A DNA stretch of 64,000 nt from Nannocystis sp. (lineage in GTDB: Bacteria; Myxococcota_A; Polyangia; Nannocystales; Nannocystaceae), in the NCBI RefSeq assembly GCF_016717175.1, contig NZ_JADKFZ010000004.1. One strand, 5' to 3'. Below the pieces are notes generated by a model. That model did not search any database and was not told where the DNA came from. It worked only from the letters and a program-made list of their open reading frames with translations. Within the stretch, counting starts at the first letter, position 1, and each line of letters begins with the position of its first letter. This document shows positions 1-64,000 of this stretch, one piece after another. The translations under genes were made by a program, and so were the position numbers.

Positions 1-449
1 GAGGCAACCGCTCCGACGCCGAGGACGTCGTGAGCCGCGGGGCCCTCAAGGCGCTCGAGTTCCTGCGCCGCAGCCCCGGCAGCGTCGAACGCTTCCAGCC
101 GTGGGCCATGCGGATCCTCCAGAACCTGTGCATCGACCGGCTGCGCGGGGCCCAGCGCCACGCGCGGTGCATCTGCGACGACGACGTCAGCGAGGAGCTC
201 GCGTGCGTCCACGCCGGCGTCGTCACACCCGAGCGGATGTTCTTCCGCGGCCAGCTCGGCAGCGCCGTGGCGGAAGCCGTGGGCACCCTTCCGCCGCGCC
301 TCAAGTCCGCCTTCTGCCTCCGCTTCGTCGACGACCTCGGCTACGACGAGATCTCGCGCCGGCTGGTCATCACCCCGGCCAACGCCCGCAAGCGCATCGA
401 GCAGGCGCGTCGCTTCCTGCGCGCCCGCCTCGGCGGCTACAGCGACTGA
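1..449 (+). CDS. ECF-family RNA polymerase sigma factor (sigma-70 regions 2 and 4), 5' end truncated by the window edge
   Basis: ORF 30..449 opens at a GTG, but the in-frame upstream bases encode ...DAEDVV, a region-2.1-like stretch. Region 2 reads FQPWAMRILQNLCIDRLR and the region-4 HTH reads YDEISRRLVITPANARKRIEQARRFL. Stop at 447-449. Confidence 0.7.
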   Translation, partial: GNRSDAEDVVSRGALKALEFLRRSPGSVERFQPWAMRILQNLCIDRLRGAQRHARCICDDDVSEELACVHAGVVTPERMFFRGQLGSAVAEAVGTLPPRLKSAFCLRFVDDLGYDEISRRLVITPANARKRIEQARRFLRARLGGYSD

Positions 450-536
450 AGCAGCCGCGCTCATGATCACGGCAGCAGCGACGAAGCAGCCGCGCTCGTC
501 ATCACGGCAGCAGCGACGGAGCAGCCGCGCTCGTGA

Positions 537-2120
537 TCACGGCACCAGCTCGAGCTCACGCAGGCGCAGCTGCAAGGCCCGCAGCGACACCCCGAGCAGT
601 CCCGCCATCGCCGCCAGATCGCCGCCCTGCTGGGCATAGAGCCCCGCGAGCTCGTCGCGTGGCAGGTCGCGGGCCTTGCGGACCTTTCCCGTGCGCTTCA
701 TCCGGGCGTACAGCGTGTTGCGCGAGACGCCGAGCTGCCGGGCGGTCGCCGCGATCTGCCAGTCGTTGGCCCGCATCGCCGCCGTCAGCTCCGCGTCCGA
801 GACCTGCGTCCCCGGCTCCGGCTCGCCCGTCGACGTGGGCATCGCCGTGGGCGCGGCCGGAGGTGTGCGCCCGACAGTCCCGGCCGCGAGCGCCTCCACG
901 ACGCCGAGCACGTCGCCCTCGGCAAGCAGCGCACCGACCATCCGCCGGACCACATTACTCAGCTGCCGCACGTTGCCCGGCCACGCGTGGCGCAGCAGCC
1001 CGGTCATCACCGTCGTCGGCAGCTCCCGCGAACAGTCGCGTGTCATCGCCTCGAACAGCTCGGATTGGCCGGCGCGCCGCAGCTCCTGCTCAAGGAAGTG
1101 CACGAGCAGGCGCGGCACGTCGTCGAGTCGGTCTCGCAGCGGTGGCACCACCAGCTCGTGCCCGGCGAGGCGGTGCAGCAACGACGGTCGGAACGCGCCA
1201 GATTCGATCGCTGCGTCGAGGTTCGCGTCGGTCGCCGCGATCACCCGCACGTCCACGCGCCGCGCCGGCGCCCCGCCGATCGGCTGGACCTCGCCGCTCT
1301 CGAGCACCCGCAGCAGCATCGCCTGCACCTCGATCGACGCCTCCCCGATCTCGTCGAGGAAGAGCGTCCCGCCGTCCGCCTCGCGGAAGTAGCCCGGCCT
1401 CGACTGCAGCGCCCCCGTGAACGAACCACGCACATGGCCAAACAGCTCGGCGATCGCGGTGCCGGGGTTCAGGGCCGCCAGGTTGATCGCCACGTAGCTC
1501 CTGGCGGCGCGAGGCGACGCCGCGTGCAGCGCCCGTGCGACCAATTCCTTGCCTGACCCCGAGGGCCCGCGGATGAGCACCGGCACGGGGAGTCCGGCCG
1601 CCTGTGTGATCTCGCGGCGCACTTGCTGGATCCCCGCGCTCTCGCCGACCAGGCCGAACTTCGGCACCGGCTCTTCGCCCCCGACAACGGCGTGCAATAG
1701 CAACACCACCCGCCCGCCGAGCTCGAGCACGACGCCGCGAGCGAGCCGCTCGGCGGTCACGGTCAACGGTCCTGTCAGCTGCATGGCGTCCACGGTCACC
1801 CCAGAGCCCGCGCCCATCGGGTCGATCACCACATCGCCCGCCTCGCTGGCCCGCAACATCAGGGGTGAGCGGCTGATGTACGGGTCGAGGAGCGGCCCGG
1901 TCACCCGCCCGTCCGTGGTCCGCAGCTCCGGGCTGCGCCGCGAGAGCTCCACGCCCCCTGCGAGCCCCACGAGCTCGACCCGCTCGCCGATCCGCCGCAG
2001 CGACGGGTGTCCTGCCAGCGTCAGCAGCACGCGCCGTCGTGGTGCCGCGCGATGAGTCCCCCCGTTCGGCACCCGCGTCGTCTCGTCCAGCGGCCCCACC
2101 AATCCAACCATCGCCGACAT
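537..2120 (-). CDS. Sigma-54-dependent transcriptional activator (enhancer-binding protein) with an N-terminal FHA domain
   Basis: The AAA+ sigma-54 interaction domain shows Walker A GPSGSGKE, GTLFLDEIGE, and a GAFRPSLLHRL-type motif (ESGAFRPSLLHRL). A C-terminal Fis-type HTH is present (IAATARQLGVSRNTLYARMKR). The N-terminal stretch ISRSPLMLRASEAGDVVIDPMGAGSGVTVD looks like FHA. Start is placed at the ATG (MSAMVGLVG), not at the upstream extension of the ORF. Confidence 0.85.
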   Translation of the reverse strand: MSAMVGLVGPLDETTRVPNGGTHRAAPRRRVLLTLAGHPSLRRIGERVELVGLAGGVELSRRSPELRTTDGRVTGPLLDPYISRSPLMLRASEAGDVVIDPMGAGSGVTVDAMQLTGPLTVTAERLARGVVLELGGRVVLLLHAVVGGEEPVPKFGLVGESAGIQQVRREITQAAGLPVPVLIRGPSGSGKELVARALHAASPRAARSYVAINLAALNPGTAIAELFGHVRGSFTGALQSRPGYFREADGGTLFLDEIGEASIEVQAMLLRVLESGEVQPIGGAPARRVDVRVIAATDANLDAAIESGAFRPSLLHRLAGHELVVPPLRDRLDDVPRLLVHFLEQELRRAGQSELFEAMTRDCSRELPTTVMTGLLRHAWPGNVRQLSNVVRRMVGALLAEGDVLGVVEALAAGTVGRTPPAAPTAMPTSTGEPEPGTQVSDAELTAAMRANDWQIAATARQLGVSRNTLYARMKRTGKVRKARDLPRDELAGLYAQQGGDLAAMAGLLGVSLRALQLRLRELELVP

Positions 2121-2557
2121 CGAGTATCGGCCCAAGCAAGCGCTTGAACCAGGGACCAAGCTCGCACGCTCGTCGCCACCCGCTCGCAGGCGCAGGCGCT
2201 CACGTCGGCCGGGCCGAGCGCGCGCGAGGTACCTCAAGCGCGCGCTCGAGAGCCTGCGCGCCTCGCTCGGGGCTGAGGAGACGATGAGCGAGCAGCCGAC
2301 GGCGAGCCGTGAATCGGAGACCGGAGGTCAGGACGGACGCGCCAGCGCTCGTGCGACGCGTACACAAGGCCGCCGCGCTCGCTGGCATGGGCGGACGATC
2401 AGGTTGTGGGTCGCCTCGAGCTCGCCGTGGCCCTCGACACGCGGGCATGCGATCAGTCCTCTCCGTCGTTGTCGTCGGCGGCGGCGGCGGGATCGTCGGT
2501 GGCGCGAGGCCGTCGTGGTTGCATCGGCCCCGCGGGTGAGGCGGGGCCGGGATCGGG

Positions 2558-5170
2558 TCACTTCGGGACGACGCAGACCAGCAGGGGCTCGGTCTCGTTG
2601 TTGCTCTCCTTGCATTCGTTGAGGCCGCCCATGCCCTTGCCGTCGTCGTCGACGACCGCGTGGATGGTGACGGACTCGGTGACGTTCGGGACGCTGAGCG
2701 TGACCTGCTCGGCGGCGCCGGCCGCCAGCGGGCCCTTGGTGAACGCGGTGCCCAGGTAGCCCTTGTTCTGCTCGTAGAAGGACACGGGCACGCCCGGCCC
2801 GACGCCGAGGCAGCCGAGATTGGCGACCCACACGCTCATCGCAAGGTCGGGGCATTTGACGTAGTCGACGTCGAGGTCGTAGACCTGCAAGTCGGGGGCG
2901 CAGAAGGCCTTGGCGCCCTGGGCGTTGCGGCGGTAGCTGTTGTATGGATTCATCGCCGGCGTGGCCCAGCTCGGCGGCTCGGCGAGCGGGATCTCGCCGA
3001 CAAGGCCCACATTCGTGATGTGGTACGTATGTTGGTTCCACACGGGCCGGGTGGAGACCCAATTATCGAGTGAGTCGCCCCAGACCTCCAGGCCGCTGTC
3101 GAGCACGCCCGAGCCGCCGTCGTTGTTGGTCGGGAAGATGATCTCGGCCTTGAAATCGCCGTCGACGTCGGCGATGACGGGGTATTCGGTGCGGGTGCGC
3201 GAGCCGTTCTTGTCGCGGAACAGCACCTCGGCGTCGGTCATGTTGCCGTCGCACGCGGGGCCCTTGGGGTTCTTGAGGCAGTCGGGCTCGACGCCGGGGT
3301 AGATGCGCAGATAGACCTCATCGTTGTAGACGACCTCGTTACGGCCGTCGCCGTCGAAGTCGAAGACGGAGCTGCCCGTGACCTGGGAGGAGGTGTCATC
3401 GGTCGGGGCGCTCCACAGCTTGGTGAAGGTCGCCGCGCCGTCGTACTTGTAGACGATGTACTGGCTCGATCCGGCCGCCGCGACCTCGGGCTTACCGTCG
3501 CCGTCGAAGTCGGCGATGTTGGGCGGGCCGCCGGAGCCGCCGTTGGGGATCGGCGCCTCGGCCAGCTTGGCGCCGGTCAGGGGGTTTAGGGCGTAGATCT
3601 TGGCGCTGCCGACGATGATCACCTCGGGCTTCTTGTCGCCGTTGAAGTCGGCGACCCCGCAGAATCCGTCGACCACCGCGCTGTTCCACAGCTGCTTGAC
3701 GGTGAAGGTGTTGAGCGCGACCTTGCCCGAGAAGCCGAACGCGGTCTTACCGGCGATGAGCTCCTGGTAGCCGTCGCCGTCGAGGTCAGCGACGCAGCTG
3801 ATCGGGCCCTGACCGTTCTTGCCCTCGCCCTGTGTGCCCTCGAACAGCTTCTTGCCCTTCGAGTTGAAGATCGCGTCGGCGTAGATGACCTCGGCGTCGC
3901 CGTCGTTGTCGAGGTTGGCGATCGCCACGGCGCTGCTGACGTTGGCGGCCGTGAACACGTCGGACTTCCACAGCGGCGCACCGGTGCTGCTAAACGCCAG
4001 GATGTTCTTGCCTTCACCTGGGACCAGGATCTCGGGCTTACCGTCGTAGTCGAGGTCGCCGACCGCCGGGCTGGCGGTGCTGTTGGTGTCGTAGTTGGTG
4101 TCGGTGTTGGTGAAGATCTTGGCGCCGTTGTCGCCGCGGATGATGCGGAGCACCCCGTTGGTGTCGGGCTGGCCGGCGGTGTAGCTGTTGAAGATGATCT
4201 CCGGGACGCAGTCCTGATCGAGGTCCACCACCGCGGCCGTCGATGACGATTGGTTGAACGTTGGTCGGTCGTTGACGCCGATGTCGAGGTGCGGCCAGCC
4301 CGGCGTACACACCTTCTTGACGCAGGACTCGGCGGTCTGGCACTGGCTGTCCATTGTGCAAGCCACGACCTTGCGCTTGCCCCACGTGAATGTGGGGACC
4401 GGCTTGAAGGTCTGGGCCGGCGGCTTGTAGATGCAGTTGAGGTCGGCCTTCGACGGCAGGCAGAGCTTGAGCTCGGAGTCGCAGACATTGCCGATACCGC
4501 AGTCATTGGCGACCTTGGTCGCGCATTGCTGGGTGTCGCAGGCGTCGCCCGGCACCACGCATTCGCCGAGGTAACAGATCTCCTGATCGTTGCAGCAGTC
4601 CTGCTGCTGGCCGCAGGGTGGGGGACCGCCGCAGTCCTTTTGACATTGCGCCTCGATGCAGAGCTGGTCCGGGGCGCAGCACTCGTCGTTGCATTGCTTG
4701 TCGGGCGCACAACCCTGGCCGCCTGTGCTCCCCGAGGTGTCGGAGACCACGCCGCCGCTGCTGCCGGTCGACACCATCGTGTCGCTCTGGGCCCCGCCGG
4801 TGCTGCTGTTGGTGTCGCTGACGTTGCTCGTGCCGGGGTCGGTGTCGGGCAGCGTGGTGGCGGAGTCGGTGGTCGGGCCGCTGGTCGGTCCGGCCGAGGT
4901 CGGCCCCGTCGTGGGCTCGCTCATCGAGCCCTGGGAGGCCGAGCCCGTGCCCGTGGCTGAGTCGCTGACCGTCCCGCTCGCCTCTGTGGGTCCGGGGCCG
5001 GTCGGCGATGTGCCGCTGCTGCCCGCGCTGGTCCCGTCGGTGAAGCCACCGGTCATCCCGAAGGTGTCCGTCGTGCCCGTGGCGTCACCGCACGCGGTGA
5101 GCTGCGCGACTGTCAGGCCGAGCGAGACACGCACGACCACCCCATTCCATCCACCCCATGTCAGTACCAT
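2558..5170 (-). CDS. Secreted lipoprotein with FG-GAP (integrin-alpha beta-propeller) repeats, a Ser/Thr/Gly-rich linker and a Cys-rich module
   Basis: Lipoprotein signal MVLTWGG...LTVAQLTAC|G, then a long T/S/G low-complexity linker. The Cys-rich block reads CAPDKQCNDECCAPDQLC...CGGPPPCGQQQDCC. Repeated DxDxDG motifs follow (DLDQDCVPEI, DLDYDGKPEI, NLDNDGDAEV, DLDGDGYQEL, DFNGDKKPEV, DFDGDGKPEV, DFDGDGRNEV, DVDGDFKAEI). Start is chosen at the M that begins the signal peptide, not the poly-Ala upstream extension. Confidence 0.8.
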   Translation of the reverse strand: MVLTWGGWNGVVVRVSLGLTVAQLTACGDATGTTDTFGMTGGFTDGTSAGSSGTSPTGPGPTEASGTVSDSATGTGSASQGSMSEPTTGPTSAGPTSGPTTDSATTLPDTDPGTSNVSDTNSSTGGAQSDTMVSTGSSGGVVSDTSGSTGGQGCAPDKQCNDECCAPDQLCIEAQCQKDCGGPPPCGQQQDCCNDQEICYLGECVVPGDACDTQQCATKVANDCGIGNVCDSELKLCLPSKADLNCIYKPPAQTFKPVPTFTWGKRKVVACTMDSQCQTAESCVKKVCTPGWPHLDIGVNDRPTFNQSSSTAAVVDLDQDCVPEIIFNSYTAGQPDTNGVLRIIRGDNGAKIFTNTDTNYDTNSTASPAVGDLDYDGKPEILVPGEGKNILAFSSTGAPLWKSDVFTAANVSSAVAIANLDNDGDAEVIYADAIFNSKGKKLFEGTQGEGKNGQGPISCVADLDGDGYQELIAGKTAFGFSGKVALNTFTVKQLWNSAVVDGFCGVADFNGDKKPEVIIVGSAKIYALNPLTGAKLAEAPIPNGGSGGPPNIADFDGDGKPEVAAAGSSQYIVYKYDGAATFTKLWSAPTDDTSSQVTGSSVFDFDGDGRNEVVYNDEVYLRIYPGVEPDCLKNPKGPACDGNMTDAEVLFRDKNGSRTRTEYPVIADVDGDFKAEIIFPTNNDGGSGVLDSGLEVWGDSLDNWVSTRPVWNQHTYHITNVGLVGEIPLAEPPSWATPAMNPYNSYRRNAQGAKAFCAPDLQVYDLDVDYVKCPDLAMSVWVANLGCLGVGPGVPVSFYEQNKGYLGTAFTKGPLAAGAAEQVTLSVPNVTESVTIHAVVDDDGKGMGGLNECKESNNETEPLLVCVVPK

Positions 5171-5442
5171 CGGGCGAGCCTGACACGCGGCCGCGATCCA
5201 CACAAGCGTGCTGGTCTGGCCGACGCTGCATGTGACAGCGAGCGGTCGTGGCCGTCGCCGGCGTTCGTGCAGGCGCACGAATGAGCGCTCCGCGGCACGG
5301 GCACAGACACCTGCGGCTGCGGCCGCGGCTGCGGCTGCGGGCATCCGGGCCCTGATCTGTGGTTGCGGTCGCTTGACGAGCCCGCGACGACGAGGCTTGC
5401 GCGCCTATCACGGTGATATCATCCTGCCATCAGGAGGTTTTC

Positions 5443-6339
5443 ATGGCATCGATCCGCGAACATCGGGGCTTCACCCTCAACGGCTTCCTCGCGCTGGCGC
5501 TGTTCTTCGGGCTCGTCGCCTACGCCGGCAGCGTGGTCTACGAGGTCAGCACGGCCGCCGCGCTGCATGGCAACCCGCGCCCGCAGGACTTCATCCCGCT
5601 GTGGCAGGTCGGCGCCATCGGCCTGCTGCTGCTGATCTGCCTCGGCGGCTTCTTCGTCGTCCAGCCCAACGAGGCCCGCGTGCTGGTGTTCTTCGGCCGC
5701 TACGCCGGCAGCGTCGCCGACGCGGGCTTCTTCTTCGCCAACCCGCTGGCCGGGCGGCACACCATCAGCCTGCGGGTGCACAACTTCAACAGCGAGAAGC
5801 TCAAGGTCAACGACGCCCGCGGCAACCCGATCGAGATCGCCGCGGTGATCGTCTGGCGCGTCACGGATACCGCCCGGGCGCTGCTCGACGTCGAGAACTA
5901 CAAGGGCTTCGTCGCGGTGCAGTGCGAGACGGCGATCCGCGCGGTCGCGACTCGCTTCCCTTATGACAGCCACGACGGCGAGGATTCGCTGCGCAGCAAC
6001 CCCGACGAGGTGAGCGCCGCGCTCAAGACCGAGGTGCAGGCCCGCCTCGACGTCGCCGGCCTCGAGATCATCGAGGCCCGGCTGTCGCACCTCGCCTACG
6101 CCGCCGAGATCGCCCAGACCATGCTGCGCCGCCAGCAGGCCGAGGCGATCGTCGCGGCTCGCCGGCAGATCGTCGAGGGCGCGGTCGGCATGGTGGAGAT
6201 GGCGCTGCGCCGCCTGCAGGAGACGGGCGTCGTTCAGCTCGACGAGGAGCGCAAGGCCGGGATGGTCAACAACCTCCTGGTCGCGCTGGTCGCCGACCGC
6301 GAGGCCCAGCCGGTGATCAACACCGGAACCCTCTACTGA
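5443..6339 (+). CDS. SPFH/band-7 (stomatin/prohibitin-like) membrane protein
   Basis: N-terminal TM helices ([30 protein letters not shown]) precede an SPFH-like core ([14 protein letters not shown] ... [27 protein letters not shown]). AGGAGG sits 5 nt upstream of the ATG at 5443. Confidence 0.85.
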
Positions 6340-6352
6340 CGCCGGTGCCGTC

Positions 6353-6547
6353 ATGAGCGACAAGAAGCGCTTCCTCCTGCGCCTCGAGCCGGATCTCTAC
6401 GCCGCGCTCGAGCGCTGGGCCGCCGACGAGCTGCGCAGCGTCAACGGTCAGATCGAGTTCATCCTCAAGGAGGCGGCGCGCGGCAGCGGACGGCTGCGCG
6501 CGCCGGGTGAGGGCAAGGCCTCGCGGGGCCCGCCGCGGCCCCGTTGA
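6353..6547 (+). CDS. Arc/CopG-type ribbon-helix-helix DNA-binding protein
   Basis: [42 protein letters not shown] is the classic RHH pattern (beta strand FxLRL, then two helices). It lies 14 nt after the SPFH gene on the same strand. Confidence 0.6.
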
Positions 6548-6661
6548 TCCGCACGGCCGCGGTCATGGCCGCCCCCAGGGCCACCGGCCTCGTTGCCCAC
6601 CCGCCTCGTTGCCCTCGGCCGCGGAGGATCACCGTGGTAAGCCGCGCGCGGATCCAGCATC

Positions 6662-9600
6662 ATGCGGCGGTCCATGCGACGTCCTGCACCCCGTAAGGCC
6701 GCGAGGCTCCGCCGCGCGGCGCTCCGTGCAACCGCCACCTTCGGCCTCGGCCTGAGCCTCCTGGCCTTCGGGACAGCCGAGGCCGCGCCCGCAGCTGGGC
6801 CCGCGTCGGCACCCGTGTCGGCACCCGTGTCGGGCTCTGGCGTCGCGCCGCCTTCTGCGGCCACGCCTGGCGCCGCGACGCTGTGGACGCCTGGCATCCG
6901 CGACGCCGCCCACCCGGGCCGCTTCGTCCGCGAGTTCGCCCGGCGCAAGGCCCTGCTGCGCGCCCCCGGTCCCGAGGCGGTGCTGGCACTGCTCGGCGCG
7001 ATGGTCGAGCTGCAGGGCGAGATCCCCGGCCTCGAGATGGCGGCCTTCCTCGACGGCGCCCGCAAGCACCGCGAGCCGCTGGTCGCCAGCCACGCCGGCT
7101 ACCTGCGCGCGCAGCTCGAGGAGGCCCGCGGCGATCAGGCGCGGGCCACCGCGATGTACCGCGCCGAGGGCTTCGTGCTCGACTGGCAGATCGTCGGCCC
7201 CTTCGAGAACACCGGGCGAGCCGGTCACGCAGCCGTCTACGCCCCCGAGACCGATCCCTTCTCCGCCGGTCAGAGCTTCGTCGGCAAGCTGCCCGGCGAG
7301 CCGCTGGTGTGGCGCCGCTTCGTCCACGAGCAGGCCCCGCGCGGCGCCTTCATCAACCTCGCCGACCTGCTCGACCCGCCCGAGCAGGCCGTCGGCTACG
7401 CGACCGTGTGGGTCAAGGTCGATCGGCCTGGTCGCGCCGCGCTGCACCTCGGCACCAGCGGCGCCTACAAGGTCTGGCACGACGGCGTCCTGGTCGGCAG
7501 CGACGACACCTACCGTACGCCGACGCCGCTGCAGGCCAGCCACGCGCTCGAGCTGCGCGCGGGCTGGAACCGCATCCTCATCAAGCTGGCCACCGACGAC
7601 GGCATGTGGGGCTTCTACGCCCGGCTCAGCGCCCCCGACGGCCGCCCGCTCGCCGGTCTGGTGAGCACCCTCGAGCCGCAGTCGACGCCCGTGTCGCCTG
7701 GCGCGAAGGACAGGTCCGTTAGCACAGGTCCGAAGGGACAGGTCGCAAAGGCCAGCCCCGGCGCGGGCGGCGTCGCCAGCAGCCCGGTCGGCGTCGGCCG
7801 CCCCGGCGCGGGCGGCGTCGCCAGCAGCCCGGTCGGCGTCGGCCGCCCCGGCGTGCGCAGCCTGCGGGCCGCGCTCGAGGCGAAGGGGCAGGGGCCGCGC
7901 GCGCGCCCGGCCGACCGCCTCGCGCTGGTCGAGTTCTACCGCTGGACCTTGCCGTTTGCCCGCGAGGACCGCAGCGCCGTCGACCGCGCCCGCGAGGCCG
8001 ACAGCGCGCTGGGCACCGCTCGCAGCGCGTACCTGCTGGCGACCCTCGACCCCGACCAGAACAACAGCCGCGTCGCCCTGCAGCGCGCCGTCGAACGCGC
8101 CCGCGCTGAAGGGTCCGGCTCCCGGGAGGGCGGCGCCCCGCTGCTGGCCACGCTCCTGGTCGAGCTCTCGCTGCGCGACCGTTACCTCGGCCTCGAGTCG
8201 CGGGCGCGGGCGCTGCTCGACGAGGCCTTCCGCACCGCGCCCGACGACGTCATCGTCGAGCTCGCGCTGGCCGAGCGACTCTCGGAGGACGGCTTCCCGC
8301 TGGCCGCGCTGGCCTGGGTCGGCGACATGCAGCGGCGCTACCCGGACTCGGCGATCCTGGCCCGTCAGCAGGCCGAGCGGCGCATGAACCTCGGCCGCAC
8401 CGAGGAGGCGCTGCAGATCCTCGGCACCCTGCAGGGCGCCCAGCCGACCGACCTCGGCGTCGCCGCGGAGATGCAGGACGGCCTGCTCCGGCTCGGCCGC
8501 GCCGACGAGGCGGTGGCGATCGCCCGCGAGCGCGTGCGTCTGGTCCCCGGCCTGCCCGAGAGCCACCGCGCCCTGGCCCGCTTCGAGGAGGCCCGCGGCG
8601 ACCTCGCGGCCGCCCGCGCGGCGATGCAGCGGGCCGCCGATCTGGCCCCGCACGACGCCGACATCCACGCCCAGATCGGCCGCCTCGCCGCGCGCGCGGG
8701 CGACGTCTCGGCCGCGATCCAGAGCGTGCGCCGCTCGCTCGAGCTGCGCCCGCAGCAGCCCGACCTCCGCGACTTCCTGGCGACCCTCGACCAGGGCGCG
8801 CGCGACGACCTGCTCGCCCGCTACCCCGTCGACCTCGAGGAGCTCGCGGCCATCCCGACACCGGCGGCGTGGAAGGGCAAGGACGCCGGCATTCTGCTCG
8901 CGCGCACGGCCGTGCGCGTGCTCCCCAACGGCCTCAGCGAGCGCCTCGACCACCGCGTCATCCGCGTGCTCGACGACCGCGGCATCCGCTCGCAGGCGAT
9001 GCAGGGCGTCGTGTTCGACCCGGCCGAGGCCTACGTCGAGGTCCGCCGCGCCCGCGTGCGCCGGGCCGAGGGCGGGGTCGAGGAGATCGGCGACGCCAGC
9101 GTCGTCGCCCTCACCGACGCCGGTTACCGCATGTTCTACGACCAGCGCCAGCAGCGGGTCACCTTCAACGGCCTGCGCGTGGGTGACACCCTCGAGGTCG
9201 CGTTTGTCCGCCGGGACACCGCGGCGCGCAACAAGTTCGACGACTACTTCGGCGAGATCGCGGCCCTCGAGGACGTGCTGCCGCAGCGCCGCCGCGAGTA
9301 CATCCTCGAGGCGCCGGCGGGGCGCAAGCTGTACTTCAACCAGCCCGTCGAGGCCAGCCCCGGCAAGGAGCCCGGCACGACGCTCTACAAGCTGGTGGTC
9401 GGCGAGCGCAAGGGCATCCGCCCCGAGGCCAACATGCCCGGCTGGACCGAGATCGCCAAGTACCTCCACGTCAGCACCTTCGCCGACTGGGACGCCGTCG
9501 GTCGCTGGTACTGGAACCTCGTCAAGGAGCAGCTGGTCGTCGACGCCAAGATCCGCGCGGCCGTCAACGAGGTCCTGCTCGGCCTGCCCGAGGGCGCCGA

Positions 9601-10657
9601 CGAGCGAGCCAAGGTGCGCGCGCTCTACAAGCACGTGATCACCAGCACCCGCTACGTCGGCCTCGAGTTCGGCATCCACGGCTTCAAGCCCTACCGCACC
9701 ACCGACGTCTACGACCGCCGCTTCGGCGACTGCAAGGACAAGGCGAGCCTGCTCAAGGTGATGCTCGCCGAGGCCGGCATCGCGTCGAACCTCGTGCTGG
9801 TGCGCACCCGCGATCAGGGCACGATCGGCGCCACGCCGGCCTCGCTGTCCGCGTTCAACCACGCCATCACCTACGTCCCGAGCCTCGATCTCTACCTCGA
9901 CGGCACCGCCGAGTTCTCCGGCCCGGAGGAGCTGCCGACCGGCGATCAGGGCGCGACCGTGTTGATCGTCCGCGACGGCGCCGGCGCCGAGCTGCGCACG
10001 ATCCCGACCAGCAAGCCCGGTGACAACGCCCAGACGATCCGCCAGACCATCGCCCTCGCGGCCGACGGCAGCGCCCGCGTGCAGCACGAGCTCACCGTCA
10101 CCGGCGCCGGCGCGGCCGGCTGGCGCAGCATTTTACAGAGCGCCGACAACCGCAAGGAGCGGCTCACTCATGCGTGGGGCGGCCAGTTCCCGGGCGTGGT
10201 CGTCGCCGACATCGAGGCGCCGACGCTCGGCGACGTGCTGCTGCCGGTCAAGCTGCGCAGCAGCTGGCAGGTGCCGAGCTGGGCCCAGACCCAGGGCGAC
10301 GGCCTGCGCTTCCCGGCGCTCGGCTACCGCACCGGCCTCACGCGCCAGCTCGCCGGGCAGGCCAAGCGCGAGCACGACCTCGTGATGGCCGCGCCGTCGA
10401 TCGAGGACAGCCAGCTCGCGTACCAGCTGCCCCGGGGCTGGAAGATCGTCCAGGCCCCCGCCGACAAGCAGATCGACACGCCGCTGGCGAGCTTCAGTCT
10501 GCGCGTCGAGCAGAAGGGCGACACGGCCCAGGTCAGCACCCACATCGAGTACCGCAAGTCCCGCTTCACGCCCGCCGAGTACCGGGCCCTGCGCGACTTC
10601 CTCAGCCAGGTCGACGGCAGCCTCGATCAGGTGTTCGAGATCCGTCCGGAGCGCTAG
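6662..10657 (+). CDS. Large secreted TPR-repeat protein with DUF3857-like and transglutaminase-like (Cys-protease fold) domains
   Basis: Signal peptide (LGLSLLAFGTAEA|AP), an N-terminal beta-sandwich-like region, and multiple TPR-like helical repeats are present. The transglutaminase-like core retains the catalytic Cys (RFGDCKDKASLLKVMLAEAGIASNLVLVRTRDQG). Length is 1331 aa. Confidence 0.85.
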   Translation: MRRSMRRPAPRKAARLRRAALRATATFGLGLSLLAFGTAEAAPAAGPASAPVSAPVSGSGVAPPSAATPGAATLWTPGIRDAAHPGRFVREFARRKALLRAPGPEAVLALLGAMVELQGEIPGLEMAAFLDGARKHREPLVASHAGYLRAQLEEARGDQARATAMYRAEGFVLDWQIVGPFENTGRAGHAAVYAPETDPFSAGQSFVGKLPGEPLVWRRFVHEQAPRGAFINLADLLDPPEQAVGYATVWVKVDRPGRAALHLGTSGAYKVWHDGVLVGSDDTYRTPTPLQASHALELRAGWNRILIKLATDDGMWGFYARLSAPDGRPLAGLVSTLEPQSTPVSPGAKDRSVSTGPKGQVAKASPGAGGVASSPVGVGRPGAGGVASSPVGVGRPGVRSLRAALEAKGQGPRARPADRLALVEFYRWTLPFAREDRSAVDRAREADSALGTARSAYLLATLDPDQNNSRVALQRAVERARAEGSGSREGGAPLLATLLVELSLRDRYLGLESRARALLDEAFRTAPDDVIVELALAERLSEDGFPLAALAWVGDMQRRYPDSAILARQQAERRMNLGRTEEALQILGTLQGAQPTDLGVAAEMQDGLLRLGRADEAVAIARERVRLVPGLPESHRALARFEEARGDLAAARAAMQRAADLAPHDADIHAQIGRLAARAGDVSAAIQSVRRSLELRPQQPDLRDFLATLDQGARDDLLARYPVDLEELAAIPTPAAWKGKDAGILLARTAVRVLPNGLSERLDHRVIRVLDDRGIRSQAMQGVVFDPAEAYVEVRRARVRRAEGGVEEIGDASVVALTDAGYRMFYDQRQQRVTFNGLRVGDTLEVAFVRRDTAARNKFDDYFGEIAALEDVLPQRRREYILEAPAGRKLYFNQPVEASPGKEPGTTLYKLVVGERKGIRPEANMPGWTEIAKYLHVSTFADWDAVGRWYWNLVKEQLVVDAKIRAAVNEVLLGLPEGADERAKVRALYKHVITSTRYVGLEFGIHGFKPYRTTDVYDRRFGDCKDKASLLKVMLAEAGIASNLVLVRTRDQGTIGATPASLSAFNHAITYVPSLDLYLDGTAEFSGPEELPTGDQGATVLIVRDGAGAELRTIPTSKPGDNAQTIRQTIALAADGSARVQHELTVTGAGAAGWRSILQSADNRKERLTHAWGGQFPGVVVADIEAPTLGDVLLPVKLRSSWQVPSWAQTQGDGLRFPALGYRTGLTRQLAGQAKREHDLVMAAPSIEDSQLAYQLPRGWKIVQAPADKQIDTPLASFSLRVEQKGDTAQVSTHIEYRKSRFTPAEYRALRDFLSQVDGSLDQVFEIRPER
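7757..7846 (+). repeat. Perfect 45-bp direct tandem duplication, in frame, inside the CDS at 6662..10657 (encodes PGAGGVASSPVGVGR twice)
   Basis: ccccggcgcgggcggcgtcgccagcagcccggtcggcgtcggccg is repeated back-to-back, seen directly in the sequence. Confidence 0.85.
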
Positions 10658-10664
10658 GCAACCC

Positions 10665-13600
10665 ATGTCATTCCCGTCCGCACCTGTCCTTCGGGCCATG
10701 TTGTCCTTCGCCGCGATCGCGGCCCCGATCTCGCTGCCGGCGTGCAAGCACAAGGCCGAGACCACGCAGGCGCCGTTCACCGCCGACGCCGCCCGCCAGC
10801 GCGCCGCGGAGCTCGAGCGTCAGCTCGTCAAGCAGCCGCAGGACGACGTCGCCGCGCTCGAGCTGGCCAACCTGCAGTGGTTGCACCTGCGGGCCACCGC
10901 GAAGGCGCTCCCCACCTTCGATCGCCTGGCCGCGCGGGGCAACCCCTACGCCCAGGTCGCGCGCATGATCATCGCCGACGCGCGCCTCGACCTCGTCACC
11001 GTGCGCAGCATGGCCCACGCGCTGATCAAGGGCGCCGCCGCGGCGCCGGGCCTCGCCCCTGCCGATGTCGCCGAGCGGGCCGCGCTGGCCGAGCTCGGCG
11101 CCCGCTACATCGGCGAGAACCACGGCGAGCTGCCCGACGACGACCTCGACTTCACGCGCTTCTTCGCGGAGGTGGAGCGCCTGCCGCTCCCGGTCGCCGT
11201 CACCCAGCCGCTGCTGAGCCAGCGCGCAAGCATCGCTCGCCGCCTCGATCAGCCCTACCTGGCCTACTACGAGGCTCAGGGCTGCGTGCGCGCCTGGCAG
11301 GTCGGCAAGGTCGAGGGCCACCTCGAGGCCTTCGAGCTGCGCCGCGCCGCGGCCGACCCCGCCGCGTTCGAGCTCGACCCGCAGGCCGTGCTCACGCCGC
11401 TGTCCTGCGTCGTCCGCACCTGGAACCCGACCCCGCGCGCCGGCATGCGGCGCATGCGAAGCTACCTCGACGTCCCTGGCGAGCAGCTCACCCTCAACAT
11501 CAGCAGTCAGGAGGCGGTCCGCGTCTACCTCGACGGCGCGCCGATCCACCGCAGCGACCGCAGCGACCGCTGGCCCCGCGGCGACAACACCCTCGAGCTC
11601 AAACTACAGCCTGGCATCCACCGCCTCGACGTCCACACCGCCGTGCCGCGCGAGAAGGTCTGGGTCCTGGTCCGCGCCACCGACCACCGCGGTCAGGCCG
11701 TGCCGGCCAGCGTCGAGGCGAAGGGCCCGCTGGCCCCGGCCTTCACGGGTCAGCCCGTGCGCCCGCGTTCGCCGTTCTTCCCATATGCACAGGGCCCGAT
11801 CGCCGGCCCGAGTTACGCGCCGCTGCGCATGCTGCTGGCCGCCTCCGACGCGATGGCCGACGCCAACAGCGACGACGCCGAGGGCTTCATCAAGGCGCTG
11901 CGCCACGCGGGCCCGAACTTCGCCGAGGGCGAGCTGCTGGTCGCGGCCTTCGAGACCGGCGACCCCACGCGTGACCGCAGCACCTCGACGGCGCGCCAGC
12001 GGGCGGCGATCGAGCGGGCCCTGGCGATCGACCCGGGCCTCGCCCGCGCGAGGATCCGCCTGCTCGAGATGGGCCTCGAGCGCGGCGAGACCAGCGAGGT
12101 CCTCGACGCCGTCACCGCGCTCGGCGACAAGGCCCTGCGCAACGTCCCGGGCGAGCTGCTGCGCTACCAGGCCTACCTCGCCCGCGGCAACGAGTTCCAG
12201 TCCGACGCGGCCCTGGCCCGCGCCGCCGCGATCCACCCGGAGCACTGCGCGGTGCTCAAGGCCCAGCGCGTGGTGGCCCAGCGCCGCGGCGACGTCGCGG
12301 CCGAGGACGCGCTCTCCGCGAAGGTCGAGACCTGCCCCGGCACCACCGGTACGCGCGCCCGCCTGGCCGCGCGCCGCGGTCGCCGCGACGAGGCCCGCGC
12401 GCTCTACAAGAAGCTGCTCGAGCGCACCCCCGACGACGTCGACGTGATGGCCGAGCTCGCCGAGCTGGCGATCAGCGAGGACAAGCTCGACGAGGCCCTC
12501 GGCTACCGGCGCAAGATCCTCGGCCTGAACCCCTACGCGACCAGCATGCACGTCGCCATCGCCGACCTCCAGGCGCGCATGGGCGACCCCGCGGCCGCGC
12601 GCGCCAGCGTCGGCGAGGCGCTGGTCCGGGTCCCGCAGAGCATGGCGATGTGGCAGGTCGCGCAGAACATCGGCATCCCGGACGACCTCGAGGCGCTGCG
12701 CGTCGACGGCCTGCCGATCGTCGCGGCCTACCGCGCCGGCAAGCACGACCACGCCGGCGTCGGCGAGGTGCTGGTGCTCGACCGCAGCGTCACCCGCGTG
12801 TACCCCGACGGCAGCCAGCGCCACATCATCCACACGATCACCGAGCTGCGCTCCAAGGAGGCGATCGACCGCTACGGGGAGATCGAGCCGCGCGAGGGGA
12901 CCCGCACGCTCACGCTGCACAGCATCAAGGCCGACGGCCGCGTGTTCGAGCCGGAGTCGATCCCCGAGAAGGACGGCCTCAGCCTGCGCGGCCTGCAGAT
13001 CGGCGACTTCGTCGAGTACGAATTCATGTTCGAGCGCGAGGAGCTCGGCCTGCTCCCGGGCTACGTCGACCTCTCGACCTTCCGCTTCCAGTCGCCCGAG
13101 ACCCCGTTCCACATCTCGGAGATGATCGTCGCCTACCCGAGCGACATGCCGCTCAAGGCCGAGCTCCGGGCCGGCGCGCCGCAGGCCGTGGTCACCCGTC
13201 TCGCTGCGGTCGCTGGCCTCGCTGCGGGCGCTGGCCAGGGCGAGCTCACCGTGCAGCACTGGCGCGTCGACCGTTCGCCGCGCCTCGGCGTCGAGCCGCA
13301 GATGCGCAACAGCCTGTTCGAGGTCCCGAACGTGCGCGTGTACAGCGACGTCGACACCGCCGCGTGGCTGTCGGCGCTGGGCCTGCGCATCTACACCGGC
13401 CAGCGCAGCAACCTCGAGCTGCGCCAGCTGACCCGCAAGCTGATCGCCGGCAAGACCTCGCCGCGCGCCCGCCTGGAGGCGCTGCACCGCTGGGTCGTCG
13501 AGAACGTCGAGGAGGTCGGCGAGCTCACCGTGCCGGCCACGCTCACGCTCTCGGCGCGCAAGGGCAGCGGCATGATCCTGCTCAAGACCATGCTGCGCGA

Positions 13601-14516
13601 GGCCGGCCTGCGCGCGGAGCTGTGGATCGCCCGCGACAACTTCGGCGCCGACATCAAGCCCGGCGGCAACCCGCTGTTCGAGTCCTACGATTCGCCCTAC
13701 CTGGCCGTTTGGACAGGTGAGGGCGAGACCCCGACGATGGTCATCACCGGCTCCAAGGTGCTGCCGCTCGGCTACCTCGTGCCCGGCCTCTCGGGCGCGG
13801 CCGGCTTTCGCATCCCGCTCAGTGAGAGCGACAAGGCGCCCGGCGCCGTGCGCTTCCCGGTCCGGCCCGCCGCGCTCGCGGACCGCCGCAGCTACCGCGT
13901 CCGCCTCGAGCTCGGCCGCGACGGCAGCGGCCGCGTCGAGGGCAGCATCGAGCTGCAGGGCATGGAGGCCGCGGCCTGGCGCGACGTGCTGCGAAACCTC
14001 GACCGCGACCGCATCAACGACGGCTTCGAGCGGGCCGAGCTGTCGGTGCTGTTCCCCGGCGCCACGGTCGAGCTCGCGGACCTGCAGATCGAGCAGGAGA
14101 AGCAGCTGGACGCCCCGCTGCGCCTGATCTTCCAGGGCGGCATCCGCGGCGCCGTGGTGGCCCAGGGCGGCGAGCTGCTGATGCGCGCCGCGACCGTGCC
14201 GCTCAACGTCGGCCTCGGCTACACGGCGCTGCCCGAGCGCAAGACCGGCTACGCGATCCCCTACGCGCCGTTGCTCGATGCCGAGGTGACGATCCAGATC
14301 GCCGGGGCCAAGTTCACCGGCACGCCCAGCGCCGAGACGATCGACACGCCGCAGGGCAGCTACCACCGCAGCGTCGAGGTCGGCGCGGAGGGCCTGACCG
14401 TGCGCACGCGTGCGACTCTCGGCACCGGCGTGTTCGGCCCCGAGGTCTACCCCGCGCTCGCCAGCCTGACCCGCCGGGTCAAGGCCGCCGAGGACCAGGT
14501 CATCCGCGCCCGCTGA
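10665..14516 (+). CDS. Paralog of the upstream TPR/DUF3857/transglutaminase-like protein; the transglutaminase-like core lacks the catalytic Cys
   Basis: Same overall architecture (1283 aa, TPR-rich middle, C-terminal DUF3857/TGase-like region), starting 8 bp after the previous gene. The core motif reads LSARKGSGMILLKTMLREAGLRAELWIARDNFG, where the catalytic Cys is replaced. Signal or lipobox: LPAC. Confidence 0.85.
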   Translation: MSFPSAPVLRAMLSFAAIAAPISLPACKHKAETTQAPFTADAARQRAAELERQLVKQPQDDVAALELANLQWLHLRATAKALPTFDRLAARGNPYAQVARMIIADARLDLVTVRSMAHALIKGAAAAPGLAPADVAERAALAELGARYIGENHGELPDDDLDFTRFFAEVERLPLPVAVTQPLLSQRASIARRLDQPYLAYYEAQGCVRAWQVGKVEGHLEAFELRRAAADPAAFELDPQAVLTPLSCVVRTWNPTPRAGMRRMRSYLDVPGEQLTLNISSQEAVRVYLDGAPIHRSDRSDRWPRGDNTLELKLQPGIHRLDVHTAVPREKVWVLVRATDHRGQAVPASVEAKGPLAPAFTGQPVRPRSPFFPYAQGPIAGPSYAPLRMLLAASDAMADANSDDAEGFIKALRHAGPNFAEGELLVAAFETGDPTRDRSTSTARQRAAIERALAIDPGLARARIRLLEMGLERGETSEVLDAVTALGDKALRNVPGELLRYQAYLARGNEFQSDAALARAAAIHPEHCAVLKAQRVVAQRRGDVAAEDALSAKVETCPGTTGTRARLAARRGRRDEARALYKKLLERTPDDVDVMAELAELAISEDKLDEALGYRRKILGLNPYATSMHVAIADLQARMGDPAAARASVGEALVRVPQSMAMWQVAQNIGIPDDLEALRVDGLPIVAAYRAGKHDHAGVGEVLVLDRSVTRVYPDGSQRHIIHTITELRSKEAIDRYGEIEPREGTRTLTLHSIKADGRVFEPESIPEKDGLSLRGLQIGDFVEYEFMFEREELGLLPGYVDLSTFRFQSPETPFHISEMIVAYPSDMPLKAELRAGAPQAVVTRLAAVAGLAAGAGQGELTVQHWRVDRSPRLGVEPQMRNSLFEVPNVRVYSDVDTAAWLSALGLRIYTGQRSNLELRQLTRKLIAGKTSPRARLEALHRWVVENVEEVGELTVPATLTLSARKGSGMILLKTMLREAGLRAELWIARDNFGADIKPGGNPLFESYDSPYLAVWTGEGETPTMVITGSKVLPLGYLVPGLSGAAGFRIPLSESDKAPGAVRFPVRPAALADRRSYRVRLELGRDGSGRVEGSIELQGMEAAAWRDVLRNLDRDRINDGFERAELSVLFPGATVELADLQIEQEKQLDAPLRLIFQGGIRGAVVAQGGELLMRAATVPLNVGLGYTALPERKTGYAIPYAPLLDAEVTIQIAGAKFTGTPSAETIDTPQGSYHRSVEVGAEGLTVRTRATLGTGVFGPEVYPALASLTRRVKAAEDQVIRAR

Positions 14517-14555
14517 GGCGTTGCCGCAGTCGCGCGGACGGGCGACGATGCCCCG

Positions 14556-15830
14556 ATGTCCCCCCGCGTCCCCCTGGTCCTCCTCCTCGCCCACGCGGGC
14601 GCCTGCGGATCGTCGTCGGAAGCCTCGACCACCGGCGACGTGAGCAGCAGCAGCGGCGAGAGCAGCAGCGGCGAGCCCGTCACACCGACCACCGGCGAGG
14701 CCGCGACCGGCAGCGACGACAGCACGAGCAGCGCAGGCAGCGACGCGAGCAGCGGCGGCTCACTCGCCACCAGTGACACCGGCGACACCGGCGAGACCAG
14801 CGACACCGGTGATCCGGGCATCGTCTACCCCGAGCCCGACTGGCAGCCCGGCGATCCGATGGCGCACGGCTTCGACCCCGCGGGCCTCGCCGGCATGGCC
14901 GCGCTCGCCGAGTCGAGCGACTCGAACTGCCTGGTCGTCACCCAGGGCGGCGCCTTGATCGGCGAGTGGTACTGGAACGGCTTCGACGCGGCCAAGAAGC
15001 AGGACAACGTCTACTCGGTCACCAAGTCGGTCACCAGCGCTCTCGTCGGCGTCGCCGCCGAAGAGGGCCTGCTCGACATCGAGGCTCCGGTCGGCTTCAC
15101 CGAGTGGGCCGGCAGCGACAGCGAGGCGGTGACGATCCGCAACCTCATCAGCAACAACTCGGGGCGCGAGTGGAGCTTCAACAGCGACTACATCGCCATG
15201 GGCGTCGCCCCCGACCAGACCCAGTTCGCCCTCGACCTCGGCCAGGACAAGCCGGTGGGCACCTTCTGGGAGTACAACAACGCCGCGATCCAGACCCTGG
15301 AGCGCGCGCTCAAGACGGCCACCGCCGGGCCGCTCGGGGACTACGCCCAGAGCCGACTGTTCGACGCGATCCACATGAGCGCCGACATGGGCAAGGACGG
15401 CGAGGGCAACGCGCTGACCTACCAGGGCGTCTCGGCGTCGTGCCGCGATCTGGCGCGCTTCGGCTACCTCTACCTGCGCGGCGGCACCTGGGCCGATGAC
15501 GTCCAGGTCGTCCCCGCCGCGTGGGTCAGCGCCACGATCACGCCGAGCACCGCCTTCAACAGCGCCTACGGGTACATGTGGTGGCTCAATCGCCCGGGCC
15601 ACTGGATCTTGCCCTCGGTGCCGCTGCGCACCGAGGGCGACGGCAAGCTGATCCCCGCGGCGCCCGACGAGGTGTTCGCGGCGATCGGCGCCTTCGGTCA
15701 GTTCGTGGTCGTCGATCCCACCACCGATTCGGTGTGGGTGCGACTCGGGCCGATCGACCTCGGCGACGCGTCGGGCTTCGGCAAGCTCAATGCGCTGTGG
15801 GACGCCTTCGAGGCGGCGCAAATTCCGTAG
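14556..15830 (+). CDS. Beta-lactamase / PBP-family serine hydrolase lipoprotein
   Basis: Lipoprotein signal (LLLAHAGAC|GSS) and a Ser/Thr/Gly-rich linker are followed by an SxxK active-site motif (YSVTKSVTSALVGVAAEEG) typical of class-C beta-lactamase / D-Ala-D-Ala carboxypeptidase-like enzymes. Confidence 0.85.
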   Translation: MSPRVPLVLLLAHAGACGSSSEASTTGDVSSSSGESSSGEPVTPTTGEAATGSDDSTSSAGSDASSGGSLATSDTGDTGETSDTGDPGIVYPEPDWQPGDPMAHGFDPAGLAGMAALAESSDSNCLVVTQGGALIGEWYWNGFDAAKKQDNVYSVTKSVTSALVGVAAEEGLLDIEAPVGFTEWAGSDSEAVTIRNLISNNSGREWSFNSDYIAMGVAPDQTQFALDLGQDKPVGTFWEYNNAAIQTLERALKTATAGPLGDYAQSRLFDAIHMSADMGKDGEGNALTYQGVSASCRDLARFGYLYLRGGTWADDVQVVPAAWVSATITPSTAFNSAYGYMWWLNRPGHWILPSVPLRTEGDGKLIPAAPDEVFAAIGAFGQFVVVDPTTDSVWVRLGPIDLGDASGFGKLNALWDAFEAAQIP

Positions 15831-15857
15831 ACGTCGTAGAAGCCGTGGCCGCAGGGC

Positions 15858-16490
15858 TCAGCCAGCGAGCGCCTGGCCGGCCCGCGCCAGCGCCGACACG
15901 CAGGCCAGCGCCGCGTCGAGCTGGGCGTCGCTCGGCAGCGCGGCGCACGGCCAGATGAGCAGGACGATGCCGTTTTGGTGCAGCAGGTAGGGCCGCGGCA
16001 GCTGCATCAGCGCCTTGCGCACGGCCTCGTCGCACAGCTGCGGCGCGCGGGCGCGGTGGTTGCTCCACAGCTGCAGGCCCGGCTCGCTGTCGACGCGCTG
16101 GCCGGGGTGGCGCGCCGTCTGGGCGACCGGCGAGCTGTGGGCGAACAGCTCGCAGACAAGCCATGGGCTGCGCGGCAGGCGGGTCTCGAGGAACACCCCG
16201 ATCTCGCCGTGGGCCACCGCGCCCTGGCTGAGGTGGAAGCTGGCGCCCGCGACGGCGCCGATCACCGCGAAGCCGCCGCTGCGCTCGACCAGGTGCCAGC
16301 CGCGGCGCTTGGCGAGCGCGGCCCAGTGGGCCCGGTCGCGGGCCAGGCTGCGGCGGTGGCGGATCCACAGGTTGGCCAGGGCGAGCCCCGCCGCGGCCGC
16401 GAACGCGGCGCCGAGCAGCAGCCCGCGCAGCGAGGGCGGGCGCTCGAGGAGGGCGTGCAGGGCCGGGTGCGCGTGGCGGGAGGCGAGCAC
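15858..16490 (-). CDS. Hypothetical membrane protein
   Basis: A 210-aa ORF with hydrophobic segments (LLLGAAFAAAAGLALANLWI; GFAVIGAVAGASF). It is convergent with the upstream hydrolase gene. No recognisable domain. Confidence 0.45.
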   Translation of the reverse strand: MLASRHAHPALHALLERPPSLRGLLLGAAFAAAAGLALANLWIRHRRSLARDRAHWAALAKRRGWHLVERSGGFAVIGAVAGASFHLSQGAVAHGEIGVFLETRLPRSPWLVCELFAHSSPVAQTARHPGQRVDSEPGLQLWSNHRARAPQLCDEAVRKALMQLPRPYLLHQNGIVLLIWPCAALPSDAQLDAALACVSALARAGQALAG

Positions 16491-16540
16491 GACCGCAGGC
16501 TAGCACGCCGCGGTGGTCCGCCCCAGATCCCGCGATCACG

Positions 16541-16590
16541 GCTCACCTGTCCCTGGAGACAGGCACCAATCGCCTGTCCCTGGGGACAGG
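16541..16590. repeat. Two adjacent copies of a short palindromic element (CCTGTCCCTGGRGACAGG) in an intergenic spacer
   Basis: cacctgtccctggagacaggcaccaatcgcctgtccctggggacaggtg. Each copy has 6-7-bp inverted arms CCTGTC/GACAGG. It sits between the 5' end of 15858..16490 and the 3' end of the DUF1552 gene. Confidence 0.8.
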
Positions 16591-16597
16591 TGCGGGC

Positions 16598-17983
16598 CTA
16601 GACCTTGAGGCCCGCGAGCGGTCCGGTGCTGTCGTCGCCGAAGCTCGGCGTGGGCACCTCGAAGGCCTCGGCGATCGAGATGAAGAGGTTGGCGAGCGGG
16701 GTCTTGTCCGGGACCTTGAGGTGGCGGCCCGGCGTGATCGCGCCGCCGAGCTTGCCGGCGACCAGCACGGGCAGGTCATCGTGGTTGTGGGCGTTGCCGT
16801 CCGCGATCTCCGAGCTCAGATAGACCACGGTGTTGTCGAGCAGGGTGCCGTCGCCGTCGGGGCTGTCCTTGAGCTTCTGCAGCAGTTTGGCGAACTGCGC
16901 GACCTCCCAGGTGTCGATGATCTCGAGCTTGGCGAAGTTCTCGGGCAGGTCCTGGTGGTGGCTGATCTCGTGGTGGGCCCCCGGGGCGCCGATGAACGCG
17001 TGGTCGCGGCCGCTGCCGGCGTTCTCGAGCATGAAGGAGATGACGCGGGTCTGGTCGCACTGCAGCGACAGCACCATCAGCTCGGTCATGAGGTCGACGT
17101 GGGTCGCGTGGTCCTGGTAGGCGCCGGAGAACATCGCCGGCAGCTCGCAGACGGCCTCGGTCTTCTCGTTGCTGACCCGCTTCTCGAGGTCGCGCAGGCC
17201 GGTCAGATATTGCTCGAGCTTGTCGCGGTCGGTCTTGCCGAGCTTCTTCTGCAGATCGAGCACCTGGTCGTTGGCGTAGTCGATGACGCTGAGGCGGTTG
17301 GCGCGGCGGATCGCCAGCTGCTCGGCGGTCGCGTCGGGGTCGAAGCCGGAGAACAGCAGGTCGAAGATCACCTGCGGGTCGGACAGCTTGGGCAGCGGCG
17401 TCTTCGGGTCGGCCCACGAGATGTTGCTGGTGTAGGCGCACGAGTAGCCGCTGTCGCAGTTGCCCATGGTGCCGCCGCTGGCGGTGCCGAACTGCAGCGA
17501 GCGGTGCGGCGTCGCGTCGCCGATCTGGTTGGCGATCAGCTGGTCGATCGAGATGTTGTTGACGAAGTCGACCTCGGACTTGAGCACGTGCGTGCAGGTG
17601 AGGAAGGCCGAGGTGCCGCCGGCGTGGTCGCCGGGGCCCTCCGGCTTGGCCGGCAGGTTGGCCAGGCCGCTCAGGACCAGCACGTCGCCCTTGAGGTCGA
17701 CCATCGCGTTGGCGTCGACCAGCGGCGCCAGGATCTTGGTGAGCGCGTAGTCGGGGCCCTCGCTGGCCGGGGTCCACGAGGGCATGTGGATGCCGCAGGG
17801 CAGGTAATAGAACAGGGCGCGCAGCGGCGAGGGCATCGGCGCTGCGCTGGCCCGACTACCAAATTGGCCGCCCGTCTTGGGCGCGAGCGCCTCGAGCCAG
17901 GGCAGGGCGATCAGGGCGCCGGCGCCTCCGAGCATGGCCCGGCGAGACAGAGTGCGGCGAGGAGGGGTGGAGCTGCGCGTCAT
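16598..17983 (-). CDS. DUF1552-family protein with a twin-arginine-like signal
   Basis: MTRSSTPPRRTLSRRAMLGGAGALIALPWLEALA is RR-type. The body matches DUF1552 proteins, the usual partner of DUF1592/1588 proteins. AGGAGA RBS upstream. The ATGA-free start at 17983 was chosen over the Arg-rich upstream extension. Confidence 0.85.
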   Translation of the reverse strand: MTRSSTPPRRTLSRRAMLGGAGALIALPWLEALAPKTGGQFGSRASAAPMPSPLRALFYYLPCGIHMPSWTPASEGPDYALTKILAPLVDANAMVDLKGDVLVLSGLANLPAKPEGPGDHAGGTSAFLTCTHVLKSEVDFVNNISIDQLIANQIGDATPHRSLQFGTASGGTMGNCDSGYSCAYTSNISWADPKTPLPKLSDPQVIFDLLFSGFDPDATAEQLAIRRANRLSVIDYANDQVLDLQKKLGKTDRDKLEQYLTGLRDLEKRVSNEKTEAVCELPAMFSGAYQDHATHVDLMTELMVLSLQCDQTRVISFMLENAGSGRDHAFIGAPGAHHEISHHQDLPENFAKLEIIDTWEVAQFAKLLQKLKDSPDGDGTLLDNTVVYLSSEIADGNAHNHDDLPVLVAGKLGGAITPGRHLKVPDKTPLANLFISIAEAFEVPTPSFGDDSTGPLAGLKV

Positions 17984-18015
17984 GGTGGTGGTTCTCCTGG
18001 GCTCGCGGGCGCGGT

Positions 18016-20184
18016 TCACATCGAGGGGTCGCCGCGGCGCTGGCGGAAGGCGTCGGAGGTGACGAGGCTGACGACGAGGTCGGCGAAGCGGTACTCGCCG
18101 GTCTCGAAGCCCGCGACGACCTCGTCGAGGTAGGGGATGTCGGCCAGCGCGGTCGCCCGGCCGAGCGCGTAGATGAAGGTCTTGCGGGCGACGCAGCGGG
18201 TGAAGTCGGGCTCGCTGCTGATCAGCGTCTGCATCTCGAGGCCGTCGACGAAGGGCTTGCCGTCCGGGAGGGTGCCGCTCGGGTCGATCGTCAGCCCCTT
18301 CTCGTCGGCTCGCCAGGCGCCGAGCGGGTCGTAGTGCTCGAGGCCGAAGCCCAGCGGGTCCATGGTGGCGTGGCAGCCGGCGCACTCGGGCTTGGCGCGG
18401 TGGGCCTCGAGGATCTCGCGCTGGGTCTTGCCCTCCACCGGGTCGAGCTTGGTGTCGACGCCGGGCGGCGGCGGCGGCGGGACCTGACACAGCAGGTTCT
18501 CCAGCACCCACTTGCCGCGCTTGACCGGCGAGGTGTGATCGGCGTGCGAGAGCACGGTCATCAGGCCGGCCTTGTTGAGGATGCCCTGGAACGGCAGCTC
18601 ACCGAGATCGGCCTCGACGAAGTCGGGCCCGAACGCGCCCTGCAGGCCGTAGTGGGCCGCCAGGCGCTGGTCGACGAAGGTCTTCTTGCTGGTCAGGAGC
18701 TCGAGCATGCTGCGCTCACCGGCGAAGAAGCTGGCCGCGAACAGCCGCATCTCGGTGCGCATCGAGGCCTTCATGCCGTCGTCCCACTGCGGGTAGAGCA
18801 GGACGTCCTTGAAGGCGAGGTTGACGTTGCGGATCAGCCACCACTGGCCGGCGAAGTTGTCGATGAGGGCGACGGCCCGCGGGTCCTCGAGCATGCGCCG
18901 GGCCTGCAGCTCGACCTGCTTCGGGTCCTGCAAGTTGCCCTGGTCGGCGGCCAGCAGCAGCTCGTCGTCGGGCATGCTGCTCCACAGGAAGTAGGACAGG
19001 CGCGAGGCGAGCTCGTGGTCGGCGAGCGGGTGCGGCGTGAGGTCGGTCGGGGTCGGGTCGAGCTCGACGCGGAACACGAAGTGCGGCGAGACGAGCACCG
19101 CCTGGAGGGCGACGCGCAGGCCGGCCTCGAAGTCCTGACCGGCGGCCTTGGCCTCGCTGATGAACTGGTAGAGGCGCTCGACCTCGGCGTCGCTGATCGG
19201 GCGGCGCCAGGCCCGACGGGCGAAGGCGCGGAGGATCTCGCGGCCGCAGCTGTCCTCGCCGTCGACCACGGGGTCGCAGATCATGATGCGCTTGCGCTGC
19301 TCGTTCTCCCCCATCACCAGGTCCTGCGGGCCCTCGACGCTGAACCAGTCGACCAGCAGGTTGCGGTCGGCCATCAGCAGCTCGTCGTAGTAGTCGTTGG
19401 TGAACTCGACCGCGAACTTGTGCAGGCCGGCGGTGGCCTCGATCTCGACCTCGTAGATCGCGGCGGCGTTCTCGACCGCGTCGGTGTCGACCATGAAGAC
19501 CGGCACCTGGTCGACGGTGAGGTTGACGTGGGGGAGGTCGGGTCCGGCCTGCTGACCCCAGACGCGGGCGCGAAACAGGTACTTGCCGGCGTAGGGCAGC
19601 TCGATGGTCTGGTACACCTCGCCGTTGGAGTAGAGGTTCCAGGCGTCGCCCGACTGCTGACCGACCGAGGCGAGGGCGGTCTCCGCCTCGATCTGGAACT
19701 TGGTCGGGTCGGTGATCGGGATCGCCATCGCCTCGGCGATGAGGCCGTCGGCGGCGCGCTCATACAGCTCGGCCTGCAGCGGCGAGGTGCTGAGCACGTC
19801 GGCGATGTTGTCGAAGCCGAGGCCGAAGTCGTCGGCAGGGAACGCGTCGGCCGGGGTCTGGCTGGTGCCGAGCAGGTCGCGGACGGTGTTGTTGTACTCG
19901 TTGCGGTTGAGGCGGTGGATCGTGACGCGGCCGGGGTCGTCGGCCTCGCCGCCGCTCTCGGCGGTGTCGGTGGCCGTGGTGTCGTCGCCGACCGAGGTGG
20001 TCGGCGGCGTGTCTGTCGCGGAGCCGGGCTCGGTGGCGGCGCCGGTCGCCTCGCTCGCGCTGCCCTGACTCGAGTCGCCGCAGCCGCTCACGGCGACGAA
20101 CAGCGCGAGGCCCCACGTCGCGCCGCCGAGCGCGGCGAGGTCCGATCGACAGAGGATGTTGCGGTGGTGCAGGGAAGCCATCAC
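18016..20184 (-). CDS. DUF1587/DUF1592/DUF1595/DUF1588/DUF1585 multi-domain lipoprotein with a CxxCH motif
   Basis: Lipoprotein signal (LFVAVSGC|GDS). Other motifs: VTIHRLNRNEYNNTVRDLLG; DELASRLSYFLWSSMPDDELL; and CAGCHATMDPLGFGLEHYDPLGAWR, which contains CxxCH. It lies immediately upstream of the DUF1552 gene (32-bp gap), the canonical pairing. Confidence 0.85.
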   Translation of the reverse strand: MMASLHHRNILCRSDLAALGGATWGLALFVAVSGCGDSSQGSASEATGAATEPGSATDTPPTTSVGDDTTATDTAESGGEADDPGRVTIHRLNRNEYNNTVRDLLGTSQTPADAFPADDFGLGFDNIADVLSTSPLQAELYERAADGLIAEAMAIPITDPTKFQIEAETALASVGQQSGDAWNLYSNGEVYQTIELPYAGKYLFRARVWGQQAGPDLPHVNLTVDQVPVFMVDTDAVENAAAIYEVEIEATAGLHKFAVEFTNDYYDELLMADRNLLVDWFSVEGPQDLVMGENEQRKRIMICDPVVDGEDSCGREILRAFARRAWRRPISDAEVERLYQFISEAKAAGQDFEAGLRVALQAVLVSPHFVFRVELDPTPTDLTPHPLADHELASRLSYFLWSSMPDDELLLAADQGNLQDPKQVELQARRMLEDPRAVALIDNFAGQWWLIRNVNLAFKDVLLYPQWDDGMKASMRTEMRLFAASFFAGERSMLELLTSKKTFVDQRLAAHYGLQGAFGPDFVEADLGELPFQGILNKAGLMTVLSHADHTSPVKRGKWVLENLLCQVPPPPPPGVDTKLDPVEGKTQREILEAHRAKPECAGCHATMDPLGFGLEHYDPLGAWRADEKGLTIDPSGTLPDGKPFVDGLEMQTLISSEPDFTRCVARKTFIYALGRATALADIPYLDEVVAGFETGEYRFADLVVSLVTSDAFRQRRGDPSM

Positions 20185-20369
20185 GCACGGTTATCGAGGC
20201 CGCCTCCGGGGCTGTCAACGGTCGCCCCGGGCCCCCAGAGCGTCGTTTCGCGCGGGTTTTGCGGGCCTTGAGGGCGCGGGCGCGGTCGCCTTGTGGCGGT
20301 GTTTTGAGCCATGCCTGCGGCCACGCGGGCCTTGAGCGGTGAGCAGGCGGCGCGTAGTCTGAAGGCCGC

Positions 20370-21455
20370 ATGCGTGGGGTCCTTGGTCTGGTAGCCGGGC
20401 TGGTTGCGATCGCGGGGGCCGCGGGCTGCCTCGTCGTGAAGATCGACACCAGCGACTCGCTGACCGACCTGTCGCTCAGCGACACGCTGACCGACAGCTT
20501 CACCCTGACCTCGAGCCCGACCGACACCCTGCCGACCGGCGATCCGACCGGCGATCCGACCAGCGTGACGGACACGGACACGGACACGGACACCACGCCG
20601 GGGGTCTGCGGCGACGGGCAGGTCGGGGTCGGCGAGGCCTGCGACGACGGTGACGCGGACAACAGCGACGAGTGCCTGGCGAGCTGCGAAGTCGCGAGCT
20701 GCGGCGACGGCTTCGTGCACGCGGGCGTCGAGGCCTGCGACGACGGCAACCAGAACGGCGGCGACGGCTGCGAGCCCGACTGCACCCTCGGCGAGTGCGG
20801 CGACGGCGTGGTCCAGGACGGCGAGCAGTGCGACGACGGCAACGGCGACAACGCCGACGAGTGCCTCACCACCTGCCTGAACGCGAGCTGCGGCGACGGC
20901 TTCGTGCGCGCCGGCGTCGAGGCCTGCGACGACGGCAACGCCAGCGACACCGACGCGTGCGTGCAGGGCTGCGTGGCGGCGAGCTGCGGCGACGGCTTCG
21001 TGCAGGCCGGCACGGAGCAGTGCGACGACGGCAACCAGACGCCGGGCGACGGCTGCGACAACTGCATCAGCGACGCCCTGCCGCCGGAGTGTCAGGGCAT
21101 CGCGGTGCTGCAGGAGGCCTCGCGCAACGTCAGCGCCGGCACGGACGAGGTCGAGTGCGATCTCGAGCTCCCCGTCGAGGGCCAGTGGTCGCGCTTCTCG
21201 GGCCCCGCGGGCACGACCATGCCGACGGTCGCGCCGCCGGAGTTCGCCTGCGGGACGCACGCCCCGGGCTGGCTCAATGGTGCGATCCCCGTGCTGGCCG
21301 ACGGCATCGTCGCGCGAGACGTGTGTTTCCACTGGGAGGGCAACACCTGCAACTGGAAGGTCCCGATCTCGGTGCGCAACTGCGGGCCCTTCGTGATGTT
21401 CAAGCTGATGCCAGTGCCGACCTGCGCCCTGCGCTACTGCGGCAGCGATGGTTGA
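20370..21455 (+). CDS. Lipoprotein carrying five Myxococcus-type cysteine-rich repeats
   Basis: Signal and lipobox IAGAAGC|L. Five repeats of CGDGxVxxGE(A/Q)CDDGNxxxxDxCxxxC are present, e.g. CGDGQVGVGEACDDGDADNSDECLASCEVAS and CGDGVVQDGEQCDDGNGDNADECLTTCLNAS. A Cys-containing C-terminal domain follows. Confidence 0.8.
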   Translation: MRGVLGLVAGLVAIAGAAGCLVVKIDTSDSLTDLSLSDTLTDSFTLTSSPTDTLPTGDPTGDPTSVTDTDTDTDTTPGVCGDGQVGVGEACDDGDADNSDECLASCEVASCGDGFVHAGVEACDDGNQNGGDGCEPDCTLGECGDGVVQDGEQCDDGNGDNADECLTTCLNASCGDGFVRAGVEACDDGNASDTDACVQGCVAASCGDGFVQAGTEQCDDGNQTPGDGCDNCISDALPPECQGIAVLQEASRNVSAGTDEVECDLELPVEGQWSRFSGPAGTTMPTVAPPEFACGTHAPGWLNGAIPVLADGIVARDVCFHWEGNTCNWKVPISVRNCGPFVMFKLMPVPTCALRYCGSDG

Positions 21456-21482
21456 CCGCGCCGGGCGAGTGCGCGGATAACG

Positions 21483-22610
21483 GTGAGGATGTCCGCCGCG
21501 CCGCGTCCCTGGTCCCTCGCGCTGTCCTTCCTCGTGATCGGGGCCTGCGGGCGCGGGGAGCTCGCGGTGACCGAGAGCGGATCGAGCAGCGGCGGCAGCA
21601 CCGACGACGTGACGACGACGGGCGCGCCCACGACCATGCCGCCGACCACCACGGTCACGCCGACCACGTCGCTGACCAGCGGGGACCCGACCAGCGAGAG
21701 CGACACCAGCACCAGCAGCAGCAGCGGCGATACCAGCACTGGCACTACGGGCACGGTCGAGACCGGCGGCAGCAGCAGCGGCGGCGCGAGCAGCAGCGGA
21801 TCGAGCGGAGGCGACACTGGCGGCAACAGCTGCTGCGTCGCCAGCGACGCGCCCGGCTGCGACGACGTGAAGGCCGAGGCATGCGTGTGCGCGGCGGCGC
21901 CGGAGTGCTGCGCCGACGCTTGGAGCCTGGGCTGCGTGGCCAAGGTCGACCTGCTCGGCTGCGGCGACTGCGGCGGGCCGCCGCCGAAGGGCGAGTGCTG
22001 CGAGGTCGGCGTGGTGCCCGGCTGCAGCGATCCCGCGATCGAGGTCTGTGTGTGCGAGCAGATGCCGGAGTGCTGCTCGGACGTCTGGACGGCCGAGTGC
22101 GCGGCGGGGATCGAGGGCCTGATGTGCGGCAGCTGTGGTCCGGGCCCCGAGGCGTGCTGCGAGGTGCAGCAGACCCCGGGCTGCCCGAGCCCGCAGATCG
22201 AGGACTGCGTGTGTGTGGTCGACGCGTTCTGCTGCGAGTCGGCGTGGGACGATATCTGCGTCGGTGAGGTCGACAGCCTCGGCTGCGCGATGTGCCCGGT
22301 GCCGGTCGGGCCCTGCTGTGAGGGCAGCGGCGGGCTCGGCTGCGAGGACCCGGGCATCACCGCCTGCGTGTGCGCGGCGATGCCGAGCTGCTGCGACAGC
22401 GAGTGGACGGCCGAGTGCGCGGCGATGGTCGAGCCGCTCGGCTGCGCGATGTGCCCGAGCAACTGCTGCGTGGCGCACGGGGACCCCGGCTGCGAGGAGC
22501 CAGCCGTGAACGACTGCGTGTGCGCCCAGGACAGCTTCTGCTGCACGGACTTCTGGGACGATATCTGCGTCTCGGAGGTCGAGGGGCTGGGCTGCGGCAG
22601 CTGTGCGTGA
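21483..22610 (+). CDS. Lipoprotein with a Ser/Thr-rich linker and five copies of a ~50-aa, 10-Cys repeat of no family I recognise
   Basis: Signal and lipobox FLVIGAC|G. The five tandem units match CC-x5-PGC-x6-CVC-x4-CC-x3-W-x3-C-x3-V-x2-LGC-x2-C, e.g. CCEVGVVPGCSDPAIEVCVCEQMPECCSDVWTAECAAGIEGLMCGSC. Confidence 0.75.
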   Translation: MRMSAAPRPWSLALSFLVIGACGRGELAVTESGSSSGGSTDDVTTTGAPTTMPPTTTVTPTTSLTSGDPTSESDTSTSSSSGDTSTGTTGTVETGGSSSGGASSSGSSGGDTGGNSCCVASDAPGCDDVKAEACVCAAAPECCADAWSLGCVAKVDLLGCGDCGGPPPKGECCEVGVVPGCSDPAIEVCVCEQMPECCSDVWTAECAAGIEGLMCGSCGPGPEACCEVQQTPGCPSPQIEDCVCVVDAFCCESAWDDICVGEVDSLGCAMCPVPVGPCCEGSGGLGCEDPGITACVCAAMPSCCDSEWTAECAAMVEPLGCAMCPSNCCVAHGDPGCEEPAVNDCVCAQDSFCCTDFWDDICVSEVEGLGCGSCA

Positions 22611-22611
22611 C

Positions 22612-23913
22612 TCACTCGACGGTGGCGAGCAGCTCCTTGAACTTCGGCGCGTGGGTCATCTCTTGCAGCTGCACGGCGGGCCGCGGCATCGCCTCGCCGC
22701 CGCGCAGCTTGCCGAGGTGGTCGCTCCAGCGGGTGTCTGACGGGTAGATGACGACGCTCGGCAGGGTCTTGCTGTGGAAGGCCCGCTGCATGGCGAGCTT
22801 GCCGTCGTCGGCGCTGGTGACGTCGATCTTGATCAGCTCGAAGCGGGCATTGAGGAGCGGCTCGACGCTGGGGTCGTGGAAGGTGAGCTTGTCCATCTCG
22901 AGGCAGGGGGCGCACCAGGTCGCGCCGAAGTCGATCACGACCGGGAGGTGGCGCTCCTCGGCGGAGCGCAGCGCGGCCTCGAGGCCGGCGCTGTCCTCGA
23001 CCGTCCGCCAGGCGCCGCTCGGGACGTAGATCATGTTGTTGATCGCTATCTGGGCGCCGAGCACGGTGAGCGCGACGGCGACGGCCTTGCCGAGCTTCTC
23101 GCCGACGCCGCCGTAGAAGCTGCGGTGGATCGCGCCGCCGAGCAGGCCGGCGAGGGCGAGCGCGACGCCGAGGTAGAGGCCCCAGGTCGGATCGGTCATG
23201 AAGCGGCGCAGCGCCGGCGACAGCGGGGCGACGAACCACAGGGCCATGACCACGAGGGCGATGCCGAAGAAGCTCTTGACGTACTCCATCCAGCGGCCGG
23301 GGCGAAACAGGCTGGCCCCGAGTGCGACCGCGAAGAACAGGCTGCCCATGCCGAGCGCGTAGGTGAACAGGAGCGAGCCGCCGTGGAACACGCCGCCGCC
23401 GTCGGCCGAGGACGCGGCGATGTACGCGAGCAGCGAGAGCAGCACCGGGCCGGTGCAGGGCGCCGAGATGAAGCCGCTGACGAGGCCCATGCCGAAGGCG
23501 CCGAGCGGACCGGCGCCGCCGACCGAGTTGAGCCGCGTCTGCAGGGAGCTCGGCAGCTGGAGGTCGAAGGCGCCGAACATGCTGGCCGCGAGCGCGAGCA
23601 GGAGGCCGACGATCGGCAGCACGACGACGGGCTCGCCGAGCCAGGCGCCGAACTGACCGCCGGTCAACGCGACGACGATGCCGAGGGTCGTGTAGAGCGA
23701 GGCCATGCCGAGCACGTAGGCGCTGGCGAGGAACAGCGCGCGCCCGCGTGACACGCCCTGGGCCCCGAACACGGCGACGGTGATCGGGATCAGCGGGTAC
23801 ACGCAGGGGGTGAGGTCGACCAGGACGCCCTGACCGAAGGCCCAGGCGTAGGTGCCGAGAGTGGCCGCCTGGAGGCCGTCGGGCGCGAGGAGGGAGGCGA
23901 GGAGTGTCGTCAT
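22612..23913 (-). CDS. dsbD: Thiol:disulfide interchange protein DsbD-like (CcdA-type transmembrane core plus a C-terminal thioredoxin domain)
   Basis: The polytopic membrane core carries the conserved Cys pair (LTPCVYP; SAPCTGP). The C-terminal thioredoxin motif reads DFGATWCAPCLEMDK. It converges tail-to-tail on the Cys-rich lipoprotein gene. Confidence 0.85.
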   Translation of the reverse strand: MTTLLASLLAPDGLQAATLGTYAWAFGQGVLVDLTPCVYPLIPITVAVFGAQGVSRGRALFLASAYVLGMASLYTTLGIVVALTGGQFGAWLGEPVVVLPIVGLLLALAASMFGAFDLQLPSSLQTRLNSVGGAGPLGAFGMGLVSGFISAPCTGPVLLSLLAYIAASSADGGGVFHGGSLLFTYALGMGSLFFAVALGASLFRPGRWMEYVKSFFGIALVVMALWFVAPLSPALRRFMTDPTWGLYLGVALALAGLLGGAIHRSFYGGVGEKLGKAVAVALTVLGAQIAINNMIYVPSGAWRTVEDSAGLEAALRSAEERHLPVVIDFGATWCAPCLEMDKLTFHDPSVEPLLNARFELIKIDVTSADDGKLAMQRAFHSKTLPSVVIYPSDTRWSDHLGKLRGGEAMPRPAVQLQEMTHAPKFKELLATVE

Positions 23914-24030
23914 GGCCAGCGCCTAACCATACGCCGTCGGCCCGGAGTCTGACCCGCCGTGTTGCGGGTGGTGATCGGAGTTAGGCCACGCGCGGGCCCG
24001 GGAATACGGAATTTGGCCAGGCGGGGGTCG

Positions 24031-25758
24031 TCACCCGGGGATCGGCGGCTCGCACAGCCCGCCCGACTCGATCTGGGCGTTGGTGCGGAAGGTGTTGAGC
24101 GCCTTCCACGAGGGCGGCTCGAACTGCGGGATGGTGCCGTCCTCGCGGACGTTGGTCACGTGATAGGTGTGTTGATTCCAGATCCGACGCGCCTGGATCC
24201 ACCGGTCACCCTTGTCGCGGATGACCTGCACGGTCGGCGAGCTCATGCCGCCGTACAGGTTGGAGACGACGACGATCTCGGCGGAGCCGTCGTTGTCGAC
24301 GTCGGCGACGATCGGGTACTCGGTGCCGGTGGCGCTGCTGCGCGGGGTCTTCAGCAGCGGCGTGCCGGCGCCGTCGAAGACGAACATGAATTGCTCGTCG
24401 GCGTACATCGCCTCGGCGATGCCGTCGCCGAGGAAGTCGAAGGCCGTACCGGCGGCGATGCCCGACTGATCCGAGACGGTGGCCTTCCAGATGATCGTGG
24501 CATCGGCGCGGTAGCTGGCGTAGTTGTTGCCCGAGCTGACGGCGTAGTCGCTGATGTCGTCGCCGTTGAAGTCCTGGATGGTGGCGGGGCGGTACCAGAC
24601 GAGGCCGTTCGGCGGGTCGCCGGTCGGCCGCTTGTCCTGATACTTGATCGCGCCGGTGTGATCGAGCAGCGAGATGCCGTTGACGTTGGTGAGCAGCACC
24701 TCGGGCTCGGGGTCGCCGTCGAGGTTGGCGACCTGCGGGAAGCCGGGGAGCAGGTTGGTGTTGTAGTAGATGGTGCCGTCGTGGTGCACGGCGGCGTGGC
24801 CGATGACGACCTCGAGGTCGCCGTCGCCGTCGAGGTCGGCGGCCGCGGTGGCCGAGTAGTTGGGCGCGGCGGCGGCGGCGGTCCACAGCAGGGCGCCGTT
24901 GTGATCGAAGAGCTGGTTGCCGCCGAAGATCTCGATGTCGCCGTCGTTGTCGAGGTCGGCGAGGCCGAGCGCGGCGATGTAGGAGTTGGCCCACGGGGCC
25001 TGGCTCTGCCACTTCTGGGTGCCGTCGTGCTCCCACGCGATCAGGCGGCCGTCGGAGCCGGCGCTGACGATCTCGGCGATGCCGTCGCCGTCGATGTCGC
25101 CGAGGGCCGGTGTGACGGTGGAGTCGACCGGCGCGGCGAGCTGGAAGTGGGCGGTGCCGGTGGCGCCGTCGAGCACGTAGATGTGGCCGGGGCCGCCGAT
25201 CCCGGTGGCGGCGACGACGACGATGTCGGGGATGTCGCAGAGGTCGATCGCGCCGTCGGCGTTGTCGTCCGTGAGGTTGGCGACCAGCGGCGTGACCACC
25301 GAATAGATCTCGCCGTTGGCGCCCGGCCAGCTCCATTGCACTTCGGGCTCGAAGCTGTCGGCGGGGGCCTCGTCGTCGCACTCGCCGATCGCGTTCATGT
25401 CGTCCTGCACCTTGCACAGGTCGACGGGCGGGCCGGTGGTGCTGCTGGTGCTGGGGTCGCCGGTGCTGTCGGGCGTACCCGTGGTGCTGGTGCTGCCCGG
25501 ATCGCCGGTGGTGCCGGTGAGGGTGAGTGCGCCGCTGCTCGCGTCGCCGCCGCTGCTGTGTGACTCGCTCACGCCGCTGTCGGTGGTGGCGCCGGTGGTG
25601 ATGCTCGTGGTCGGGAGCGGGTCGCTGGTGCTCACGCTGACGCCCGTCGGCGTGGTCGGGCCAGGGCCGTTGCTGGTGCCGCTGTCATCGCGGCCGCCGT
25701 CGTCGCCGCAGGCGAGGCCGAGGGTGAGCGCGCCGAGGGCGAGACGGAGGGGCTGCAT
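24031..25758 (-). CDS. FG-GAP repeat lipoprotein (paralog of 2558..5170)
   Basis: Lipobox LTLGLAC|G with a T/S-rich linker. Repeats include DDNADGAIDL, DLDNDGDIEIFGG, ADLDGDGDLEVVIG, NLDGDPEPEVLLT, DFNGDDISDYAVS and DVDNDGSAEIVVVS. The C-terminus (WIQARRIWNQHTYHVTNV...PPSW) matches the other paralog (WVSTRPVWNQHTYHITNV...PPSW). Confidence 0.8.
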   Translation of the reverse strand: MQPLRLALGALTLGLACGDDGGRDDSGTSNGPGPTTPTGVSVSTSDPLPTTSITTGATTDSGVSESHSSGGDASSGALTLTGTTGDPGSTSTTGTPDSTGDPSTSSTTGPPVDLCKVQDDMNAIGECDDEAPADSFEPEVQWSWPGANGEIYSVVTPLVANLTDDNADGAIDLCDIPDIVVVAATGIGGPGHIYVLDGATGTAHFQLAAPVDSTVTPALGDIDGDGIAEIVSAGSDGRLIAWEHDGTQKWQSQAPWANSYIAALGLADLDNDGDIEIFGGNQLFDHNGALLWTAAAAAPNYSATAAADLDGDGDLEVVIGHAAVHHDGTIYYNTNLLPGFPQVANLDGDPEPEVLLTNVNGISLLDHTGAIKYQDKRPTGDPPNGLVWYRPATIQDFNGDDISDYAVSSGNNYASYRADATIIWKATVSDQSGIAAGTAFDFLGDGIAEAMYADEQFMFVFDGAGTPLLKTPRSSATGTEYPIVADVDNDGSAEIVVVSNLYGGMSSPTVQVIRDKGDRWIQARRIWNQHTYHVTNVREDGTIPQFEPPSWKALNTFRTNAQIESGGLCEPPIPG

Positions 25759-25760
25759 CG

Positions 25761-25870
25761 GCGCACGGTCCCACGCGGGTCAAGCAGGGGTCAAGCAGCG
25801 GTCAAGCAGCGGGCCCGTAGGGGCCCGTAGGGGGCCAGTAGGGGACCCGTAGGGGGCAAGCAGGGACTCG
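25761..25870. repeat. Two short tandem-repeat arrays in an intergenic leader (~3x ggtcaagcag, ~5x gcccgtagggg-like)
   Basis: gggtcaagcaggggtcaagcagcggtcaagcagcgggcccgtaggggcccgtagggggccagtaggggacccgtagggggcaagcaggg. It lies directly upstream, on the minus strand, of the FG-GAP lipoprotein gene at 24031..25758. Confidence 0.8.
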
Positions 25871-25883
25871 CACGCGCCCGCGC

Positions 25884-27863
25884 TCACAGGTCCCTGCAGG
25901 GCGGCTCGCGGCCGAGGCTCACGGCCTGGAGGTTCAGCTCGGCCGCGGTGGCGGGCGAAAGCGCGGCGCAGCAGGCGTACTCGCTGTTGTCGTTGATCAG
26001 CGAGATCAGGAGATCCTCGGGCAAGCCGAAGCAGCACGCCGGCGTGGTGGCGCCGCCGTCGGAGGTCGCGCTGCATCGGGGGAGCGCGACACAGGTACCA
26101 TCGTCTGGCTCGTAGCACGAGATGCGCACGCCGGGGGTGCCATCGGTGTAGTCGAGCACGACCTCGGAGTCGGAGAACAGCGCGGTGCCGATCAGACCGT
26201 CGGGCTGGAGGGCCTCGGGGTTGGTGTCGCGCCGCATCGCCGTGACCATCGGGTGATCGGCGGGGATGATGACGGTGGTGATCCAGCGCTCGGGGTTCGG
26301 CCCGGGGCTGCCGCTCGAGTTGTCGATCACGAAGGCCTCGCCGAGCACGGCGGCCGTATCGAGGGCCGCGTCGGCGCAGCTGTTGCCGCTGCCGAGGCGC
26401 GGGCTGTTGCCCGCGGCGGCGCTGTCACACTGGGCCTTGAGCGCCTTCTGGCGCCGCTCGAGCCGCTGGCACGCGGATGGGCCGCTCGAGCTGGCGAGGC
26501 CCGGCACGAGGCCGACGCTGCGGACGCGCACCTGCAGGAGCGGCTGCTCCTTGCTGCCAGCGGGGGGCCAGCCGGGCAGCTCGAGCGCGCCGATCGTGCC
26601 GTCGATGCAGGCGGGTGCGCCGAGGTGGCTGCTGCCGATGTCGCCGCCGTCGCCCGCGCAGGGCGGGAGCTTGAGCTCGTTGAGCAGGCGACGGGCGCTG
26701 TCCTCGAAGAGCACGAGGCCGGCGATGCCGGTGGCGACGACGAGGCTGGCCTCGCGGCCGCGGTCGAGGTCGGTGGTGTCGAGCGGGGCCGGGGTGACGA
26801 CGCAGCCGCGGTCTTCCTCGGCGCGCGTACCCGACGCGCCGGTGGCGGAGTGATAGCTGCCCGCGGCGCTCGCGGGTCCAGCGGCGAGGCGACAGCGGCC
26901 GCGATCCGGGACCCACTCGACGGTCGCGGGCGGCGGGGCGACGCAGGCGTCGAGGACCATGCGGCTCGGTCGCAATGCGCTGGCGACTCGCTCGCGATCG
27001 AAGGTGCTGAGGTAGTCGCAGCTCTGGCCGCCGGCGAGGCACACGTCGGTGATGTCCTTGCCGAGCAGGAGTCCGGGGAACTGCAGCGGGATCGCGGCGC
27101 GACCCTGGTCGGCGAGCACGGCCTCGGAGCCGGGAAACTCGCGGTAGAAGGTGACCTCGAAGCGAGTGCCGTCTGGCTCGCGGTGGTGGGCGAAGCGGAC
27201 CGCGAATTCGCGGAGCAGGTTGCCGCCGATGACGCCGCCGACGTAGGCCGGTGCGCCCGCGGTGCCAGTGCGCCAGCTGAATGGTTGGGCGAGCGTCGAC
27301 GGGTCGCGCGGCAGGCGGACGACCGGGGTGTTGCTGAAGCGGAAGCGGCTGAGCGAGTCGCCGAGGACGGTCGCCTCGGCCTGCGGATCGAGGATCTGCG
27401 CCGCTGAGCGCAGCTCGAAGCAGGTGCGCTCGGGGACGGCGACGGTGGTGTCGTCGGCCAGCATGGTGATCGCGGTGGCGCTGTCGATCAGCACCGGCAT
27501 GCATGCACCCGGGTCGCAGGTGTCGGGCGGGCCGAGGCAGACCTCGCTGCAGCCGCCCTGGGTGCCGGGGCAGGGCTCCGGGAGGTAGGCGAGGCGCGGC
27601 AGGGGCGAGGCGTCGCCGGAGCCGAGAGCGACCGGGCGTCCGAACTCACCCTCGGCCTCGACCGAGTCGAAGTTGCAGGCCAGCGTGAGGGCCGTCGTGA
27701 GGCCGATCGTGAGGCCATTCGTGAGGCCATTCGTGAGGGCCAGCGCGAGCGGTGCGCAGTGGAGCCCGGAAATTGCCGCGAGACGCGGGCGAGGCGCCTG
27801 TGGGCCTCGCGTCGCGTCTCGTGGTCTCTCTGCGCTGGTTGCCACCCTGCCGGGTTCTAGCAC
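25884..27863 (-). CDS. Hypothetical secreted Cys-rich (lipo)protein; start codon uncertain
   Basis: A 659-aa ORF with a hydrophobic N-terminus ending in the lipobox-like LTLAC and many Cys. The N-terminus has a 12-bp tandem repeat (TNGLTNGLTIGLT). No confident domain. The ORF-track start (non-ATG) overlaps a strong hairpin, so the true start may lie downstream. Confidence 0.55.
   Translation of the reverse strand: MLEPGRVATSAERPRDATRGPQAPRPRLAAISGLHCAPLALALTNGLTNGLTIGLTTALTLACNFDSVEAEGEFGRPVALGSGDASPLPRLAYLPEPCPGTQGGCSEVCLGPPDTCDPGACMPVLIDSATAITMLADDTTVAVPERTCFELRSAAQILDPQAEATVLGDSLSRFRFSNTPVVRLPRDPSTLAQPFSWRTGTAGAPAYVGGVIGGNLLREFAVRFAHHREPDGTRFEVTFYREFPGSEAVLADQGRAAIPLQFPGLLLGKDITDVCLAGGQSCDYLSTFDRERVASALRPSRMVLDACVAPPPATVEWVPDRGRCRLAAGPASAAGSYHSATGASGTRAEEDRGCVVTPAPLDTTDLDRGREASLVVATGIAGLVLFEDSARRLLNELKLPPCAGDGGDIGSSHLGAPACIDGTIGALELPGWPPAGSKEQPLLQVRVRSVGLVPGLASSSGPSACQRLERRQKALKAQCDSAAAGNSPRLGSGNSCADAALDTAAVLGEAFVIDNSSGSPGPNPERWITTVIIPADHPMVTAMRRDTNPEALQPDGLIGTALFSDSEVVLDYTDGTPGVRISCYEPDDGTCVALPRCSATSDGGATTPACCFGLPEDLLISLINDNSEYACCAALSPATAAELNLQAVSLGREPPCRDL
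27777..27821 (-). terminator. Strong GC-rich inverted repeat (17-19-bp arms, 8-nt loop) ~56 nt downstream of the MlaC-like gene stop; possible intrinsic terminator without a U-tract
   Basis: cgcgagacgcgggcgaggc-gcctgtgg-gcctcgcgtcgcgtctcg. The arms are near-perfect reverse complements, with one bulge. Confidence 0.35.
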
Positions 27864-27876
27864 AGCTGGCAGCCGG

Positions 27877-28500
27877 CTACTTGGCGGCCGCGTTGGAGGC
27901 CAGCTCGGTCAGCTTGGCCTCGAGGCGGGCGATCAGCTCGTTGATGCCCTTGTCCTTGAGGATCTTGTTGAACTCGAACTTGTAGTTCTTCGCCAGGCTG
28001 ATGCCGTCGGTGATGATGTCCTCGGTGAGCCAGACGCCGTTGACTTGGTGCATCACGTAGACGACTTCGACGACCTCGGGCTTGCCGTCGCGGCTGAGCG
28101 AGACGTTGGTGATGACGTGGGTGCCGCGGGGCTTCGTCTCCTCGCCGACGTAGGCCAATTCGTACTTCTTGTCGGTCCGGATGCGCTTGAGGTAGTTCTC
28201 GCGGATGAGGCGGGTCAGCAGCGCCTCGAACTCGGCGCAGCGCGGCTCGCACTTGGCGGCGTAGCGGGCGGGGCCGCCGAGCGAGGTCTCGGCGAGCGCC
28301 TTGTAGTCGAGCAGCGCGTCGACTTCCTTCTGCAGCGTGGCGACATCGGCACGCTTCTTCACCAGCTCGACGACCTTCCCGTGGCGGGCCTTGAAGGTGT
28401 CCATCGCGCCCTCGGCGGCGGCGGCGGGGCGGGCCAGGCCCAGCAGGCACACAGAGGAGAGGGCGAGCCCGGTGATGAAGTTTCGTGCGGAATTCAGCAT
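27877..28500 (-). CDS. MlaC/Ttg2D-family (toluene-tolerance, phospholipid-binding) periplasmic protein
   Basis: A signal peptide (LALSSVCLLGLARPAAA|AE) is followed by a Tol-Ttg2-like fold (KKYELAYVGEET...VVEVVYVMHQVNGVWLTEDIITDGISLAKNYKFEFNKIL). Confidence 0.8.
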   Translation of the reverse strand: MLNSARNFITGLALSSVCLLGLARPAAAAEGAMDTFKARHGKVVELVKKRADVATLQKEVDALLDYKALAETSLGGPARYAAKCEPRCAEFEALLTRLIRENYLKRIRTDKKYELAYVGEETKPRGTHVITNVSLSRDGKPEVVEVVYVMHQVNGVWLTEDIITDGISLAKNYKFEFNKILKDKGINELIARLEAKLTELASNAAAK

Positions 28501-28547
28501 TGGTGCCTCTTTGAGTGGCGCTCAGACGCCTTGCGTTACAGTGCGAT

Positions 28548-30399
28548 TCACGGGGTGGGTGGTGTCGCGCCTGCGGGGTCCTGAAGCGACACTCCCACGG
28601 TGCGCGAGAGCGAGGCCAGCGCGACGTTCTGGGCATGGATGGACTCGAAGTGCTTGAAGCGCCACTCGGCCCAGCGGGTGAGCGCCCTCTCGAGGTCGGT
28701 GAAGTTGCCGCCACCGACGGTCTGCTTGAGCTGTTGGTCGATGACCAGCTGTTTGGCCTTGCGGATGGCGCTGGCAGTGAGCTTGACCGCTTGTTCGGCT
28801 TCGAGCAGGTCGCGGTAGGCCTTCTCGACCTCGAGCGAGAGCAGCAGGTTCGCTGCCTCACGCTGGGCCTCCGCCTCGCGGCGCTCGGCGCGGGCCTTCT
28901 TCAGGTTGAAGGCCTGGTTGTGGAAGTCGAGGGTCCAGTTGAGGGCGAGGGCGAGGACCAGGCGGCTGTAGTTGAAGCGGTCCTGATAATACAGGGCGCG
29001 CATGTCGCGGTCGGCCTTGTTCGAGAAGGCGATCTGCACCGAGGCGACGACGCCGAGGTCGGGGAGGAACATCGAGCGGGCGAACTTCTCGCCGGCCTTG
29101 CGGAGATCGACCAGACCGGCGGCCATCTTGGCCTCGGGGCGGGCCTTGAGACCGAGATCACGGTAATGGTCGACCGGTTTGAGGCCGCCCGCGACGCGGT
29201 CCGTGAGCAGGTCGCGCTCGCTGACATCGAAGCCGGGCGGGGCGGCCTCGCCGGCGATCGTCCACAGGGTCGCGAGGGCGACGGCCTCGATCTTGCGGGC
29301 CGCGTTCATGCGCTCCTGCAGGGTGAGCTCGCCGAGCTCGACGCGGATGAGGTCGGCGGGGTCGCGGTCGGGGTTGGCCTCGTCGGGGTCGGCGTCGTCG
29401 CCCTCGCCGAGCTCCTTCGCGATCTGCCGCTTTGCGTCCTGCAGGACCGACCAGGCCTCGTGCAGGATGCCGATGCTGCCGCGCGCGAGCAGGAGGGCGG
29501 TGTGGGCCTGATAGACGCGGAGGATGGTCTCCTGGCGGGCGCGCTCCTTGGCGAGCTGGGCCAGGGCGACGCCGGCGCGGGCCATGGCCTTGCCGTTCTT
29601 GATCTTGCCGAAGGTGTAGAGGGGGACGACGAAGTCGGCGTTGAAGCGGACGGTGACGCCGGCGCCGGCGAGCTGCTTGAAGTAGCCGCCGACGGTGTCG
29701 ATGTCGACGCCGCCGGGCGGGCGGCAGAACTGGAAGTCGATCGGCGTCGTTGTGCCGAGCGCGTCGCTGGCCGGGAGGGTGAGGTCGTCGCAGCGGGTCT
29801 GGAAGCCAGGCGCGAGCGCGGTGGTGGTCTTGATCACCGGGACCCAGGCAAAGCGGGCCTTGAGCAGGACGGCCTCGAGCTGCTCGACCTGGGCGTCGGC
29901 GGCGCGGATCAGCGGGTTCTGCAGGCCGAACTCGACGATCTGGGCCCGGCTGAGCTGAGGGACGCCGTCGGGGCGCGGACCGTAGGCGTCCATGCGGCGG
30001 GCGGGCGGGAGCTCGAAGAGGTCGGCCGGGGCCTGGGCGCCCGCGCTGCTGCGGGTGCTGAGGACCGGGGTCGCGGCGGTGGTGGCGGGCTTGCTGTCCT
30101 TGGGGACAGGTGTCGCGGTGGTGGGGTTGCTGTCCTTGGGGACAGGGTCGCGGTGCGGGGTTGCTGTCCTTGGGGACAGGTATTGCGGTCGGGTTGGGGA
30201 CAGGTGTCGCGGCGGGGTTGCTGTCCTTGGGGACAGGTGTTGCGGCGGGGCTGCTGTCCTTGGGGGCAGGTGTCGCGGGTGCCGTGGCCGGCGCGGGCCT
30301 GGCGGGGGCGGCGGAGGCGACGAGGGGCGAGCCTGCGAGCAGCGCGGTGAGCAGGTGCCCGAGACGGCACGAGCGCAGCGCTGGGGTCTGCCGTGGCAC
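28548..30399 (-). pseudogene. TolC-family outer-membrane efflux protein, split by a frameshift inside a tandem-repeat array (or a sequencing error in that repeat)
   Basis: A signal peptide plus PVPKDSNPAATP repeats read in one frame (ORF 29158..30399, good for ~85 aa). The TolC body is in the adjacent frame (from ...PVPKDSNPTTATPVPKDSKPATTAATPVLS... to the end, with alpha-helical/beta-barrel repeats such as FNYSRLVLALALNWTLDF). One repeat copy near 30150 has a 1-nt indel relative to its neighbours (gacagggtcgcgg versus gacaggtgtcgcgg). Confidence 0.6.
30101..30290. repeat. About five to six tandem copies of a ~35-bp repeat (gttgctgtccttggggacaggtgtcgcggyggg), each containing the CTGTCC-TTGG-GGACAG palindromic element
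   Basis: Seen directly in the sequence. It encodes the PVPKDSNPAATP repeats of the TolC N-terminus on the minus strand. The copies are imperfect, with indels. Confidence 0.85.
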
Positions 30400-30575
30400 G
30401 GCATACTTTTAGGGCGGGCGGCGCGGGGTTTCAAGCCAGGAAAGCGTGGTCCATGGGCCTCCGCGCGGGCTGTGTGGCCGATCGCCGTGAGGTTCACCGG
30501 TTGCGAGAGACGACGCGGCGCTGGCACACGAGGGCGGCGCGGGGCCTTGCTTGCGCGATCCCCGGGGAACTTGCG

Positions 30576-31496
30576 ATGGTTGCGCGCGTGACTACCCAGG
30601 CTGTCCGCCTCGACGCGCTCCCGCACCAGGATCGGCGGCTCATCCGTTTCGCGGGGGCCGACCTGCGGCGCTTCCTGCAGGGGCTGCTGTCGGCCGACAT
30701 CCACGCGCTTCGGCCCGGCTTCGCGGTGCCGGCGGCGATCCTGACGGTGAAGGGGAAGCTCATCAGCGAGGTGATCGTGCTGTGTGACGCGGACGACTCG
30801 ATCGCGCTGGCGGTCCCGGCCGAGATCGCGGCGTCGGTGGCGGGGCTGATCGAGCGCCACATCGTGATGGACGACGTCACGATCGGGTTCGACGAGACGC
30901 AGCGATTCGCGCTGGTGTGGCCGGGATCTGTGGCGGTCGTCGCGGGCGTGCATGGCTACGCGACGCGGCATCCGGCGCCGGGGCAGCTGCTGGTGGCCGA
31001 CGAGCTCGGCCTGACGGCGGCGCTGGCGGGGGTGACGGTGGCGAGCGAGGACGAGTGGAATCGGCATCGCGTGGTCGAGGCGGCGCCGGCGTGGGGCCAC
31101 GAGATCGTGGCGGACAGCTTCCCGCCGGAGGTCGGCTTCGTCGCGGCGGTGAGCTACGACAAGGGTTGCTTCATGGGCCAGGAGCCGCTGGCGAGGATCC
31201 ACGCGCGCGGGCAGGTGAACCGGGTGATGGTGCGGGTGCGGGCGGCGATGTTGCCCGCGGCTCCGCTCACGCTGGCCGCGCCCGATCGGCCGACGGCGGG
31301 TCGCTGGACCACGTGGGCGAGCGATCCGGCGGGCGCGGTCGGGCTGGCGATCGTGCACCGTTCGGTCGCGGTGCCGGGCACGCTGCTCGCGGCGGAGGGG
31401 GTCGGCGCGGTCGAGGTGTGCTCGGGGCCGCTGGGCGACGACCCGGGGGTGCCGGGCAAGCAGCGGGCGGCGACGGTGCAGCTCGGCAAGCGCTGA
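30576..31496 (+). CDS. ygfZ: YgfZ/GcvT-like folate-binding protein (Fe-S cluster repair / tRNA modification)
   Basis: The C-terminal signature reads AAVSYDKGCFMGQEPLARIHARG (KGC[YF]xGQE). The upstream part is aminomethyltransferase-like. Start is placed at MVARVTTQ; the longer 30393 start is possible. Confidence 0.7.
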   Translation: MVARVTTQAVRLDALPHQDRRLIRFAGADLRRFLQGLLSADIHALRPGFAVPAAILTVKGKLISEVIVLCDADDSIALAVPAEIAASVAGLIERHIVMDDVTIGFDETQRFALVWPGSVAVVAGVHGYATRHPAPGQLLVADELGLTAALAGVTVASEDEWNRHRVVEAAPAWGHEIVADSFPPEVGFVAAVSYDKGCFMGQEPLARIHARGQVNRVMVRVRAAMLPAAPLTLAAPDRPTAGRWTTWASDPAGAVGLAIVHRSVAVPGTLLAAEGVGAVEVCSGPLGDDPGVPGKQRAATVQLGKR

Positions 31497-31500
31497 GGCG

Positions 31501-31660
31501 GCTGTCCGCGGGGACAGGGGCGGGGGGACGGGCTGGCCGCGGGGACAGGTGGGGGGCGGGCGGGGGGCGGGCTGGGCTGGCCTCGGGGACAGGTCGGGCG
31601 AGCGCTCGCGCTTGCCGGCGCGGTGGGCTGTCCTTGGGGACAGGTCGGATCAGGCGAGGA
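31501..31660. repeat. Intergenic cluster of about four copies of the GGGGACAGGT / CTGTCC...GGACAG element
   Basis: gctgtccgcggggacaggggcgg ... gccgcggggacaggtgggggg ... cctcggggacaggtcgggcg ... gctgtccttggggacaggtcgg. It sits between the convergent 3' ends of the ygfZ-like gene and hpnE. Confidence 0.8.
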
Positions 31661-32984
31661 CGGCCTTGGCGGCGTCGTGGCCGCTCTGGACGGCGGACTC
31701 GATGGTGGCGGGGAGGCCGGTGCGGACCCAGTCGCCGGCCATGTAGAGGCCGCGGATCGGGCCGACGGTCTCGGGGCGGCAGTGGTAGCTGCCGGCGGCG
31801 TGGGAGATGGTGGCGCGCTTCTCTTTGATCGCGCGAAACAGGCGGATCTGCGGGACCTTGCCCGGGAAGTAGCGCTCGAGCTCGCCGCGCAGCAGCTCCT
31901 GGAGGGCCTCGGAGGGGTCGTCGATGCAGGCGCGGGCGCTCGAGATGGTGCAGTTGAGGAGCACGTCGCCGCCGACGCTGCCCTCGATCTGCGAGCGGTT
32001 GAACATCCAGTGCAGCGGGCTGCCGACCAGGCCGATGAAGGGCTCGCTGAAGGGGGCGCGGTCGACGGTGAACCACAGGTTGACGATCGGGCTGGTCTTG
32101 AGGCGGGCGATGTCCTGGTAGACGGGGTGCGCGGGCCAGGTGCCGGACAGCAGCTCGAGGAAGGCGTGCGGGGGGACGGCGGAGATGATGGTGTCGGCCG
32201 TGAGCTGCTCGCCGGACTTGAGGGTGACGCCCTGGACCTGGGAGCCGCTGGTGTCGAGCGCGCGGACCGGCTCGCCGAGGCGGACCTCGCAGCCGCGGGC
32301 GCGCAGGTAGGCGAGGGACTGGTCGACGTAGAGGCGGCTGAGCGGCACTCTGGGGACGCCGAGGCGGGAGGCGTCGCGGGTGCTGAGGAAGGCGCGCTCG
32401 AGCACGGCGGTGAACATCGCGGCGGAGGAGACGAGCGGGTCGTCGTTGAGGGTGCCCCAGATGAGCGGGTCCCAGAAGGCGTTGCGCAGGGCGGGGGTCT
32501 GGCCGAGGCGACGGAGCCAGCTGTCGCAGGTCTCGTTGTCGTCGGGGCGGGCGACCTCGCCGCGCAGGAGCAGGCCGGCGCGCACGGCCGCGGCCTTGTC
32601 GAGCACGCCGAGGCCGCGCATGGTGAGCAGGCCGGTGGCGAGGTGCAGCGGCGCGGGCAGGGCCGGGCAGTCGAGGTGCATGCGCTTGCCGCCCGGCTTG
32701 ACCATGTGGACGCTGAGGTTGCGCTGGAAGTAGATGCCGTCGGTGGAGTCGATGGTGCGCAGGAAGGCGAGGGTCTCGCGGTAGCAGCCCATCAGGAGGT
32801 GTTGACCGTTGTCGAGCTCGCGGCCGGTGGCGGCGTCGGGGAAGCTGCGGGCGCGGCCACCTCCGGCGCGGGTGGCCTCGAGGACGATCACCTTGCGGCC
32901 GGCCTCGGCGAGGCGCACGGCGGCGGACAGGCCGGCGAGGCCGGCCCCGAGGATCAGGACGGGGGAGGTTGTGGGCTCGGGCAT
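31650..32984 (-). CDS. hpnE: HpnE-type FAD-dependent hydroxysqualene dehydroxylase (amine-oxidase family)
   Basis: Rossmann motif VLILGAGLAGLSAAVRLAEAGRKVIVLEA, 444 aa. It follows two squalene/phytoene-synthase paralogs, which is the HpnCDE arrangement. The C-terminus reads GLYMAGDWVRTGLPATIESAVQSG. Confidence 0.8.
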   Translation of the reverse strand: MPEPTTSPVLILGAGLAGLSAAVRLAEAGRKVIVLEATRAGGGRARSFPDAATGRELDNGQHLLMGCYRETLAFLRTIDSTDGIYFQRNLSVHMVKPGGKRMHLDCPALPAPLHLATGLLTMRGLGVLDKAAAVRAGLLLRGEVARPDDNETCDSWLRRLGQTPALRNAFWDPLIWGTLNDDPLVSSAAMFTAVLERAFLSTRDASRLGVPRVPLSRLYVDQSLAYLRARGCEVRLGEPVRALDTSGSQVQGVTLKSGEQLTADTIISAVPPHAFLELLSGTWPAHPVYQDIARLKTSPIVNLWFTVDRAPFSEPFIGLVGSPLHWMFNRSQIEGSVGGDVLLNCTISSARACIDDPSEALQELLRGELERYFPGKVPQIRLFRAIKEKRATISHAAGSYHCRPETVGPIRGLYMAGDWVRTGLPATIESAVQSGHDAAKAVLA

Positions 32985-32991
32985 GGTGGAG

Positions 32992-33909
32992 CTAGAAGCC
33001 CGAGAGGCTGGCGCGGGCGATGGCGAGGGCGGCGACCTTGAGCTTGTCGCGGCGGCGCAGCGAGGCCCGGCGGGTGAAGACGTTGTAGTTGCGGGCGCGG
33101 ATCTCGAGGAGGATCTGGTAGTAGGTGCGGCCCATGATCTCGGCGGGGAGGAGGCGGCGGTGGCCGAGCTCCGGGAGGATCTGCCAGGCGGCCTGGTACT
33201 CGCGCTCGGCGGCCTCGGCGAAGTCGGCGGCGGCGGCGACGAAGCGGCCGTCGTAGCGGTACTCGAGGATGTCGGAGGCCGAGAGGTTGTGGCGGGCGAG
33301 CAGGTCGAGCGGGAGGTAGACGCGGCCGCGGGCGGCGTCCTCGGCGACGTCGCGGAGGATGTTGGTGTACTGGAGGGCGAGGCCCAAGTGCTCGGCGTAG
33401 CGGCGGGCGGCGGGCGACTGGTCGCGGAACAGGGCGATGCAGAGGAAGCCGACGCAGGAGGCGACGCGGTAGCAGTAGAGGCGCAGCTGGGCCATGTCGT
33501 CGTAGCTGCTGCGCTCGAGGTCCATCGCCACGCCGGCGATGATCTCGTCGAAGGCGTCGCGCGGGTAGTGGAACACGGCGTTGGTGCGGACGAGGCCGCG
33601 GCCGAGCTCGGTGCGCGGCGGGTCCTCGCCGAGGTATGGATCGTCGTAGACGCGGGCGACCTCGGCGGACCACTCGGCGAGCTGCTTGCGGGCGGTGGCC
33701 TCGCCCTCGGGTCCGGGGGCGCGCTCGTCGACGATGTCGTCGACGACGCGGCAGAACTCGTAGACCTGCTGGAGGCCGCCCTGTTGCTCGGGGCCGAGGA
33801 ACAGGAACGCGAACTTGAAGTTCGAGTTGGAGCGCTGGGTGAGGCGGTGCCACAGCGCGGCCGGGTTGGGGAGCGCGCGGATGAGGTCCATGAGCCGTCT
33901 CCGGGGCAC
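32992..33909 (-). CDS. hpnD: Squalene/phytoene-synthase-family enzyme, the second paralog (HpnD-like presqualene diphosphate synthase)
   Basis: A trans-IPPS head-to-head fold with Asp-rich motifs (FCRVVDDIVDE; YTNILRDVAEDAARGRVYLPLD). The HpnD-versus-HpnC assignment is by gene order only. Confidence 0.75.
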   Translation of the reverse strand: MPRRRLMDLIRALPNPAALWHRLTQRSNSNFKFAFLFLGPEQQGGLQQVYEFCRVVDDIVDERAPGPEGEATARKQLAEWSAEVARVYDDPYLGEDPPRTELGRGLVRTNAVFHYPRDAFDEIIAGVAMDLERSSYDDMAQLRLYCYRVASCVGFLCIALFRDQSPAARRYAEHLGLALQYTNILRDVAEDAARGRVYLPLDLLARHNLSASDILEYRYDGRFVAAAADFAEAAEREYQAAWQILPELGHRRLLPAEIMGRTYYQILLEIRARNYNVFTRRASLRRRDKLKVAALAIARASLSGF

Positions 33910-33922
33910 CGTTGGGTCCGCG

Positions 33923-34897
33923 TCAGACCTCGCCGCGGATGAAGCGGCGGCCGAAGGAGAAGAGGGAGCGGATGGCGATGCCGGCCATGTCCTTCTTCTC
34001 GAGGGTGGGGCGGAAGGCGAGGACCTCGTAGTCGAGGTCCTCGATGCGCTGGAGGATCGCCATGCCGCCGCGCCAGGTGGCCTCGAGCTCCATCGACAGG
34101 CCGGGCTCGACCTTGCGGATGAGCGGGCGGCCGCGCAGGAACATGGCGCGACAGCGGGCGACCGAGAAGGCCATGAGGTCCTTGAAGGCGCGGGTGTGGC
34201 GACCGGCGAGCAGGTCCTCGCGGGGGACGCCGAAGTGGACCAGATCCTCCTCGGGGAGGTAGCAGCGGCCGCGTGGGGTGTCGACGCTGAGGTCCTGCAG
34301 GAAGTTGGCGATCTGGAGGGCGGCGCAGATCTCGTCGCTGTAGCGGTGGAGCTGGGGCTCCTGGTGGCCGTGCACGTAGAGGACGAGCTGGCCGACGGGG
34401 TGGGCCGAGTGGAGGCAGTACTGGCGCAGCTCGTTGAAGGTTGTGTAGCGCTTCTTGGTGAGGTCCATGCGGAAGGCGGTGAGCAGCGCCTTGAACGGAC
34501 CGATCGGGATGTTGTGGCGACGGACGGTGTCTCGCAGGGCGAGGAACACGGGGTGGTTCACGTCGCGGTGGTAGCAGGCCTCGAGCAGCTGCTCCCAGCG
34601 GTCGAGGGCGTCGACGCGGCGGTTCTCGTAGCGGGGCTCGTCGGCGAAGTCGTCGGCCGTGCGCGCGTACGCGTAGATGGCCATGACGTTGGGGCGCAGG
34701 TGCGAGGGCAGGAAGCGCGAGGCGACCGGGAAGTTCTCGTAGTGGGTGGTGGCCATGCGCTCGCAGTAGCGATAGGCCGTCTCGATGGTCCACGGCCCGG
34801 GCGGGGCGCCGTCGGGCGGGTTCCAGCGCGGACCGGTCTCGTCGTCGGCGGGCGGGGGCGGGACGCAGAACAGTCGCGGTTCGGTGGCGCTGACCAT
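33923..34897 (-). CDS. hpnC: Squalene/phytoene-synthase-family enzyme, the first paralog (HpnC-like hydroxysqualene synthase)
   Basis: YRYCERMATTHYENFPVASRFLP...AIYAYARTADDFADE...LQIANFLQDLSVDTPRGRCYLP are typical squalene-synthase-like motifs. Start is placed at MVSATEP; the ORF's upstream extension (HVPPRHHL repeats) is the repeat region, not protein. Confidence 0.75.
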   Translation of the reverse strand: MVSATEPRLFCVPPPPADDETGPRWNPPDGAPPGPWTIETAYRYCERMATTHYENFPVASRFLPSHLRPNVMAIYAYARTADDFADEPRYENRRVDALDRWEQLLEACYHRDVNHPVFLALRDTVRRHNIPIGPFKALLTAFRMDLTKKRYTTFNELRQYCLHSAHPVGQLVLYVHGHQEPQLHRYSDEICAALQIANFLQDLSVDTPRGRCYLPEEDLVHFGVPREDLLAGRHTRAFKDLMAFSVARCRAMFLRGRPLIRKVEPGLSMELEATWRGGMAILQRIEDLDYEVLAFRPTLEKKDMAGIAIRSLFSFGRRFIRGEV

Positions 34898-34904
34898 GGA
34901 GACC

Positions 34905-35025
34905 TCGGAGGGGAGCGGGCGAAGGTGGTGCCGCGGGGGCACGTGGGAAGCCGGGAGGAGGTGCCGCGGGGGCACGTGCGGGAGATGATGAAGGTGGTGC
35001 CGCGGGGGCACGTGGAGAGTCGGGA
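34905..35025. repeat. Three evenly spaced (~33-bp period) copies of the palindromic motif GTGCCGCGGGGGCACGTG in the hpnC leader
   Basis: ggtgccgcgggggcacgtgggaagccgggaggaggtgccgcgggggcacgtgcgggagatgatgaaggtggtgccgcgggggcacgtggagagtcg. GTGCC/GGCAC inverted arms are followed by a CACGTG palindrome. It lies between the PMK-HMGR stop (35056) and the hpnC start (~34897). Confidence 0.85.
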
Positions 35026-35055
35026 GAATGTAGCCGAAGTGGCCGTGCGGCGGGC

Positions 35056-38401
<3,346 letters not shown>

Positions 38402-38405
<4 letters not shown>

Positions 38406-39322
38406 GGTTGCACCTCGACGAGCAGGGGCTCGTAGGTCGCGAAGGCGGCGAGCAGGGCGCTCGGGTCGGCGGGCGGGAGGACCAGCAAGGTGCCGCCGCC
38501 GCCGGCGCCGGTGAGCTTGGCCCCGAGGGCGCCCGCCGCGAGGGCGCTGGCTTGCAGGGCGTCGAGGGCGGGGGAGGAGACGTCGATGGCGCCGAGGAGG
38601 TGGTGGGCGATCGTCATGAGCTCGCCCAGGGCGGTGAGGTCCTGGTGGGCGAGGGCGCGGATGCTGGCCTCGGCGGCGGCCCCGAGGGCGGAGAGGGTCG
38701 GGGTGATCACGCTGCGCTGGCGCTCGAGGCGGGCGCGGACCTTGGCGACCTGGATCGCGGTGGAGCGGGGGATGTTGCTCGGGATGAGCAGGAGCGGGAG
38801 CGGGCCGGCGAGCGGGACGGGCTCGGCCCCGGCGCCGCGGACGAAGCGGAGCACGCCGCCCTGGGCGGCGACGCGGCTGTCGAGGCCGGAGGGTTCGCCG
38901 TGGAACACGCGCTCGCCGGCGAGGGAGGCGTCGACGAGCTCGTCGAGGTCGGCGTGTTCGCCGAGGACGAGGCGGGCGAGGGCGACGGTCAGGGCGGCGG
39001 AGCTGCCGAGGCCGGCGCGGGCGGGCAGGCAGGTGGTGCCGGTGATCGCCCAGCCGGTGACGGGGCCGTCGCAGTGGGTGAGGACCTCGAGGCAGGCGCG
39101 GGCGACCGGGTGCTCGCTGTCGGCGCGCAGCTCGAGCTCGAGTTGCCACTGCGGGATCGAGAGGGAGATCGGGAGCTTCGCGTGCTCGCGGGGGACGGCC
39201 TGCAAGCACACGCCCTGTGGGAGGCCGGCGGCGACGGCGGGGTGGCCGTAGACGACGGAGTGTTCGCCCAGCAAGATGACCTTGCCGCAGGCCTCGGCGC
39301 GGGGGTGAAGCGGGATCGGCAT
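38402..39322 (-). CDS. mvk: Mevalonate kinase (GHMP family)
   Basis: ACGKVILLGEHSVVYG is the N-terminal MK motif. ARAGLGSSAALTVALARLVL is the GHMP ATP-binding motif. The C-terminus reads KLTGAGGGGTLLVL. Confidence 0.8.
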
Positions 39323-39404
39323 GACTCGGGCGGCGGTGGGGAGCGACCTGGCGTCAGGTGATGCGACGATGGTTCGCGGTGGATCGACGTGGCGCGACGA
39401 GGGC

Positions 39405-40454
39405 TCAGGGGACCCAGCGGGCGAGGGCCGGGCCGAGGATCCGCGGGCAGCGCTGGAGCGCGGCGACGTCGGGCGAGCCGGTCAGCAGCATGATGCTGCG
39501 GACGGTGTGGATGAGGCGCTGCAGGAAGCTGAGGGCGCCGTCGAAGCCGCCGGCGCGGTGGGCCTTGAGCAGCGGGGCCGCGAGGCCGCCCGCGCTCGCC
39601 CCGAGGGCGATGGCCTTGGCGACGTCGGTGCCGCTGCGCAGGCCGCCGGTGGCGATGATCTCGAGGCCGAGGCCCTGGAGCTGGACCAGCGAGGCGGCGG
39701 TGGGGATGCCCCAGTCCCACAGCTCGTCGGCGAGCTGGCGTTCGGTCTCGTCGACGGCGCGGTGGGCCTCGACGGCGACCCAGCTGGTGCCGCCCGAGCC
39801 GCTGACGTCGACGTGGCGGACGCCGCAGGCCTGGATCTGGATGGCGACGGCGCGCGACAGGCCGCAGCCGGTCTCTTTGACGACGATCGGGATCGGGAGC
39901 TCCTGGACGAGGCGGCGGATGGTGTCGAGGCCGCCCGAGAAGTCGCGATCGCCGCCGGGCTGGACGATCTCCATGGCGGGGTTCAGGTGGATGCAGAGGG
40001 CGTCGCTGCCGGTCTCGCGGCACAGCTCGGCGATCTGGGCGGTGGTCATGGCGCGGGCCTGGACCAGGCCGAGGTTGCCGAGGAGGAGCACGTTCGGGGC
40101 CTGGTCGCGGACCTTGAAGGTCCAGGTGGTGCTCGGGCGCACGAACATGGCGCGCTGGCTGCCGAGGCCGATGCCGAGGCCGAGCTGGTCGGCGGCGCGG
40201 GCGAGGTCCTGGTTTATCGCGGCGGCCTCGTCGGTGCCGCCGGTCATGGCGGAGATGATGATCGGGGCCGCGAGGCGCTTGCCGAGCAGGTCGATGTGGC
40301 TGTCGACGGCGTCGGCGTGCATCTCCGGGAGGGCGCAGTGGACCAGCTCGACCTGCTCGAAGAGGCTGGTCTTGTCGCGGAAATTGACGTTGTCGCCGGC
40401 GCAGAGGGCGAGGTGGTCCTTCTTGCGCTGCGAGATGTCGAGGCGGTCCGCCAT
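39405..40454 (-). CDS. fni: Type-2 (FMN-dependent) isopentenyl-diphosphate delta-isomerase
   Basis: RKKDHLALC..., the TIM-barrel FMN-enzyme motifs PIIISAMTGGTDEAAAINQDLARAA ... IVVKETGCGLS ... VDVSGSGGTSW ... IIATGGLRSGTDVAKAIALGA, and 349 aa are all typical of IDI-2. Start is placed at MADRLDIS. Confidence 0.85.
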   Translation of the reverse strand: MADRLDISQRKKDHLALCAGDNVNFRDKTSLFEQVELVHCALPEMHADAVDSHIDLLGKRLAAPIIISAMTGGTDEAAAINQDLARAADQLGLGIGLGSQRAMFVRPSTTWTFKVRDQAPNVLLLGNLGLVQARAMTTAQIAELCRETGSDALCIHLNPAMEIVQPGGDRDFSGGLDTIRRLVQELPIPIVVKETGCGLSRAVAIQIQACGVRHVDVSGSGGTSWVAVEAHRAVDETERQLADELWDWGIPTAASLVQLQGLGLEIIATGGLRSGTDVAKAIALGASAGGLAAPLLKAHRAGGFDGALSFLQRLIHTVRSIMLLTGSPDVAALQRCPRILGPALARWVP

Positions 40455-40732
40455 GGGCGGAATGTAGCTCGCTGGGCGTGTGGGCGAGCGCGGGGACCCG
40501 TGTGGAAACTCCGCGGGAGCTCGGGCCGAAACTGCCGCGTGGGGCCAGCTGGGCGGGGTTTGGCGGCGGATCTCGGTGGGGGCGCCGGGCCGCCGCGTCG
40601 CTGGGTGATCCGCAGCACAAGGGGGCGGGCGCGGGGCGGGATCGCGGTGGTGGCCGTCGAGGTGCTTGTCGTGGTGGTGGCCCTCAGCACGGCTCCGTCG
40701 GTGCGGGCGTCGCGGTGGACCGCGGGGTGGGC

Positions 40733-41206
40733 TCAGTCGAGGTACTTGCCGTAGACGATCTTGTCGTCGCCGGGGCGGTAGAAGGCGGGGATGCGGGCCA
40801 GCTCGCGGTAGCCGCAGCGGAGGTAGAAGCTCTGGGTCGGCCCGTAGCTGTCCTTGCCCGAGGTCTCGATGAGCAGCAGCCGGCCGCCGCTGCTGCGCAG
40901 CTCGGACTCGACGAAGGCGATGAGGCGCTGGCCGTGGCCGTGGCCGTGGCAGGCGGGGTCGACGGCGATCCAGTACAGATCGTAGGTGCCGTCGGTGAGG
41001 GGGGTGGCGCCGTAACAGACGTAGCCGACGACGACGCCGTCGTGCTCGAGCACGTGGACCAGGTAGTCGCCCTTGTCGGGCTGGTGGATGGCCTCGGCGA
41101 CGAGCTCGTCGGCGCACTCGACCTCGGCGGGGGTGAACACGCCGGTGGCGACCAGGATCGCGTGGATCCGCGGGGCGTCGTCGGCGGCTACGCGGCGGAT
41201 GCCCAT
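40733..41206 (-). CDS. GNAT-family N-acetyltransferase
   Basis: A 157-aa protein with the acetyl-CoA-binding-like segment WIAVDPACHGHGHGQRLIAFVE typical of GNAT. The stop lies 279 bp upstream of the fni start. The start overlaps the preceding ATP-grasp gene by 19 nt. Confidence 0.75.
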   Translation of the reverse strand: MGIRRVAADDAPRIHAILVATGVFTPAEVECADELVAEAIHQPDKGDYLVHVLEHDGVVVGYVCYGATPLTDGTYDLYWIAVDPACHGHGHGQRLIAFVESELRSSGGRLLLIETSGKDSYGPTQSFYLRCGYRELARIPAFYRPGDDKIVYGKYLD

Positions 41207-42243
41207 GGTACCCGGTGGCCGTGCAGGCGGACGTGGATGAGCTCGCACAGGAAATCCTCGAAGCGGATGTCGGCCGCGGCGAGGGCCTTGCGGAAGCCGG
41301 AGCCGGGGCCGATGTCGGGGTTGGCGTTGATGTCGATGATGTTGATGCGGCCGTCGGGGCCGCGGCGGAGGTCGAAGCGGCAGTAGCCGCTCATGCCGAT
41401 CATGCCGGCGACGTGGCGGCAGGTGGCGTTGATCTCGGCGAGCAGGGTCGGGTCGAGGCTGTGGGCGATGCGGCTCTCGGTGCTGATGTCCTCGACGGAG
41501 CCGATGTTCCACTTGGCCTGCCAGCCGACGACGCGGGCCTCGGGGGCGAGGCCGGGGGCGAACACGATCTGGCCGGGCGGGAGGGCGACCATGCCCTGCT
41601 GGCTGGCGTAGAGGGCGAGGTTGTACTCCTCGCCGTCGATGAAGGCCTCGACCAGCGCGGGCTGCTGGTACTGGGCCCAGACGGCGTGGCAGCGGGCGAG
41701 CGCTGCGGCGGCGCTGCGGACGACGCCGGTGGCGTCGACGCCGATGCCGCCGTCCTCGCGGATCGGCTTGACGATGACGCGGCCGGAGGGGGCGCGGCGC
41801 AGCATCGCGTCGATGTCGGCGAGGATCTGTCCTTCGGGACAGCCAGGGGCGACGGCGAGGCCCTCGGGGGTGGCGACGCCGAGCTGGCGCAGGAGCTGCT
41901 TGATGAGGCCCTTGTCCTGGGTGAGGGCGATGGTCACCGCGTCGCAGCCGCAGTACGGGATGCCGAGGAGGTCGAGGGCGAGGACGAAGTGGGCCTCCCA
42001 GCGGGTCCGGCCGAGCACGCCCTCGCACAGGTTGAACACGAGGTCGGGGGCGTAGTCGCGGATCGCCAGGAGGGCCCCGGCGATGCAGTCGCCGACGGGG
42101 AACAGCTCGCAGTGGTGGTGCTGCGCGAGCGCGGCGTGGACGTCGAGCGCGGACTCGGCGACCTCGTCCTCGCCGAGGCGTTCGACCTCGTTGAGGTGCG
42201 GCTTGAGGTGGGTGTCGGCGTTGTAGGTGATGGCGATCTTCAT
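41188..42243 (-). CDS. D-alanine--D-alanine-ligase-family ATP-grasp enzyme
   Basis: MKIAITYNADTHL... has Ddl-like N- and central domains. The ATP-grasp motifs read GRVIVKPIREDGGIGV ... EEYNLALY ... CRFDLRRGPDGRINIIDINANPD. Start is placed at MKIAITY (ATG 42243). Confidence 0.8.
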   Translation of the reverse strand: MKIAITYNADTHLKPHLNEVERLGEDEVAESALDVHAALAQHHHCELFPVGDCIAGALLAIRDYAPDLVFNLCEGVLGRTRWEAHFVLALDLLGIPYCGCDAVTIALTQDKGLIKQLLRQLGVATPEGLAVAPGCPEGQILADIDAMLRRAPSGRVIVKPIREDGGIGVDATGVVRSAAAALARCHAVWAQYQQPALVEAFIDGEEYNLALYASQQGMVALPPGQIVFAPGLAPEARVVGWQAKWNIGSVEDISTESRIAHSLDPTLLAEINATCRHVAGMIGMSGYCRFDLRRGPDGRINIIDINANPDIGPGSGFRKALAAADIRFEDFLCELIHVRLHGHRVPWASAA

Positions 42244-42304
42244 CGTCGCGATCCTCGGCGTGCGCGGCAGACGGGTTGTCGGAGAGCGGCCAGAAAGTGC
42301 AGGG

Positions 42305-43342
42305 CTAGAAGTTGAAGGTGGAGGCGCGCTGGGACCAGCGTTCGCTGGCCACATCGAGGATGCGTGCGATCAGGCGGTCGTAGTCCCAGCCGTGGCCGCG
42401 GGCGATCCAGACCAGGTCGCTGTGGAGCGGGTTCAGACCCGGGAGGGGGTTGATCTCGATGAAGTTGGGGGCGCCGTCGCGGTCGCAGCGGATGTCGACG
42501 CGAGACAGGTCGCGGCAGGCGAAGGCGCGGTGGGCGTCGAGGGCGAGCTGGCGGATCGTGTCCAGCATCGCGGGGCTGACGGCGCCGCTGGCGAGCAGCT
42601 CGTCGCTCATGCGGTACTCGACCTGGTTGAGGTAGTCGCGCTTGACCTCGAGCGAGTAGACGAAGTCCCCGTCGTGGTGGCGGGGTTGCACCTGCATGAC
42701 GCCGAGGACCTCGGCGCCGGCGCCGTTGCCGAGGACGCCGACGGTGTACTCGTCGCCGGGCAGGAACTCCTCGATGAGCACGGGCTGGCGGTAGTTTCGC
42801 TGGAGGGTGGCGACCAGGGCGAGCAGCTCGGCGTGGTTGCGACACACCGAGTTGTTGCGGATGCCCATGGAGGAGCCCTCGGCGACCGGCTTGGCGAACA
42901 GCGGGTAGCGCAGGTCGACGCCGCCGAGGGGATCGTCGGCGCCGACGATGAGGAAGGGGGCGGTGGCGATGCCGTGGCCGGCGGCGAACAGCTTGGCGAG
43001 GCCCTTGTCGAGCGCGAGGGCCAGGGCGACCGGGTCGGAGCCGGTGTTGGGGATGCCGAGCATCTCCAGCATGGCGGGGACCTGGGACTCGCGGCCGCGG
43101 CCGCCGACGCCCTCGGCGAAGTTGAAGACGCCGTCGAGGCGATCACCGTGGGCGCGGCGGATCAGCGCGTCGAGCATGGGGGGGCCCCAGCCGAGGCGCT
43201 CGACCTCGTGGCCGAGGCGGCGCAGCGAGGCGGCGATCGCCGTGACGGTCTCCTCGGAGTCGAACTCCTCGTAGCGGTCGATCGGATCGCCCGCGAGTGG
43301 AGCGATCTCCGGGCGCAGGTTGAAGGTCAGGCCGAGGCGCAC
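42305..43342 (-). CDS. D-alanine--D-alanine-ligase-family ATP-grasp enzyme (second paralog)
   Basis: LGLTFNLRPE... resembles the neighbouring paralog. Motifs: YPLFAKPVAEGSSMGI ... DEYTVGVLGNG ... SRVDIRCDRDGAPNFIEINPLPGL. Start is chosen at the GTG with GGAAGGAGG 5-6 nt upstream; the ORF's upstream extension (LASLLAS repeats) is the 12-bp repeat array. Confidence 0.75.
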   Translation of the reverse strand: MRLGLTFNLRPEIAPLAGDPIDRYEEFDSEETVTAIAASLRRLGHEVERLGWGPPMLDALIRRAHGDRLDGVFNFAEGVGGRGRESQVPAMLEMLGIPNTGSDPVALALALDKGLAKLFAAGHGIATAPFLIVGADDPLGGVDLRYPLFAKPVAEGSSMGIRNNSVCRNHAELLALVATLQRNYRQPVLIEEFLPGDEYTVGVLGNGAGAEVLGVMQVQPRHHDGDFVYSLEVKRDYLNQVEYRMSDELLASGAVSPAMLDTIRQLALDAHRAFACRDLSRVDIRCDRDGAPNFIEINPLPGLNPLHSDLVWIARGHGWDYDRLIARILDVASERWSQRASTFNF

Positions 43343-43377
43343 GCGGACCTCCTTCCAGCGACCGAGCTGAAGGAGCG

Positions 43378-43473
43378 GTGAAGCCAGCGGTGGTGCCCGC
43401 AGTGAAGCCAACAGTGAAGCCAGCAGTGAAGCCAGCGGTGAAGCCAGCAGTGAAGCCAGCGGTGGCGTCAAAG
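43378..43473. repeat. About eight tandem copies of a 12-bp unit (gtgaagccagcr) in the leader of the ATP-grasp/mevalonate operon
   Basis: gtgaagccagcggtggtgcccgcagtgaagccaacagtgaagccagcagtgaagccagcggtgaagccagcagtgaagccagcggtggcgtcaaag. A lower-GC stretch (43590-43680) follows further upstream. Confidence 0.85.
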
Positions 43474-43802
43474 CAGCCGGGCGCGGCCCCAGGCGCAACC
43501 AGGAGCCGCGGGGTGGGCCGGTTGTCGATGGTGCGACCGGCAGGGGGAGGTTCTTCAGGCGGGGGAAGACTGGGAGGTTCCAAGGTAGCGATCCAACCGG
43601 GCAACCATAGCCAGATCGTTTCCAAGGGGAAGAGTTTTGTTTGCGGCGCTAGCGATTTGCGGGGCGGGACTGGTGGGGAATCGGGCGACCGGGTGGCCGA
43701 CGTTGCGTCGGTGGTCGTCGGGGCGGCAGGGGCGAGGTCGTCGCCGATCCTGGCGGGCGGCAGTCGGGGGTCGGCTGCCTGCGCCTGGGAGGGCCGCGGC
43801 GA

Positions 43803-46349
43803 TCAGCCGGGCTCGAGCACGAAGGGGTAGCTGACGGTGACGACGCCGCCGACTGGCTTGGGGAAGGTCCAGCGCAGCAGGGCGGCGCGGATGCATGCCC
43901 CGACGGTCTTGTCGGGGACGGTGTCCTCGCTGACGGTGGCGTTCGGGACCTTGCCCTTCAGGTCGATGTCGAACTGGATGACGACGCGGCCCTTGAGGTT
44001 GGGGTCGGCGCTGAGGCCCTGGTTGTAGCAGTGCCGGACCTCGTTGATGTGGGCGCGGACGATGCGGCGGATGATGTCCTTGTCGAGCGAGCCCTGGACC
44101 TCGGCCTTGGCCTGGCGCACGGTCGGGACGCGGGTGCCCCGGCCGCCGAAGCCGGCCCCTGCGCCGCGGCCGTAGCCGCTGCCCGTGCCGCCGCCGCCGC
44201 CCTTGCCGATGAGCCCGTAATTGCCGAGGCCGAGGGTGCCCTCGCCGTAGGCGCTGTTCTCGACGCCCTGCGGGAGCTCGAGCGGGACCTCGACGGTCTT
44301 GAGGCTGCCGTCGGGCTGCTTCTCGGGGCGGCGCTCGACGGCGACGAAGCTGGTGTACTCGGTCATGACGCGGTGCGAGATGGCGAGCTTGGTGACCTGC
44401 TCGATGATCGAGGTGTCGCCCCCGTTGTGCTTGAGGTTGGGGTAGCCGAGCAGGGCGTCGACCTGCTGGCGGGCCCACATCGAGGCCAGGCCGCTGTGCT
44501 CCTGGCCGGCGCGCAGGTCGAGCTTCAGGGGCATGGTGATCGGGGCGCCGCCGAGCCTGGCCTTGAGGGTGGCCTGGCCGGTGGTGGGGGCGCCGACGAA
44601 GCGGCCGTAGACGACGACGGGCTGGCCGGCGAAGAGGTCCGGGAGGGCGTTCGGGACGACGTCGGCGACGGGCAGGCCGCCCCAGTCGATCTCGATGTCG
44701 GTGAGCACGGGCGTGCCGATGTAGCCGTAGAAGCGCTCGACGACGGCGTCGGTGGCCTCGCCGGGGCCGACGTAGGTGACGGCGCCGCGGCCGATGCGGC
44801 TCATGCCGTCGAGGAGGTAGTGGTTGACGGAGCTGCCGACGCCGAGGCCGAACAGGCGGGCGTCGCCGCGGCGCTTCTCGATCTCGGCGAAGACCTCGAC
44901 CTCGTTGCCGATGTAGCCGTCGGTCAGGAACAGGACCATGCGCAGGCGCTCGGGGTCGGCGGGGCGCTCGAGCGCGGCCTTGATGCCGGCGAGCATCTCG
45001 GTGCCGCCGTAGCCCGCGAGGCGGGTGAGGAACTCGAGGCCGAGGGCGCGGTTGGCCGGGGTGTTGCGCAGCGGGGCCTCGGCGAGCTGGCTGGTGTCGC
45101 CGGCGAAGCGGAGGATCTGGAAGGTGTCGTCGGGGCCCATGCCGTCGAGCGCCTTCTTCACGGCGGCGACGGCGGTGGCCATCGGCGCGCCGTGCATCGA
45201 GCCGGAGGTGTCGAGCGCGAACACCAGCTCGCGCGGGCGGGCCTTGTCCTGCGGGTAGGCCTGGGGCGGCTCGACCGCGAGGGTGAAGTAGCCGCCGTCG
45301 TCACCTGTCTTTTGGGCCATGAGCTGGGCGCGCGGCTCGAGGCCGGCGAGCTGCCACGAGAGGTCGAAGTCGCGGTTGGGGCGGGCGCTGCCGCGGGCGA
45401 GCTCGAGGCGGGTGGTGGCGCCGGCGGCGTCGACGGTGAGCGCGTGGTACTTGGAGCGCAGGGCGGTGAGCGGGAAGGCGGCCTCGATAGCGACCTGGAT
45501 GTCGACGGTGGCGCAGCTGACGACGCCCTTGGCGAGGCCGGGCGAGCGGATCGCGGCCGCATCTGGGACTTGAGCGGTGTTGCCGGCGCTGTCGGGGCTG
45601 CCGGGGATGTAGCGGGGGCCGACGGTGATCGGGAGCAGCAGGCGGTAGCGGCCCTGCTCGCGGCGCAGCGGCTGGACCAGGTGCATCTCGACCTCGATGG
45701 TGCCGCCGGGCGGGATGTTGGCGACGGCCTGGGCGAACAGGTTGGGCCGGTTCTGCTCGAGCAGGGCGGCGCTCTGGCCGGCGTCGCGCGCGGCCTCGTA
45801 GGTGCGGCGGGCGTCGTCGCGGGTCTTCATGACGCCGCGGATCTCGCGACCGTCGACGCGGATCCAGTAGTCGTCGACGGCGGCGTCGGCGGGCAGCGGG
45901 AAGTTGTAGATCGCCTCGAGGCGGTCGGGCAGGGGGTTGTGGAACACCTGGATGACGGAGGTCTCGGCGACGGTGCCGATGACGACGGTGTCGTATCGGG
46001 TCTCGCGCAGCGGGAGGCCGAGCCATGCATCGCCCTTGCGGACGGCCATGCGGCCCTCGGATGCGGCGCTGTTCGGGTCGATCGGCGCTGCGTCCTGGGC
46101 GGGCGCAGCGTCGGCGCAGCGCGAGTCGTCGTCGACGGGGAGCTCCGAGCTGACGAGCTGGCCCTGGATCGGCTTGCGCGGCGGGCGGGCCGGTATCGCC
46201 AGAGCGTCGGAGCCGGGCGCGTCGTCGGGCGCGGCGACGGCGTGCTCGTCCCCTGGGGTCTCGCCGAGCTCGCCGCTGGGCGTACAGGCGAGGAGGCCGA
46301 GGAGGGGGGCGAGGACGGAAGGGCGACTCAGCGGTGATCGGGGGTGCAT
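43803..46349 (-). CDS. Secreted lipoprotein with VIT and von Willebrand factor A domains, a Gly-rich linker and an AgmX/PglI-like (TonB-C-like) C-terminal domain
   Basis: Lipobox LLGLLAC|T. The VIT-like N-terminus reads VVIGTVAETSVIQVFHNP. The VWA MIDAS-like motif is LVFALDTSGSMHG ... LFLTDGYIG. The C-terminus (IIRRIVRAHINEVRHCYNQGL...GRVVIQFDI...AALLRWTFP) resembles the C-terminus of 47495..48913. Confidence 0.85.
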   Translation of the reverse strand: MHPRSPLSRPSVLAPLLGLLACTPSGELGETPGDEHAVAAPDDAPGSDALAIPARPPRKPIQGQLVSSELPVDDDSRCADAAPAQDAAPIDPNSAASEGRMAVRKGDAWLGLPLRETRYDTVVIGTVAETSVIQVFHNPLPDRLEAIYNFPLPADAAVDDYWIRVDGREIRGVMKTRDDARRTYEAARDAGQSAALLEQNRPNLFAQAVANIPPGGTIEVEMHLVQPLRREQGRYRLLLPITVGPRYIPGSPDSAGNTAQVPDAAAIRSPGLAKGVVSCATVDIQVAIEAAFPLTALRSKYHALTVDAAGATTRLELARGSARPNRDFDLSWQLAGLEPRAQLMAQKTGDDGGYFTLAVEPPQAYPQDKARPRELVFALDTSGSMHGAPMATAVAAVKKALDGMGPDDTFQILRFAGDTSQLAEAPLRNTPANRALGLEFLTRLAGYGGTEMLAGIKAALERPADPERLRMVLFLTDGYIGNEVEVFAEIEKRRGDARLFGLGVGSSVNHYLLDGMSRIGRGAVTYVGPGEATDAVVERFYGYIGTPVLTDIEIDWGGLPVADVVPNALPDLFAGQPVVVYGRFVGAPTTGQATLKARLGGAPITMPLKLDLRAGQEHSGLASMWARQQVDALLGYPNLKHNGGDTSIIEQVTKLAISHRVMTEYTSFVAVERRPEKQPDGSLKTVEVPLELPQGVENSAYGEGTLGLGNYGLIGKGGGGGTGSGYGRGAGAGFGGRGTRVPTVRQAKAEVQGSLDKDIIRRIVRAHINEVRHCYNQGLSADPNLKGRVVIQFDIDLKGKVPNATVSEDTVPDKTVGACIRAALLRWTFPKPVGGVVTVSYPFVLEPG

Positions 46350-46477
46350 CGGCGGCTCACAGTGCCCGGACAGGCGAGGCGAGAGACAGCGCGAGCACGC
46401 GGAGGTTCCCGGCGAATGTGAGCACTCGGAAGGCCGCGCAGTGACCGGCCGAGATCGTTCGTATACCATGGCGGGGC

Positions 46478-47476
46478 GTGACGCGATTGAGTGAGCGAGG
46501 GCGAGGCGGGGCCACGCGCGGGGTCGGGCCGTGGTGGGCCCTGTGCGCGTTGCTGGGCTGCTTTCACGACGATGGTCCGGGGCAGCTGTGTCAGGGCGCT
46601 GCGTGTGCGGGGAGTACGGGTGCGCCGACGAGCGGGCCGACGAGCGGGCCGACGAGCGCGTCGACGGGGGCGGGCGACACGGAGGTGTCGGCCTCGATGG
46701 CGGCGACGGGCGCGAGCGAGACGACGGGCGCGCCGGTCGACACGGGCATCACGATGCGGCTCGATTCGATGCGCTTCATCGACCCGCACCTGTTCCTCAG
46801 CGACGGCGACGCGAACAACCCGATGTGCCAGGCGGACATCACGGACGCGGTGAACATGGTGCTGGGCGACGACATCGCGGCCTACAAGTTCAGCCTGCTG
46901 GTCCGCTTCGAGGACGTCGCGGCGACCGAGGTGCGGGTCATCGACGCGGAGTGCGAGGCGCCCGTGGAGCCGGGCGCGATGGCCCTGTGCAAGCCCAACG
47001 ACGGCACGCCGGCGGTGATCCTCGGGGTCGAGACGGTGGCGATGGGGAGCTGCCGCGACCTCGACCCCGCGGCCTATGCGGCGGTCAATGTGCCGTTGAT
47101 TAATGATCCGACCCAGCCGTGCGTGCGGACCAAGCGGGCGTCGTTCTCGCTGTCGATCAGCGGGTCGGTCGGGGCGCTCGATCTGCGCGAGGCGCAGTTC
47201 GTGGCGGAGCTCGATGATGCAGCGGCGCCGACGCGGCTGGTCGACGGGGTGCTGTACGGGTTCCTGCCGAAGGTCTCGGCGGAGGATCTGATGTTCGACC
47301 TGCCGCTGATCGGGACCAAGACGCTGTGGTCGGTGCTCGATGTGCCGGCCTGTGTCGCCCCCCACATGGACCTGCTGCCGAGCGTCGACACGCTCAAGAT
47401 CAACGGCATGGACGTGCCGGGGGTGTGGTTGGCGATCAACTTCACGGCGGCGCGGGTGCTGTATCAGCCGGGGTGA
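46478..47476 (+). CDS. Hypothetical lipoprotein
   Basis: Signal and lipobox WWALCALLGC|F, then a TSGP-rich linker, then a Cys-containing globular region. No recognisable domain. Confidence 0.55.
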   Translation: MTRLSERGRGGATRGVGPWWALCALLGCFHDDGPGQLCQGAACAGSTGAPTSGPTSGPTSASTGAGDTEVSASMAATGASETTGAPVDTGITMRLDSMRFIDPHLFLSDGDANNPMCQADITDAVNMVLGDDIAAYKFSLLVRFEDVAATEVRVIDAECEAPVEPGAMALCKPNDGTPAVILGVETVAMGSCRDLDPAAYAAVNVPLINDPTQPCVRTKRASFSLSISGSVGALDLREAQFVAELDDAAAPTRLVDGVLYGFLPKVSAEDLMFDLPLIGTKTLWSVLDVPACVAPHMDLLPSVDTLKINGMDVPGVWLAINFTAARVLYQPG

Positions 47477-47494
47477 GGGCGGGGTGAGGGCGGG

Positions 47495-48913
47495 GTGAGG
47501 CTGTGGGCGCGCGTGGGCGCGCGGGAACTTTCGCCGCGGGCTGGCCTCTCACGCGGCATGGCTCGCCCGCTCCCGCCCGTCGCTGCGCTCGCCGAGGTCG
47601 CCGTCAGCCTCGGCGGGACCTTGCTGGACGTCCGCCACATCGGCCGCGGGGCGGAGGCTTCCCCGTGGTCGCCGTGGCTGCCGCGCTACACGCTGGGCGA
47701 GGGCCCGCAGGCGCAGCTGCCGGTGGCGCTGGCGGGTTGCGACGCGCGCGGCTGCTTCACCCTGGTCGAGGCGGCGGGGCCGGCGATCTGTCTGCGCCTG
47801 GCGCCCGCGATGCTGGGCAGCGTTCGGCGGGGCGGGGCGGAGCTCGCGGTCGCGGAGCTGCTGGCGCGCGGCGAGACGACGCTGCTGCTGGTGCCGGGCG
47901 AGGGGGCGACGCTGCAGATCGGGGCGATCGAGGTGGCGCTGCGGGTCGAGGCGGCGACGCCGGTGCAGCGCTTCCGGGCCCAGCTGGAGCGGCCGCTGTG
48001 GCTGGCGCAGGCGGGGGCGATGGCGCTGTTCGCCGTGCTCATGGTCGTGGTCCAGCGGGCCGAGCCGAGCGCTGCGCCGGGCTTCGACGATCCCGAGGTG
48101 CAGGCGACCTTGATCCGCTACATGACGCCGCGCGACGAGGTGGTGCCGTCGGCGGCGCCGAGCCTGCCGACGCGGGTCGCGGCGGTAGCGACGGCGAGCC
48201 CGGTGGTGCCGGTGCCCGCGGCGAGCGAGGCGGCGAGCGAGGTGGTCGCCGGTCCTTTAGGACATGACCCGGAGGACATGGCGCGAAGGTCAGGTATCTT
48301 CAGCGTCGGGGACTTCCTGGCGGCGATCGAGCAGGGTCACAAGGACGCGCGGGCGTCGATGGCCCGCTACGCGGTGTTCGCCGGGGAGACGGCGGTGTGG
48401 GCCAAGGAGGCGGCGAAGCTCCCGCTCCAGCGCGGCCTCGAGCTGGTGGGCACGGGGCGGCAGGGCGGCGGTCTGGCGCGCGAGGTGGTCGACGTCGAGA
48501 TCGGGCTGATCGCCCAGCTCGACGAGCACGGCCGGCGGCGATGGGGCGGCGGGAAGCGGGCGGCGAAGGAGGCCTTCGCTAGCCGCGACCCGGCGCCGGC
48601 GCCGGAGCGGCGCACCAGCGTGGTGTGGACGGCGAGCGTGGGTCGCGACCTGATCCGCGGGGTGGTCAACCGCCACAAGCCGGAGGTGCGCCAGTGCTTC
48701 CGCGAGGGCATGACCCGCGACCCGGGGCTGCGCGGCGAGGTCGAGGTGGCGTTCACGATCCAGGGCGACGGCAGCGTGGCCTACCCGGCGATCGCTCGCA
48801 GCACGGTGAACGATGTGGCGGTCGACGAGTGCGTGACGGCAGCAGTGAAGCGCTGGCGCTTCCCGGTGTTCGTGGCCAGCGGCGGCGACGTCGACGTGCG
48901 CTTCCCGGCCTGA
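47495..48913 (+). CDS. Membrane protein with an AgmX/PglI-like C-terminal domain
   Basis: A TM helix (LWLAQAGAMALFAVLMVVV), Pro/Ala-rich linkers, and the C-terminus LIRGVVNRHKPEVRQCFREGMTRDPGLRGEVEVAFTIQGDGSV...CVTAAVKRWRFP are present. The start codon is uncertain (47495 or 47558). Confidence 0.6.
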   Translation: MRLWARVGARELSPRAGLSRGMARPLPPVAALAEVAVSLGGTLLDVRHIGRGAEASPWSPWLPRYTLGEGPQAQLPVALAGCDARGCFTLVEAAGPAICLRLAPAMLGSVRRGGAELAVAELLARGETTLLLVPGEGATLQIGAIEVALRVEAATPVQRFRAQLERPLWLAQAGAMALFAVLMVVVQRAEPSAAPGFDDPEVQATLIRYMTPRDEVVPSAAPSLPTRVAAVATASPVVPVPAASEAASEVVAGPLGHDPEDMARRSGIFSVGDFLAAIEQGHKDARASMARYAVFAGETAVWAKEAAKLPLQRGLELVGTGRQGGGLAREVVDVEIGLIAQLDEHGRRRWGGGKRAAKEAFASRDPAPAPERRTSVVWTASVGRDLIRGVVNRHKPEVRQCFREGMTRDPGLRGEVEVAFTIQGDGSVAYPAIARSTVNDVAVDECVTAAVKRWRFPVFVASGGDVDVRFPA

Positions 48914-48937
48914 GGCCGCGAAACGGGCGAGCGCGGG

Positions 48938-49156
48938 TTACTTCTTGCCGAACAGGCCGCCGAGGCTGGAGGTGACGCTGCCGAGGTCGACGCCGCCGAG
49001 GGCGCCGGCGGCGGAGCCGAGGGCGGAGTCGAGGTGGCCGCCGATCGACTCGGGGAGCTTGGCCTTGAGGAAGCCGATGACCGTGGTGGCGGCGCCGCGG
49101 GCCTGGTCCTCGGAGATGCCGGTCTTGCTGACGATCTGCTTGATGAGTTCTTCCAT
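48938..49156 (-). CDS. Small conserved hypothetical protein (~72 aa)
   Basis: MEELIKQIVSKTGISEDQARGAATTVIGFLKAKLPESIGGHLDSALGSAAGALGG... has a well-formed amphipathic N-terminus and a Gly-rich tail. It has its own ATG inside a longer spurious ORF. Confidence 0.5.
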   Translation of the reverse strand: MEELIKQIVSKTGISEDQARGAATTVIGFLKAKLPESIGGHLDSALGSAAGALGGVDLGSVTSSLGGLFGKK

Positions 49157-49191
49157 GGGGCCGGGAGTATCGCGGCGGCGGCGGCGTGGCG

Positions 49192-50952
49192 TCAATCGGG
49201 GCGGACGACGATCGGGGGCTCGACCAGACGCGGCCGGGTGCGCGGGTCGGCGAGGTCGCGCTCGCCGGGGACGAAGCGCGGCTGATCGCGCGGGGCATCG
49301 TGGATCTCGCGCCAGCGTCGGGGCACGCGGTCGAGGCCGATCGGGTAGATGGTGAGGCCGCCGTCGCGGCCGACGGCGATGCGCAGGAACAGCTTGTAGT
49401 CGCGGATGCCGAGGCCGCTGTAGGCCTCGGTGGTGTGGCGGCCGAAGCCGTTGAGCGAGACGAGGAGGTAGAGGCCCATGATCTGGGCGCCGACGAGCCA
49501 GCCGCCGACGAACAGGGCGATCAGGGTGAGGCCGAGGTGCGGCAGGCCGCCGAAGCTCCAGCCGGCGGCGATCGCCACGCGGCTCATGAGCCAGCCGATC
49601 GCCACGGCGGCGCCGAGGTGGGCGAGCGCGTGGGTGAGGCCGCCCGCGAAGCGGTACCAGGCGCGGTGGGTGTCGGTGAAGATGAAGAAGCCGACGATGG
49701 CGACGAGGATCGTGCTGAAGGCGGAGGGCGAGCTGAGGGCGGCGGCGATGAATTCCTCGGCGGTGGAGCCGAGGCCGCCGACCTGGAAGTCGTGGCGCGC
49801 GCCGAGCAGGTTCCAGCCGACCAGGAGGTAGAGGAGGGCGGTGAGGAGGCCGAAGCTCGGGCTGTGGTAGACGAACAGGAGGTCGCGCCAGGTGAGGCGG
49901 CGCGAGGTGGCGAGGTCGGGGTAGCTGCAGCGCAGGGCGTGGCCGGTGACCAGCGGGGTCTGCTTGAAGCTGTGGGTCGGGTGGAGGAAGGCGCCGCCGC
50001 TGCCGGCGGTGATCTTCTGGCTGCGATCGTCGGGGCTCGCGTGGCGGCGGTAGTGGTGGTAGTCGCCGGAGAGGTTGAGGCGGACGCGGCCCTTGAAGAT
50101 CGTCTCCTCGAGGAAGACGAGGTTGCTGTCGCGGCGCATGCGGGCGCGCTCGTCGGGGTCGGCCTCGTGCTCGTAGACCCAGTGCGGCTCGGCGGTGCAG
50201 AGGATGACGCGGGCGTCGGGGCCCATCTGCGCGGCGATGCCGGTGAAGTAGGCGACCTGGGTGGCGTCGATGTCGGCGCCGAGCTGGGTGTCGGTGCCGA
50301 TGATCCACCAGTCGTGCGGGAGGCGGGCGGCGAAGTAGCTGCGGCGCTGGCCCAGGCGCCAGCCGCAGAACCACGGCTTGTCGGTGAACAGGCGGCTCCA
50401 GGCGGCGAGGTTGTCGTACCAGTCGTGGTTGCCCGGGATGGCAAAGAGGGTCGGGTGCTCGGTCTCGGTCCAGCCCATCGCGGCGTGGTAGGGCATGACG
50501 AGGCGTTGCTCGTAGGCGGCGCGGCTGGGGGTCGGGTAGACCTCGTCGCCGCCGAGCACGAGGATGTCGCCGCGGCGGGTGAGGTGGGTGGCGCCGTCGG
50601 GGGCGTCGACGCGGAGCTCGGGGCGCGTGGCGGTGTACGCGATCGCGTAGGTCGAGTCCCAGCCGTCGCCGGTGTCGGCGATGTAGTCGAGCACGATCTC
50701 CTCGCGGGCGACGACCTCGCCGGTGACGAGGGTGCGGGTCGTGAAGTCGAAGCGGGCGTAGGCCTCGCTGGTGCGCGGGTCGATCTGACGCCGGTCGAAG
50801 TCGGCGCCGAGGATGGTCGACAGCCACACGCGGCGGCCGGTCTGCAGCAGCTGCAAGGGGCCGTACCAGCGGACCATGCGGGCCGGCGCGTACGGGAACT
50901 GCGGGGTGCCCGGCATCGCCGACGATGGTGGCACGCGCGGGCGCGGCGTCAC
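49192..50952 (-). CDS. Calcineurin-like metallophosphoesterase with a C-terminal polytopic membrane domain
   Basis: Metallophosphoesterase motifs ILVLGGDEVYP ... FAIPGNHDWYD ... GDYHHYRR ... GSGGAFLHPTH are present. Several C-terminal TM helices follow (LLTALLYLLVGWNLL; ILVAIVGFFIF; LIALFVGGWLVG). Confidence 0.75.
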   Translation of the reverse strand: MTPRPRVPPSSAMPGTPQFPYAPARMVRWYGPLQLLQTGRRVWLSTILGADFDRRQIDPRTSEAYARFDFTTRTLVTGEVVAREEIVLDYIADTGDGWDSTYAIAYTATRPELRVDAPDGATHLTRRGDILVLGGDEVYPTPSRAAYEQRLVMPYHAAMGWTETEHPTLFAIPGNHDWYDNLAAWSRLFTDKPWFCGWRLGQRRSYFAARLPHDWWIIGTDTQLGADIDATQVAYFTGIAAQMGPDARVILCTAEPHWVYEHEADPDERARMRRDSNLVFLEETIFKGRVRLNLSGDYHHYRRHASPDDRSQKITAGSGGAFLHPTHSFKQTPLVTGHALRCSYPDLATSRRLTWRDLLFVYHSPSFGLLTALLYLLVGWNLLGARHDFQVGGLGSTAEEFIAAALSSPSAFSTILVAIVGFFIFTDTHRAWYRFAGGLTHALAHLGAAVAIGWLMSRVAIAAGWSFGGLPHLGLTLIALFVGGWLVGAQIMGLYLLVSLNGFGRHTTEAYSGLGIRDYKLFLRIAVGRDGGLTIYPIGLDRVPRRWREIHDAPRDQPRFVPGERDLADPRTRPRLVEPPIVVRPD

Positions 50953-51029
50953 AGCCTGGTCACGGATCGGTGTCGCGCAGGCCGCGCTGCGCGTTGCGGG
51001 CGGGCGGGCTTTGGGCGAGCCTGACAGGC

Positions 51030-51452
51030 ATGCACGTCCGCGAGCCCGTCATCCGCGAGGTCATCACCGAGGTCATCCGCACCGCCGACGCGCCGCAGGC
51101 GATCGGGCCGTACAGCCAGGCGATCGCGGTCCGCGGCGGGCGCACGGTGTACACCTCGGGCCAGATCCCGCTCGACCCGAAGACGATGCAGATCGTGGGT
51201 GAGGGGGACATCGTGGCCCAGACGGAGCGGGTGATGGAGAACCTGCGCGGGCTGCTGGCGGCCGCGGGCGTGGGCTTCGAGCACGTGGTGCGCGCGGGGA
51301 TCTTCCTCGCCGACATGCAGCACTTCGGCCAGGTCAATGAGATCTACGGGCGAGCCTTCACCAAGGATCCGCCGGCTCGATCGACGGTGCAGGTGGCGTA
51401 CCTGCCGCGCGGGGTGCTGGTCGAGATCGACATGATCGCGGTGGGGCCCTAA
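51030..51452 (+). CDS. ridA: RidA/YjgF/UK114-family reactive-intermediate deaminase
   Basis: APQAIGPYSQAIAVRGGRTVYTSGQIPLDP ... PARSTVQVAYLPRGVLVEIDMIAV is the classic RidA pattern (...PAR.TV.V..LP....VEI). Confidence 0.85.
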   Translation: MHVREPVIREVITEVIRTADAPQAIGPYSQAIAVRGGRTVYTSGQIPLDPKTMQIVGEGDIVAQTERVMENLRGLLAAAGVGFEHVVRAGIFLADMQHFGQVNEIYGRAFTKDPPARSTVQVAYLPRGVLVEIDMIAVGP

Positions 51453-51461
51453 AGAGCCGCG

Positions 51462-54125
51462 ATGGTAAGGGCCGCGATGGGGCGGGCGCGGTGGGCGGTG
51501 ATCGGGCTGCTGCTGGCGGGCCTCGGCGGCGTGCTGGCGTGGCTGTGGCTCGGCGCGCCGCCGCCGGTGATCGAAGGCGGGAGCGAGGCCAGCGAGGGCG
51601 GCGAGGCGGGGGCGCCCGCGGTGGTGCTGGCGCCGCAGCGGCGGGTGCTCGGGCGGGTGCTGCTCGAGAGCCTGGCTGTCGGGACAGGTCCTGAGGGACA
51701 GGTTGAAAAGGACAGCCTGGACGCGGGCCCGCTGACGCCCCCGCCGCTCGGGCAGTGCACGGCGCGGGCGTGGCGGGCGGAGAAGCTGCTGGCGGAGGCG
51801 AGCTGCGCGGCGGATGGGAGCTTCGCGCTGGCGCTGGCGGTGACCGAGGCGGTGGTGGTCGAGATGCTGGTGCCGGGGCGGCTGCGGGCGGTGCTGACGA
51901 CGCCGGCGACCGACGCGGACGTGCAGCTGCCGACGGTGGCGCTGGGGCTGGCGTCGTCGCTGCGCGGCGAGGTGATCGACGGGCAGGGGCGAGCCGTGGC
52001 GGGGGCGGAGGTGGCCGCGCTGCCGCTGCCGAACCTGGGCGAGCCGGAGCCGTGGCGGGTGACGAGCGCGGCGGACGGGAGCTTCCTGCTCGACACGCTG
52101 CCGGAGGGGCCGATCCGGCTGCGCACGAGCAAGCCCGGGCACGCGCTGACGATCCGCGACGCGTACGCGCCGGAGGCCGGGGTGGTGATCGTGCTCGACG
52201 AGCTGCTCGGGTTGACCGGGGCCGTGATCGGCGAGCCGAAGATAGCGGCGCGGGCGAGGGTGCGGCTCGAGGGCTCGTCGCTGTGGCCGCCGGTTTATCA
52301 GCGGGTCGCGGCGGACGGGAGCTTCGCGTTCACCGAGCTGGTCGACGGGGTCTACGGGCTGGTGGCGACGGTCGAGGCGGAGGCGCCGGGCGATCAGGAG
52401 TACGCGTCGATACCGCTCGAGAACCTCGGCGCGGGCACGGAGGTCGGGCTGGCGCTGGCGCTGGCGTACCGCATCCCGGTGCGGGTGATCAGCCCCGACG
52501 GGGCGCCGGTGGCGGGGGCGCGGGTGACGGTCGGCTACGCGAGCGTGGGGCTGTTGCAGCAGGTCGGAGAGACAGGTCCCGAAGGACAGGTGGCGATCGG
52601 TCCGATCGTGCCGGGGCCGTATGTCGTGAGCGCGGACGCGGACGGATACCTGCCGAGCGAGGCGATCCAGGTCGACCTGGGGGCCACGCCGCTGCCGACC
52701 CAGACCTTGACGCTGCTGCGGCCGGGGCGGATCGCGGGGATCGTGGTCGACGAGCGCGGGCAGCCGGTGGTCGCGGCGAGCGTGGTGGTGGACAGCGAGC
52801 AGCTGTACAGCGTGGGCGAGGGCTCGGCGCGGGCGGGGACCTTCACGGCGCTGCTGCGCGGCGGGAGCCTCGGGGTCACGGGCGGGACGGTGCCGCCGAT
52901 CCCGCTGACGGCGCTCGCGGGCGGGCTCGCGGACGCGGGCGAGGTGACGGGGCTGATGGCGGAGAGCGACGAGGCGGGGCGCTTCGCGCTCGAGCTGCTG
53001 CTGCCGGGGACCTACCGGCTGCGGGCGGTGCACGGGCTGCACGCGGCGTCGCCGGTCGCGGTGGTGACGCTGGCGCCGGGGCAAGCGCGCGAGGGGGTGG
53101 TGCTGACGCTGGGCCGCGGGGTGCACGTCACGGGGCGGGTCTTCGATGGCAACCGGCGGCCGCTCGCGGGGGTGCGGGTCGAGCTCGGCGACGGCAGCGA
53201 GGTGCTGACCGACGCGTTCGGGGTGTTCGATGCGGGTTATCGGCGCGGGCGGGAGCGGCTGGTGCTGCGCCGGGCGGGGCTGATCCCTGAGGTGGTGGAG
53301 CTCGATCTGGGGCGCGAGGACGTGGTGATCGAGCGGCTGATGCAGCCGGCGGAGGGCGAGCTGACCGGGCGGATCCGCGGGGGCAACGATCAGCCGCTGG
53401 CGGGGGTGCGGGTGACGCTGACGCCGAAGGACGGGCTGACGGCGACGCAGGTCGGGTGGACCGACGAGCGCGGGCTGTTTGAATTCACGGACCTGGCCCC
53501 GGGGACAGGTGCGCTGGAGTTCGACCACCCGGACTACGCGCCGGGGCAGCGGTCGGTGAAGGTGGCGCGCACCCGCGGCGGGGCGCCGGTCGAGGTCTCG
53601 CTGGTGGCGGGGTGGTCGCTGGCGCTGAGCGTGCGGGCGCGCGGGAGCGGCGATCCGATCGCGGGGGCGCGGGTCGAGGTCGACGAGCGGCTGTGGTCGA
53701 CCGACGAGGCGGGCGAGGCGGAGGTGCGGCGCCTGGCCGGCGAGCGGGTGCGGGTGGTGGTGCGGGCGGGCGGCTGGGTGGCGCAGAGCGAGCTGATCGA
53801 GCGGCCGGCGAGCGGGGCGGCGACGCTGGTGTTCGAGCTCGACGAGGCCGCGGGGATGGAGGGCGAGATCACGGACGAGCGCGGCGAGCCGGTCGGCGGG
53901 GCGCGGGTGCTGGTCCGCAGCGCGGACGGGTCGACGCTGCTGGCGGAGGCGAAGACGACGGCGGACGGGCGTTGGTCCGTGCCCGACCTGCCCGAGGGAG
54001 ATGTGCGCGTCGAGGCGATCCCACCGCCCGCGCTGGCCGAGATCCTGGCGCCCGTGGCCATGGACTCGGATGTGCGCCGCGGACACGTGACGCGGGAGGT
54101 CGATCTGCGCTTCGATCGGTTATGA
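51462..54125 (+). CDS. Large protein built from tandem carboxypeptidase-regulatory-like (CarboxypepD_reg / Ig-like) repeats
   Basis: An N-terminal TM/signal (WAVIGLLLAGLGGVLAWLWL) is followed by at least eight repeats of the pattern G.V.D..G.PVAGA.V.V........ADGSF.L/RF.L. Two copies of the CTGTCC/GGACAG element are embedded in frame. Confidence 0.75.
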   Translation: MVRAAMGRARWAVIGLLLAGLGGVLAWLWLGAPPPVIEGGSEASEGGEAGAPAVVLAPQRRVLGRVLLESLAVGTGPEGQVEKDSLDAGPLTPPPLGQCTARAWRAEKLLAEASCAADGSFALALAVTEAVVVEMLVPGRLRAVLTTPATDADVQLPTVALGLASSLRGEVIDGQGRAVAGAEVAALPLPNLGEPEPWRVTSAADGSFLLDTLPEGPIRLRTSKPGHALTIRDAYAPEAGVVIVLDELLGLTGAVIGEPKIAARARVRLEGSSLWPPVYQRVAADGSFAFTELVDGVYGLVATVEAEAPGDQEYASIPLENLGAGTEVGLALALAYRIPVRVISPDGAPVAGARVTVGYASVGLLQQVGETGPEGQVAIGPIVPGPYVVSADADGYLPSEAIQVDLGATPLPTQTLTLLRPGRIAGIVVDERGQPVVAASVVVDSEQLYSVGEGSARAGTFTALLRGGSLGVTGGTVPPIPLTALAGGLADAGEVTGLMAESDEAGRFALELLLPGTYRLRAVHGLHAASPVAVVTLAPGQAREGVVLTLGRGVHVTGRVFDGNRRPLAGVRVELGDGSEVLTDAFGVFDAGYRRGRERLVLRRAGLIPEVVELDLGREDVVIERLMQPAEGELTGRIRGGNDQPLAGVRVTLTPKDGLTATQVGWTDERGLFEFTDLAPGTGALEFDHPDYAPGQRSVKVARTRGGAPVEVSLVAGWSLALSVRARGSGDPIAGARVEVDERLWSTDEAGEAEVRRLAGERVRVVVRAGGWVAQSELIERPASGAATLVFELDEAAGMEGEITDERGEPVGGARVLVRSADGSTLLAEAKTTADGRWSVPDLPEGDVRVEAIPPPALAEILAPVAMDSDVRRGHVTREVDLRFDRL

Positions 54126-54178
54126 TCCGCGGCCCGGGTCGGCGCGTGCGCGATCCGTGAGCCCAAGGAGCCCCCCCG

Positions 54179-54715
54179 ATGTCCTCGCAGCTTCGTTTGT
54201 TGTCGTTGTCACTGTCACTCATGTTGGTCGCCTGCGGCGGCGAGACCAAGCCGGCCGCGGCCGACGCGAAGAGCCCCGACAAGGGCGCGCCGGCGACGGC
54301 CGCGAAGCCCGAGCCGACCAAGACGGCGGAGGCCGACAAGACCAAGGTGATCGAGGGGGCCGACCCGATCGACGACCGCTACTCGCTGCGCATCGATCCG
54401 CCGGCGGACGCGGTGGCGGGGCGCGAGGGCACGGTGAAGGTGACGGTGGTGCCGAAGGCGCCGTGGCACATGAACCTCGACTTCCCGACCTCGCTGGCGA
54501 TCGGGGCGCCGGACGGCGTGACCCTGGCGAAGGCCGAGATGAAGAAGGCGGACGCCGACAAGCTCGACGAGAACAGCGCCGAGTACTCGGTGAAATTCAC
54601 GCCGGCGGCGGCGGGCGACAAGTCGTTCACCGGCAAGTTCAAGTTCGCGGTGTGCCAGGACGAGGCCTGCTCGCCGGTCACGGAAGAGGTCGAGTTCAAG
54701 GTCGCGGTCAAGTAG
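54179..54715 (+). CDS. Hypothetical lipoprotein
   Basis: Signal and lipobox LSLSLMLVAC|GG. A Lys/Ala/Pro-rich linker leads into a small beta-rich domain with a conserved Cys pair (FAVCQDEACSP). Confidence 0.6.
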   Translation: MSSQLRLLSLSLSLMLVACGGETKPAAADAKSPDKGAPATAAKPEPTKTAEADKTKVIEGADPIDDRYSLRIDPPADAVAGREGTVKVTVVPKAPWHMNLDFPTSLAIGAPDGVTLAKAEMKKADADKLDENSAEYSVKFTPAAAGDKSFTGKFKFAVCQDEACSPVTEEVEFKVAVK

Positions 54716-54717
54716 CC

Positions 54718-57174
54718 ATGCAGGACCCGAGCAGCGCCCGCAACCGCATCGACGCGCTCGCCAGCGCGGTGGCCCAGGAGTTCGAGGCCACGCGCCGCGT
54801 GCTGAGCTTCGAGGAGTGGTTCGAGCTGCTGTGCGTCGCGCCGCAGGTGCACGCCCGCAACGCGGCGCAGTACCTGCGCGACTGCTTTGACTACTACGGC
54901 CGCCGCGGGGTGCGGATCCCGAGCGGCAAGGTCTCGCGCTTCCGGCTGTTTGACTGCGACTTTGACCACCCCGGCGGGGGGCCGCAGATCGGGCCGAGCG
55001 CGCGGCTGGTCGGGCAGGAGCGGGCGCAGAACGCGTTTTACGAGGCGATCGACAGCTTCGTGCGCATCGGTCGGGTCAACAAGCTGTTGCTGCTGCACGG
55101 GCCGAACGGGTCGGCGAAGACGACCTTCCTCGACTCGGTGATGCGGGCGCTCGAGGCGTACTCGCAGACCGACCAGGGCGCGCTGTACCGGTTCTCGTGG
55201 GTGTTCCCCAACAAGGCGGTGCGCAGCGGCGGGATCGGCTTCGCGGGCGGCTTCGGGGCGGGCTCGTGGGACGCGGGCGCGGGCGGGGCGCGGGAGACGA
55301 CCTACGCGCGGCTGAGCGCGGAGGCGGTCGACTCGAAGCTGGCCGACGAGAACAAGGACTCGCCGATCTACCTCCTGCCGCTGGCGAACCGGGAGCAGAT
55401 CCTCGGCGACCTGCTGACCACGGCGCGGGTGCGCGAGGGATCGACGAGCGGCAAGACGGGCCCGGGCGACAGCTCGCAGCGATCGTTGCAGGAGTTCGCG
55501 CTGAGCGAGGTGGTGCTGCGCGGGGACCTCACGCAGCGCAACCGCAAGATCTTCGACGCGCTGCTCGCCGGCTACCAGGGCGACCTGCGCAAGGTGTACC
55601 AGCACGTGCAGGTCGAGCGGCTGTTCCTCAGCCGGCAGTATCGCTCGGGGCTGGTGACGGTCGAGCCGAAGCAGACGGTCGACGCGCGCAGCTTCCCGGT
55701 GACGGGCGAGCGGGCGTACAGCAGCCTGCCGCCGAGCGTCGGCGGGCAGGTGCTGTACGCGTGCCAGGGCGACCTGGTCGACGCGAATCGCGGGCTGGTG
55801 AACTTCAGCGACCTGCTCAAGCGGCCGTACGAGCACTACAAGTACTTGCTGACGGCGACTGAGTCGGGCGCGGTGGCGCTGGACCACGTGGTGCTGGCGC
55901 TGGACCTGGTGTTCACGGCCTCGGGCAACGACCTGAACCTGCTCGAGTTCCGCGCCCTGCGGTCGGGCGAGTACCAGAGCCTGCGCGGGCGCCTGGAGCT
56001 GATCCCGGTGCCGTACCTGCTCGACTACCGGGTCGAGCGCAAGGTCTATCAGGAGCAGGTGGGCGACGTGCTGCGGGGGATCCACATCGCCCCGCACGTG
56101 CCGCGGCTCCTGGCGCTGTGGGGCGTGATGACCCGCCTGCGGGCGCCGGACACGAAGGTCTACGGGGCCAAGCTGCAGCCGGTGCTGTCGCGGCTGACGC
56201 CGCTCGACAAGGCCGACCTCTACGCCTACGGGCGGGTGCCGCAGGGGCTGACCAGCGACGAGGCGCGCGAGCTGCTGGCGGCGGTGCCGGCGATGCATCA
56301 GGAGCGCTTCTCGCAGGCGACGGTGCCGGCCGAGAGCGGGGACCCGATCTTGCTCGGCGACTACGAGGGCAGCTTCGGCGCCAGCGTCCGCGACCTCAAG
56401 CGGGTGCTGCTGGCGGCGGCGAGCGACCCGGGCACCAGCTGCGTGACGGTGCCGCGGCTGTTCCGCGAGCTGCGGCGCTTCATGGCCGACAGCGTGAACT
56501 TCCGCTGGATGCTGCTCGGGCTGGTGCCGGCAGGGGGGCCGGGAGCGCTGGCGGGGCGCGACGCGGGCTTCCACGTGCTCGACGGGGAGCACAGCATCAC
56601 CCACGCGGTGTGGAACCGCTGGCTCGACCTCTCGGACTGGGAGGTGCGCGAGGCGATGGGGCTGGTCGACGAGTCGCGCTACCTCGACCTGTTCAAGAAG
56701 TACGTCAAGCACGTGTCGCACCACCTGAAGCGCGAGCGGATGTTCGACGCGGTGACCGGCAACCTGCGCGACCCGGACGAGAAGTTCATGCAGGGGCTGG
56801 AGAAGACGATGGACCCGAAGGCGGGGCCGAACTTCCGCGCCGACCTGCTGTCGCGGATCGGTGCGTGGGCGCTGAGCCACCCCGACGAGGAGCCGGCCTA
56901 CGCGGAGATCTTCGCCGACTACTTCGGGCGGCTGCGCGAGGACTACTACCGCCAGCAGAAGGCGGTGGTCGGGCGGGGGATCCAGCGGATGCTCGAGCTG
57001 CTGAGCGACGATCGCCGCAGCGAGAATCCGCTGGCGCCGCAGGAGGAGCAGGTGGCCCGGCACTCGGTCGACGTGCTGCTCGGCAAGTTCGATGAGCCGG
57101 GCACGCGGCGCGAGCGGCACACGCGGGAGACGCTGCGCGAGACGCTGGTGCACCTGTCGAAGGTCCGGTACTGA
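54718..57174 (+). CDS. prkA: PrkA-family serine protein kinase (AAA-type P-loop N-domain)
   Basis: YYGRRGVRIPSGKVSRFRLFD...FYEAIDSFVRIGRVNKLLLLHGPNGSAKTTFLDS matches the PrkA N-terminus and Walker A. The ~818-aa length and C-terminal region are consistent with PrkA. Confidence 0.8.
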   Translation: MQDPSSARNRIDALASAVAQEFEATRRVLSFEEWFELLCVAPQVHARNAAQYLRDCFDYYGRRGVRIPSGKVSRFRLFDCDFDHPGGGPQIGPSARLVGQERAQNAFYEAIDSFVRIGRVNKLLLLHGPNGSAKTTFLDSVMRALEAYSQTDQGALYRFSWVFPNKAVRSGGIGFAGGFGAGSWDAGAGGARETTYARLSAEAVDSKLADENKDSPIYLLPLANREQILGDLLTTARVREGSTSGKTGPGDSSQRSLQEFALSEVVLRGDLTQRNRKIFDALLAGYQGDLRKVYQHVQVERLFLSRQYRSGLVTVEPKQTVDARSFPVTGERAYSSLPPSVGGQVLYACQGDLVDANRGLVNFSDLLKRPYEHYKYLLTATESGAVALDHVVLALDLVFTASGNDLNLLEFRALRSGEYQSLRGRLELIPVPYLLDYRVERKVYQEQVGDVLRGIHIAPHVPRLLALWGVMTRLRAPDTKVYGAKLQPVLSRLTPLDKADLYAYGRVPQGLTSDEARELLAAVPAMHQERFSQATVPAESGDPILLGDYEGSFGASVRDLKRVLLAAASDPGTSCVTVPRLFRELRRFMADSVNFRWMLLGLVPAGGPGALAGRDAGFHVLDGEHSITHAVWNRWLDLSDWEVREAMGLVDESRYLDLFKKYVKHVSHHLKRERMFDAVTGNLRDPDEKFMQGLEKTMDPKAGPNFRADLLSRIGAWALSHPDEEPAYAEIFADYFGRLREDYYRQQKAVVGRGIQRMLELLSDDRRSENPLAPQEEQVARHSVDVLLGKFDEPGTRRERHTRETLRETLVHLSKVRY

Positions 57175-57185
57175 GCGGCTGTCTG

Positions 57186-57207
57186 CGGGGACATGTCCCC
57201 GCAGACA
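57186..57207. repeat. Perfect 22-bp palindrome CTGCGGGGACATGTCCCCGCAG between convergent genes; a member of the GGGGACAKGTCCCC element family, possibly a bidirectional terminator
   Basis: It is its own reverse complement. Two more ACATGT(G/C) half-sites follow within 35 bp. It lies in the 78-bp gap between the prkA stop (57174) and the stop of 57253..57909. Confidence 0.8.
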
Positions 57208-57252
57208 TGTGCTCACAGACATGTCCGAACAGGCATACGGCGTCCAACAAAT

Positions 57253-57909
57253 CTACGCGGGCGCGGGCCAGGGGTCGACGCCGAGGGCCGCGATCGCGGC
57301 CGGGTCGGTGACGGGGTAGACGCGCTCGGCGGGCGTGAGGAGCTCGCGGTAGGGGTTTTGCGCGTGCGGGTGCTGGGCGCGGCACAGCGGCGTGATGTCC
57401 TCGACGGCGAGCAGCCACTCGTCGGCGAAGCGGCGCAGGGCCGGGCCGCGCAGGCCGAGCTGGACGGCGCGGCGGGTCTCGGGGGTGCCGCCGGGGGCGT
57501 GGTCGGGGTCCCACTGCAGGCGCACGTCGGAGCGGGCGACGGCCCGCTTCCAGTCGCGGTGTTCGGGGTAGCGGTGGGGGTCGTGGGACGAGGGCACGGC
57601 GCTGGCGAGCAGTTCGTTGAAGCCGGCGCGGCGCAGCCACAGGGCGAGCACGACCTCCTGGCCCTCCTTGGTGGCCCAGCCGCAGCGGTACATCATCCAC
57701 AGGAAATTAGGCTTGATCCACGACATGCGATCGCGGCTCCACGCCGGGCCGAAGCGGCCGTGGGCGGCGGCGTCGAGGCCGATCTCGGGGCGGTAGGCCT
57801 GGTAGACGACGACGGCGTCGTCGTCGTACTGGGCGAGGATGTGGCGGCCCGCGGCGGGCCAGCGCGGGCGCTGCTCGAGGTAGGGTTCGAGGCGCAGGCG
57901 CGTGGGCAT
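57253..57909 (-). CDS. DUF4291-like conserved hypothetical protein
   Basis: A 218-aa ORF with the conserved core RMSWIKPNFLWMMYRCGWATKEGQEVVLALWLRRAGFNELL. Assignment is from memory of this family, so moderate. Confidence 0.6.
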   Translation of the reverse strand: MPTRLRLEPYLEQRPRWPAAGRHILAQYDDDAVVVYQAYRPEIGLDAAAHGRFGPAWSRDRMSWIKPNFLWMMYRCGWATKEGQEVVLALWLRRAGFNELLASAVPSSHDPHRYPEHRDWKRAVARSDVRLQWDPDHAPGGTPETRRAVQLGLRGPALRRFADEWLLAVEDITPLCRAQHPHAQNPYRELLTPAERVYPVTDPAAIAALGVDPWPAPA

Positions 57910-58060
57910 GCGGCGCAGTGTGGCGGGGCGGCGGCGCGGGGGTCAAGCGAGCTGCGTGAGGCGCAGGCGTGTGACGGTGCGCCCGGGTGTCGCGGGGCGG
58001 CACGCGGTCGCTGCGGGGACACGCAGGGGGACGTGACGCGGTCGCCGTCGCGGGGGTCGA

Positions 58061-58615
58061 TCAGGGGTTCTTCTGGATCTCTTCCTTCTCGACGGAGACC
58101 TCGACGCGGCGGCCCTCGGGGCCGTCCTGGACCTTGACCTGGACCGCACCGTCGACGCCGTCGGCGGCGAGCTGATCGCGGATCTGCTGCTCGGCCTCGG
58201 CGGGGCTGAGGTCGGCCTCGACGGCGATCACGGGCATGGGCGGGGTCTCGCCGGCGGGGATCGTGGTGGCGGTGATGTCCGCGCCGGCGAGCGCGGGGAA
58301 CTGGGCCTTGAGCTTGCTGGCGAGGTCGCCGGCGGCGGGGAGCGTGGCGCCCCACAGCTCGATCTCGAGGACCGGGGCGGCGCCGTCCTCGTGCTTGACG
58401 CGGACCATGGCGGCGCCGGTCTGGGTGGCCGGGCCCTCGAGGTGCTGCGCGATCGCGTGGACGGTGGTCGGGGGGAGCTCGCCGGCGTCGCGGATCTGGA
58501 CGCGCAGGCCGCCGGCGCTGGCGAGCTCGGCGACGCGGGCCTGGGGGTCGTCGCCGCGGTCACAGGCGAGGGCGAGCAGGGTGCAGAGCAGGGGCAGCAG
58601 GAGTGGCTTGAACAT
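58061..58615 (-). CDS. Hypothetical lipoprotein
   Basis: Lipobox LLALAC|D. Ala-rich, with no recognisable domain. Confidence 0.55.
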   Translation of the reverse strand: MFKPLLLPLLCTLLALACDRGDDPQARVAELASAGGLRVQIRDAGELPPTTVHAIAQHLEGPATQTGAAMVRVKHEDGAAPVLEIELWGATLPAAGDLASKLKAQFPALAGADITATTIPAGETPPMPVIAVEADLSPAEAEQQIRDQLAADGVDGAVQVKVQDGPEGRRVEVSVEKEEIQKNP

Positions 58616-58710
58616 GTGGTGTGGGGTCCTCGGGCTGCACTACGGGGCGGGCGGGGAAAGGTGACAGGGGCGGGTCGCGGGCGCGGGTCGGGGGTCGCGG
58701 GCGCTCGGGG

Positions 58711-58860
58711 TGGACATGGCCCTTGGGTCAGGTGATGTGCCGCTCGCGGGCGCGCGGGATAGACATGTCCCTTGGGTCAGGTGGTGCGGCGCTCGCGGGC
58801 GCGCGGGATAGACATGTCCCTTGGGTCAGGTGGTGTGGCGCTCGCGGGCGCGCGGGTGTG
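58711..58860. repeat. Three tandem ~50-bp repeats, each carrying a variant of the palindromic element (GACATGTCCCTTGGGTCAGGTG), directly upstream of the CHAT-SIR2 gene
   Basis: [tg]gacatg[gt]cccttgggtcaggtg[ag]tg[ct]g[gc]cgctcgcgggcgcgcggga occurs three times with about four substitutions. Confidence 0.85.
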
Positions 58861-58895
58861 GGGCGGGCTGTTGCTGATACAATGCCGGCGGCGGG

Positions 58896-60959
58896 GTGGT
58901 GATGGCGAGCGCCGAGTGTGCCGATCTCGAGGTGAGCCTGACGCGGCGGGACGCGGGCCTGTACGCGATCGAGATGCGCTTCACGCAGCCGGGCAGCGAG
59001 GCGGACGTGCGCCTGGAGACCGGGGCCGGGGAGGCGGCGATGGCCCACATCGACCTGGCGGCGCTGCGCGAGCAGCTGCTGGACGCGGACGCGTATGGGG
59101 CGACGCTCGGGGCGGCGCTGTTCGGCTCCGCGGCGGCGGCGGCGATGTACGCCCGGGCGGAGGCGACGGCGCAGGAGCTCGGGACGCCGCTGCGGCTGCG
59201 GCTGGCGATCGGGGCCGACGCGCCGGAGCTGCACGCGCTGCGCTGGGAGACGCTGCGATCGCCGGCGGGGGCGCGGCTGGTGGCGAGCGAGCAGGTGCAG
59301 TTCTCGCGCTACCTGAGCAGCGCGGACTGGCAGGCGGTGCGGCTGCGGCCGCAGACCGAGCTGCGGGTGCTGGTGGCGATCGCCAACCCGGCGGGGCTCG
59401 GCGAGTACGGGCTCGCGGCGGTCGATGTCGAGAGGGAGTGGAACGGGGTGCGCGAGGCCCTGGGGGCGCTGCAGATCGCGGCGCTCAAGGAGCCGGGCGA
59501 GGCGACGCTCGACCGGATCACGGAGCAGCTGCGCGGTGGCATCGACGTGCTGTACCTGGTGTGCCACGGGACCTGGCAGCGGGGGGCGTCGTGGTTGTGG
59601 CTCGAGGACGCGGAGGGGAAGATCGATCGCGTCGGCGGCGAGGCGCTGGTGGAGCGCATCGCGGGGCTTGGCACCCGGCCGCGGCTGGTGGTGCTGGCCT
59701 CGTGCGAGGGCGCGGGCGCGGGTCAGACGCACGGGGCCGAGGGCGAGGCGATGGCGGCGTTGGGGCCGAGCCTGGCGCGCGCGGGGGTGCCGGCGGTGCT
59801 GGCGATGCAGGGGACGATCAGCGCGCAGACGGTGAGCGTGCTGATGCCGAAGTTCTTCGCCGAGCTGCGCCGCGAGGGCCAGGTCGACCGGGCGCTGGCG
59901 CGGGCGCGGGCGGCGGTGCAGGACCGCCGCGACTGGTGGATGCCGGCGCTGTTCATGCGCCTGCGCAGCGGGAGGATCAGCTACACGCCGGGCTTCGGCG
60001 GCGATCGCTCGAGCTTCGAGAAGTGGCCGGCGCTGCTGCAGAGCATCAAGGCCGGGCGCTGCACGCCGATCGTCGGGCCGGGGCTGGCGGAGCCGCTGCT
60101 CGGGGGCTCGCGCGAGCTGGCCCGCCGCTGGGCCGAGACCTACCACTACCCGCTGGCCGGTGACCGCGAGGATCTGCCGCAGGTGGCCCAGTACCTGGTG
60201 GTCCATCAGGATCCGAACTTCCCGCGCGACGAGCTCGAGAGCAGCCAGCGGACGGTGCTGCGCGAGCGCTTCCCGCTGGCTGTCCCGAAGGACATGTGGG
60301 AGGCGCCGCTGGACGAGCTGCTGGTGAAGGTGGCGGCGTGGCGGCAGGCCCAGGGCGAGCAGGACTCGCACGCGACGCTGGCCGCGCTGCCGCTGCCGAT
60401 CTTCGTCACGACGGCGGTCGATCGCCTGCTCGAGCACAACCTGGAGGCGCGGGGCAAGGCGCCGAACTCGGCGGTGTGCGCGTGGCAGGGCGAGGTCGAG
60501 GCGGAGGCGGGCGCCGGCGCGGAGCTGCGGCCGGACCCGCAGCGGCCGCTCGTGTACCACCTGTTTGGCCGGCTCGACGCGCGCGACGCGATGGTGCTGA
60601 CGGAGGACGACTACTTCGACTTCTTGATCGGCGTGACCGGCAACCGCGACCTGATCCCGGTGACCGTGCGGCGGGCGCTGGCCGACACGGCGCTGCTGTT
60701 CCTCGGCTTCCACATGGAGGACTGGAACTTCCGCGTGCTGTTTCGCAGCATCATGAGCCAGCAGGGCGGCGGTCGGCGCAAGCGCTACGCCCACATCGCG
60801 GCGCAGATCGATCCGGAGCAGGGGCGGGCCGTGGACATCGAGCGGGCGCGGCGGTACCTCGAGGAGTACTTCGACGAGGCGGACATCACGATCTACTGGG
60901 GCAGCGCGGAGGACTTCCTCGCGGAGCTGCGAGGTCGCCTCGAGGGCAAGGCGACGTGA
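58896..60959 (+). CDS. CHAT-domain (caspase-like protease) protein fused to a C-terminal SIR2-like (SIR2_2/PF13289-type) domain
   Basis: The CHAT His/Cys dyad is present: IDVLYLVCHGTWQ and RLVVLASCEGAG. The SIR2_2-like motifs are CTPIVGPGLAEPLL (GAGxS-like), PIFVTTAVDRLLE (TTNYD-like, with Asn replaced by Ala), PLVYHLFGRLDARDAMVLTEDDYFDF (KLHGS...lteeDY-like) and ALLFLGFHMEDWNFRVLF (LFIGYSL.D-like). Confidence 0.8.
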   Translation: MVMASAECADLEVSLTRRDAGLYAIEMRFTQPGSEADVRLETGAGEAAMAHIDLAALREQLLDADAYGATLGAALFGSAAAAAMYARAEATAQELGTPLRLRLAIGADAPELHALRWETLRSPAGARLVASEQVQFSRYLSSADWQAVRLRPQTELRVLVAIANPAGLGEYGLAAVDVEREWNGVREALGALQIAALKEPGEATLDRITEQLRGGIDVLYLVCHGTWQRGASWLWLEDAEGKIDRVGGEALVERIAGLGTRPRLVVLASCEGAGAGQTHGAEGEAMAALGPSLARAGVPAVLAMQGTISAQTVSVLMPKFFAELRREGQVDRALARARAAVQDRRDWWMPALFMRLRSGRISYTPGFGGDRSSFEKWPALLQSIKAGRCTPIVGPGLAEPLLGGSRELARRWAETYHYPLAGDREDLPQVAQYLVVHQDPNFPRDELESSQRTVLRERFPLAVPKDMWEAPLDELLVKVAAWRQAQGEQDSHATLAALPLPIFVTTAVDRLLEHNLEARGKAPNSAVCAWQGEVEAEAGAGAELRPDPQRPLVYHLFGRLDARDAMVLTEDDYFDFLIGVTGNRDLIPVTVRRALADTALLFLGFHMEDWNFRVLFRSIMSQQGGGRRKRYAHIAAQIDPEQGRAVDIERARRYLEEYFDEADITIYWGSAEDFLAELRGRLEGKAT

Positions 60960-63900
60960 GCCCGGCGCCGGCCAACCCCTACGTCGGGCCGCGGGCCTTC
61001 ACCACCGGCGAGGCGCTGTACGGGCGCTCGGGCGAGCGGGCGGCGCTGCTGGACCTGCTGGTGGCGGAGCGGGTGGTGCTGCTGCACGCGCCGTCGGGGG
61101 CGGGCAAGAGCTCGCTGCTGTATGCCGGGCTGATCCCGGACCTGCGCGCGGAGGGCTTCGTGGTCCGGCCGCCGATCCGGGTCGGCACCGAGCCGCCAGC
61201 GAGCGCGGCGGGGGTCAATCGCTTCAGCTTCAGCGCGGTGCTCAGCCTGGCCGAGGGCGAGACGCAGCCGCGACCGTTGGCCGACCTGGCGACGCTGTCC
61301 CTGGCGAGCTACCTCGGTCCGGCGCCGGCCGAGGCGGAGGTGCTGATCTTCGACCAGTTCGAGGAGGTGCTGACGATCGATCCGATCGATCGCGCGAGCA
61401 AGCACGCGTTCTTCGCCGACCTGGCGGCGGCGCTGCGATCGTCGCAGCGCTGGGCGGTCATAGCGATCCGCGAGGACCACCTGGCCGGGCTGGCGCCGTA
61501 CCAGCGGGCCCTGCCCACGCGGCTGAAGACGACCTTCCACCTCGATCTGCTGGGCGCCGATGCGGCGCTGGCGGCGGTGCAGCTGCCGGCGCGCGCGGCC
61601 GGGGTGGAGTTTAGCGACGCGGCGGCGCGCAAGCTGGTCGACGACCTGCGCCAGGTCCAGGTCCAGACGGCGGAGGGCGGGACGGCGCGGGTGCTCGGGC
61701 CGTACGTCGAGCCGGTGCAGCTGCAAGTGGCGTGTCGCGATCTGTGGGAGCGCAAGCCGGCGGAGGACCTGACGATCGACGAGCGCGACGTGCAGCAGAT
61801 CGGCGACGTCGACCAGGCGCTGACCCGCTACTATGACGCCCAGATCGCGGCGGTGGCGGGCGCGACGGGGCTGGCGGAGGTCGAGCTGCGGCGGTGGTTC
61901 GACCGGGCGCTGATCTCCGAGCAGGGGCTGCGCGGGCAGGTGCTGCAGGGGGCGACGCAGACGCAAGGGCTGGCCAACGCGGTGGTGCGGGCGCTGGTCG
62001 ACACGCACCTGGTCCGGGCCGAGCAGCGGCGCGGGATCGTGTGGTTCGAGCTGGCCCACGACCGGCTGATCGGGCCGGTGCGGGCGAGCAACGCGAAGTG
62101 GTCGACTGATCACCTGAGCGTGATCCAGCGCCAGGCCCAGCTGTGGGACAGCCACGGGCGGCCGGAGTCGCTGCTGCTGCCCGACCTGGCGGTGATCGAG
62201 CGCCAGCTGGCCGATCCGGGGATGGCGGCGCTCGAGCGGAGCTTCCTCGAGCAGAGCAAGCTGCTGCGCCAGCGCGAGGCGGAGTCGCTGCGCCTGCGTC
62301 GGATCGTTCGCTGGTTGACGGCCGCGGCGCTGCTCGGGCTGGTGGTCACGCTGGCGACGCTGGCGGTGGTGTACCAGCTGCGCAGCGACGAGGAGCAGCG
62401 GCGGCGCGAGGCGGCGGAGGCGGAGCGCGACGCGGCGGCGGCGGCGACGGTGGCGGCGCGGCAGCGGGGTCGCGAGGCGCTGTCGCGGCAGCTGGCGGCG
62501 ACGGTGCTGGTGATGCCGCCGGAGCTGGCGGAGCTGGCGGCGCTTTATGCGGTGGCGGCGAGCCAGATGGCCTCGGGCTGGGACATTCGCGGCTGCCTCG
62601 GCAACCTCGCGGCCCGGGCTCCGCAGCTGCGCGCGCTGCTGCCGGGGACCATGGCGCCGGTGATGCTGGCGCACGACCCCGGGCGCGGGGTGCTGGCGGG
62701 CTTGCAGGACGACGGGCGCCTGGTGCTGTGGGACCTCCGGACGCGGCGTGTGATCGCGTCGCCGAGGGCGGGGATCGGCCACGAGGCGGTGATCTTCGAC
62801 GCGAGTCGCCAGCAGTTCGTGACCGCGGACCGCGACGCGACGGTGACCTTCTACGCGCCGGCGAACGGAGGGGGGCGCAGCCTGGCGCTCGAGAAGGGGC
62901 CGTGGCGGCGGATCGCGGTGTCCGGGGACGGCGCGCGCCTGGCCACCGCGGACGCGTTCGGGCGGGTGTGGCTGGTGGACGCGCACACGGGCAGCAAGCT
63001 GACCGGGGTCGAGCTGCCGGAGCTCCACGACGGGCGGGTGATCGAGCAGATGGCCCTCGACGCGGACGGCGAGACGCTGGCGTTCGCGACGGCCGATGGG
63101 GACGTGAAGCTGTGGCGCTGGGGCACGGGCGGCGTGCTGCGGGCCGAGGTCCCGGCGGCGGAGCGCGAGGGCGGGTCGCCGTCGGAGCGTGAGGGCGGGT
63201 CGCCGGCGGGGCTGAGATTTGGCGCCGGAGGGGCGCTGGTGGGGCTGCTCGGGGACGGGCGGGTGCTGCGGTGGACGCTGTCGGCGAAGGGGGCTCCAGG
63301 CAAGCCGACGCAGCTGGCGGGGCTGGCCGAGGGGGCGGTGGCGCCGGACAGCGGGCAGCGGGCGAGGTTCCTGGCGCTGGGTCTGGCGGCCGACGGCGCG
63401 AGCGCGGCGGGGGTGCTGTGCCTCGACGCGTGCACGCGCGAGGTGCTGCTGCAATGGGACGCGGCGAGCGGGCGGGTCGACGGCGTGGCGATCGAGATGT
63501 CCGACCGCGACACGAAGGATCGGCGCTTCGATCTGCGGGTCACTTCGCAGGTGGCGATCGCGGCGGGTGTGCGGGTGGCGGCGCGGGTGTGGGACCTGGT
63601 GGGGTGGCGGCCGCTGGCCGGGTCACCGAAGGATGTTCGGGCGCTGGCGGTCAGCGGCGACGGTGAGCTGGTGGCCGCCGCCGGCTGTCCCGCGGACGCG
63701 GGTGCGTGTGGCGAGAGCGAGGTGACGGTGTGGCGCGCCCGGGAGCGCACGCGCGTGTACGCGGGGCTGCGCGGGCTGGGTGAGGTGGCGCAGGGGCTCA
63801 GCTTCTTCGCCGGCGACCGCCGTCTGGCGGTGCTCGGGCGCGACGGCGGGGTTGTCCTTTGGGACATGTCCTCGGGGCAAGCCACGCCGGGCCCGCGCCT

Positions 63901-64000
63901 GCCGAGCGTGGCCGACACTCTGGCGCTGCGGGCCCGCGGGGACGGGCTCCTGGCGGCGATCGGCGTCGGCAGCCGGGTGCACGTGTGGGACGTGCTCGGC
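60956..64000 (+). CDS. STAND-type P-loop NTPase with the NPYxGxxxF N-terminal motif and DQFEE Walker B, then a TM helix and C-terminal WD40-like beta-propeller repeats; 3' end beyond the window
   Basis: Translated by hand from the sequence, since the ORF track omits it because it has no in-window stop. Start is GTG 60956, overlapping the upstream TGA (GTGA). The opening reads MSPAPANPYVGPRAFTTGEALYGRSGERAALLDLLVAERVVLLHAPSGAGKSSLLYAGLIPDL; Walker B is EVLIFDQFEEVL; then ...GIVWFELAHDRLIGPVRASNAKW. The TM helix reads LTAAALLGLVVTLATLAVV, followed by a coiled-coil-like EEQRRREAAEAERD. WD-like repeats include RLVLWDLRT, VKLWRWGT, VVLWDMSSG and RVHVWDVLG. (64000-60956+1) is divisible by 3 and no in-frame stop was seen. 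Confidence 0.8.
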   Translation, partial: MSPAPANPYVGPRAFTTGEALYGRSGERAALLDLLVAERVVLLHAPSGAGKSSLLYAGLIPDLRAEGFVVRPPIRVGTEPPASAAGVNRFSFSAVLSLAEGETQPRPLADLATLSLASYLGPAPAEAEVLIFDQFEEVLTIDPIDRASKHAFFADLAAALRSSQRWAVIAIREDHLAGLAPYQRALPTRLKTTFHLDLLGADAALAAVQLPARAAGVEFSDAAARKLVDDLRQVQVQTAEGGTARVLGPYVEPVQLQVACRDLWERKPAEDLTIDERDVQQIGDVDQALTRYYDAQIAAVAGATGLAEVELRRWFDRALISEQGLRGQVLQGATQTQGLANAVVRALVDTHLVRAEQRRGIVWFELAHDRLIGPVRASNAKWSTDHLSVIQRQAQLWDSHGRPESLLLPDLAVIERQLADPGMAALERSFLEQSKLLRQREAESLRLRRIVRWLTAAALLGLVVTLATLAVVYQLRSDEEQRRREAAEAERDAAAAATVAARQRGREALSRQLAATVLVMPPELAELAALYAVAASQMASGWDIRGCLGNLAARAPQLRALLPGTMAPVMLAHDPGRGVLAGLQDDGRLVLWDLRTRRVIASPRAGIGHEAVIFDASRQQFVTADRDATVTFYAPANGGGRSLALEKGPWRRIAVSGDGARLATADAFGRVWLVDAHTGSKLTGVELPELHDGRVIEQMALDADGETLAFATADGDVKLWRWGTGGVLRAEVPAAEREGGSPSEREGGSPAGLRFGAGGALVGLLGDGRVLRWTLSAKGAPGKPTQLAGLAEGAVAPDSGQRARFLALGLAADGASAAGVLCLDACTREVLLQWDAASGRVDGVAIEMSDRDTKDRRFDLRVTSQVAIAAGVRVAARVWDLVGWRPLAGSPKDVRALAVSGDGELVAAAGCPADAGACGESEVTVWRARERTRVYAGLRGLGEVAQGLSFFAGDRRLAVLGRDGGVVLWDMSSGQATPGPRLPSVADTLALRARGDGLLAAIGVGSRVHVWDVLG

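What the first reader, a model, noticed from the sequence alone, without database searches (positions are those of the whole stretch)
6662..15830. Operon of two giant TPR/DUF3857/transglutaminase-like paralogs, one with and one without the catalytic Cys, followed by a beta-lactamase-family serine hydrolase
Two ~1,300-aa secreted proteins lie 8 bp apart and share architecture. The first keeps the transglutaminase/cysteine-protease Cys (GDCKDKASLL). The second has ARKGSGMILL at the same position, making it a pseudo-enzyme partner. A lipoprotein serine hydrolase (SVTK) follows 40 bp later. An active/inactive tandem pair plus a peptidase-like hydrolase suggests a dedicated extracellular peptide or cell-wall cross-linking or processing machine. 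The function of this combination is unknown.
Basis: partly seen in the sequence, partly recalled or inferred. Interest (0 to 1): 0.6.

Follow-up and report, generated by a model that had tools for sequence, protein, structure and literature searches.

The report
Active/dead transglutaminase-fold envelope protein pair
Two adjacent giant genes encode an exported cysteine enzyme and a lipid-anchored, catalytically dead copy of it; the pair is conserved and translationally coupled across much of the myxobacteria, its function is unknown, and the beta-lactamase-like gene behind it is only a recent local addition.

Summary
Gene A (6662-10657, 1331 aa), gene B (10665-14516, 1283 aa) and gene C (14556-15830, 424 aa) lie on one strand, with gaps of 7 and 39 nt.

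A keeps an invariant Cys1024-His1067-Asp1080 triad, and Cys1024 is its only cysteine. B has short deletions at the Cys and His sites. All 44 B relatives examined lack the Cys. B is consistently a lipoprotein.

A and B form separate clades, so they come from one old duplication. B sits directly downstream of A in 46 of 66 informative Myxococcota loci. In 20 of 35 scorable loci its start overlaps A's stop by 4 nt. Cultured Myxococcaceae, Sorangium and Polyangium have A alone.

Gene C is absent from all 81 related loci searched. It appears only in a 97%-identical strain, and 85-86% relatives lack it. So the pair is a module and the triad is not.

My best reading, which is inferred, is an exported cysteine hydrolase held or regulated at the membrane by its dead paralog. 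The substrate is unknown, and I found no functional literature.

The parts
6662..10657 (+). Gene A: exported 1331-aa protein. Order of domains: signal peptide, helical region, jelly-roll, linker, TPR, DUF3857, transglutaminase-like core, DUF3858. This is the catalytic member of the pair.
   Evidence: ORF. Pfam domains. 75 homologs, down to 27% identity, with the same length and architecture. More than 592 genomic matches.
6662..6784 (+). Sec-type signal peptide of A (residues 1-41, ...AFGTAEA|AP).
   Evidence: Read from the translation. A-family N-termini mostly have a hydrophobic core followed by an AxA site and no lipobox. No signal-peptide predictor was available.
7184..7669 (+). Jelly-roll beta-sandwich of A (residues about 175-336, starting at WQIVGPFEN). 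It belongs to the galactose-binding-domain-like / GH2 sugar-binding / PA14 fold class.
8189..8791 (+). TPR repeat region of A (residues about 510-710).
   Evidence: Pfam TPR_14, TPR_19 and TPR_16; NCBIfam TPR-protein models below their cut-offs. TPR proteins in PDB.
8924..9379 (+). DUF3857 beta domain of A (residues 755-906).
   Evidence: Pfam PF12969, 72.5 bits against a cut-off of 24.6. Part of the 3kd4-like module.
9599..9961 (+). Transglutaminase-like cysteine-hydrolase core of A. Cys1024 is at 9731-9733, His1067 at 9860-9862 and Asp1080 at 9899-9901.
   Evidence: Pfam PF01841, 23.2 bits against a cut-off of 23.0. C1024, H1067 and D1080 are invariant in 28 of 28 sequences. In the model, Cys opens helix 310-323, His opens strand 353-358 and Asp follows strand 363-365. 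Cys1024 is the only Cys in A.
10361..10609 (+). DUF3858 C-terminal beta domain of A (residues 1234-1316).
   Evidence: Pfam PF12970, 35.2 bits against a cut-off of 27. Direct phmmer hit to 3kd4.
10665..14516 (+). Gene B: 1283-aa lipoprotein, a full-length paralog of A with a dead catalytic site (pseudoenzyme).
   Evidence: hhalign against the A family: probability 100%, E 2e-69. 45 homologs. Directly downstream of A in 46 of 66 informative loci. B is monophyletic.
10665..10745 (+). Lipoprotein signal peptide of B, with lipobox LPAC. Cys27 is at 10743-10745 and Lys is at +2.
   Evidence: Cys27 is invariant in 23 of 23 B-family sequences. A lipobox was found in 35 of 44 genomic B genes. In M. 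xanthus, +2 Lys marks inner-membrane lipoproteins (PMC3222651).
13554..13583 (+). Degenerate active-site remnant of B (ARKGSGMILL, residues 964-973). It aligns with A's FGDCKDKASLL, with the D-C-K triplet deleted.
   Evidence: hhalign alignment. The same xG[S/N]R pattern without Cys occurs in all 44 B genes.
14556..15830 (+). Gene C: lipoprotein-like serine hydrolase of the beta-lactamase family (SVTK 154-157, YNN 240-242). It is probably co-transcribed with A and B here, but it is a recent, lineage-specific addition and not part of the conserved module.
   Evidence: Pfam PF00144, 88.7 bits. Closest solved structures are 8rlj, Lsa45 and NylB. Absent from 81 related loci and from the L082 and L086 relatives. 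Present only in the 97%-identical strain L085.

Best explanation
Genes A and B form a self-contained two-gene envelope module that arose from one ancient tandem duplication within Myxococcota.

A is exported by a Sec signal. It is a competent transglutaminase-fold cysteine enzyme, most likely a hydrolase (peptidase, isopeptidase or amidase). Its 3kd4-like catalytic module is preceded by a sugar-binding-type jelly-roll and a TPR scaffold, which probably select the substrate.

B has the same architecture but lost the nucleophile and the His loop long ago. It carries an N-terminal lipid anchor. It is made in step with A by translational coupling.

The most likely mechanism is a membrane-tethered heterodimer in which B positions, stabilises or gates A on the periplasmic face of a membrane. 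In the Nannocystaceae-type lineage the +2 Lys/Arg suggests the inner membrane. This would resemble other active/inactive paralog pairs, such as the alpha/beta subunits of M16B peptidases.

Shown here:
- the homology of A and B;
- the intact triad in A and the dead site in B;
- the lipobox in B;
- co-conservation, gene overlap and the single duplication.

Inferred:
- physical complex formation;
- hydrolysis rather than cross-linking;
- localisation;
- a glycan-associated substrate.

Gene C is an unrelated beta-lactamase-family hydrolase that recently landed at the 3' end of the operon in this species.
For: Homology and fold:
- Full-length paralogy, hhalign E 2e-69 over 1077 columns.

A looks catalytically competent:
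- C1024, H1067 and D1080 are invariant in 28 of 28 sequences.
- They sit at the canonical positions: start of a helix, a strand, and the next strand.
- A has a single Cys, the nucleophile, and most close orthologs also have one.

B looks catalytically dead:
- All 44 B genes lack Cys at the site.
- B has deletions at the Cys and His loops.

B's other features:
- Its lipobox Cys is invariant.
- It has four further conserved Cys, suggesting two disulfides and so an oxidising compartment.

Co-conservation and coupling:
- B follows A on the same strand in 46 of 66 loci with at least 3 kb of downstream sequence. These include Nannocystaceae, Polyangiales, Haliangiales, Bradymonadales and Anaeromyxobacter.
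- The pair also occurs in a MAG labelled Planctomycetes.
- B's start overlaps A's stop by 4 nt in 20 of 35 scorable loci.
- A and B are reciprocally monophyletic, and B evolves faster (0.77 against 0.63).
- No other neighbouring gene is conserved.

Jelly-roll:
Against: - No experiment or complex prediction shows that A and B bind each other.
- Twenty of 66 loci have A without an adjacent B. These are Myxococcus, Corallococcus, Pyxidicoccus, Archangium, Sorangium and Polyangium.
- A search seeded with a Myxococcia B found Anaeromyxobacter but no Myxococcus homolog. A can therefore work without B.
- In B-less lineages A does not clearly gain its own lipobox, which a pure anchoring role would predict (inconclusive).
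- The fold cannot separate protease, isopeptidase, amidase and transglutaminase chemistry.
- The jelly-roll fold also mediates protein contacts, so glycan binding is only a lead.
- The +2 Lys sorting rule was established in M. xanthus, not in Nannocystaceae. Other lineages have Gly, Ala or Ser at +2.
Confidence: 0.5

Rival explanations
1. A, B and C together form one dedicated extracellular cross-linking or processing machine.
For: The three genes are co-directional, with gaps of 7 and 39 nt and no terminator-like site between them. The A-B-C order also occurs in a 97%-identical strain. C has lipoprotein-like export signals and intact SxxK and YxN motifs.
Against: No homolog of C was found in 81 related loci (phmmer E <= 1e-5). 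In relatives at 85-86% identity, the position after B holds nothing or a minus-strand Ser/Thr kinase, within otherwise syntenic flanks. C resembles generic NylB/EstB-type hydrolases.
Confidence: 0.07
2. A and B do not form a complex. B is a stand-alone, membrane-anchored binding protein or receptor that reuses the old scaffold (TPR, jelly-roll and dead core). It acts in the same pathway as A, or in an unrelated one. The adjacency is a remnant of the tandem duplication, kept for co-regulation.
For: A occurs without B in 20 of 66 loci and in cultured Myxococcaceae. In L053 B lies 3.6 kb away from A. B evolves faster than A. B keeps its own set of invariant residues in the DUF3857 region.
Against: The 4-nt stop/start overlap in 20 of 35 loci, and near-abutting genes in most others, are typical of subunits made in fixed ratio. 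The A-to-B order and strand are kept across deep lineages. A-A and B-B distances track each other with r = 0.95, although shared phylogeny alone could produce this.
Confidence: 0.25
3. A is a true transglutaminase that cross-links envelope or matrix proteins (Gln-Lys isopeptide formation) rather than a hydrolase. B would supply or present the substrate.
Confidence: 0.15
4. B is still an enzyme that uses a relocated catalytic set.
For: B keeps several invariant polar residues (D706, H723, K755, D781) in its DUF3857 region.
Against: No conserved Cys lies within 400 residues of the core. B's conserved Cys residues are the lipobox Cys27 and the pairs 207/248 and 528/557, in the jelly-roll and TPR regions. 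The Cys and His loops are deleted in every B examined. The conserved G-D motif of DUF3857 is shared with A, so it looks structural.
Confidence: 0.03

Closest known systems
PDB 3kd4 (BDI_1141, Parabacteroides distasonis 'putative protease'): the structure behind Pfam DUF3857 and DUF3858
   Different: Identity is only 17%. 3kd4 is about 500 aa and lacks the roughly 700-residue N-terminal extension seen here (helical region, jelly-roll, TPR). Its function is also unknown, and I found no functional paper. I do not know whether 3kd4-type genes also come as active/dead pairs.
LapG / BTLCP periplasmic transglutaminase-like cysteine proteases (PMC3032545, PMC4359373)
   Different: No match to the LapG Pfam family appeared in the scan. 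There are no LapD, LapA or T1SS genes nearby, and no conserved neighbours at all. LapG is about 200 aa, and its regulator is not a dead paralog.
Active/inactive paralog pairs encoded by adjacent genes, for example the M16B peptidase alpha/beta heterodimers (from general knowledge, not tested here)
   Same: Tandem paralogs of equal size, only one with catalytic residues, with abutting or overlapping genes.
   Different: The fold and chemistry are unrelated (zinc metallopeptidase). Heterodimer formation is proven for M16B and only inferred here. B also carries a lipid anchor.
TPR lipoprotein adaptors of periplasmic proteases, for example NlpI with Prc (from general knowledge, not tested here)
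   Same: A TPR-containing lipoprotein that holds or directs a soluble periplasmic protease.
   Different: NlpI is small and unrelated to its protease. B is a full-length dead copy of the enzyme.
NylB / EstB-type class C beta-lactamase-related serine hydrolases (applies to gene C only)
   Same: PF00144 at 88.7 bits, SVTK and YNN motifs. Best PDB matches are 8rlj (E 1.6e-15), Lsa45 and 6-aminohexanoate-dimer hydrolase.
   Different: It has a lipoprotein signal and an 85-residue Ser/Thr/Gly/Asp-rich linker. It reaches no equivalog-level NCBIfam cut-off. It is not linked to the A-B module outside this species.

Membership tests
Transglutaminase-like cysteine protease superfamily (Pfam PF01841 / clan CA): gene A | Catalytic Cys at the N-terminus of a helix, with His and Asp on the two following beta strands, all conserved | tested here: met
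   C1024, H1067 and D1080 are invariant in 28 of 28 sequences. In the model, Cys is residue 310 and opens helix 310-323, His 353 opens strand 353-358, and Asp 366 follows strand 363-365.
Transglutaminase-like cysteine protease superfamily (Pfam PF01841 / clan CA): gene A | Sequence and fold match to the family | tested here: met
Transglutaminase-like cysteine protease superfamily: gene B | Cys-His-Asp triad present | tested here: not met
   The D-C-K triplet and the His loop are deleted in the hhalign alignment. No Cys is present at the site in any of 44 B genes. B is a homolog of the fold but not an enzyme of the family.
3kd4-like DUF3857 / Transglut_core / DUF3858 module | All three domains in order, and structural superposition on 3kd4 | tested here: met
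LapG / BTLCP family | Match to the LapG family model, and a LapD-type receptor or RTX adhesin partner nearby | tested here: not met
   Only PF01841 appeared in the Pfam scan down to E 0.1. No conserved neighbouring genes.
Bacterial lipoprotein: gene B | Signal peptide ending in a lipobox with an invariant Cys at +1 | tested here: met
   LPAC with Cys27, invariant in 23 of 23 sequences. A lipobox was placed in 35 of 44 genomic B genes. Actual lipidation cannot be tested here.
Co-translated heteromeric enzyme/pseudoenzyme pair | Adjacent paralogs, conserved order, overlapping stop and start codons | tested here: met
   46 of 66 loci have B downstream. The overlap is 4 nt in 20 of 35 loci.
Co-translated heteromeric enzyme/pseudoenzyme pair | Physical A-B complex | not testable with these tools
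Three-gene A-B-C operon as a functional unit | Co-conservation of C with A and B | tested here: not met
   0 of 81 loci carry a C homolog. C is absent in L082 and L086 and present only in L085, which is 97% identical.
Beta-lactamase / PBP-like serine hydrolase (PF00144): gene C | SxxK and YxN motifs and a family model match; a third K/H-T/S-G motif | tested here: met
   PF00144 at 88.7 bits against a cut-off of 27. SVTK is at 154-157 and YNN at 240-242. The third motif is only a loose A-F-G at 379-381, so that element is inconclusive.
Galactose-binding-domain-like / GH2 sugar-binding / PA14 jelly-roll: N-terminal domain of A | Fold match | tested here: met
Galactose-binding-domain-like / GH2 sugar-binding / PA14 jelly-roll: N-terminal domain of A | Actual carbohydrate binding | not testable with these tools
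   No ligand-site analysis was possible, because model coordinates are not exposed.

The most novel reading that the evidence does not exclude
The A-B pair is a previously unrecognised, phylum-wide two-subunit envelope machine of Myxococcota. A lipid-anchored pseudoenzyme paralog docks and gates a single-cysteine transglutaminase-fold hydrolase. The hydrolase uses a lectin-like jelly-roll and TPR arms to process a glycan-associated envelope or matrix substrate, such as peptidoglycan-linked or exopolysaccharide-linked proteins. This would be a new class of regulated periplasmic proteolysis or isopeptidolysis, and it would give a first function to the very large DUF3857/DUF3858 family.
Probability: 0.3. 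Interest if true: 0.6.

Novelty: new variant of a known kind. Interest (0 to 1): 0.4.

Why it matters
The DUF3857 / transglutaminase / DUF3858 module is very common. The search found 17,276 cluster representatives at E <= 1e-3. It has had a crystal structure since 2009, yet I found no paper on its function.

This work shows three things about the myxobacterial form:
- It is a 1,250-1,350-aa protein with a lectin-like domain and TPRs.
- It usually comes as a translationally coupled pair with a lipid-anchored dead paralog, which current annotation calls only 'TPR protein' or 'hypothetical'.
- The catalytic subunit carries one cysteine.

Together these give a concrete, testable handle. Possible experiments are a Cys1024 mutant, an activity-based probe, an A-B pull-down and a B deletion.

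The beta-lactamase-family gene should not be built into models of the system.

The finding does not overturn anything and does not identify a substrate, so its value lies in generating hypotheses.

Tried and rejected
1. Gene-neighbourhood clustering of 4,482 flanking ORFs from 81 loci. This found only lineage-specific synteny and no third conserved partner. One example is a UbiA-like membrane protein lying divergently upstream in 14 loci.
2. Literature searches for DUF3857, DUF3858, PF12969, PF12970, 3KD4, and transglutaminase with Myxococcus or MXAN. None returned a functional study. 3KD4 is only listed as a superfamily member in the vasohibin paper PMC4866520.
3. A test of whether A gains its own lipobox in lineages that lack B, which would support a pure anchoring role for B. 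The result was inconclusive. Myxococcus-type A N-termini read ...FVLTCPLWAQA, which is more likely an AxA Sec site.
4. A look-up of the Anaeromyxobacter paludicola A gene by exact sequence. It was not on record. The pair in that genome was instead inferred from both proteins sharing the same 4.59-Mb contig length.
5. NCBIfam scans. They gave only sub-threshold TPR-protein hits (PrsT, PgaA, GltE, Tgl, LapB), which reflect the TPR repeats and not orthology.
6. Promoter and terminator consensus scans. They were uninformative in this 72%-GC DNA.
7. The mirror-tree correlation (r = 0.95) between A and B distances. I do not count it as evidence of interaction, because shared phylogeny explains it.
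8. An active-site geometry check from coordinates. This was not possible, so only secondary-structure positions were used.
Full report
**1. What is in the window**

- A: 6662-10657, 1331 aa.
- B: 10665-14516, 1283 aa.
- C: 14556-15830, 424 aa.

Seven nt separate A's stop from B's ATG, and 39 nt separate B's stop from C's ATG. The quoted motifs are present. GDCKDKASLL is A residues 1022-1031, ARKGSGMILL is B residues 964-973, and SVTK is C residues 154-157.

Pfam results:
- A: TPR repeats, DUF3857 (72.5 bits), Transglut_core (23.2 bits against a cut-off of 23.0) and DUF3858 (35.2 bits).
- B: TPR only.
- C: Beta-lactamase, PF00144 (88.7 bits).

The DNA is about 72% GC. The closest named relatives are Nannocystis and other Nannocystaceae.

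**2. A and B are full-length paralogs, one live and one dead**

BLASTP detects only the C-terminal 330 residues (27% identity, E 2e-10) and the TPR region. I built a 28-sequence A-family alignment and a 23-sequence B-family alignment. Profile-profile comparison of these gives probability 100% and E 2e-69 over 1077 columns, pairing A 114-1329 with B 149-1283. The two proteins therefore share the whole architecture, not just one domain.

In the A family, C1024 (within G-D-C-K-D), H1067 and D1080 are invariant. In the alignment, B lacks the three residues D-C-K and has a five-residue gap where A's F-N-H-A-I sits. No conserved Cys, His or Asp replaces them.

I extracted 44 B genes from genomes across the phylum. 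Every one has x-G-[S/N]-R at this spot and no Cys.

Window A contains one cysteine in 1331 residues, and it is Cys1024. Most close orthologs also have exactly one. B has five. One is the lipobox Cys27. The others form two conserved pairs, 207/248 in the jelly-roll and 528/557 in the TPR region. These look like disulfides and point to an oxidising compartment.

**3. Structures**

In the model, Cys1024 opens a helix, and His1067 and Asp1080 lie on the next two strands. This is the canonical topology of the fold.

The resulting architecture is: signal, helical region, lectin-like jelly-roll, low-complexity linker, TPR, DUF3857, transglutaminase core, DUF3858.

**4. Export signals**

A-family N-termini are Sec-type, with a hydrophobic core and an AxA site. 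Every aligned B has a lipobox, and Cys27 is invariant. A lipobox could be placed in 35 of 44 genomic B genes.

In the Nannocystaceae-type clade the +2 residue is Lys or Arg. In Polyangiales and other lineages it is Gly, Ala or Ser. In Myxococcus xanthus, +2 Lys marks inner-membrane lipoproteins (PMC3222651). Applying that rule here is an extrapolation.

**5. Conservation and linkage**

A scan of one genome per GTDB species found more than 592 A relatives, and the 80 best loci were kept. Nearly all of these are labelled Myxococcota or their older names. They include Myxococcus, Corallococcus, Pyxidicoccus, Archangium, Sorangium, Polyangium, Labilithrix, Haliangiales, Bradymonadales, Anaeromyxobacter and Nannocystaceae.

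I scored all ORFs in these loci against A and B profiles. Of 66 loci with at least 3 kb downstream of A, 46 carry B immediately downstream on the same strand. A MAG labelled Planctomycetes has the same pair, with a 4-nt overlap.

Where B's start could be placed, it overlaps A's stop by 4 nt (ATGA or GTGA) in 20 of 35 loci. In most of the rest it lies within about 15 nt. This is the classical signature of translational coupling.

In a neighbour-joining tree of the C-terminal 620 residues, 71 A and 43 B sequences are reciprocally monophyletic. B is the faster-evolving branch, with a mean distance of 0.77 against 0.63 over the same 40 loci. One ancient duplication followed by losses is the simplest history.

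The 20 loci without B are Myxococcaceae in the strict sense, Sorangium, Polyangium and some MAGs. A search seeded with a Myxococcia-type B recovered Anaeromyxobacter species but no Myxococcus or Corallococcus protein. B therefore seems to be truly lost in those lineages.

No other gene is consistently linked to the pair.

**6. Gene C is a passenger**

phmmer with C found nothing in the 81 loci. The window's flanks are syntenic with two relatives at 85-86% identity. The shared order is FG-GAP protein, Band_7, a small RHH gene, A, B, then a convergent 210-aa gene, DUF1552 and DUF1592/DUF1588.

In those relatives, the slot after B is empty (L086) or holds a minus-strand Ser/Thr kinase (L082). L082 also has a P450 gene inserted before A. 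Only a 97%-identical strain has C after B (L085).

C itself is a generic NylB/EstB-type hydrolase related to class C beta-lactamases. Its best PDB matches are 8rlj (E 1.6e-15), Lsa45 and NylB. It has a lipoprotein-like signal and a long Ser/Thr/Gly/Asp-rich linker. It is probably co-transcribed with A and B here, but it is not part of the conserved system.

**7. Mechanism**

Shown:
- A has every sequence and fold hallmark of an active Cys-His-Asp enzyme that is exported.
- B is an ancient, conserved, lipid-anchored dead copy.
- The two genes are usually co-translated.

Inferred:
- A and B form a membrane-tethered heterodimer in which B positions, stabilises or gates A.
- A is a hydrolase (protease, isopeptidase or amidase) rather than a cross-linker. 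Its nearest characterised neighbour is the periplasmic protease LapG, and to my knowledge most minimal bacterial cores of this fold are hydrolases.
- The lectin-like jelly-roll and the TPR arms select a glycan-associated envelope or matrix substrate.

I put about 0.5 on this overall picture. I am much more confident in the live/dead assignment (above 0.85) and in the exclusion of C (about 0.9) than in complex formation (about 0.45).

The main counter-evidence is that A exists without B in several lineages. I also found no sign that A compensates there with its own lipid anchor (inconclusive).

**8. Comparison with known systems**

The C-terminal module is a member of the 3kd4-type DUF3857 / Transglut_core / DUF3858 family, and all three features were tested and met.

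It is not a LapG/BTLCP family member. No such model matched, and there is no LapD or LapA partner. It may nonetheless work in a similar way, as a periplasmic cysteine protease controlled by a membrane partner.

The live/dead adjacent-paralog arrangement resembles M16B peptidase alpha/beta pairs. The TPR-lipoprotein-plus-protease idea resembles NlpI with Prc. Both are analogies from general knowledge and were not tested.

**9. Novelty and verdict**

The families are catalogued but uncharacterised. I found no functional paper. The module is abundant, with 17,276 representatives at E <= 1e-3 and 1,317 at E <= 1e-30.

Several points appear to be unreported:
- The myxobacterial 'TPR protein' or 'hypothetical protein' downstream is a dead, lipid-anchored paralog.
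- The pair is phylum-wide and translationally coupled.
- The N-terminus carries a lectin-like domain.
- The enzyme has a single cysteine.

I classify this as a new variant of a known kind. It is useful for generating hypotheses, has no substrate or phenotype yet, and is of moderate interest (0.4).

Noticed in passing
window 7750-7853 (inside gene A, linker between jelly-roll and TPR): A 45-bp in-frame tandem duplication, 2.3 copies at 98% identity, encoding GRPGAGGVASSPVGV repeats. It lies in a low-complexity stretch that varies in length among orthologs, so it is probably a recent slippage expansion in a disordered linker.
   Followed up: partly
window 5413-6336 (+) and 6353-6547 (+): A Band_7/SPFH protein (308 aa) and a 64-aa CopG-like ribbon-helix-helix protein lie directly upstream of gene A. 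The same two genes precede the pair in relatives L082 and L086. They are absent from more distant loci, so this is local synteny rather than part of the module.
   Followed up: partly
window about 14517-15857, compared with L082 17777-19126 and L086 11793-11861; also L082 8668-9966: Both ends of the A-B cassette are sites of gene gain among close relatives. After B there is a beta-lactamase-family gene here and in L085, a Ser/Thr kinase in L082, and nothing in L086. A P450 gene is inserted before A in L082 only.
   Followed up: yes
window 16598-18511 (-) and 18016-20184 (-): A convergent downstream pair: DUF1552 (HXXSHH) and a DUF1587/1595/1592/1588/1585 (PSD/PSCyt) protein with an inserted CBM60. 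This is the gene pair of unknown function first described in planctomycetes. The listed ORFs overlap, so the true DUF1552 start is probably later, giving about 462 aa as in L082 and L086.
   Followed up: no
L043 (BNCN01000002.1, labelled Comamonas sp. KCTC 72670), 10001-13471: This 969-kb contig carries an A ortholog whose N-terminus matches that of Myxococcus sp. Y35 (L049) almost exactly. The record looks like a mislabelled or contaminated Myxococcus-type assembly. Similarly, MAGs labelled Thermoanaerobaculia, Acidobacteria and Planctomycetes carry the pair (L056, L063, L083). These may be binning errors or real spread outside the phylum.
   Followed up: no
L006, L007, L009, L011, L012, L014, L015 and others, just upstream of A on the minus strand: In 14 loci a UbiA-type prenyltransferase-like membrane protein of about 300 aa (motif NDLVDVEADREHPKKRHRPIASG) is transcribed divergently from A. 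L001 has a LysR-type regulator in that position instead. Neither is present in the window.
   Followed up: partly
window 14556-14840 (N-terminal part of gene C): After the lipobox, C has a linker of about 85 residues made of Ser, Thr, Gly, Asp and Glu. It contains short DNA tandem repeats (14646-14675 and 14775-14809), typical of a flexible tether between the lipid anchor and the enzyme domain.
   Followed up: no
window 2558-5344 (-): A large FG-GAP/VCBS-repeat protein (928 aa) lies upstream on the opposite strand and is syntenic in L082 and L086. In those relatives a GAF-histidine kinase sits between it and Band_7. I did not check whether the window has this kinase.
   Followed up: no

What the first reader, a model, noticed from the sequence alone, without database searches (positions are those of the whole stretch)
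31501..31660. A short GC-rich palindromic element family (CTGTCC-N3-4-GGACAG / GGGGACAKGTCCCC) present between genes and inserted in frame into unrelated CDSs
The same ~18-25-bp inverted-repeat element recurs at least ten times in 64 kb. Intergenic copies are at 16547-16588 (x2), 31501-31660 (x4) and 57186-57207 (a perfect 22-bp palindrome). A variant sits inside the 3x50-bp array at 58711-58860. Nearly identical copies also sit inside coding regions without breaking the frame. One is at 7708-7747 in the transglutaminase-like gene (encoding KDRSVSTGPKGQV). Two are at 37102-37119 and 37157-37174 in the PMK part of the fusion gene (RDHLSSRTGP twice, on the minus strand). Two are at 51679-51718 and 52569-52592 in the CarboxypepD_reg protein (TGPEGQV twice). 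Five to six are in the TolC N-terminus (30101-30290). In-frame, nucleotide-level-conserved palindromes inside unrelated proteins resemble Rickettsia palindromic elements or REP/BIME-like elements. I do not know of such an element in Myxococcota. One copy is associated with the TolC frameshift.
Basis: seen in the sequence. Interest (0 to 1): 0.7.

Follow-up and report, generated by a model that had tools for sequence, protein, structure and literature searches.

The report
Short palindromic repeat family in Nannocystis
A 16-base palindrome (CTGTCC-N4-GGACAG) recurs through this Nannocystis genome and its close relatives, mostly just after gene ends but also inside genes; it resembles the REP hairpin repeats of other bacteria, and the two copies inside genes that I could compare with relatives are old native sequence, not insertions.

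Summary
CTGTCC-N4-GGACAG occurs 10 times in the window against 0.04 expected. The 14-bp core TGTCC-N4-GGACA occurs 13 times perfectly and 30 times with at most one mismatch (expected 1.0). The spacer is always 4 nt. The G-rich strand reads GGGGACAGGT.

An exact 18-mer scan of one genome per species for 185,579 species returned 30 loci. Twenty-three are from seven Nannocystis/Nannocystaceae genomes.

Intergenic copies mostly lie within 2-60 nt of a stop codon and favour convergent gene pairs (8 of 27 such gaps; p=0.0025). Copies multiply locally into spaced arrays or abutted 14-bp chains.

About half the loci lie in coding sequence. Thirteen of 14 ascertained coding copies share one strand and frame, encoding PVPKD[S/R].

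The two coding sites I could test against orthologues are not insertions. The TolC copies belong to an old PVPK[A/D]S linker repeat that keeps rare codons across species. The PMK copy occupies native residues and is duplicated only here.

Best reading: a REP/BIME-like hairpin family, apparently undescribed. A 3'-end RNA hairpin role is inferred, not shown. A cognate DNA-binding protein or a USS-like drive remains possible. The RPE-style insertion reading is not supported.

The parts
16547..16589 (+). Doublet 9-36 nt after the stop of the DUF1552 gene (16598-18511, minus strand). It has one copy with 1 mismatch (16547-16562) and one perfect copy (16574-16589), 27 nt apart. Together they can fold into a long hairpin.
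   Evidence: The fold is -39.8 / -38.9 kcal/mol, z -5 to -6. The same doublet is in L052. L054 has 3 copies and L057 has 1.
30081..30278 (+). Tandem array with a 33-36 bp period in the N-terminal linker of the TolC-like gene (minus strand). It has 4 perfect copies (30094, 30130, 30164, 30221), one with 1 mismatch (30254) and one right half only (about 30194-30205). It encodes TPVPKDSNPAA repeats. The 34-bp unit at 30130-30163 shifts the reading frame.
   Evidence: Orthologues have 3 units (L029; L034). PVPKAS versions occur in L035-L041.
31502..31643 (+). Spaced array of four copies filling the gap between convergent genes (GCV_T-like gene ending at 31496, plus strand; amine-oxidase gene ending at 31650, minus strand). 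The perfect copies (31502-31517 and 31628-31643) lie 6 and 7 nt from the two stop codons. The middle copies (31533-31548 and 31577-31592) have a CTGGCC left arm. Spacers are G-rich.
   Evidence: The orthologous gap in L029 has 7-8 copies. L036, L037 and L039 carry period-14 chains there, and L035 has none.
37104..37173 (+). Two perfect copies (37104-37119 and 37158-37173), 54 bp apart, inside the PMK part of the PMK/HMG-CoA-reductase gene (minus strand). They encode RDHLSSRTGP twice and result from a 54-bp tandem duplication.
   Evidence: Homologues have one segment, with a perfect palindrome in L031, one mismatch in L032 and none in L033.
41827..41842 (+). Single perfect copy inside an ATP-grasp (D-Ala-D-Ala-ligase-like) gene on the minus strand, read as GCPEGQ. 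Its flanks do not match the family consensus.
53493..53508 (+). Single copy with a CTGGCC left arm (CTGGCCCCGGGGACAGGT) inside the CarboxypepD_reg gene on the plus strand, read as LAPGTG.
13701..13716 (+). Single copy with a CTGGCC left arm (CTGGCCGTTTGGACAGGT) inside the TPR-protein gene 10698-14516.
9205..9218 (.). Perfect 14-bp core TGTCCGCCGGGACA inside the transglutaminase-like gene.
7704..7760 (+). Period-14 chain (GGTCC-N4-GGACA units) in a hypervariable inter-domain linker of the transglutaminase-like gene. Each unit is read in a different frame (KDRSVSTGPKGQVAKAS).
   Evidence: A homologous 4-unit chain, including CTGGCC-GCGG-GGACAGGT, is in orthologue L050.
48251..48278 (+). Two abutted units (GGTCCTTTAGGACA and TGACCCGGAGGACA) inside the TonB_C-domain gene 47558-48913.
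51670..51715 (+). Period-14 chain of about 3 units near the N-terminus of the CarboxypepD_reg gene, read as LAVGTGPEGQVEKDS.
52561..52602 (+). Period-14 chain of about 3 units (one with at most 1 mismatch) inside a CarboxypepD_reg domain, read as GETGPEGQV.
57180..57235 (.). Period-14 chain of four abutted units between convergent genes (57174 end, plus strand; 57253 end, minus strand). The first two units form a perfect 28-bp palindrome (57180-57207) with GGACATGTCC junctions.
   Evidence: The fold is -27 to -28.5 kcal/mol, z about -3.
58695..58856 (+). A 49-bp unit repeated 3.3 times in a divergent intergenic region. Each unit contains GACATGTCCCTTGGGTCAGGTG, a core with 1 mismatch plus a GACATGTC junction.
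60280..60295 (-). Copy CTGTCCCGAAGGACAT (perfect 14-bp core) in the plus-strand gene 58896-60959. It is read as AVPKDM, the same frame as PVPKDS.
63853..63871 (.). Perfect core TGTCCTTTGGGACA followed by a GGACATGTCC junction, inside the gene 60956-64000.

Best explanation
What it is (shown). This is a family of very short palindromic repeats. Outside Nannocystis and unnamed Nannocystaceae relatives, the exact 18-mer occurs only at chance level, and the window is from a Nannocystis sp. assembly. The unit is C-TGTCC-N4-GGACA-G, with a fixed 4-nt spacer. It is asymmetric: on the G-rich strand it reads GGGGACAGGT, while the left arm is looser (CTGTCC, often CTGGCC).

How it multiplies (shown by copy-number differences between orthologues; the mechanism is inferred). 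Copies multiply locally by tandem duplication of the unit plus its spacer. This gives spaced arrays with periods of about 22-52 bp, or abutted chains with a 14-bp period. I infer slipped-strand duplication at the hairpin as the mechanism.

What it does (inferred). Intergenic copies sit immediately after stop codons, preferentially between convergent genes. They most likely act as REP elements do, as hairpins at the 3' ends of transcripts that stop read-through or block 3' exonucleases. This genome shows no hairpin-plus-U terminators at these gene ends.

Copies inside genes (shown for TolC and PMK). These are not insertions. They sit in tolerant linker segments or in native residues. They are restricted almost entirely to the strand and frame that encodes harmless PVPKD[S/R]. 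They are held at the nucleotide level against codon bias. This means the sequence itself, and not only the fold, is recognised or otherwise favoured. How copies reach new loci is unknown.
For: Enrichment and specificity:
- 10 hits against 0.04 expected, and 30 cores against 1.0 expected.
- CTGTCC is the commonest hairpin stem, and the spacer is always 4 nt.

Taxonomic restriction:
- 23 of 30 exact 18-mer loci across all species come from 7 Nannocystis/Nannocystaceae genomes.
- None occurs in 21 kb of Pseudenhygromyxa or in the distant GCV_T loci L043-L047; L042 has one 1-mismatch core.

Position relative to genes:
- Elements occupy 8 of 27 convergent gaps, 6 of 88 tandem gaps and 2-4 of 30 divergent gaps. 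Fisher p = 0.0025.
- Densities are 2.4, 0.44 and 0.21 loci per kb of those gap types, against 0.09 per kb of coding sequence.
- In 5 of 6 tandem gaps the element lies in the first 16% after the stop.
- No canonical terminators were found at gene ends in 14-34 kb.

Folding:
- A single unit folds at -8.9 kcal/mol. The doublet folds at -39.8 kcal/mol, z = -5.

Positional conservation with turnover:
- TolC linker and convergent gap, window against L029.
- DUF1552 gap with 1, 2 or 3 copies, showing C-G, U.G and U-A at the innermost pair on the sense strand.

Coding copies:
- 13 of 14 ascertained copies share one strand and frame (p = 9e-10).
- NNA CCT rare codons are kept in 25 of 28 and 26 of 28 TolC-linker copies from 9 loci. 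The background for A- and T-ending codons is 2.0% and 2.9%.
- The PMK palindrome lies in homologous residues.
Against: - There is no direct evidence that transcripts end at, or are stabilised by, these hairpins.
- The commonest variant (CTGGCC...GGACAG) does not fold better than shuffled sequence (z = -0.13), yet it recurs. Sequence is therefore conserved more than structure.
- Compensated stem changes are few: 7 of 68, of which 4 are the chain-type A-T end pair. The remaining 3 of 64 are not significant.
- About half the loci are inside genes, and those copies are conserved. A purely 3'-UTR role does not explain this.
- The unit is shorter than any REP I know of and lacks a GTAG head.
- Gene calls come from my own GC3-based caller. 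The loci were ascertained on one exact 18-mer, which fixes the TTGG loop and the GGT flank in those copies.
Confidence: 0.45

Rival explanations
1. The palindrome is a binding site for a sequence-specific dimeric DNA-binding protein, such as a nucleoid, segregation or occlusion type factor (compare Noc/ParB sites), or a regulator with CRP/FNR-like 5-N4-5 geometry. The motif works wherever it lies in the DNA. It accumulates in convergent gaps and protein linkers only because those places tolerate it.
For: - The N4 spacing is strictly fixed.
- The arms are conserved as sequence, with almost no covarying stems.
- The CTGGCC half-site variant persists although it destroys the hairpin.
- Abutted period-14 chains resemble cooperative operator arrays.
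- The nucleotides are conserved inside coding sequence against codon bias.
Against: - Copies are strongly stop-proximal within tandem gaps and scarce in divergent, promoter-bearing gaps.
- The element is asymmetric (GGT on one side only), which a symmetric dimer site would not need.
- No candidate protein has been identified.
Confidence: 0.2
2. It is a true REP family that is copied to new sites by a REP-associated tyrosine transposase (RAYT) acting on the single-stranded hairpin plus an adjacent short motif.
For: - It is a lineage-specific sequence family lying at 3' ends and between convergent genes, in clusters.
- The conserved flank is strand-specific and lies next to the hairpin (GGACAG-GT).
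- The G-rich form lies on the G-rich strand in 16 of 16 strongly skewed loci. It lies on the presumed leading strand at the three N. punicea sites, if that record starts at the origin.
Against: - The unit is only 16-20 nt and has no GTAG head.
- No insertion with clean borders was seen in any orthologous comparison.
- The PMK copy appears to have arisen in place.
- No Y1-transposase domain was found among the Pfam-scanned window genes.
- The orientation rule can be explained by composition acting on the unconstrained loop and flank.
Confidence: 0.12
3. It is an uptake-signal-like or otherwise drive-generated motif, comparable to Neisseria DUS, Pasteurellaceae USS or cyanobacterial HIP1. Copies arise by point mutation anywhere and are fixed by a biased process such as uptake or repair.
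For: - It arose in place within native codons.
- Coding copies lie in poorly conserved segments and in one favoured frame.
- The same sequence occurs across the genus.
- Paired copies sit at gene ends.
Against: - The half-site alone is at background. Nearly every GGACAGG(T) has a left arm at N4.
- Density is far lower and more uneven than for USS or DUS. Only 3 exact 18-mers occur in the 13.2-Mb N. punicea genome.
- A palindromic uptake signal has no precedent that I know of.
Confidence: 0.08
4. It is ordinary coding sequence plus chance. PVPKDS is a peptide motif of secreted-protein linkers, and the palindrome is a by-product of preferred codons (GTC CCC AAG GAC).
For: - VPKD written in preferred codons automatically gives GTCC-N4-GGAC.
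- The TolC linker repeat is old at the protein level.
- Many coding copies follow signal peptides or lipoboxes.
Against: - More than half the loci are intergenic.
- Other frames occur (HLSSRT, GCPEGQ, LSLGTG, TGPxGQV).
- The 6-8 bp arms need the rare codons NNA CCT, which are kept at about 90% against a 2-3% background.
- Observed 10 against 0.04 expected.
Confidence: 0.03
5. It is an RPE-like mobile element that inserts in frame into genes.
For: Nucleotide-level copies lie inside unrelated genes without breaking the frame.
Against: - Orthologues carry homologous sequence at the same sites, with no clean extra segment.
- The unit is about ten times shorter than an RPE.
- The length differences seen are local tandem duplications.
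Confidence: 0.03

Closest known systems
REP / BIME elements of Enterobacteria and Pseudomonas (RAYT-associated repetitive extragenic palindromes)
   Same: It is a lineage-specific short palindrome family. It lies just after stop codons, especially between convergent genes or within operons. It forms clusters and arrays. Positions are conserved while copy number turns over. A role as a 3' mRNA hairpin is plausible.
   Different: The unit is 16-20 nt rather than about 20-40 nt. It has no GTAG head. Arrays are same-orientation tandem duplications, each with a locus-specific spacer, or abutted 14-bp chains, rather than alternating REP orientations. About half the loci lie inside coding sequence and are conserved there. 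RAYT association was not tested.
DNA uptake sequences (Neisseria DUS, Pasteurellaceae USS)
   Same: The sequence is identical across the genus. Copies arise in place. Coding copies sit in weakly constrained segments and in favoured frames. Inverted copies lie at gene ends.
   Different: The unit here is always the palindrome, and single half-sites are not enriched. Density is much lower and uneven among species. No link to competence is known.
Rickettsia palindromic elements (RPE)
   Same: It is a palindromic repeat found inside unrelated protein-coding genes without disrupting them.
   Different: RPEs are roughly 100-150 bp inserts that are absent from orthologues. Here the sites are 14-16 bp, homologous across orthologues, and expanded only by local duplication.
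HIP1 (GCGATCGC) of cyanobacteria
   Same: It is a very short exact palindrome over-represented in both genes and spacers of one lineage. It is maintained at the nucleotide level for an unknown reason.
   Different: HIP1 is an 8-bp palindrome with no spacer, is far denser, and is not concentrated at gene 3' ends.
U-tract-less ('I-shaped') hairpin terminators reported in high-GC bacteria (from my own knowledge)
   Same: It is a GC-rich hairpin directly after the stop codon with no U run.
   Different: Those hairpins have no shared sequence. Here one specific sequence is reused, including variants that no longer fold.

Membership tests
REP/BIME (RAYT-associated) | Imperfect palindrome of about 20-40 nt that forms a stem-loop | tested here: inconclusive
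   The unit forms a 6-7 bp stem with a 4-nt loop, at -8.9 to -11.9 kcal/mol. At 16-20 nt it is shorter than described REPs. The CTGGCC variant folds no better than shuffled sequence.
REP/BIME (RAYT-associated) | Located near gene 3' ends and between convergent genes | tested here: met
   Elements occupy 8 of 27 convergent gaps against 8 of 118 other gaps (p = 0.0025). Most copies start 2-60 nt after a stop.
REP/BIME (RAYT-associated) | Extragenic: essentially absent from coding sequence | tested here: not met
   About 25 copies at about 18 loci lie in predicted coding sequence. The TolC, PMK and transglutaminase-like cases were confirmed with homologues.
REP/BIME (RAYT-associated) | Conserved GTAG-like tetranucleotide head next to the hairpin | tested here: not met
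   There is no GTAG. The only conserved flank is GT 3' of GGACAG on the G-rich strand.
REP/BIME (RAYT-associated) | A cognate Y1 transposase (RAYT) gene, usually flanked by REPs | not testable with these tools
No transposase domain was found among the Pfam-scanned window genes, but RAYTs are single-copy.
Rickettsia palindromic elements | Element of about 100-150 bp | tested here: not met
   The unit is 14-16 bp.
Rickettsia palindromic elements | In-frame insert that is absent from orthologues | tested here: not met
   Orthologues carry homologous sequence at the TolC, PMK and transglutaminase-like sites.
Uptake signal sequences (DUS/USS) | Asymmetric 9-12-mer abundant as single copies in both orientations | tested here: not met
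   GGACAGGT occurs 17 times on the plus strand and 2 on the minus. Nearly all copies have a left arm at N4. The bare 6-mer half-site is near shuffle level once palindromes are removed.
Uptake signal sequences (DUS/USS) | Coding copies in favoured frames and weakly conserved segments | tested here: met
   13 of 14 copies share one frame and strand. Copies lie in hypervariable linkers.
Uptake signal sequences (DUS/USS) | Biased DNA uptake by a competence system | not testable with these tools
   Needs an experiment.
Intrinsic (Rho-independent) terminator | GC-rich hairpin followed by a U tract | tested here: not met
   The hairpin is present but is followed by GGTG, GGTC or similar. No terminator-like site coincides with an element in 14-34 kb.
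Operator of a dimeric regulator (CRP/FNR-type 5-N4-5 geometry) | Inverted repeat with fixed spacing | tested here: met
   The spacer is 4 nt in 53 of 53 copies.
Operator of a dimeric regulator (CRP/FNR-type 5-N4-5 geometry) | Placed in promoter regions upstream of regulated genes | tested here: not met
   Divergent gaps are the least occupied at 0.21 loci per kb. Copies sit after stops.
Known RNA families (Rfam 15) | Match to a curated covariance model | tested here: not met
   No match at gathering score anywhere in the window.

The most novel reading that the evidence does not exclude
The palindrome is a genus-wide nucleic-acid signal read by a dedicated protein, either as double-stranded DNA or as an RNA hairpin. 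It is kept under selection, or by a drive, wherever it lies, including inside coding sequence. There it overrides codon bias and shapes linker peptides such as PVPKDS. That would make it a myxobacterial counterpart of uptake signals or Noc/ParB-type chromosomal sites, rather than a passive REP-like hairpin.
Probability: 0.25. Interest if true: 0.8.

Novelty: new variant of a known kind. Interest (0 to 1): 0.55.

Why it matters
- Short dispersed repeats have, as far as I could find, not been described for Nannocystis or other Myxococcota beyond older Myxococcus reports. This family would fill that gap and provide a marker for the genus.
- It shows a palindrome kept at the nucleotide level inside genes across species, against a 95% GC3 codon bias. 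That points to selection or a drive acting on DNA or RNA within coding sequence.
- The palindromes are hotspots of tandem duplication. Copy number differs between close relatives in a TolC-like gene, a mevalonate-pathway gene and several intergenic gaps. One odd-length unit breaks the TolC frame here, so the repeats affect gene integrity and annotation.
- If they mark transcript 3' ends, they would help define operons in genomes that lack canonical terminators.

Tried and rejected
- Rfam scan of the whole window found nothing.
- Literature searches for Nannocystis or myxobacteria with palindromic, REP or RAYT terms, and for the motif itself, returned nothing relevant.
- I looked for covarying stems. 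Almost none exist, so this is a sequence family and not a structure family.
- A scan for canonical terminators at the elements found none.
- Pfam scans of the window genes for a transposase found none.
- I considered a CRISPR-like array. I rejected it because the units are 16 nt, the spacers are 0-36 nt, and each array is a local tandem duplicate.
- I considered KOPS- or Chi-like polar oligomers because of the strand bias (17 against 2). I rejected this because almost every copy carries the inverted partner, which contradicts a polar signal.
- I considered MITE terminal repeats. I rejected this because there are no everted pairs at element-size distances, and all window copies share one orientation.
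- I could not separate replication-linked from transcription-linked orientation. Genes lie mostly on the C-rich strand, and the 'orientation' rests on loop and flank bases that composition alone could bias.
- I could not recover the source contig by exact protein look-up.
Full report

The flagged region 31501-31660 is the gap between two convergent genes. One is a GCV_T-like gene ending at 31496 on the plus strand. The other is an amine-oxidase gene ending at 31650 on the minus strand. The gap holds four copies of GGCTGKCC-NNGG-GGACAGGT.

Across the window, CTGTCC-N(2-6)-GGACAG occurs 10 times against 0.04 expected from dinucleotide shuffles. The 14-bp core TGTCC-N4-GGACA occurs 13 times perfectly (shuffles 0). 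It occurs 30 times with at most one mismatch (shuffles 1.0). Among all perfect 6-bp hairpin stems with 3-5 nt loops, CTGTCC is the commonest (10; the next stem has 5). This holds although CTGTCC contains two A/T pairs in a 72% GC sequence.

**2. Anatomy**

- The spacer is always 4 nt, in 53 of 53 copies in the window and Nannocystis loci.
- The element is not symmetric. On the G-rich strand the right half reads GGGGACAGGT and is strongly conserved. GGACAGGT occurs 17 times on the plus strand and 2 on the minus, against 0.8 and 0.4 expected.
- The left arm is looser. Almost every GGACAGG(T) has a left arm with at most 2 mismatches exactly 4 nt upstream.
- The commonest variant arm is CTGGCC (15 of 34 one-mismatch copies). 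It does not fold better than shuffled sequence (z = -0.13).
- A perfect unit folds at -8.9 kcal/mol. Two neighbouring units can pair with each other: 16540-16597 folds at -39.8 kcal/mol, z = -5.
- Compensated stem variants are rare. There are 7 among 68 two-mismatch copies, and 4 of those are the ATGTCC...GGACAT end pair. Without them the count is 3 of 64, which is not significant.
- So this is a sequence family more than a structure family.

**3. Three arrangements**

(a) Singles and doublets, often 25-27 bp apart (16547/16574; L007, L026, L027).

(b) Spaced tandem arrays in which the unit and a locus-specific spacer are duplicated together. Examples are TolC at 33-36 bp, PMK at 54 bp, the L029 gap at 33 bp and L018 at 52 bp.

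(c) Abutted chains with a 14-bp period, (TGTCC-N4-GGACA)n. These create GGACATGTCC junctions. When neighbouring loops are complementary they form long perfect palindromes, such as window 57180-57207 and a site in L039.

GGACATGTCC is enriched on its own: 2 sites in the window and 10 in the loci, against about 0.05 expected. Successive 14-bp units are read in different frames.

**4. Where else is it found?**

One scan for the exact 18-mer CTGTCCTTGGGGACAGGT over one genome per species (185,579 species) gave 30 loci. Twenty-three come from seven Nannocystis/Nannocystaceae genomes, including N. punicea FL3 and N. exedens DSM 71. By my rough estimate, the other seven are no more than chance would give for an 18-mer in 596 Gb.

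Away from the ascertained site, the flanks of these loci hold many further copies. No unit was found in 21 kb of Pseudenhygromyxa or in the more distant GCV_T loci L043-L047; L042 has a single 1-mismatch core.

The window is from a Nannocystis sp. assembly. One of its proteins is 100% identical to an NCBI 'Nannocystis sp.' protein on a 418-kb contig.

Abundance differs among species. N. punicea has only 3 exact 18-mers in 13.2 Mb. The window has 4 in 64 kb.

**5. Position relative to genes**

I called genes with my own GC3-based scorer. In the window plus 23 Nannocystis loci (231 kb, 86% coding), occupancy was as follows:

| Region type | Regions with an element | Loci per kb |
|---|---|---|
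| Convergent gaps | 8 of 27 | 2.4 |
| Tandem gaps | 6 of 88 | 0.44 |
| Divergent gaps | 2-4 of 30 | 0.21 |
| Coding sequence | about 18 loci | 0.09 |

Two of the four divergent cases are really the TolC N-terminus. Fisher's test for convergent against other gaps gives p = 0.0025.

Most intergenic copies start 2-60 nt after a stop codon. In tandem gaps, 5 of 6 lie in the first 16% after the upstream stop. No hairpin-plus-U terminator coincides with any element in 14-34 kb.

**6. Orthologous comparisons: intergenic sites**

L029 (Nannocystis sp. MAG_AAO_AS.74) is syntenic with window 27141-32887 at 84-88% identity. The convergent gap there has 7-8 copies with GAGG loops and other spacers. The flanking genes align almost perfectly.

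In more distant relatives, found through the GCV_T-like protein, the same gap carries period-14 chains in L036, L037 and L039. L035 has nothing there.

Downstream of the DUF1552 gene, orthologues at 98%, 86% and 83% identity have 2, 3 and 1 copies just after the stop. Two orthologues at 80% have none. One of these has a different downstream gene. The other has a different GC-rich palindrome plus a degenerate copy.

The innermost pair at this locus is C-G, U.G (four times), U-A and C.A on the sense strand. This is compatible with an RNA hairpin but is not statistically significant.

No comparison showed a clean insertion border.

**7. Orthologous comparisons: coding sites**

TolC-like gene:
- The signal-peptide frame and the body frame differ. 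The switch is in the 34-bp unit at 30130-30163.
- Orthologues L029 and L034 are in frame with 3 units.
- The linker repeat is old. It reads PVPKDS in the window, L029 and L034, and PVPKAS, PVPKVS, PVPRAS or xPKAS in L035-L041.
- In all these copies the codons are NNA CCT GTC CCN AAG G[A/C]C AGC. The preceding codon ends in A in 25 of 28 copies, and the Pro/Ala codon ends in T in 26 of 28. In these genomes A- and T-ending codons are 2.0% and 2.9%.
- So ACCTGTCC is conserved as nucleotides, even where the other arm (GGCCAG) no longer pairs.

PMK part of the PMK/HMG-CoA-reductase gene:
- The closest homologue (81% identity) has one VRDHLSSGTAT segment with a perfect palindrome.
- A 58%-identical homologue has YLSDRAG with one mismatch.
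- Another 58%-identical homologue has FLRGPRG with no palindrome.
- There is no length jump at the site. The window alone has an 18-residue duplication.

Transglutaminase-like gene:
- The chain lies in a hypervariable inter-domain linker of about 20-70 residues.
- A 76-80% identical orthologue has a homologous four-unit chain.

**8. Frame and strand of coding copies**

Of 14 coding copies ascertained only by the exact 18-mer, 13 are on the same strand and in the same frame. The mRNA reads A CCT GTC CCC AAG GAC AG and encodes PVPKD[S/R] (p = 9e-10). Non-ascertained variants keep the arms and vary the loop (PVPTDS, PVPRDR, AVLKDS, AVLEDM).

Other frames occur but are rare (HLSSRT, GCPEGQ, LSLGTG). 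Several copies follow signal peptides or lipoboxes. Others lie in parts of proteins that look like folded enzymes to me (for example a GH92-like and an EgtB-like protein; read from the sequences, not Pfam-tested).

**9. Orientation**

The G-rich form lies on the locally G-rich strand in 16 of 16 loci with |GC skew| of at least 0.075. Because about 70% of coding sequence lies on the C-rich strand, this also makes most copies antisense to the nearest gene.

I cannot separate three explanations for the orientation: replication, transcription, and simple composition acting on the loop and flanks.

**10. Interpretation**

Shown:
- It is a real, lineage-restricted, sequence-specific palindromic repeat family.
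- It multiplies by local tandem duplication.
- Positions persist over long periods while structure turns over.
- It is concentrated just after stop codons.
- Coding copies are native or linker sequence rather than inserts, and they are conserved at the nucleotide level.

Inferred:
- Intergenic copies work like REP hairpins at transcript 3' ends.

Unknown:
- How new loci arise.
- Why the sequence, rather than the fold, is kept inside genes.

The last point keeps two readings alive: a protein-binding-site reading and a USS-like drive reading. The RPE-like insertion reading and the plain-coding reading are both contradicted by the data.

**11. Caveats**

- Gene calls are my own.
- The 23 genome loci were ascertained on one loop and flank variant.
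- Samples are a few hundred kb, not whole genomes.
- Several tallies (orientation, distances) were made by hand.

Noticed in passing
window 38358-38394: A run of 37 consecutive G (poly-C on the coding strand) lies in the short gap between the mevalonate diphosphate decarboxylase-like gene and the mevalonate kinase-like gene of one minus-strand cluster.
   Followed up: no
window 34921-35050; 25777-25865; 47469-47500: Other G-rich tandem arrays occur with a similar look but different sequence. They are GTGCC-N5-GGCAC hairpins at a 33-bp period (3 units) at the 5' end of a squalene/phytoene-synthase gene, 11-mer arrays (GGTCAAGCAGC and GGGCCCGTAGG), and CGGGGTGAGGG repeated 3 times.
   Followed up: no
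window 1-64000; loci L007, L009, L010, L018, L024, L027: Strand asymmetry is very strong. GC skew is slightly negative before about 16 kb and +0.15 to +0.25 after it, in genes of both strands. Nannocystis loci reach |skew| of 0.24, and about 70% of coding sequence lies on the C-rich strand. No replication genes lie near the switch at about 16 kb.
   Followed up: partly
window 28548-30397, minus strand: The TolC-like outer-membrane efflux gene has its signal peptide in one frame and its body in another. The shift lies in a 34-bp repeat unit (30130-30163). Orthologues are in frame, so this is a pseudogene or an assembly indel.
   Followed up: partly
window 7750-7853: A 45-bp unit repeated 2.3 times at 98% identity lies right next to the period-14 chain in the same protein linker. 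Orthologues have quite different linker lengths and their own repeats.
   Followed up: partly
window 31650-40454, minus strand: An isoprenoid cluster is present: an HpnE-like amine oxidase, two squalene/phytoene synthase genes, phosphomevalonate kinase fused to HMG-CoA reductase in one ORF, diphosphomevalonate decarboxylase, mevalonate kinase, and an FMN-dependent dehydrogenase (IDI-2-like). The PMK-HMGR fusion recurs in Nannocystaceae homologues.
   Followed up: partly
window 6662-10657: The NCBI record annotates only a 613-residue 'tetratricopeptide repeat protein' that is 100% identical to part of this 1331-codon open frame. The open frame also carries DUF3857, transglutaminase-core and DUF3858 domains, so the deposited gene model may be truncated.
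   Followed up: no

What the first reader, a model, noticed from the sequence alone, without database searches (positions are those of the whole stretch)
31650..43342. Contiguous minus-strand isoprenoid operon: ATP-grasp x2 → GNAT → fni → mvk → mvaD → PMK-HMGR → hpnC → hpnD → hpnE
The complete lower mevalonate pathway plus IDI-2 is directly followed by the three-enzyme HpnCDE route to squalene. Several gene pairs show overlapping-stop (ATGA) coupling, indicating one transcription unit. HMG-CoA synthase and FPP synthase are absent from the window. Linking mevalonate genes to HpnCDE, rather than to a single squalene synthase, in a Myxococcota-like genome suggests dedicated squalene supply. Some myxobacteria make sterols, although no cyclase gene is in the window. 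The upstream ATP-grasp/GNAT genes appear to be part of the same operon.
Basis: partly seen in the sequence, partly recalled or inferred. Interest (0 to 1): 0.55.

Follow-up and report, generated by a model that had tools for sequence, protein, structure and literature searches.

The report
Nannocystis mevalonate-to-squalene (HpnCDE) operon
This is the conserved gene block that sterol-making Nannocystis-type myxobacteria use to turn HMG-CoA into isoprenoid units and then into squalene; the gene calls are right, but the arrangement is already in the literature and the three upstream genes are an unrelated neighbour.

Summary
The gene order is real. On the minus strand, 31650-40454 encodes IDI-2, mevalonate kinase, diphosphomevalonate decarboxylase, a GHMP-kinase/class II HMG-CoA reductase fusion, HpnC, HpnD-like and HpnE. 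They are not CrtB/CrtI-type enzymes. The window is an uncultured Nannocystis sp., and NCBI already annotates these proteins.

The seven-gene block is conserved in about 45 Nannocystaceae loci. The kinase-reductase fusion occurs in the same loci that carry hpnCDE.

Three points need correcting:
- The two ATP-grasp genes and the GNAT gene are an independent cassette. Only the same-species locus has them here. In 31 of 35 relatives the gene upstream of idi2 is divergent. A conserved -10-like box lies 6 nt before the idi2 ATG.
- Only one of the three ATGA junctions is a true start. hpnC starts at 34897 and mvaD at 38348.
- A 158-nt spacer before hpnC carries the same promoter-like box plus three dyad repeats, so an internal promoter is likely.

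The MVA-hpn linkage in Nannocystineae was noted in 2022 and HpnCDE in Nannocystis in 2023. The added value is modest: the fusion probably supplies the PMK and HMGR reported missing in N. pusilla. Interest is low to moderate.

The parts
39405..40454 (-). idi2/fni, type 2 isopentenyl-diphosphate isomerase (349 aa); first gene of the conserved block
   Evidence: TIGR02151 370 bits vs cut-off 281. NCBI name WP_293252519.1. Orthologs align from residue 1.
40455..40732 (-). 278-nt non-coding gap holding the putative operon promoter: GCTACATT (40461-40468, 6 nt before the ATG) and the box GAGTTTCCACACGGG (40497-40511)
   Evidence: No coding signal; sequence. GCTACATT occurs only twice in the window, both times in spacers of this operon. 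Both boxes are conserved upstream of idi2 in the N. exedens clade. Other clades also carry a -10-like hexamer 6-10 nt before the ATG.
38402..39322 (-). mvk, mevalonate kinase (306 aa)
   Evidence: TIGR00549 204 bits vs cut-off 163. NCBI MBK9754443.1.
37362..38348 (-). mvaD, diphosphomevalonate decarboxylase (328 aa; true start 38348, not 38405)
   Evidence: TIGR01240 233 bits vs cut-off 171; the phosphomevalonate-decarboxylase model scores only 127 vs 475. Homology starts at residue about 20 of the long ORF. GGAG lies before the ATG and is shared with L001. NCBI model is 328 aa.
38349..38401 (-). 53-nt mvk-mvaD spacer containing a C37 homopolymer on the coding strand (G37 on the + strand, 38358-38394)
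   Evidence: TRF; sequence. It is the only homopolymer of 8 or more bases in the window. L001 has a different 80-nt spacer here.
35056..37365 (-). Fusion gene (769 aa): N-terminal GHMP kinase (probable phosphomevalonate kinase, residues about 1-340) joined directly to a class II HMG-CoA reductase (about 346-769). Its ATG overlaps the mvaD stop (ATGA, 37362-37365).
   Evidence: Pfam and NCBIfam. The HMGR part aligns end to end with P. mevalonii HMGR 1QAX, E=1.6e-116. For the N-domain, the best PDB sequence and fold match is 3K17, followed by MVKs and PMKs. The AF2 model has pLDDT 91.6. It is a single ORF in all Nannocystaceae loci.
34898..35055 (-). 158-nt spacer between the MVA and hpn modules: GCTACATT box (35027-35034), then three dyads GTGCC-N5-GGCAC (34928-34942, 34961-34975, 34997-35011), then GAGG before the hpnC ATG
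   Evidence: Sequence. TRF gives period 33, 3.1 copies. Three dyads against 0.25 expected. The dyad is conserved in L001 (3 copies) and L002 (1 copy). The GCTACAGT box is conserved in L002, L003 and L025.
33923..34897 (-). hpnC, hydroxysqualene synthase (324 aa; true start 34897, not 35059)
   Evidence: TIGR03464 314 bits vs cut-off 250. The conserved N-terminus MVSATEPRLF is shared by 14 orthologs. NCBI 'squalene synthase HpnC', 324 aa.
32992..33891 (-). hpnD-like, presqualene diphosphate synthase (299 aa)
   Evidence: TIGR03465 251 bits (cut-off 279), against 137 for HpnC and 141 or less for CrtB models. NCBI name 'squalene/phytoene synthase family protein'.
31650..32984 (-). hpnE, FAD-dependent hydroxysqualene dehydroxylase (444 aa); last gene of the block
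   Evidence: TIGR03467 416 bits vs cut-off 283; phytoene desaturase scores 112 vs 569. NCBI name HpnE.
31497..31649 (-). Region between the convergent stops of hpnE and the GcvT-like gene, with four copies of the palindrome CTGTCCCCnnGG(A/C)CAG; probable 3' end of the unit
   Evidence: Sequence. Palindrome family: 34 matches against 0.85 expected. The simple terminator scan found nothing significant.
40733..43342 (-). Neighbouring, separate cassette: Ddl-like ATP-grasp (42305-43342), Ddl-like ATP-grasp (41188-42243), GNAT (40733-41206). Not part of the isoprenoid unit.
   Evidence: Pfam and NCBIfam. The two ATP-grasp genes are paralogs at 29% identity. The cassette is present upstream of idi2 only in L001. 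It lies elsewhere in N. punicea. The same trio occurs in Thermoanaerobaculia.

Best explanation
Window 31650-40454 (minus strand) is the Nannocystaceae version of a biosynthetic 'HMG-CoA to squalene' gene block in an uncultured Nannocystis sp.

Proposed pathway:
1. The class II HMGR domain of the fusion protein reduces HMG-CoA, which is made elsewhere, to mevalonate.
2. MVK, the fused GHMP-kinase domain (acting as phosphomevalonate kinase) and MvaD convert mevalonate to IPP.
3. IDI-2 equilibrates IPP and DMAPP.
4. An FPP synthase encoded elsewhere makes FPP.
5. HpnD condenses two FPP to presqualene diphosphate, HpnC hydrolyses and rearranges it to hydroxysqualene, and HpnE reduces that to squalene.
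6. The squalene most likely feeds the family's lanosterol-type sterol pathway.

Proposed transcription: it starts at a promoter immediately upstream of idi2, giving a near-leaderless mRNA. The MVA genes are tightly packed. A second, internal promoter or operator region probably sits in the 158-nt spacer before hpnC.

Shown: gene identities, gene order, conservation across the family, the fusion, and the independence of the ATP-grasp/GNAT cassette.

Inferred: enzyme activities, PMK function of the N-domain, promoter positions, co-transcription, and sterols as the sink.
For: - Family assignments are above curated cut-offs for HpnE, HpnC, IDI-2, MVK, MDD and HMGR.
- The HMGR domain aligns over its full length with 1QAX and keeps the ENVIG, DAMGAN, HNKG, GNDW and GHM-LHAR motifs. 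That these motifs hold the catalytic residues is from my own knowledge of class II HMGR.
- GHMP motifs I to III are invariant in the N-domain alignment. Its fold is confident and closest to 3K17, MVKs and PMKs.
- Standalone homologs at about 40% identity are named phosphomevalonate kinase by JGI.
- The seven-gene order is conserved in 33 complete loci, plus partial ones, from Nannocystis, Enhygromyxa, Plesiocystis, Paraliomyxa and MAGs.
- The fusion ORF co-occurs with hpnCDE. Other Myxococcota loci have unfused PMK and HMGR and no hpnCDE.
- The gene upstream of idi2 is divergent in 31 of 35 loci.
- A promoter-like box is conserved at both spacers.
- Literature: Nannocystis has HpnCDE and makes sterols (PMC10152446). 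All cultured Nannocystaceae carry a lanosterol-type Osc (bioRxiv 10.1101/2024.11.01.621555). Myxobacteria use the MVA pathway (PMC8237579).
Against: - HpnD (251 vs 279) and the PMK-like domain (80 vs 166) score below curated cut-offs, and the fold search cannot separate PMK from MVK.
- There are no transcript data.
- The consensus sigma-70 scan found no promoter and no significant terminators.
- The 158-nt spacer and the C37 tract could break or attenuate co-transcription.
- The sink of the squalene (sterols, hopanoid-like products or C30 carotenoids) is not encoded in the window.
- TIGR00532 is named 'degradative' HMGR, so cofactor use and direction are inferred from context only.
Confidence: 0.85

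Rival explanations
1. One reading: one ten-gene operon in which the two ATP-grasp ligases and the GNAT are co-transcribed with, and functionally belong to, the isoprenoid genes.
For: The genes share a strand. No detectable intrinsic terminator lies in the 278-nt gap. The GNAT and ATP-grasp genes overlap each other.
Against: The cassette is absent upstream of idi2 in all loci except the same-species L001. The upstream gene is divergent in 31 of 35 relatives. N. punicea keeps the ATP-grasp pair about 2.8 Mb from its MVA operon. The same trio stands next to a lysine-2,3-aminomutase-like gene in Thermoanaerobaculia. A conserved promoter-like box sits directly before idi2.
Confidence: 0.08
2. Two adjacent but independently transcribed units: idi2-mvk-mvaD-fusion, and hpnCDE driven only by its own promoter in the 158-nt spacer. 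Adjacency would then reflect co-inheritance rather than co-transcription.
For: In relatives a spacer of 2-591 nt (mostly about 20-250 nt) lies between the fusion gene and hpnC, and the two never overlap. The only -4 call, in L001, uses the over-long hpnC ORF rejected. By contrast, -4 overlaps are common within the MVA module. GCTACA(T/G)T, the same box as before idi2, lies in this spacer in the window, L001, L002, L003 and L025. Three dyad repeats follow it.
Against: No terminator-like structure lies in the spacer, and the RNA fold is not significant (z = -1.5). Same-strand order is strictly conserved in 47 loci. The N. exedens clade lacks the box in this spacer.
Confidence: 0.3
3. The squalene is made mainly for hopanoid-type or other non-sterol triterpenoids, or for squalene-derived C30 carotenoids. 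This matches the published description of these genes as 'hopanoid synthesis genes'.
For: PMC9304148 calls them hopanoid genes. SHC-like proteins occur in some myxobacteria, next to SQMO in Plesiocystis and Enhygromyxa (PMC7306690). A squalene route to C30 carotenoids exists in other phyla (PMC9907078).
Against: No shc or crtN-like gene lies in the window or within 10 kb in any locus. Nannocystaceae are documented sterol producers with Osc and demethylases.
Confidence: 0.1
4. The three 'hpn' genes are carotenoid enzymes (CrtB/CrtM plus CrtI/CrtN) that make phytoene or dehydrosqualene pigments.
For: They belong to the same superfamilies, SQS_PSY and amine oxidase.
Against: CrtB models score 141-146 bits or less against cut-offs of 480-550. 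Phytoene desaturase scores 112 vs 569 and the CrtI family 45 vs 238. HpnC and HpnE exceed their own cut-offs.
Confidence: 0.02

Closest known systems
MVA cluster with hpn genes of Nannocystineae (N. exedens, P. pacifica, etc.) as drawn in Perez-Castano et al. 2022, Environ Microbiol, Fig. S5A (PMC9304148)
   Same: Same family, same linkage of the primary class II HMGR and MVA genes to hpn genes. My loci L005 (N. exedens) and L030 (P. pacifica) show the identical seven-gene order.
   Different: The paper's text calls them hopanoid genes. Its held text does not mention the kinase-HMGR fusion, promoter positions or the squalene/sterol reading; the figure itself was not visible to me. The window species also has a foreign cassette upstream and expanded spacers.
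HpnCDE three-step squalene pathway of Zymomonas mobilis / Rhodopseudomonas palustris (Pan et al. 2015, cited)
   Same: Three adjacent genes matching the HpnC, HpnD and HpnE equivalog models, in the order C-D-E.
   Different: According to PMC8237579, HpnCDE in most bacteria goes with the MEP pathway. From my own knowledge, it usually sits in hopanoid (shc) clusters. Here it is fused to an MVA operon, no shc is nearby, and HpnD scores slightly below the curated cut-off.
MVA operon of other Myxococcota (Polyangia, Sandaracinaceae and Myxococcaceae MAG loci L049-L063)
   Same: mvk-mvaD-PMK-HMGR in the same order, with HMGR 55-59% identical.
   Different: In the loci where both parts could be aligned (L049, L051, L056), PMK and HMGR are separate ORFs in different frames. 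idi2 is elsewhere or inverted. No hpnCDE lies downstream. Most myxobacteria use single-enzyme SQS instead (PMC8237579).
MvaE of enterococci (acetoacetyl-CoA thiolase fused to class II HMGR); compare PDB 7M1Z
   Same: A class II HMGR fused to another MVA-pathway enzyme.
   Different: The partner here is a GHMP kinase at the N-terminus, catalysing a non-adjacent step (step 3 versus step 1), so direct substrate channelling is not expected.

Membership tests
HpnCDE squalene route | HpnC (hydroxysqualene synthase) equivalog | tested here: met
   TIGR03464 313.9 bits vs cut-off 250.45; second-best model HpnD 191. NCBI names it HpnC.
HpnCDE squalene route | HpnD (presqualene diphosphate synthase) equivalog | tested here: inconclusive
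   TIGR03465 250.7 bits, below the cut-off of 278.6, but clearly the best hit (HpnC 137, CrtB 141). NCBI leaves it as 'squalene/phytoene synthase family'.
HpnCDE squalene route | HpnE (FAD-dependent hydroxysqualene dehydroxylase) equivalog | tested here: met
   TIGR03467 416.2 bits vs cut-off 283.
HpnCDE squalene route | Conversion of FPP to squalene via PSPP and hydroxysqualene | not testable with these tools
   Needs enzyme assays or heterologous expression.
Classical bacterial mevalonate pathway (lower part plus HMGR) | Mevalonate kinase, diphosphomevalonate decarboxylase and class II HMGR above curated thresholds | tested here: met
   204 vs 163, 233 vs 171 and 359 vs 260 bits. HMGR aligns over its full length with 1QAX, E=1.6e-116.
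Classical bacterial mevalonate pathway (lower part plus HMGR) | Phosphomevalonate kinase | tested here: inconclusive
   The N-domain of the fusion scores 80 bits on TIGR01220 (cut-off 166) and 75 on the MVK model. Its fold equally resembles MVKs and PMKs, with 3K17 the best match. The PMK role is inferred from pathway completion and from the JGI names of its homologs.
Type 2 IPP isomerase | TIGR02151 equivalog | tested here: met
   370.3 bits vs cut-off 281.3.
   Best CrtB model 146 vs 550; phytoene desaturase 112 vs 569; crtI family 45 vs 238.
Single operon including ATP-grasp x2 and GNAT | Conserved co-occurrence and orientation with the isoprenoid genes in relatives | tested here: not met
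   Present only in L001. The upstream gene is divergent in 31 of 35 loci. The cassette is found elsewhere in other genomes.
Single operon (seven-gene core) | One transcript from idi2 to hpnE | not testable with these tools
   Only indirect evidence is available: same strand, short gaps, one ATGA overlap, and a 158-nt spacer with a promoter-like box.

The most novel reading that the evidence does not exclude
The kinase-HMGR fusion and the hpnCDE linkage arose together as a defining trait of Nannocystaceae. The spacer before hpnC (promoter-like box plus three 33-nt-spaced GTGCC-N5-GGCAC dyads) would then be an operator through which a so far unknown regulator sets squalene and sterol flux separately from general isoprenoid supply. 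That would be a bacterial counterpart of sterol-responsive control.
Probability: 0.1. Interest if true: 0.55.

Novelty: new member of a known kind. Interest (0 to 1): 0.3.

Why it matters
Nannocystaceae are the bacteria with the most eukaryote-like sterol pathways and feature in debates on the origin of eukaryotic sterols.

This locus shows that their precursor supply combines MVA with HpnCDE, not the MVA plus SQS combination usually quoted for myxobacteria. The combination is fixed as one conserved block across the family.

Practically, the fused kinase-HMGR gene probably supplies the PMK and HMGR that a 2023 study could not find in N. pusilla. The block also gives a compact seven-gene HMG-CoA-to-squalene cassette for engineering.

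None of this changes current understanding, because the linkage and the enzymes were already reported.

Tried and rejected
- **Sigma-70 and terminator scan** of 30000-44500: no promoters, and terminator-like sites at chance level.
- **Rfam scan** of the whole window: no family.
- **RNA folding** of the 158-nt spacer: not more stable than shuffles (z = -1.5). I therefore dropped the idea of a structured leader or riboswitch.
- **Search for the 18-mer dyad** CACGTGCCCCCGCGGCAC in metagenome contigs: 35 single hits in unrelated contigs, none next to operon homologs. These are consistent with chance, so there is no evidence for a wider regulon or a mobile element.
- **Outgroup search with HpnC**: the best 120 hits were all Nannocystaceae-like (64% identity or more), so the search gave no information on the origin of the hpn genes.
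- **Fold search to decide PMK versus MVK**: both kinds of kinase match similarly.
- **Genes inserted between hpnD and hpnE** in Enhygromyxa and Plesiocystis: an FG-GAP protein, an unknown protein and a transposase, none sterol-related.
- **Catabolic reading** suggested by the 'degradative' HMGR name: rejected because MVK, MDD and IDI-2 are co-encoded.

Full report
**Observation**

The window is 68-77% G+C, so I called genes from third-position GC and frame changes.

Pfam and NCBIfam confirm each identity:
- HpnE: 416 bits, cut-off 283
- HpnD-like: 251, cut-off 279. This is its best hit; HpnC scores 137 and CrtB 141.
- HpnC: 314, cut-off 250
- A 769-aa protein with an N-terminal GHMP kinase and a C-terminal class II HMG-CoA reductase: 359, cut-off 260
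- Diphosphomevalonate decarboxylase: 233, cut-off 171
- Mevalonate kinase: 204, cut-off 163
- Type 2 IPP isomerase: 370, cut-off 281
- A GNAT and two D-Ala-D-Ala-ligase-like ATP-grasp proteins

Carotenoid models score far below their cut-offs.

Pfam scans of the other window genes found no HMG-CoA synthase, prenyl synthase, squalene monooxygenase or cyclase. One gene, 10698-14516, was not scanned.

**Source**

A scan of species-representative genomes with the fusion protein returned 63 loci. The best is a Nannocystis sp. MAG (L001, 97-100% amino-acid identity).

An exact-sequence look-up shows that the window's proteins are NCBI records MBK9754438-46 of another Nannocystis sp. MAG, on a 915-kb contig. 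They are already named HpnE, HpnC, 'HMG-CoA reductase, degradative', diphosphomevalonate decarboxylase, mevalonate kinase, IDI-2, GNAT and Ddl-family.

**Corrected gene models**

Ortholog alignments start at residue about 55 of the long hpnC ORF and about 20 of the long mvaD ORF.

Fourteen orthologs share the N-terminus MVSATEPRLF. This places the hpnC start at ATG 34897, giving 324 aa.

mvaD starts at ATG 38348, preceded by GGAG. That start is shared with L001. The NCBI models agree: 324 and 328 aa.

Of the three ATGA junctions, only mvaD/fusion (37362-37365) is therefore a real start-stop overlap. The real gaps are:

| Junction | Gap |
|---|---|
| GNAT to idi2 | 278 nt |
| idi2 to mvk | 82 nt |
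| mvk to mvaD | 53 nt |
| mvaD to fusion | -4 nt (overlap) |
| fusion to hpnC | 158 nt |
| hpnC to hpnD | 31 nt |
| hpnD to hpnE | 7 nt |

**Comparative anatomy**

tblastn of the window proteins against all loci shows idi2-mvk-mvaD-fusion-hpnC-hpnD-hpnE in 33 complete loci, plus partial ones. The loci come from Nannocystis, Enhygromyxa, Plesiocystis, Paraliomyxa and related MAGs.

A convergent GcvT-like gene usually follows, then OEP and MlaC genes.

HpnC is the most conserved protein, with a median 76% identity against 59% for the fusion.

The kinase and reductase are one uninterrupted ORF in all these loci. In the other Myxococcota loci where both parts aligned (L049, L051, L056) they lie in different frames, and no hpnCDE follows. 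In this sample, fusion and hpn linkage are therefore co-distributed family traits.

The junction is direct. A conserved APGLR-E-RPP-SR-GFF segment runs straight into the HMGR N-terminus.

**The upstream ATP-grasp/GNAT genes**

They occur upstream of idi2 only in L001. In 31 of 35 loci with a call, the upstream gene is on the opposite strand.

N. punicea carries the ATP-grasp pair at about 8.32 Mb, whereas its MVA operon is at about 5.49 Mb.

In Thermoanaerobaculia the same ATP-grasp/ATP-grasp/GNAT trio follows a lysine-2,3-aminomutase-like radical-SAM gene.

This is an independent cassette that happens to sit upstream in this species.

**Promoter evidence (inferred)**

GCTACATT occurs only twice in the 64-kb window (0.49 expected). 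Both copies are on the minus strand and both lie in spacers of this block. One is 6 nt before the idi2 ATG; the other is 21 nt after the fusion stop.

Across all fetched loci, 9 of 11 matches lie at these two orthologous positions.

The N. exedens clade shares GCAGCTACATT-N10-ATG and an upstream box GAGTTTCC(A/G)CACGGG. Other clades have TGGYAA-N16-TAnnCT-N8-ATG or similar.

A -10-like hexamer 6-10 nt from the start codon, with no Shine-Dalgarno sequence, suggests a leaderless idi2 mRNA.

In the hpnC spacer the box is followed by three dyads, GTGCC-N5-GGCAC, at 33-36-nt spacing (3 found against 0.25 expected). They are conserved in L001 (3 copies) and L002 (1 copy). This could be an operator.

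There is no Rfam match, no significant RNA fold and no wider occurrence of the dyad.

**The fusion protein**

The C-terminal part aligns over its full length with P. mevalonii HMGR (1QAX, E=1.6e-116). It keeps the ENVIG, DAMGAN, HNKG, GNDW and GHM-LHAR motifs. That these motifs carry the catalytic residues is from my own knowledge.

The N-domain keeps GHMP motifs I to III, which are invariant in 32 homologs. It models confidently (pLDDT 91.6).

Its best match is 3K17, the Listeria Lin0012 protein. From memory, this is the PMK of the Listeria MVA operon. MVKs and PMKs follow.

Because a separate MVK passes its cut-off and MvaD is the diphosphomevalonate type, a PMK role is the logical assignment, but it is inferred. 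Standalone homologs at about 40% identity are named PMK by JGI.

**Literature**

- Perez-Castano et al. [quoted passage not shown] S5A).
- The nannosterol paper (PMC10152446) reports HpnCDE, HMGS, MVK, MDD and IDI in N. pusilla. [quoted passage not shown] The fusion gene probably supplies both missing functions.
- In N. pusilla Na p29 the fusion ORF carries two 1-nt deletions relative to a 94.5%-identical relative. This could explain a missed annotation.
- Hoshino and Gaucher (PMC8237579) say most myxobacteria combine MVA with SQS. Nannocystaceae are the MVA plus HpnCDE exception.
- All cultured Nannocystaceae carry a lanosterol-type Osc, so sterols are the likely sink.

**Verdict**

The claim about the operon's extent is wrong at the upstream end and unproven at the hpnC junction.

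The kind of locus is already known. What this analysis adds is the clade-wide fusion, the corrected starts, the likely two-promoter layout and the independence of the neighbouring cassette.

Noticed in passing
window 38358-38394: A G37 homopolymer (C37 on the coding strand) fills most of the mvk-mvaD spacer. It is the only homopolymer of 8 or more bases in the window. The same-species locus L001 has an unrelated 80-nt spacer there. It may be an assembly or poly-G artefact, or a hypervariable spacer.
   Followed up: partly
window 34928-35011: Three tandem copies, 33-36 nt apart, of CACGTGCCCCCGCGGCACC lie in the spacer before hpnC. Each contains the dyad GTGCC-N5-GGCAC. L001 has three copies and L002 has one. 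This is a possible operator. It is not a structured RNA and is not found elsewhere.
   Followed up: yes
window 16547-16589, 30094-30269, 31502-31643 and others: A REP-like palindrome family, CTGTCCCCnnGGACAG, gives 34 matches against 0.85 expected. It clusters in 2-5 copies in intergenic regions, including the region between the convergent hpnE and GcvT-like stops. A related CCTGTCCC repeat sits in L001's mvk-mvaD spacer.
   Followed up: partly
window 37099-37182 (fusion residues about 62-89): An in-frame 18-aa tandem duplication (RDHLSSRTGP twice) lies in a loop of the kinase domain. Its DNA matches the REP-like palindrome with one mismatch. It is specific to this lineage and forms the only low-confidence segment of the AF2 model (residues 74-87).
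   Followed up: partly
window 43374-43464: A 12-nt tandem repeat (GGCTTCACTGCT on the coding strand, 7.6 copies) lies just upstream of the ribosome-binding site and GTG start of the first ATP-grasp gene, in a region with no coding signal.
   Followed up: no
window 40733-43342; L064 6001-8133; L065 4489-8251: The cassette of two paralogous Ddl-like ATP-grasp ligases plus a GNAT recurs in Thermoanaerobaculia directly after a lysine-2,3-aminomutase-like radical-SAM gene. This hints at an amino-acid or beta-lysine ligation/acetylation pathway of unknown product.
   Followed up: partly
L054 (N. pusilla Na p29) 10001-12224: The kinase-HMGR ORF carries two single-base deletions relative to Nannocystis sp. 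RBIL2. These are either sequencing errors or a pseudogene. They may explain why PMK and HMGR were reported missing in N. pusilla.
   Followed up: partly
L035 14293-16562; L030 14482-21800; L026, L042, L023: In Enhygromyxa and Plesiocystis an FG-GAP repeat gene and an unknown gene are inserted between hpnD and hpnE. In P. pacifica a DDE transposase is also inserted and hpnE lies about 7.5 kb away. The hpn module is therefore not always contiguous.
   Followed up: partly
window 58896-64000: A CHAT-SIR2 protein is followed by an nSTAND1 NTPase with WD40 repeats. This pair looks like a defence or cell-death type module.
   Followed up: no
window 30050-30590: About 500 nt without coding signal lie between the OEP gene and the GcvT-like gene. 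Five REP-like palindromes fill this stretch, and the start of the GcvT-like gene (30393 or 30588) is uncertain.
   Followed up: no
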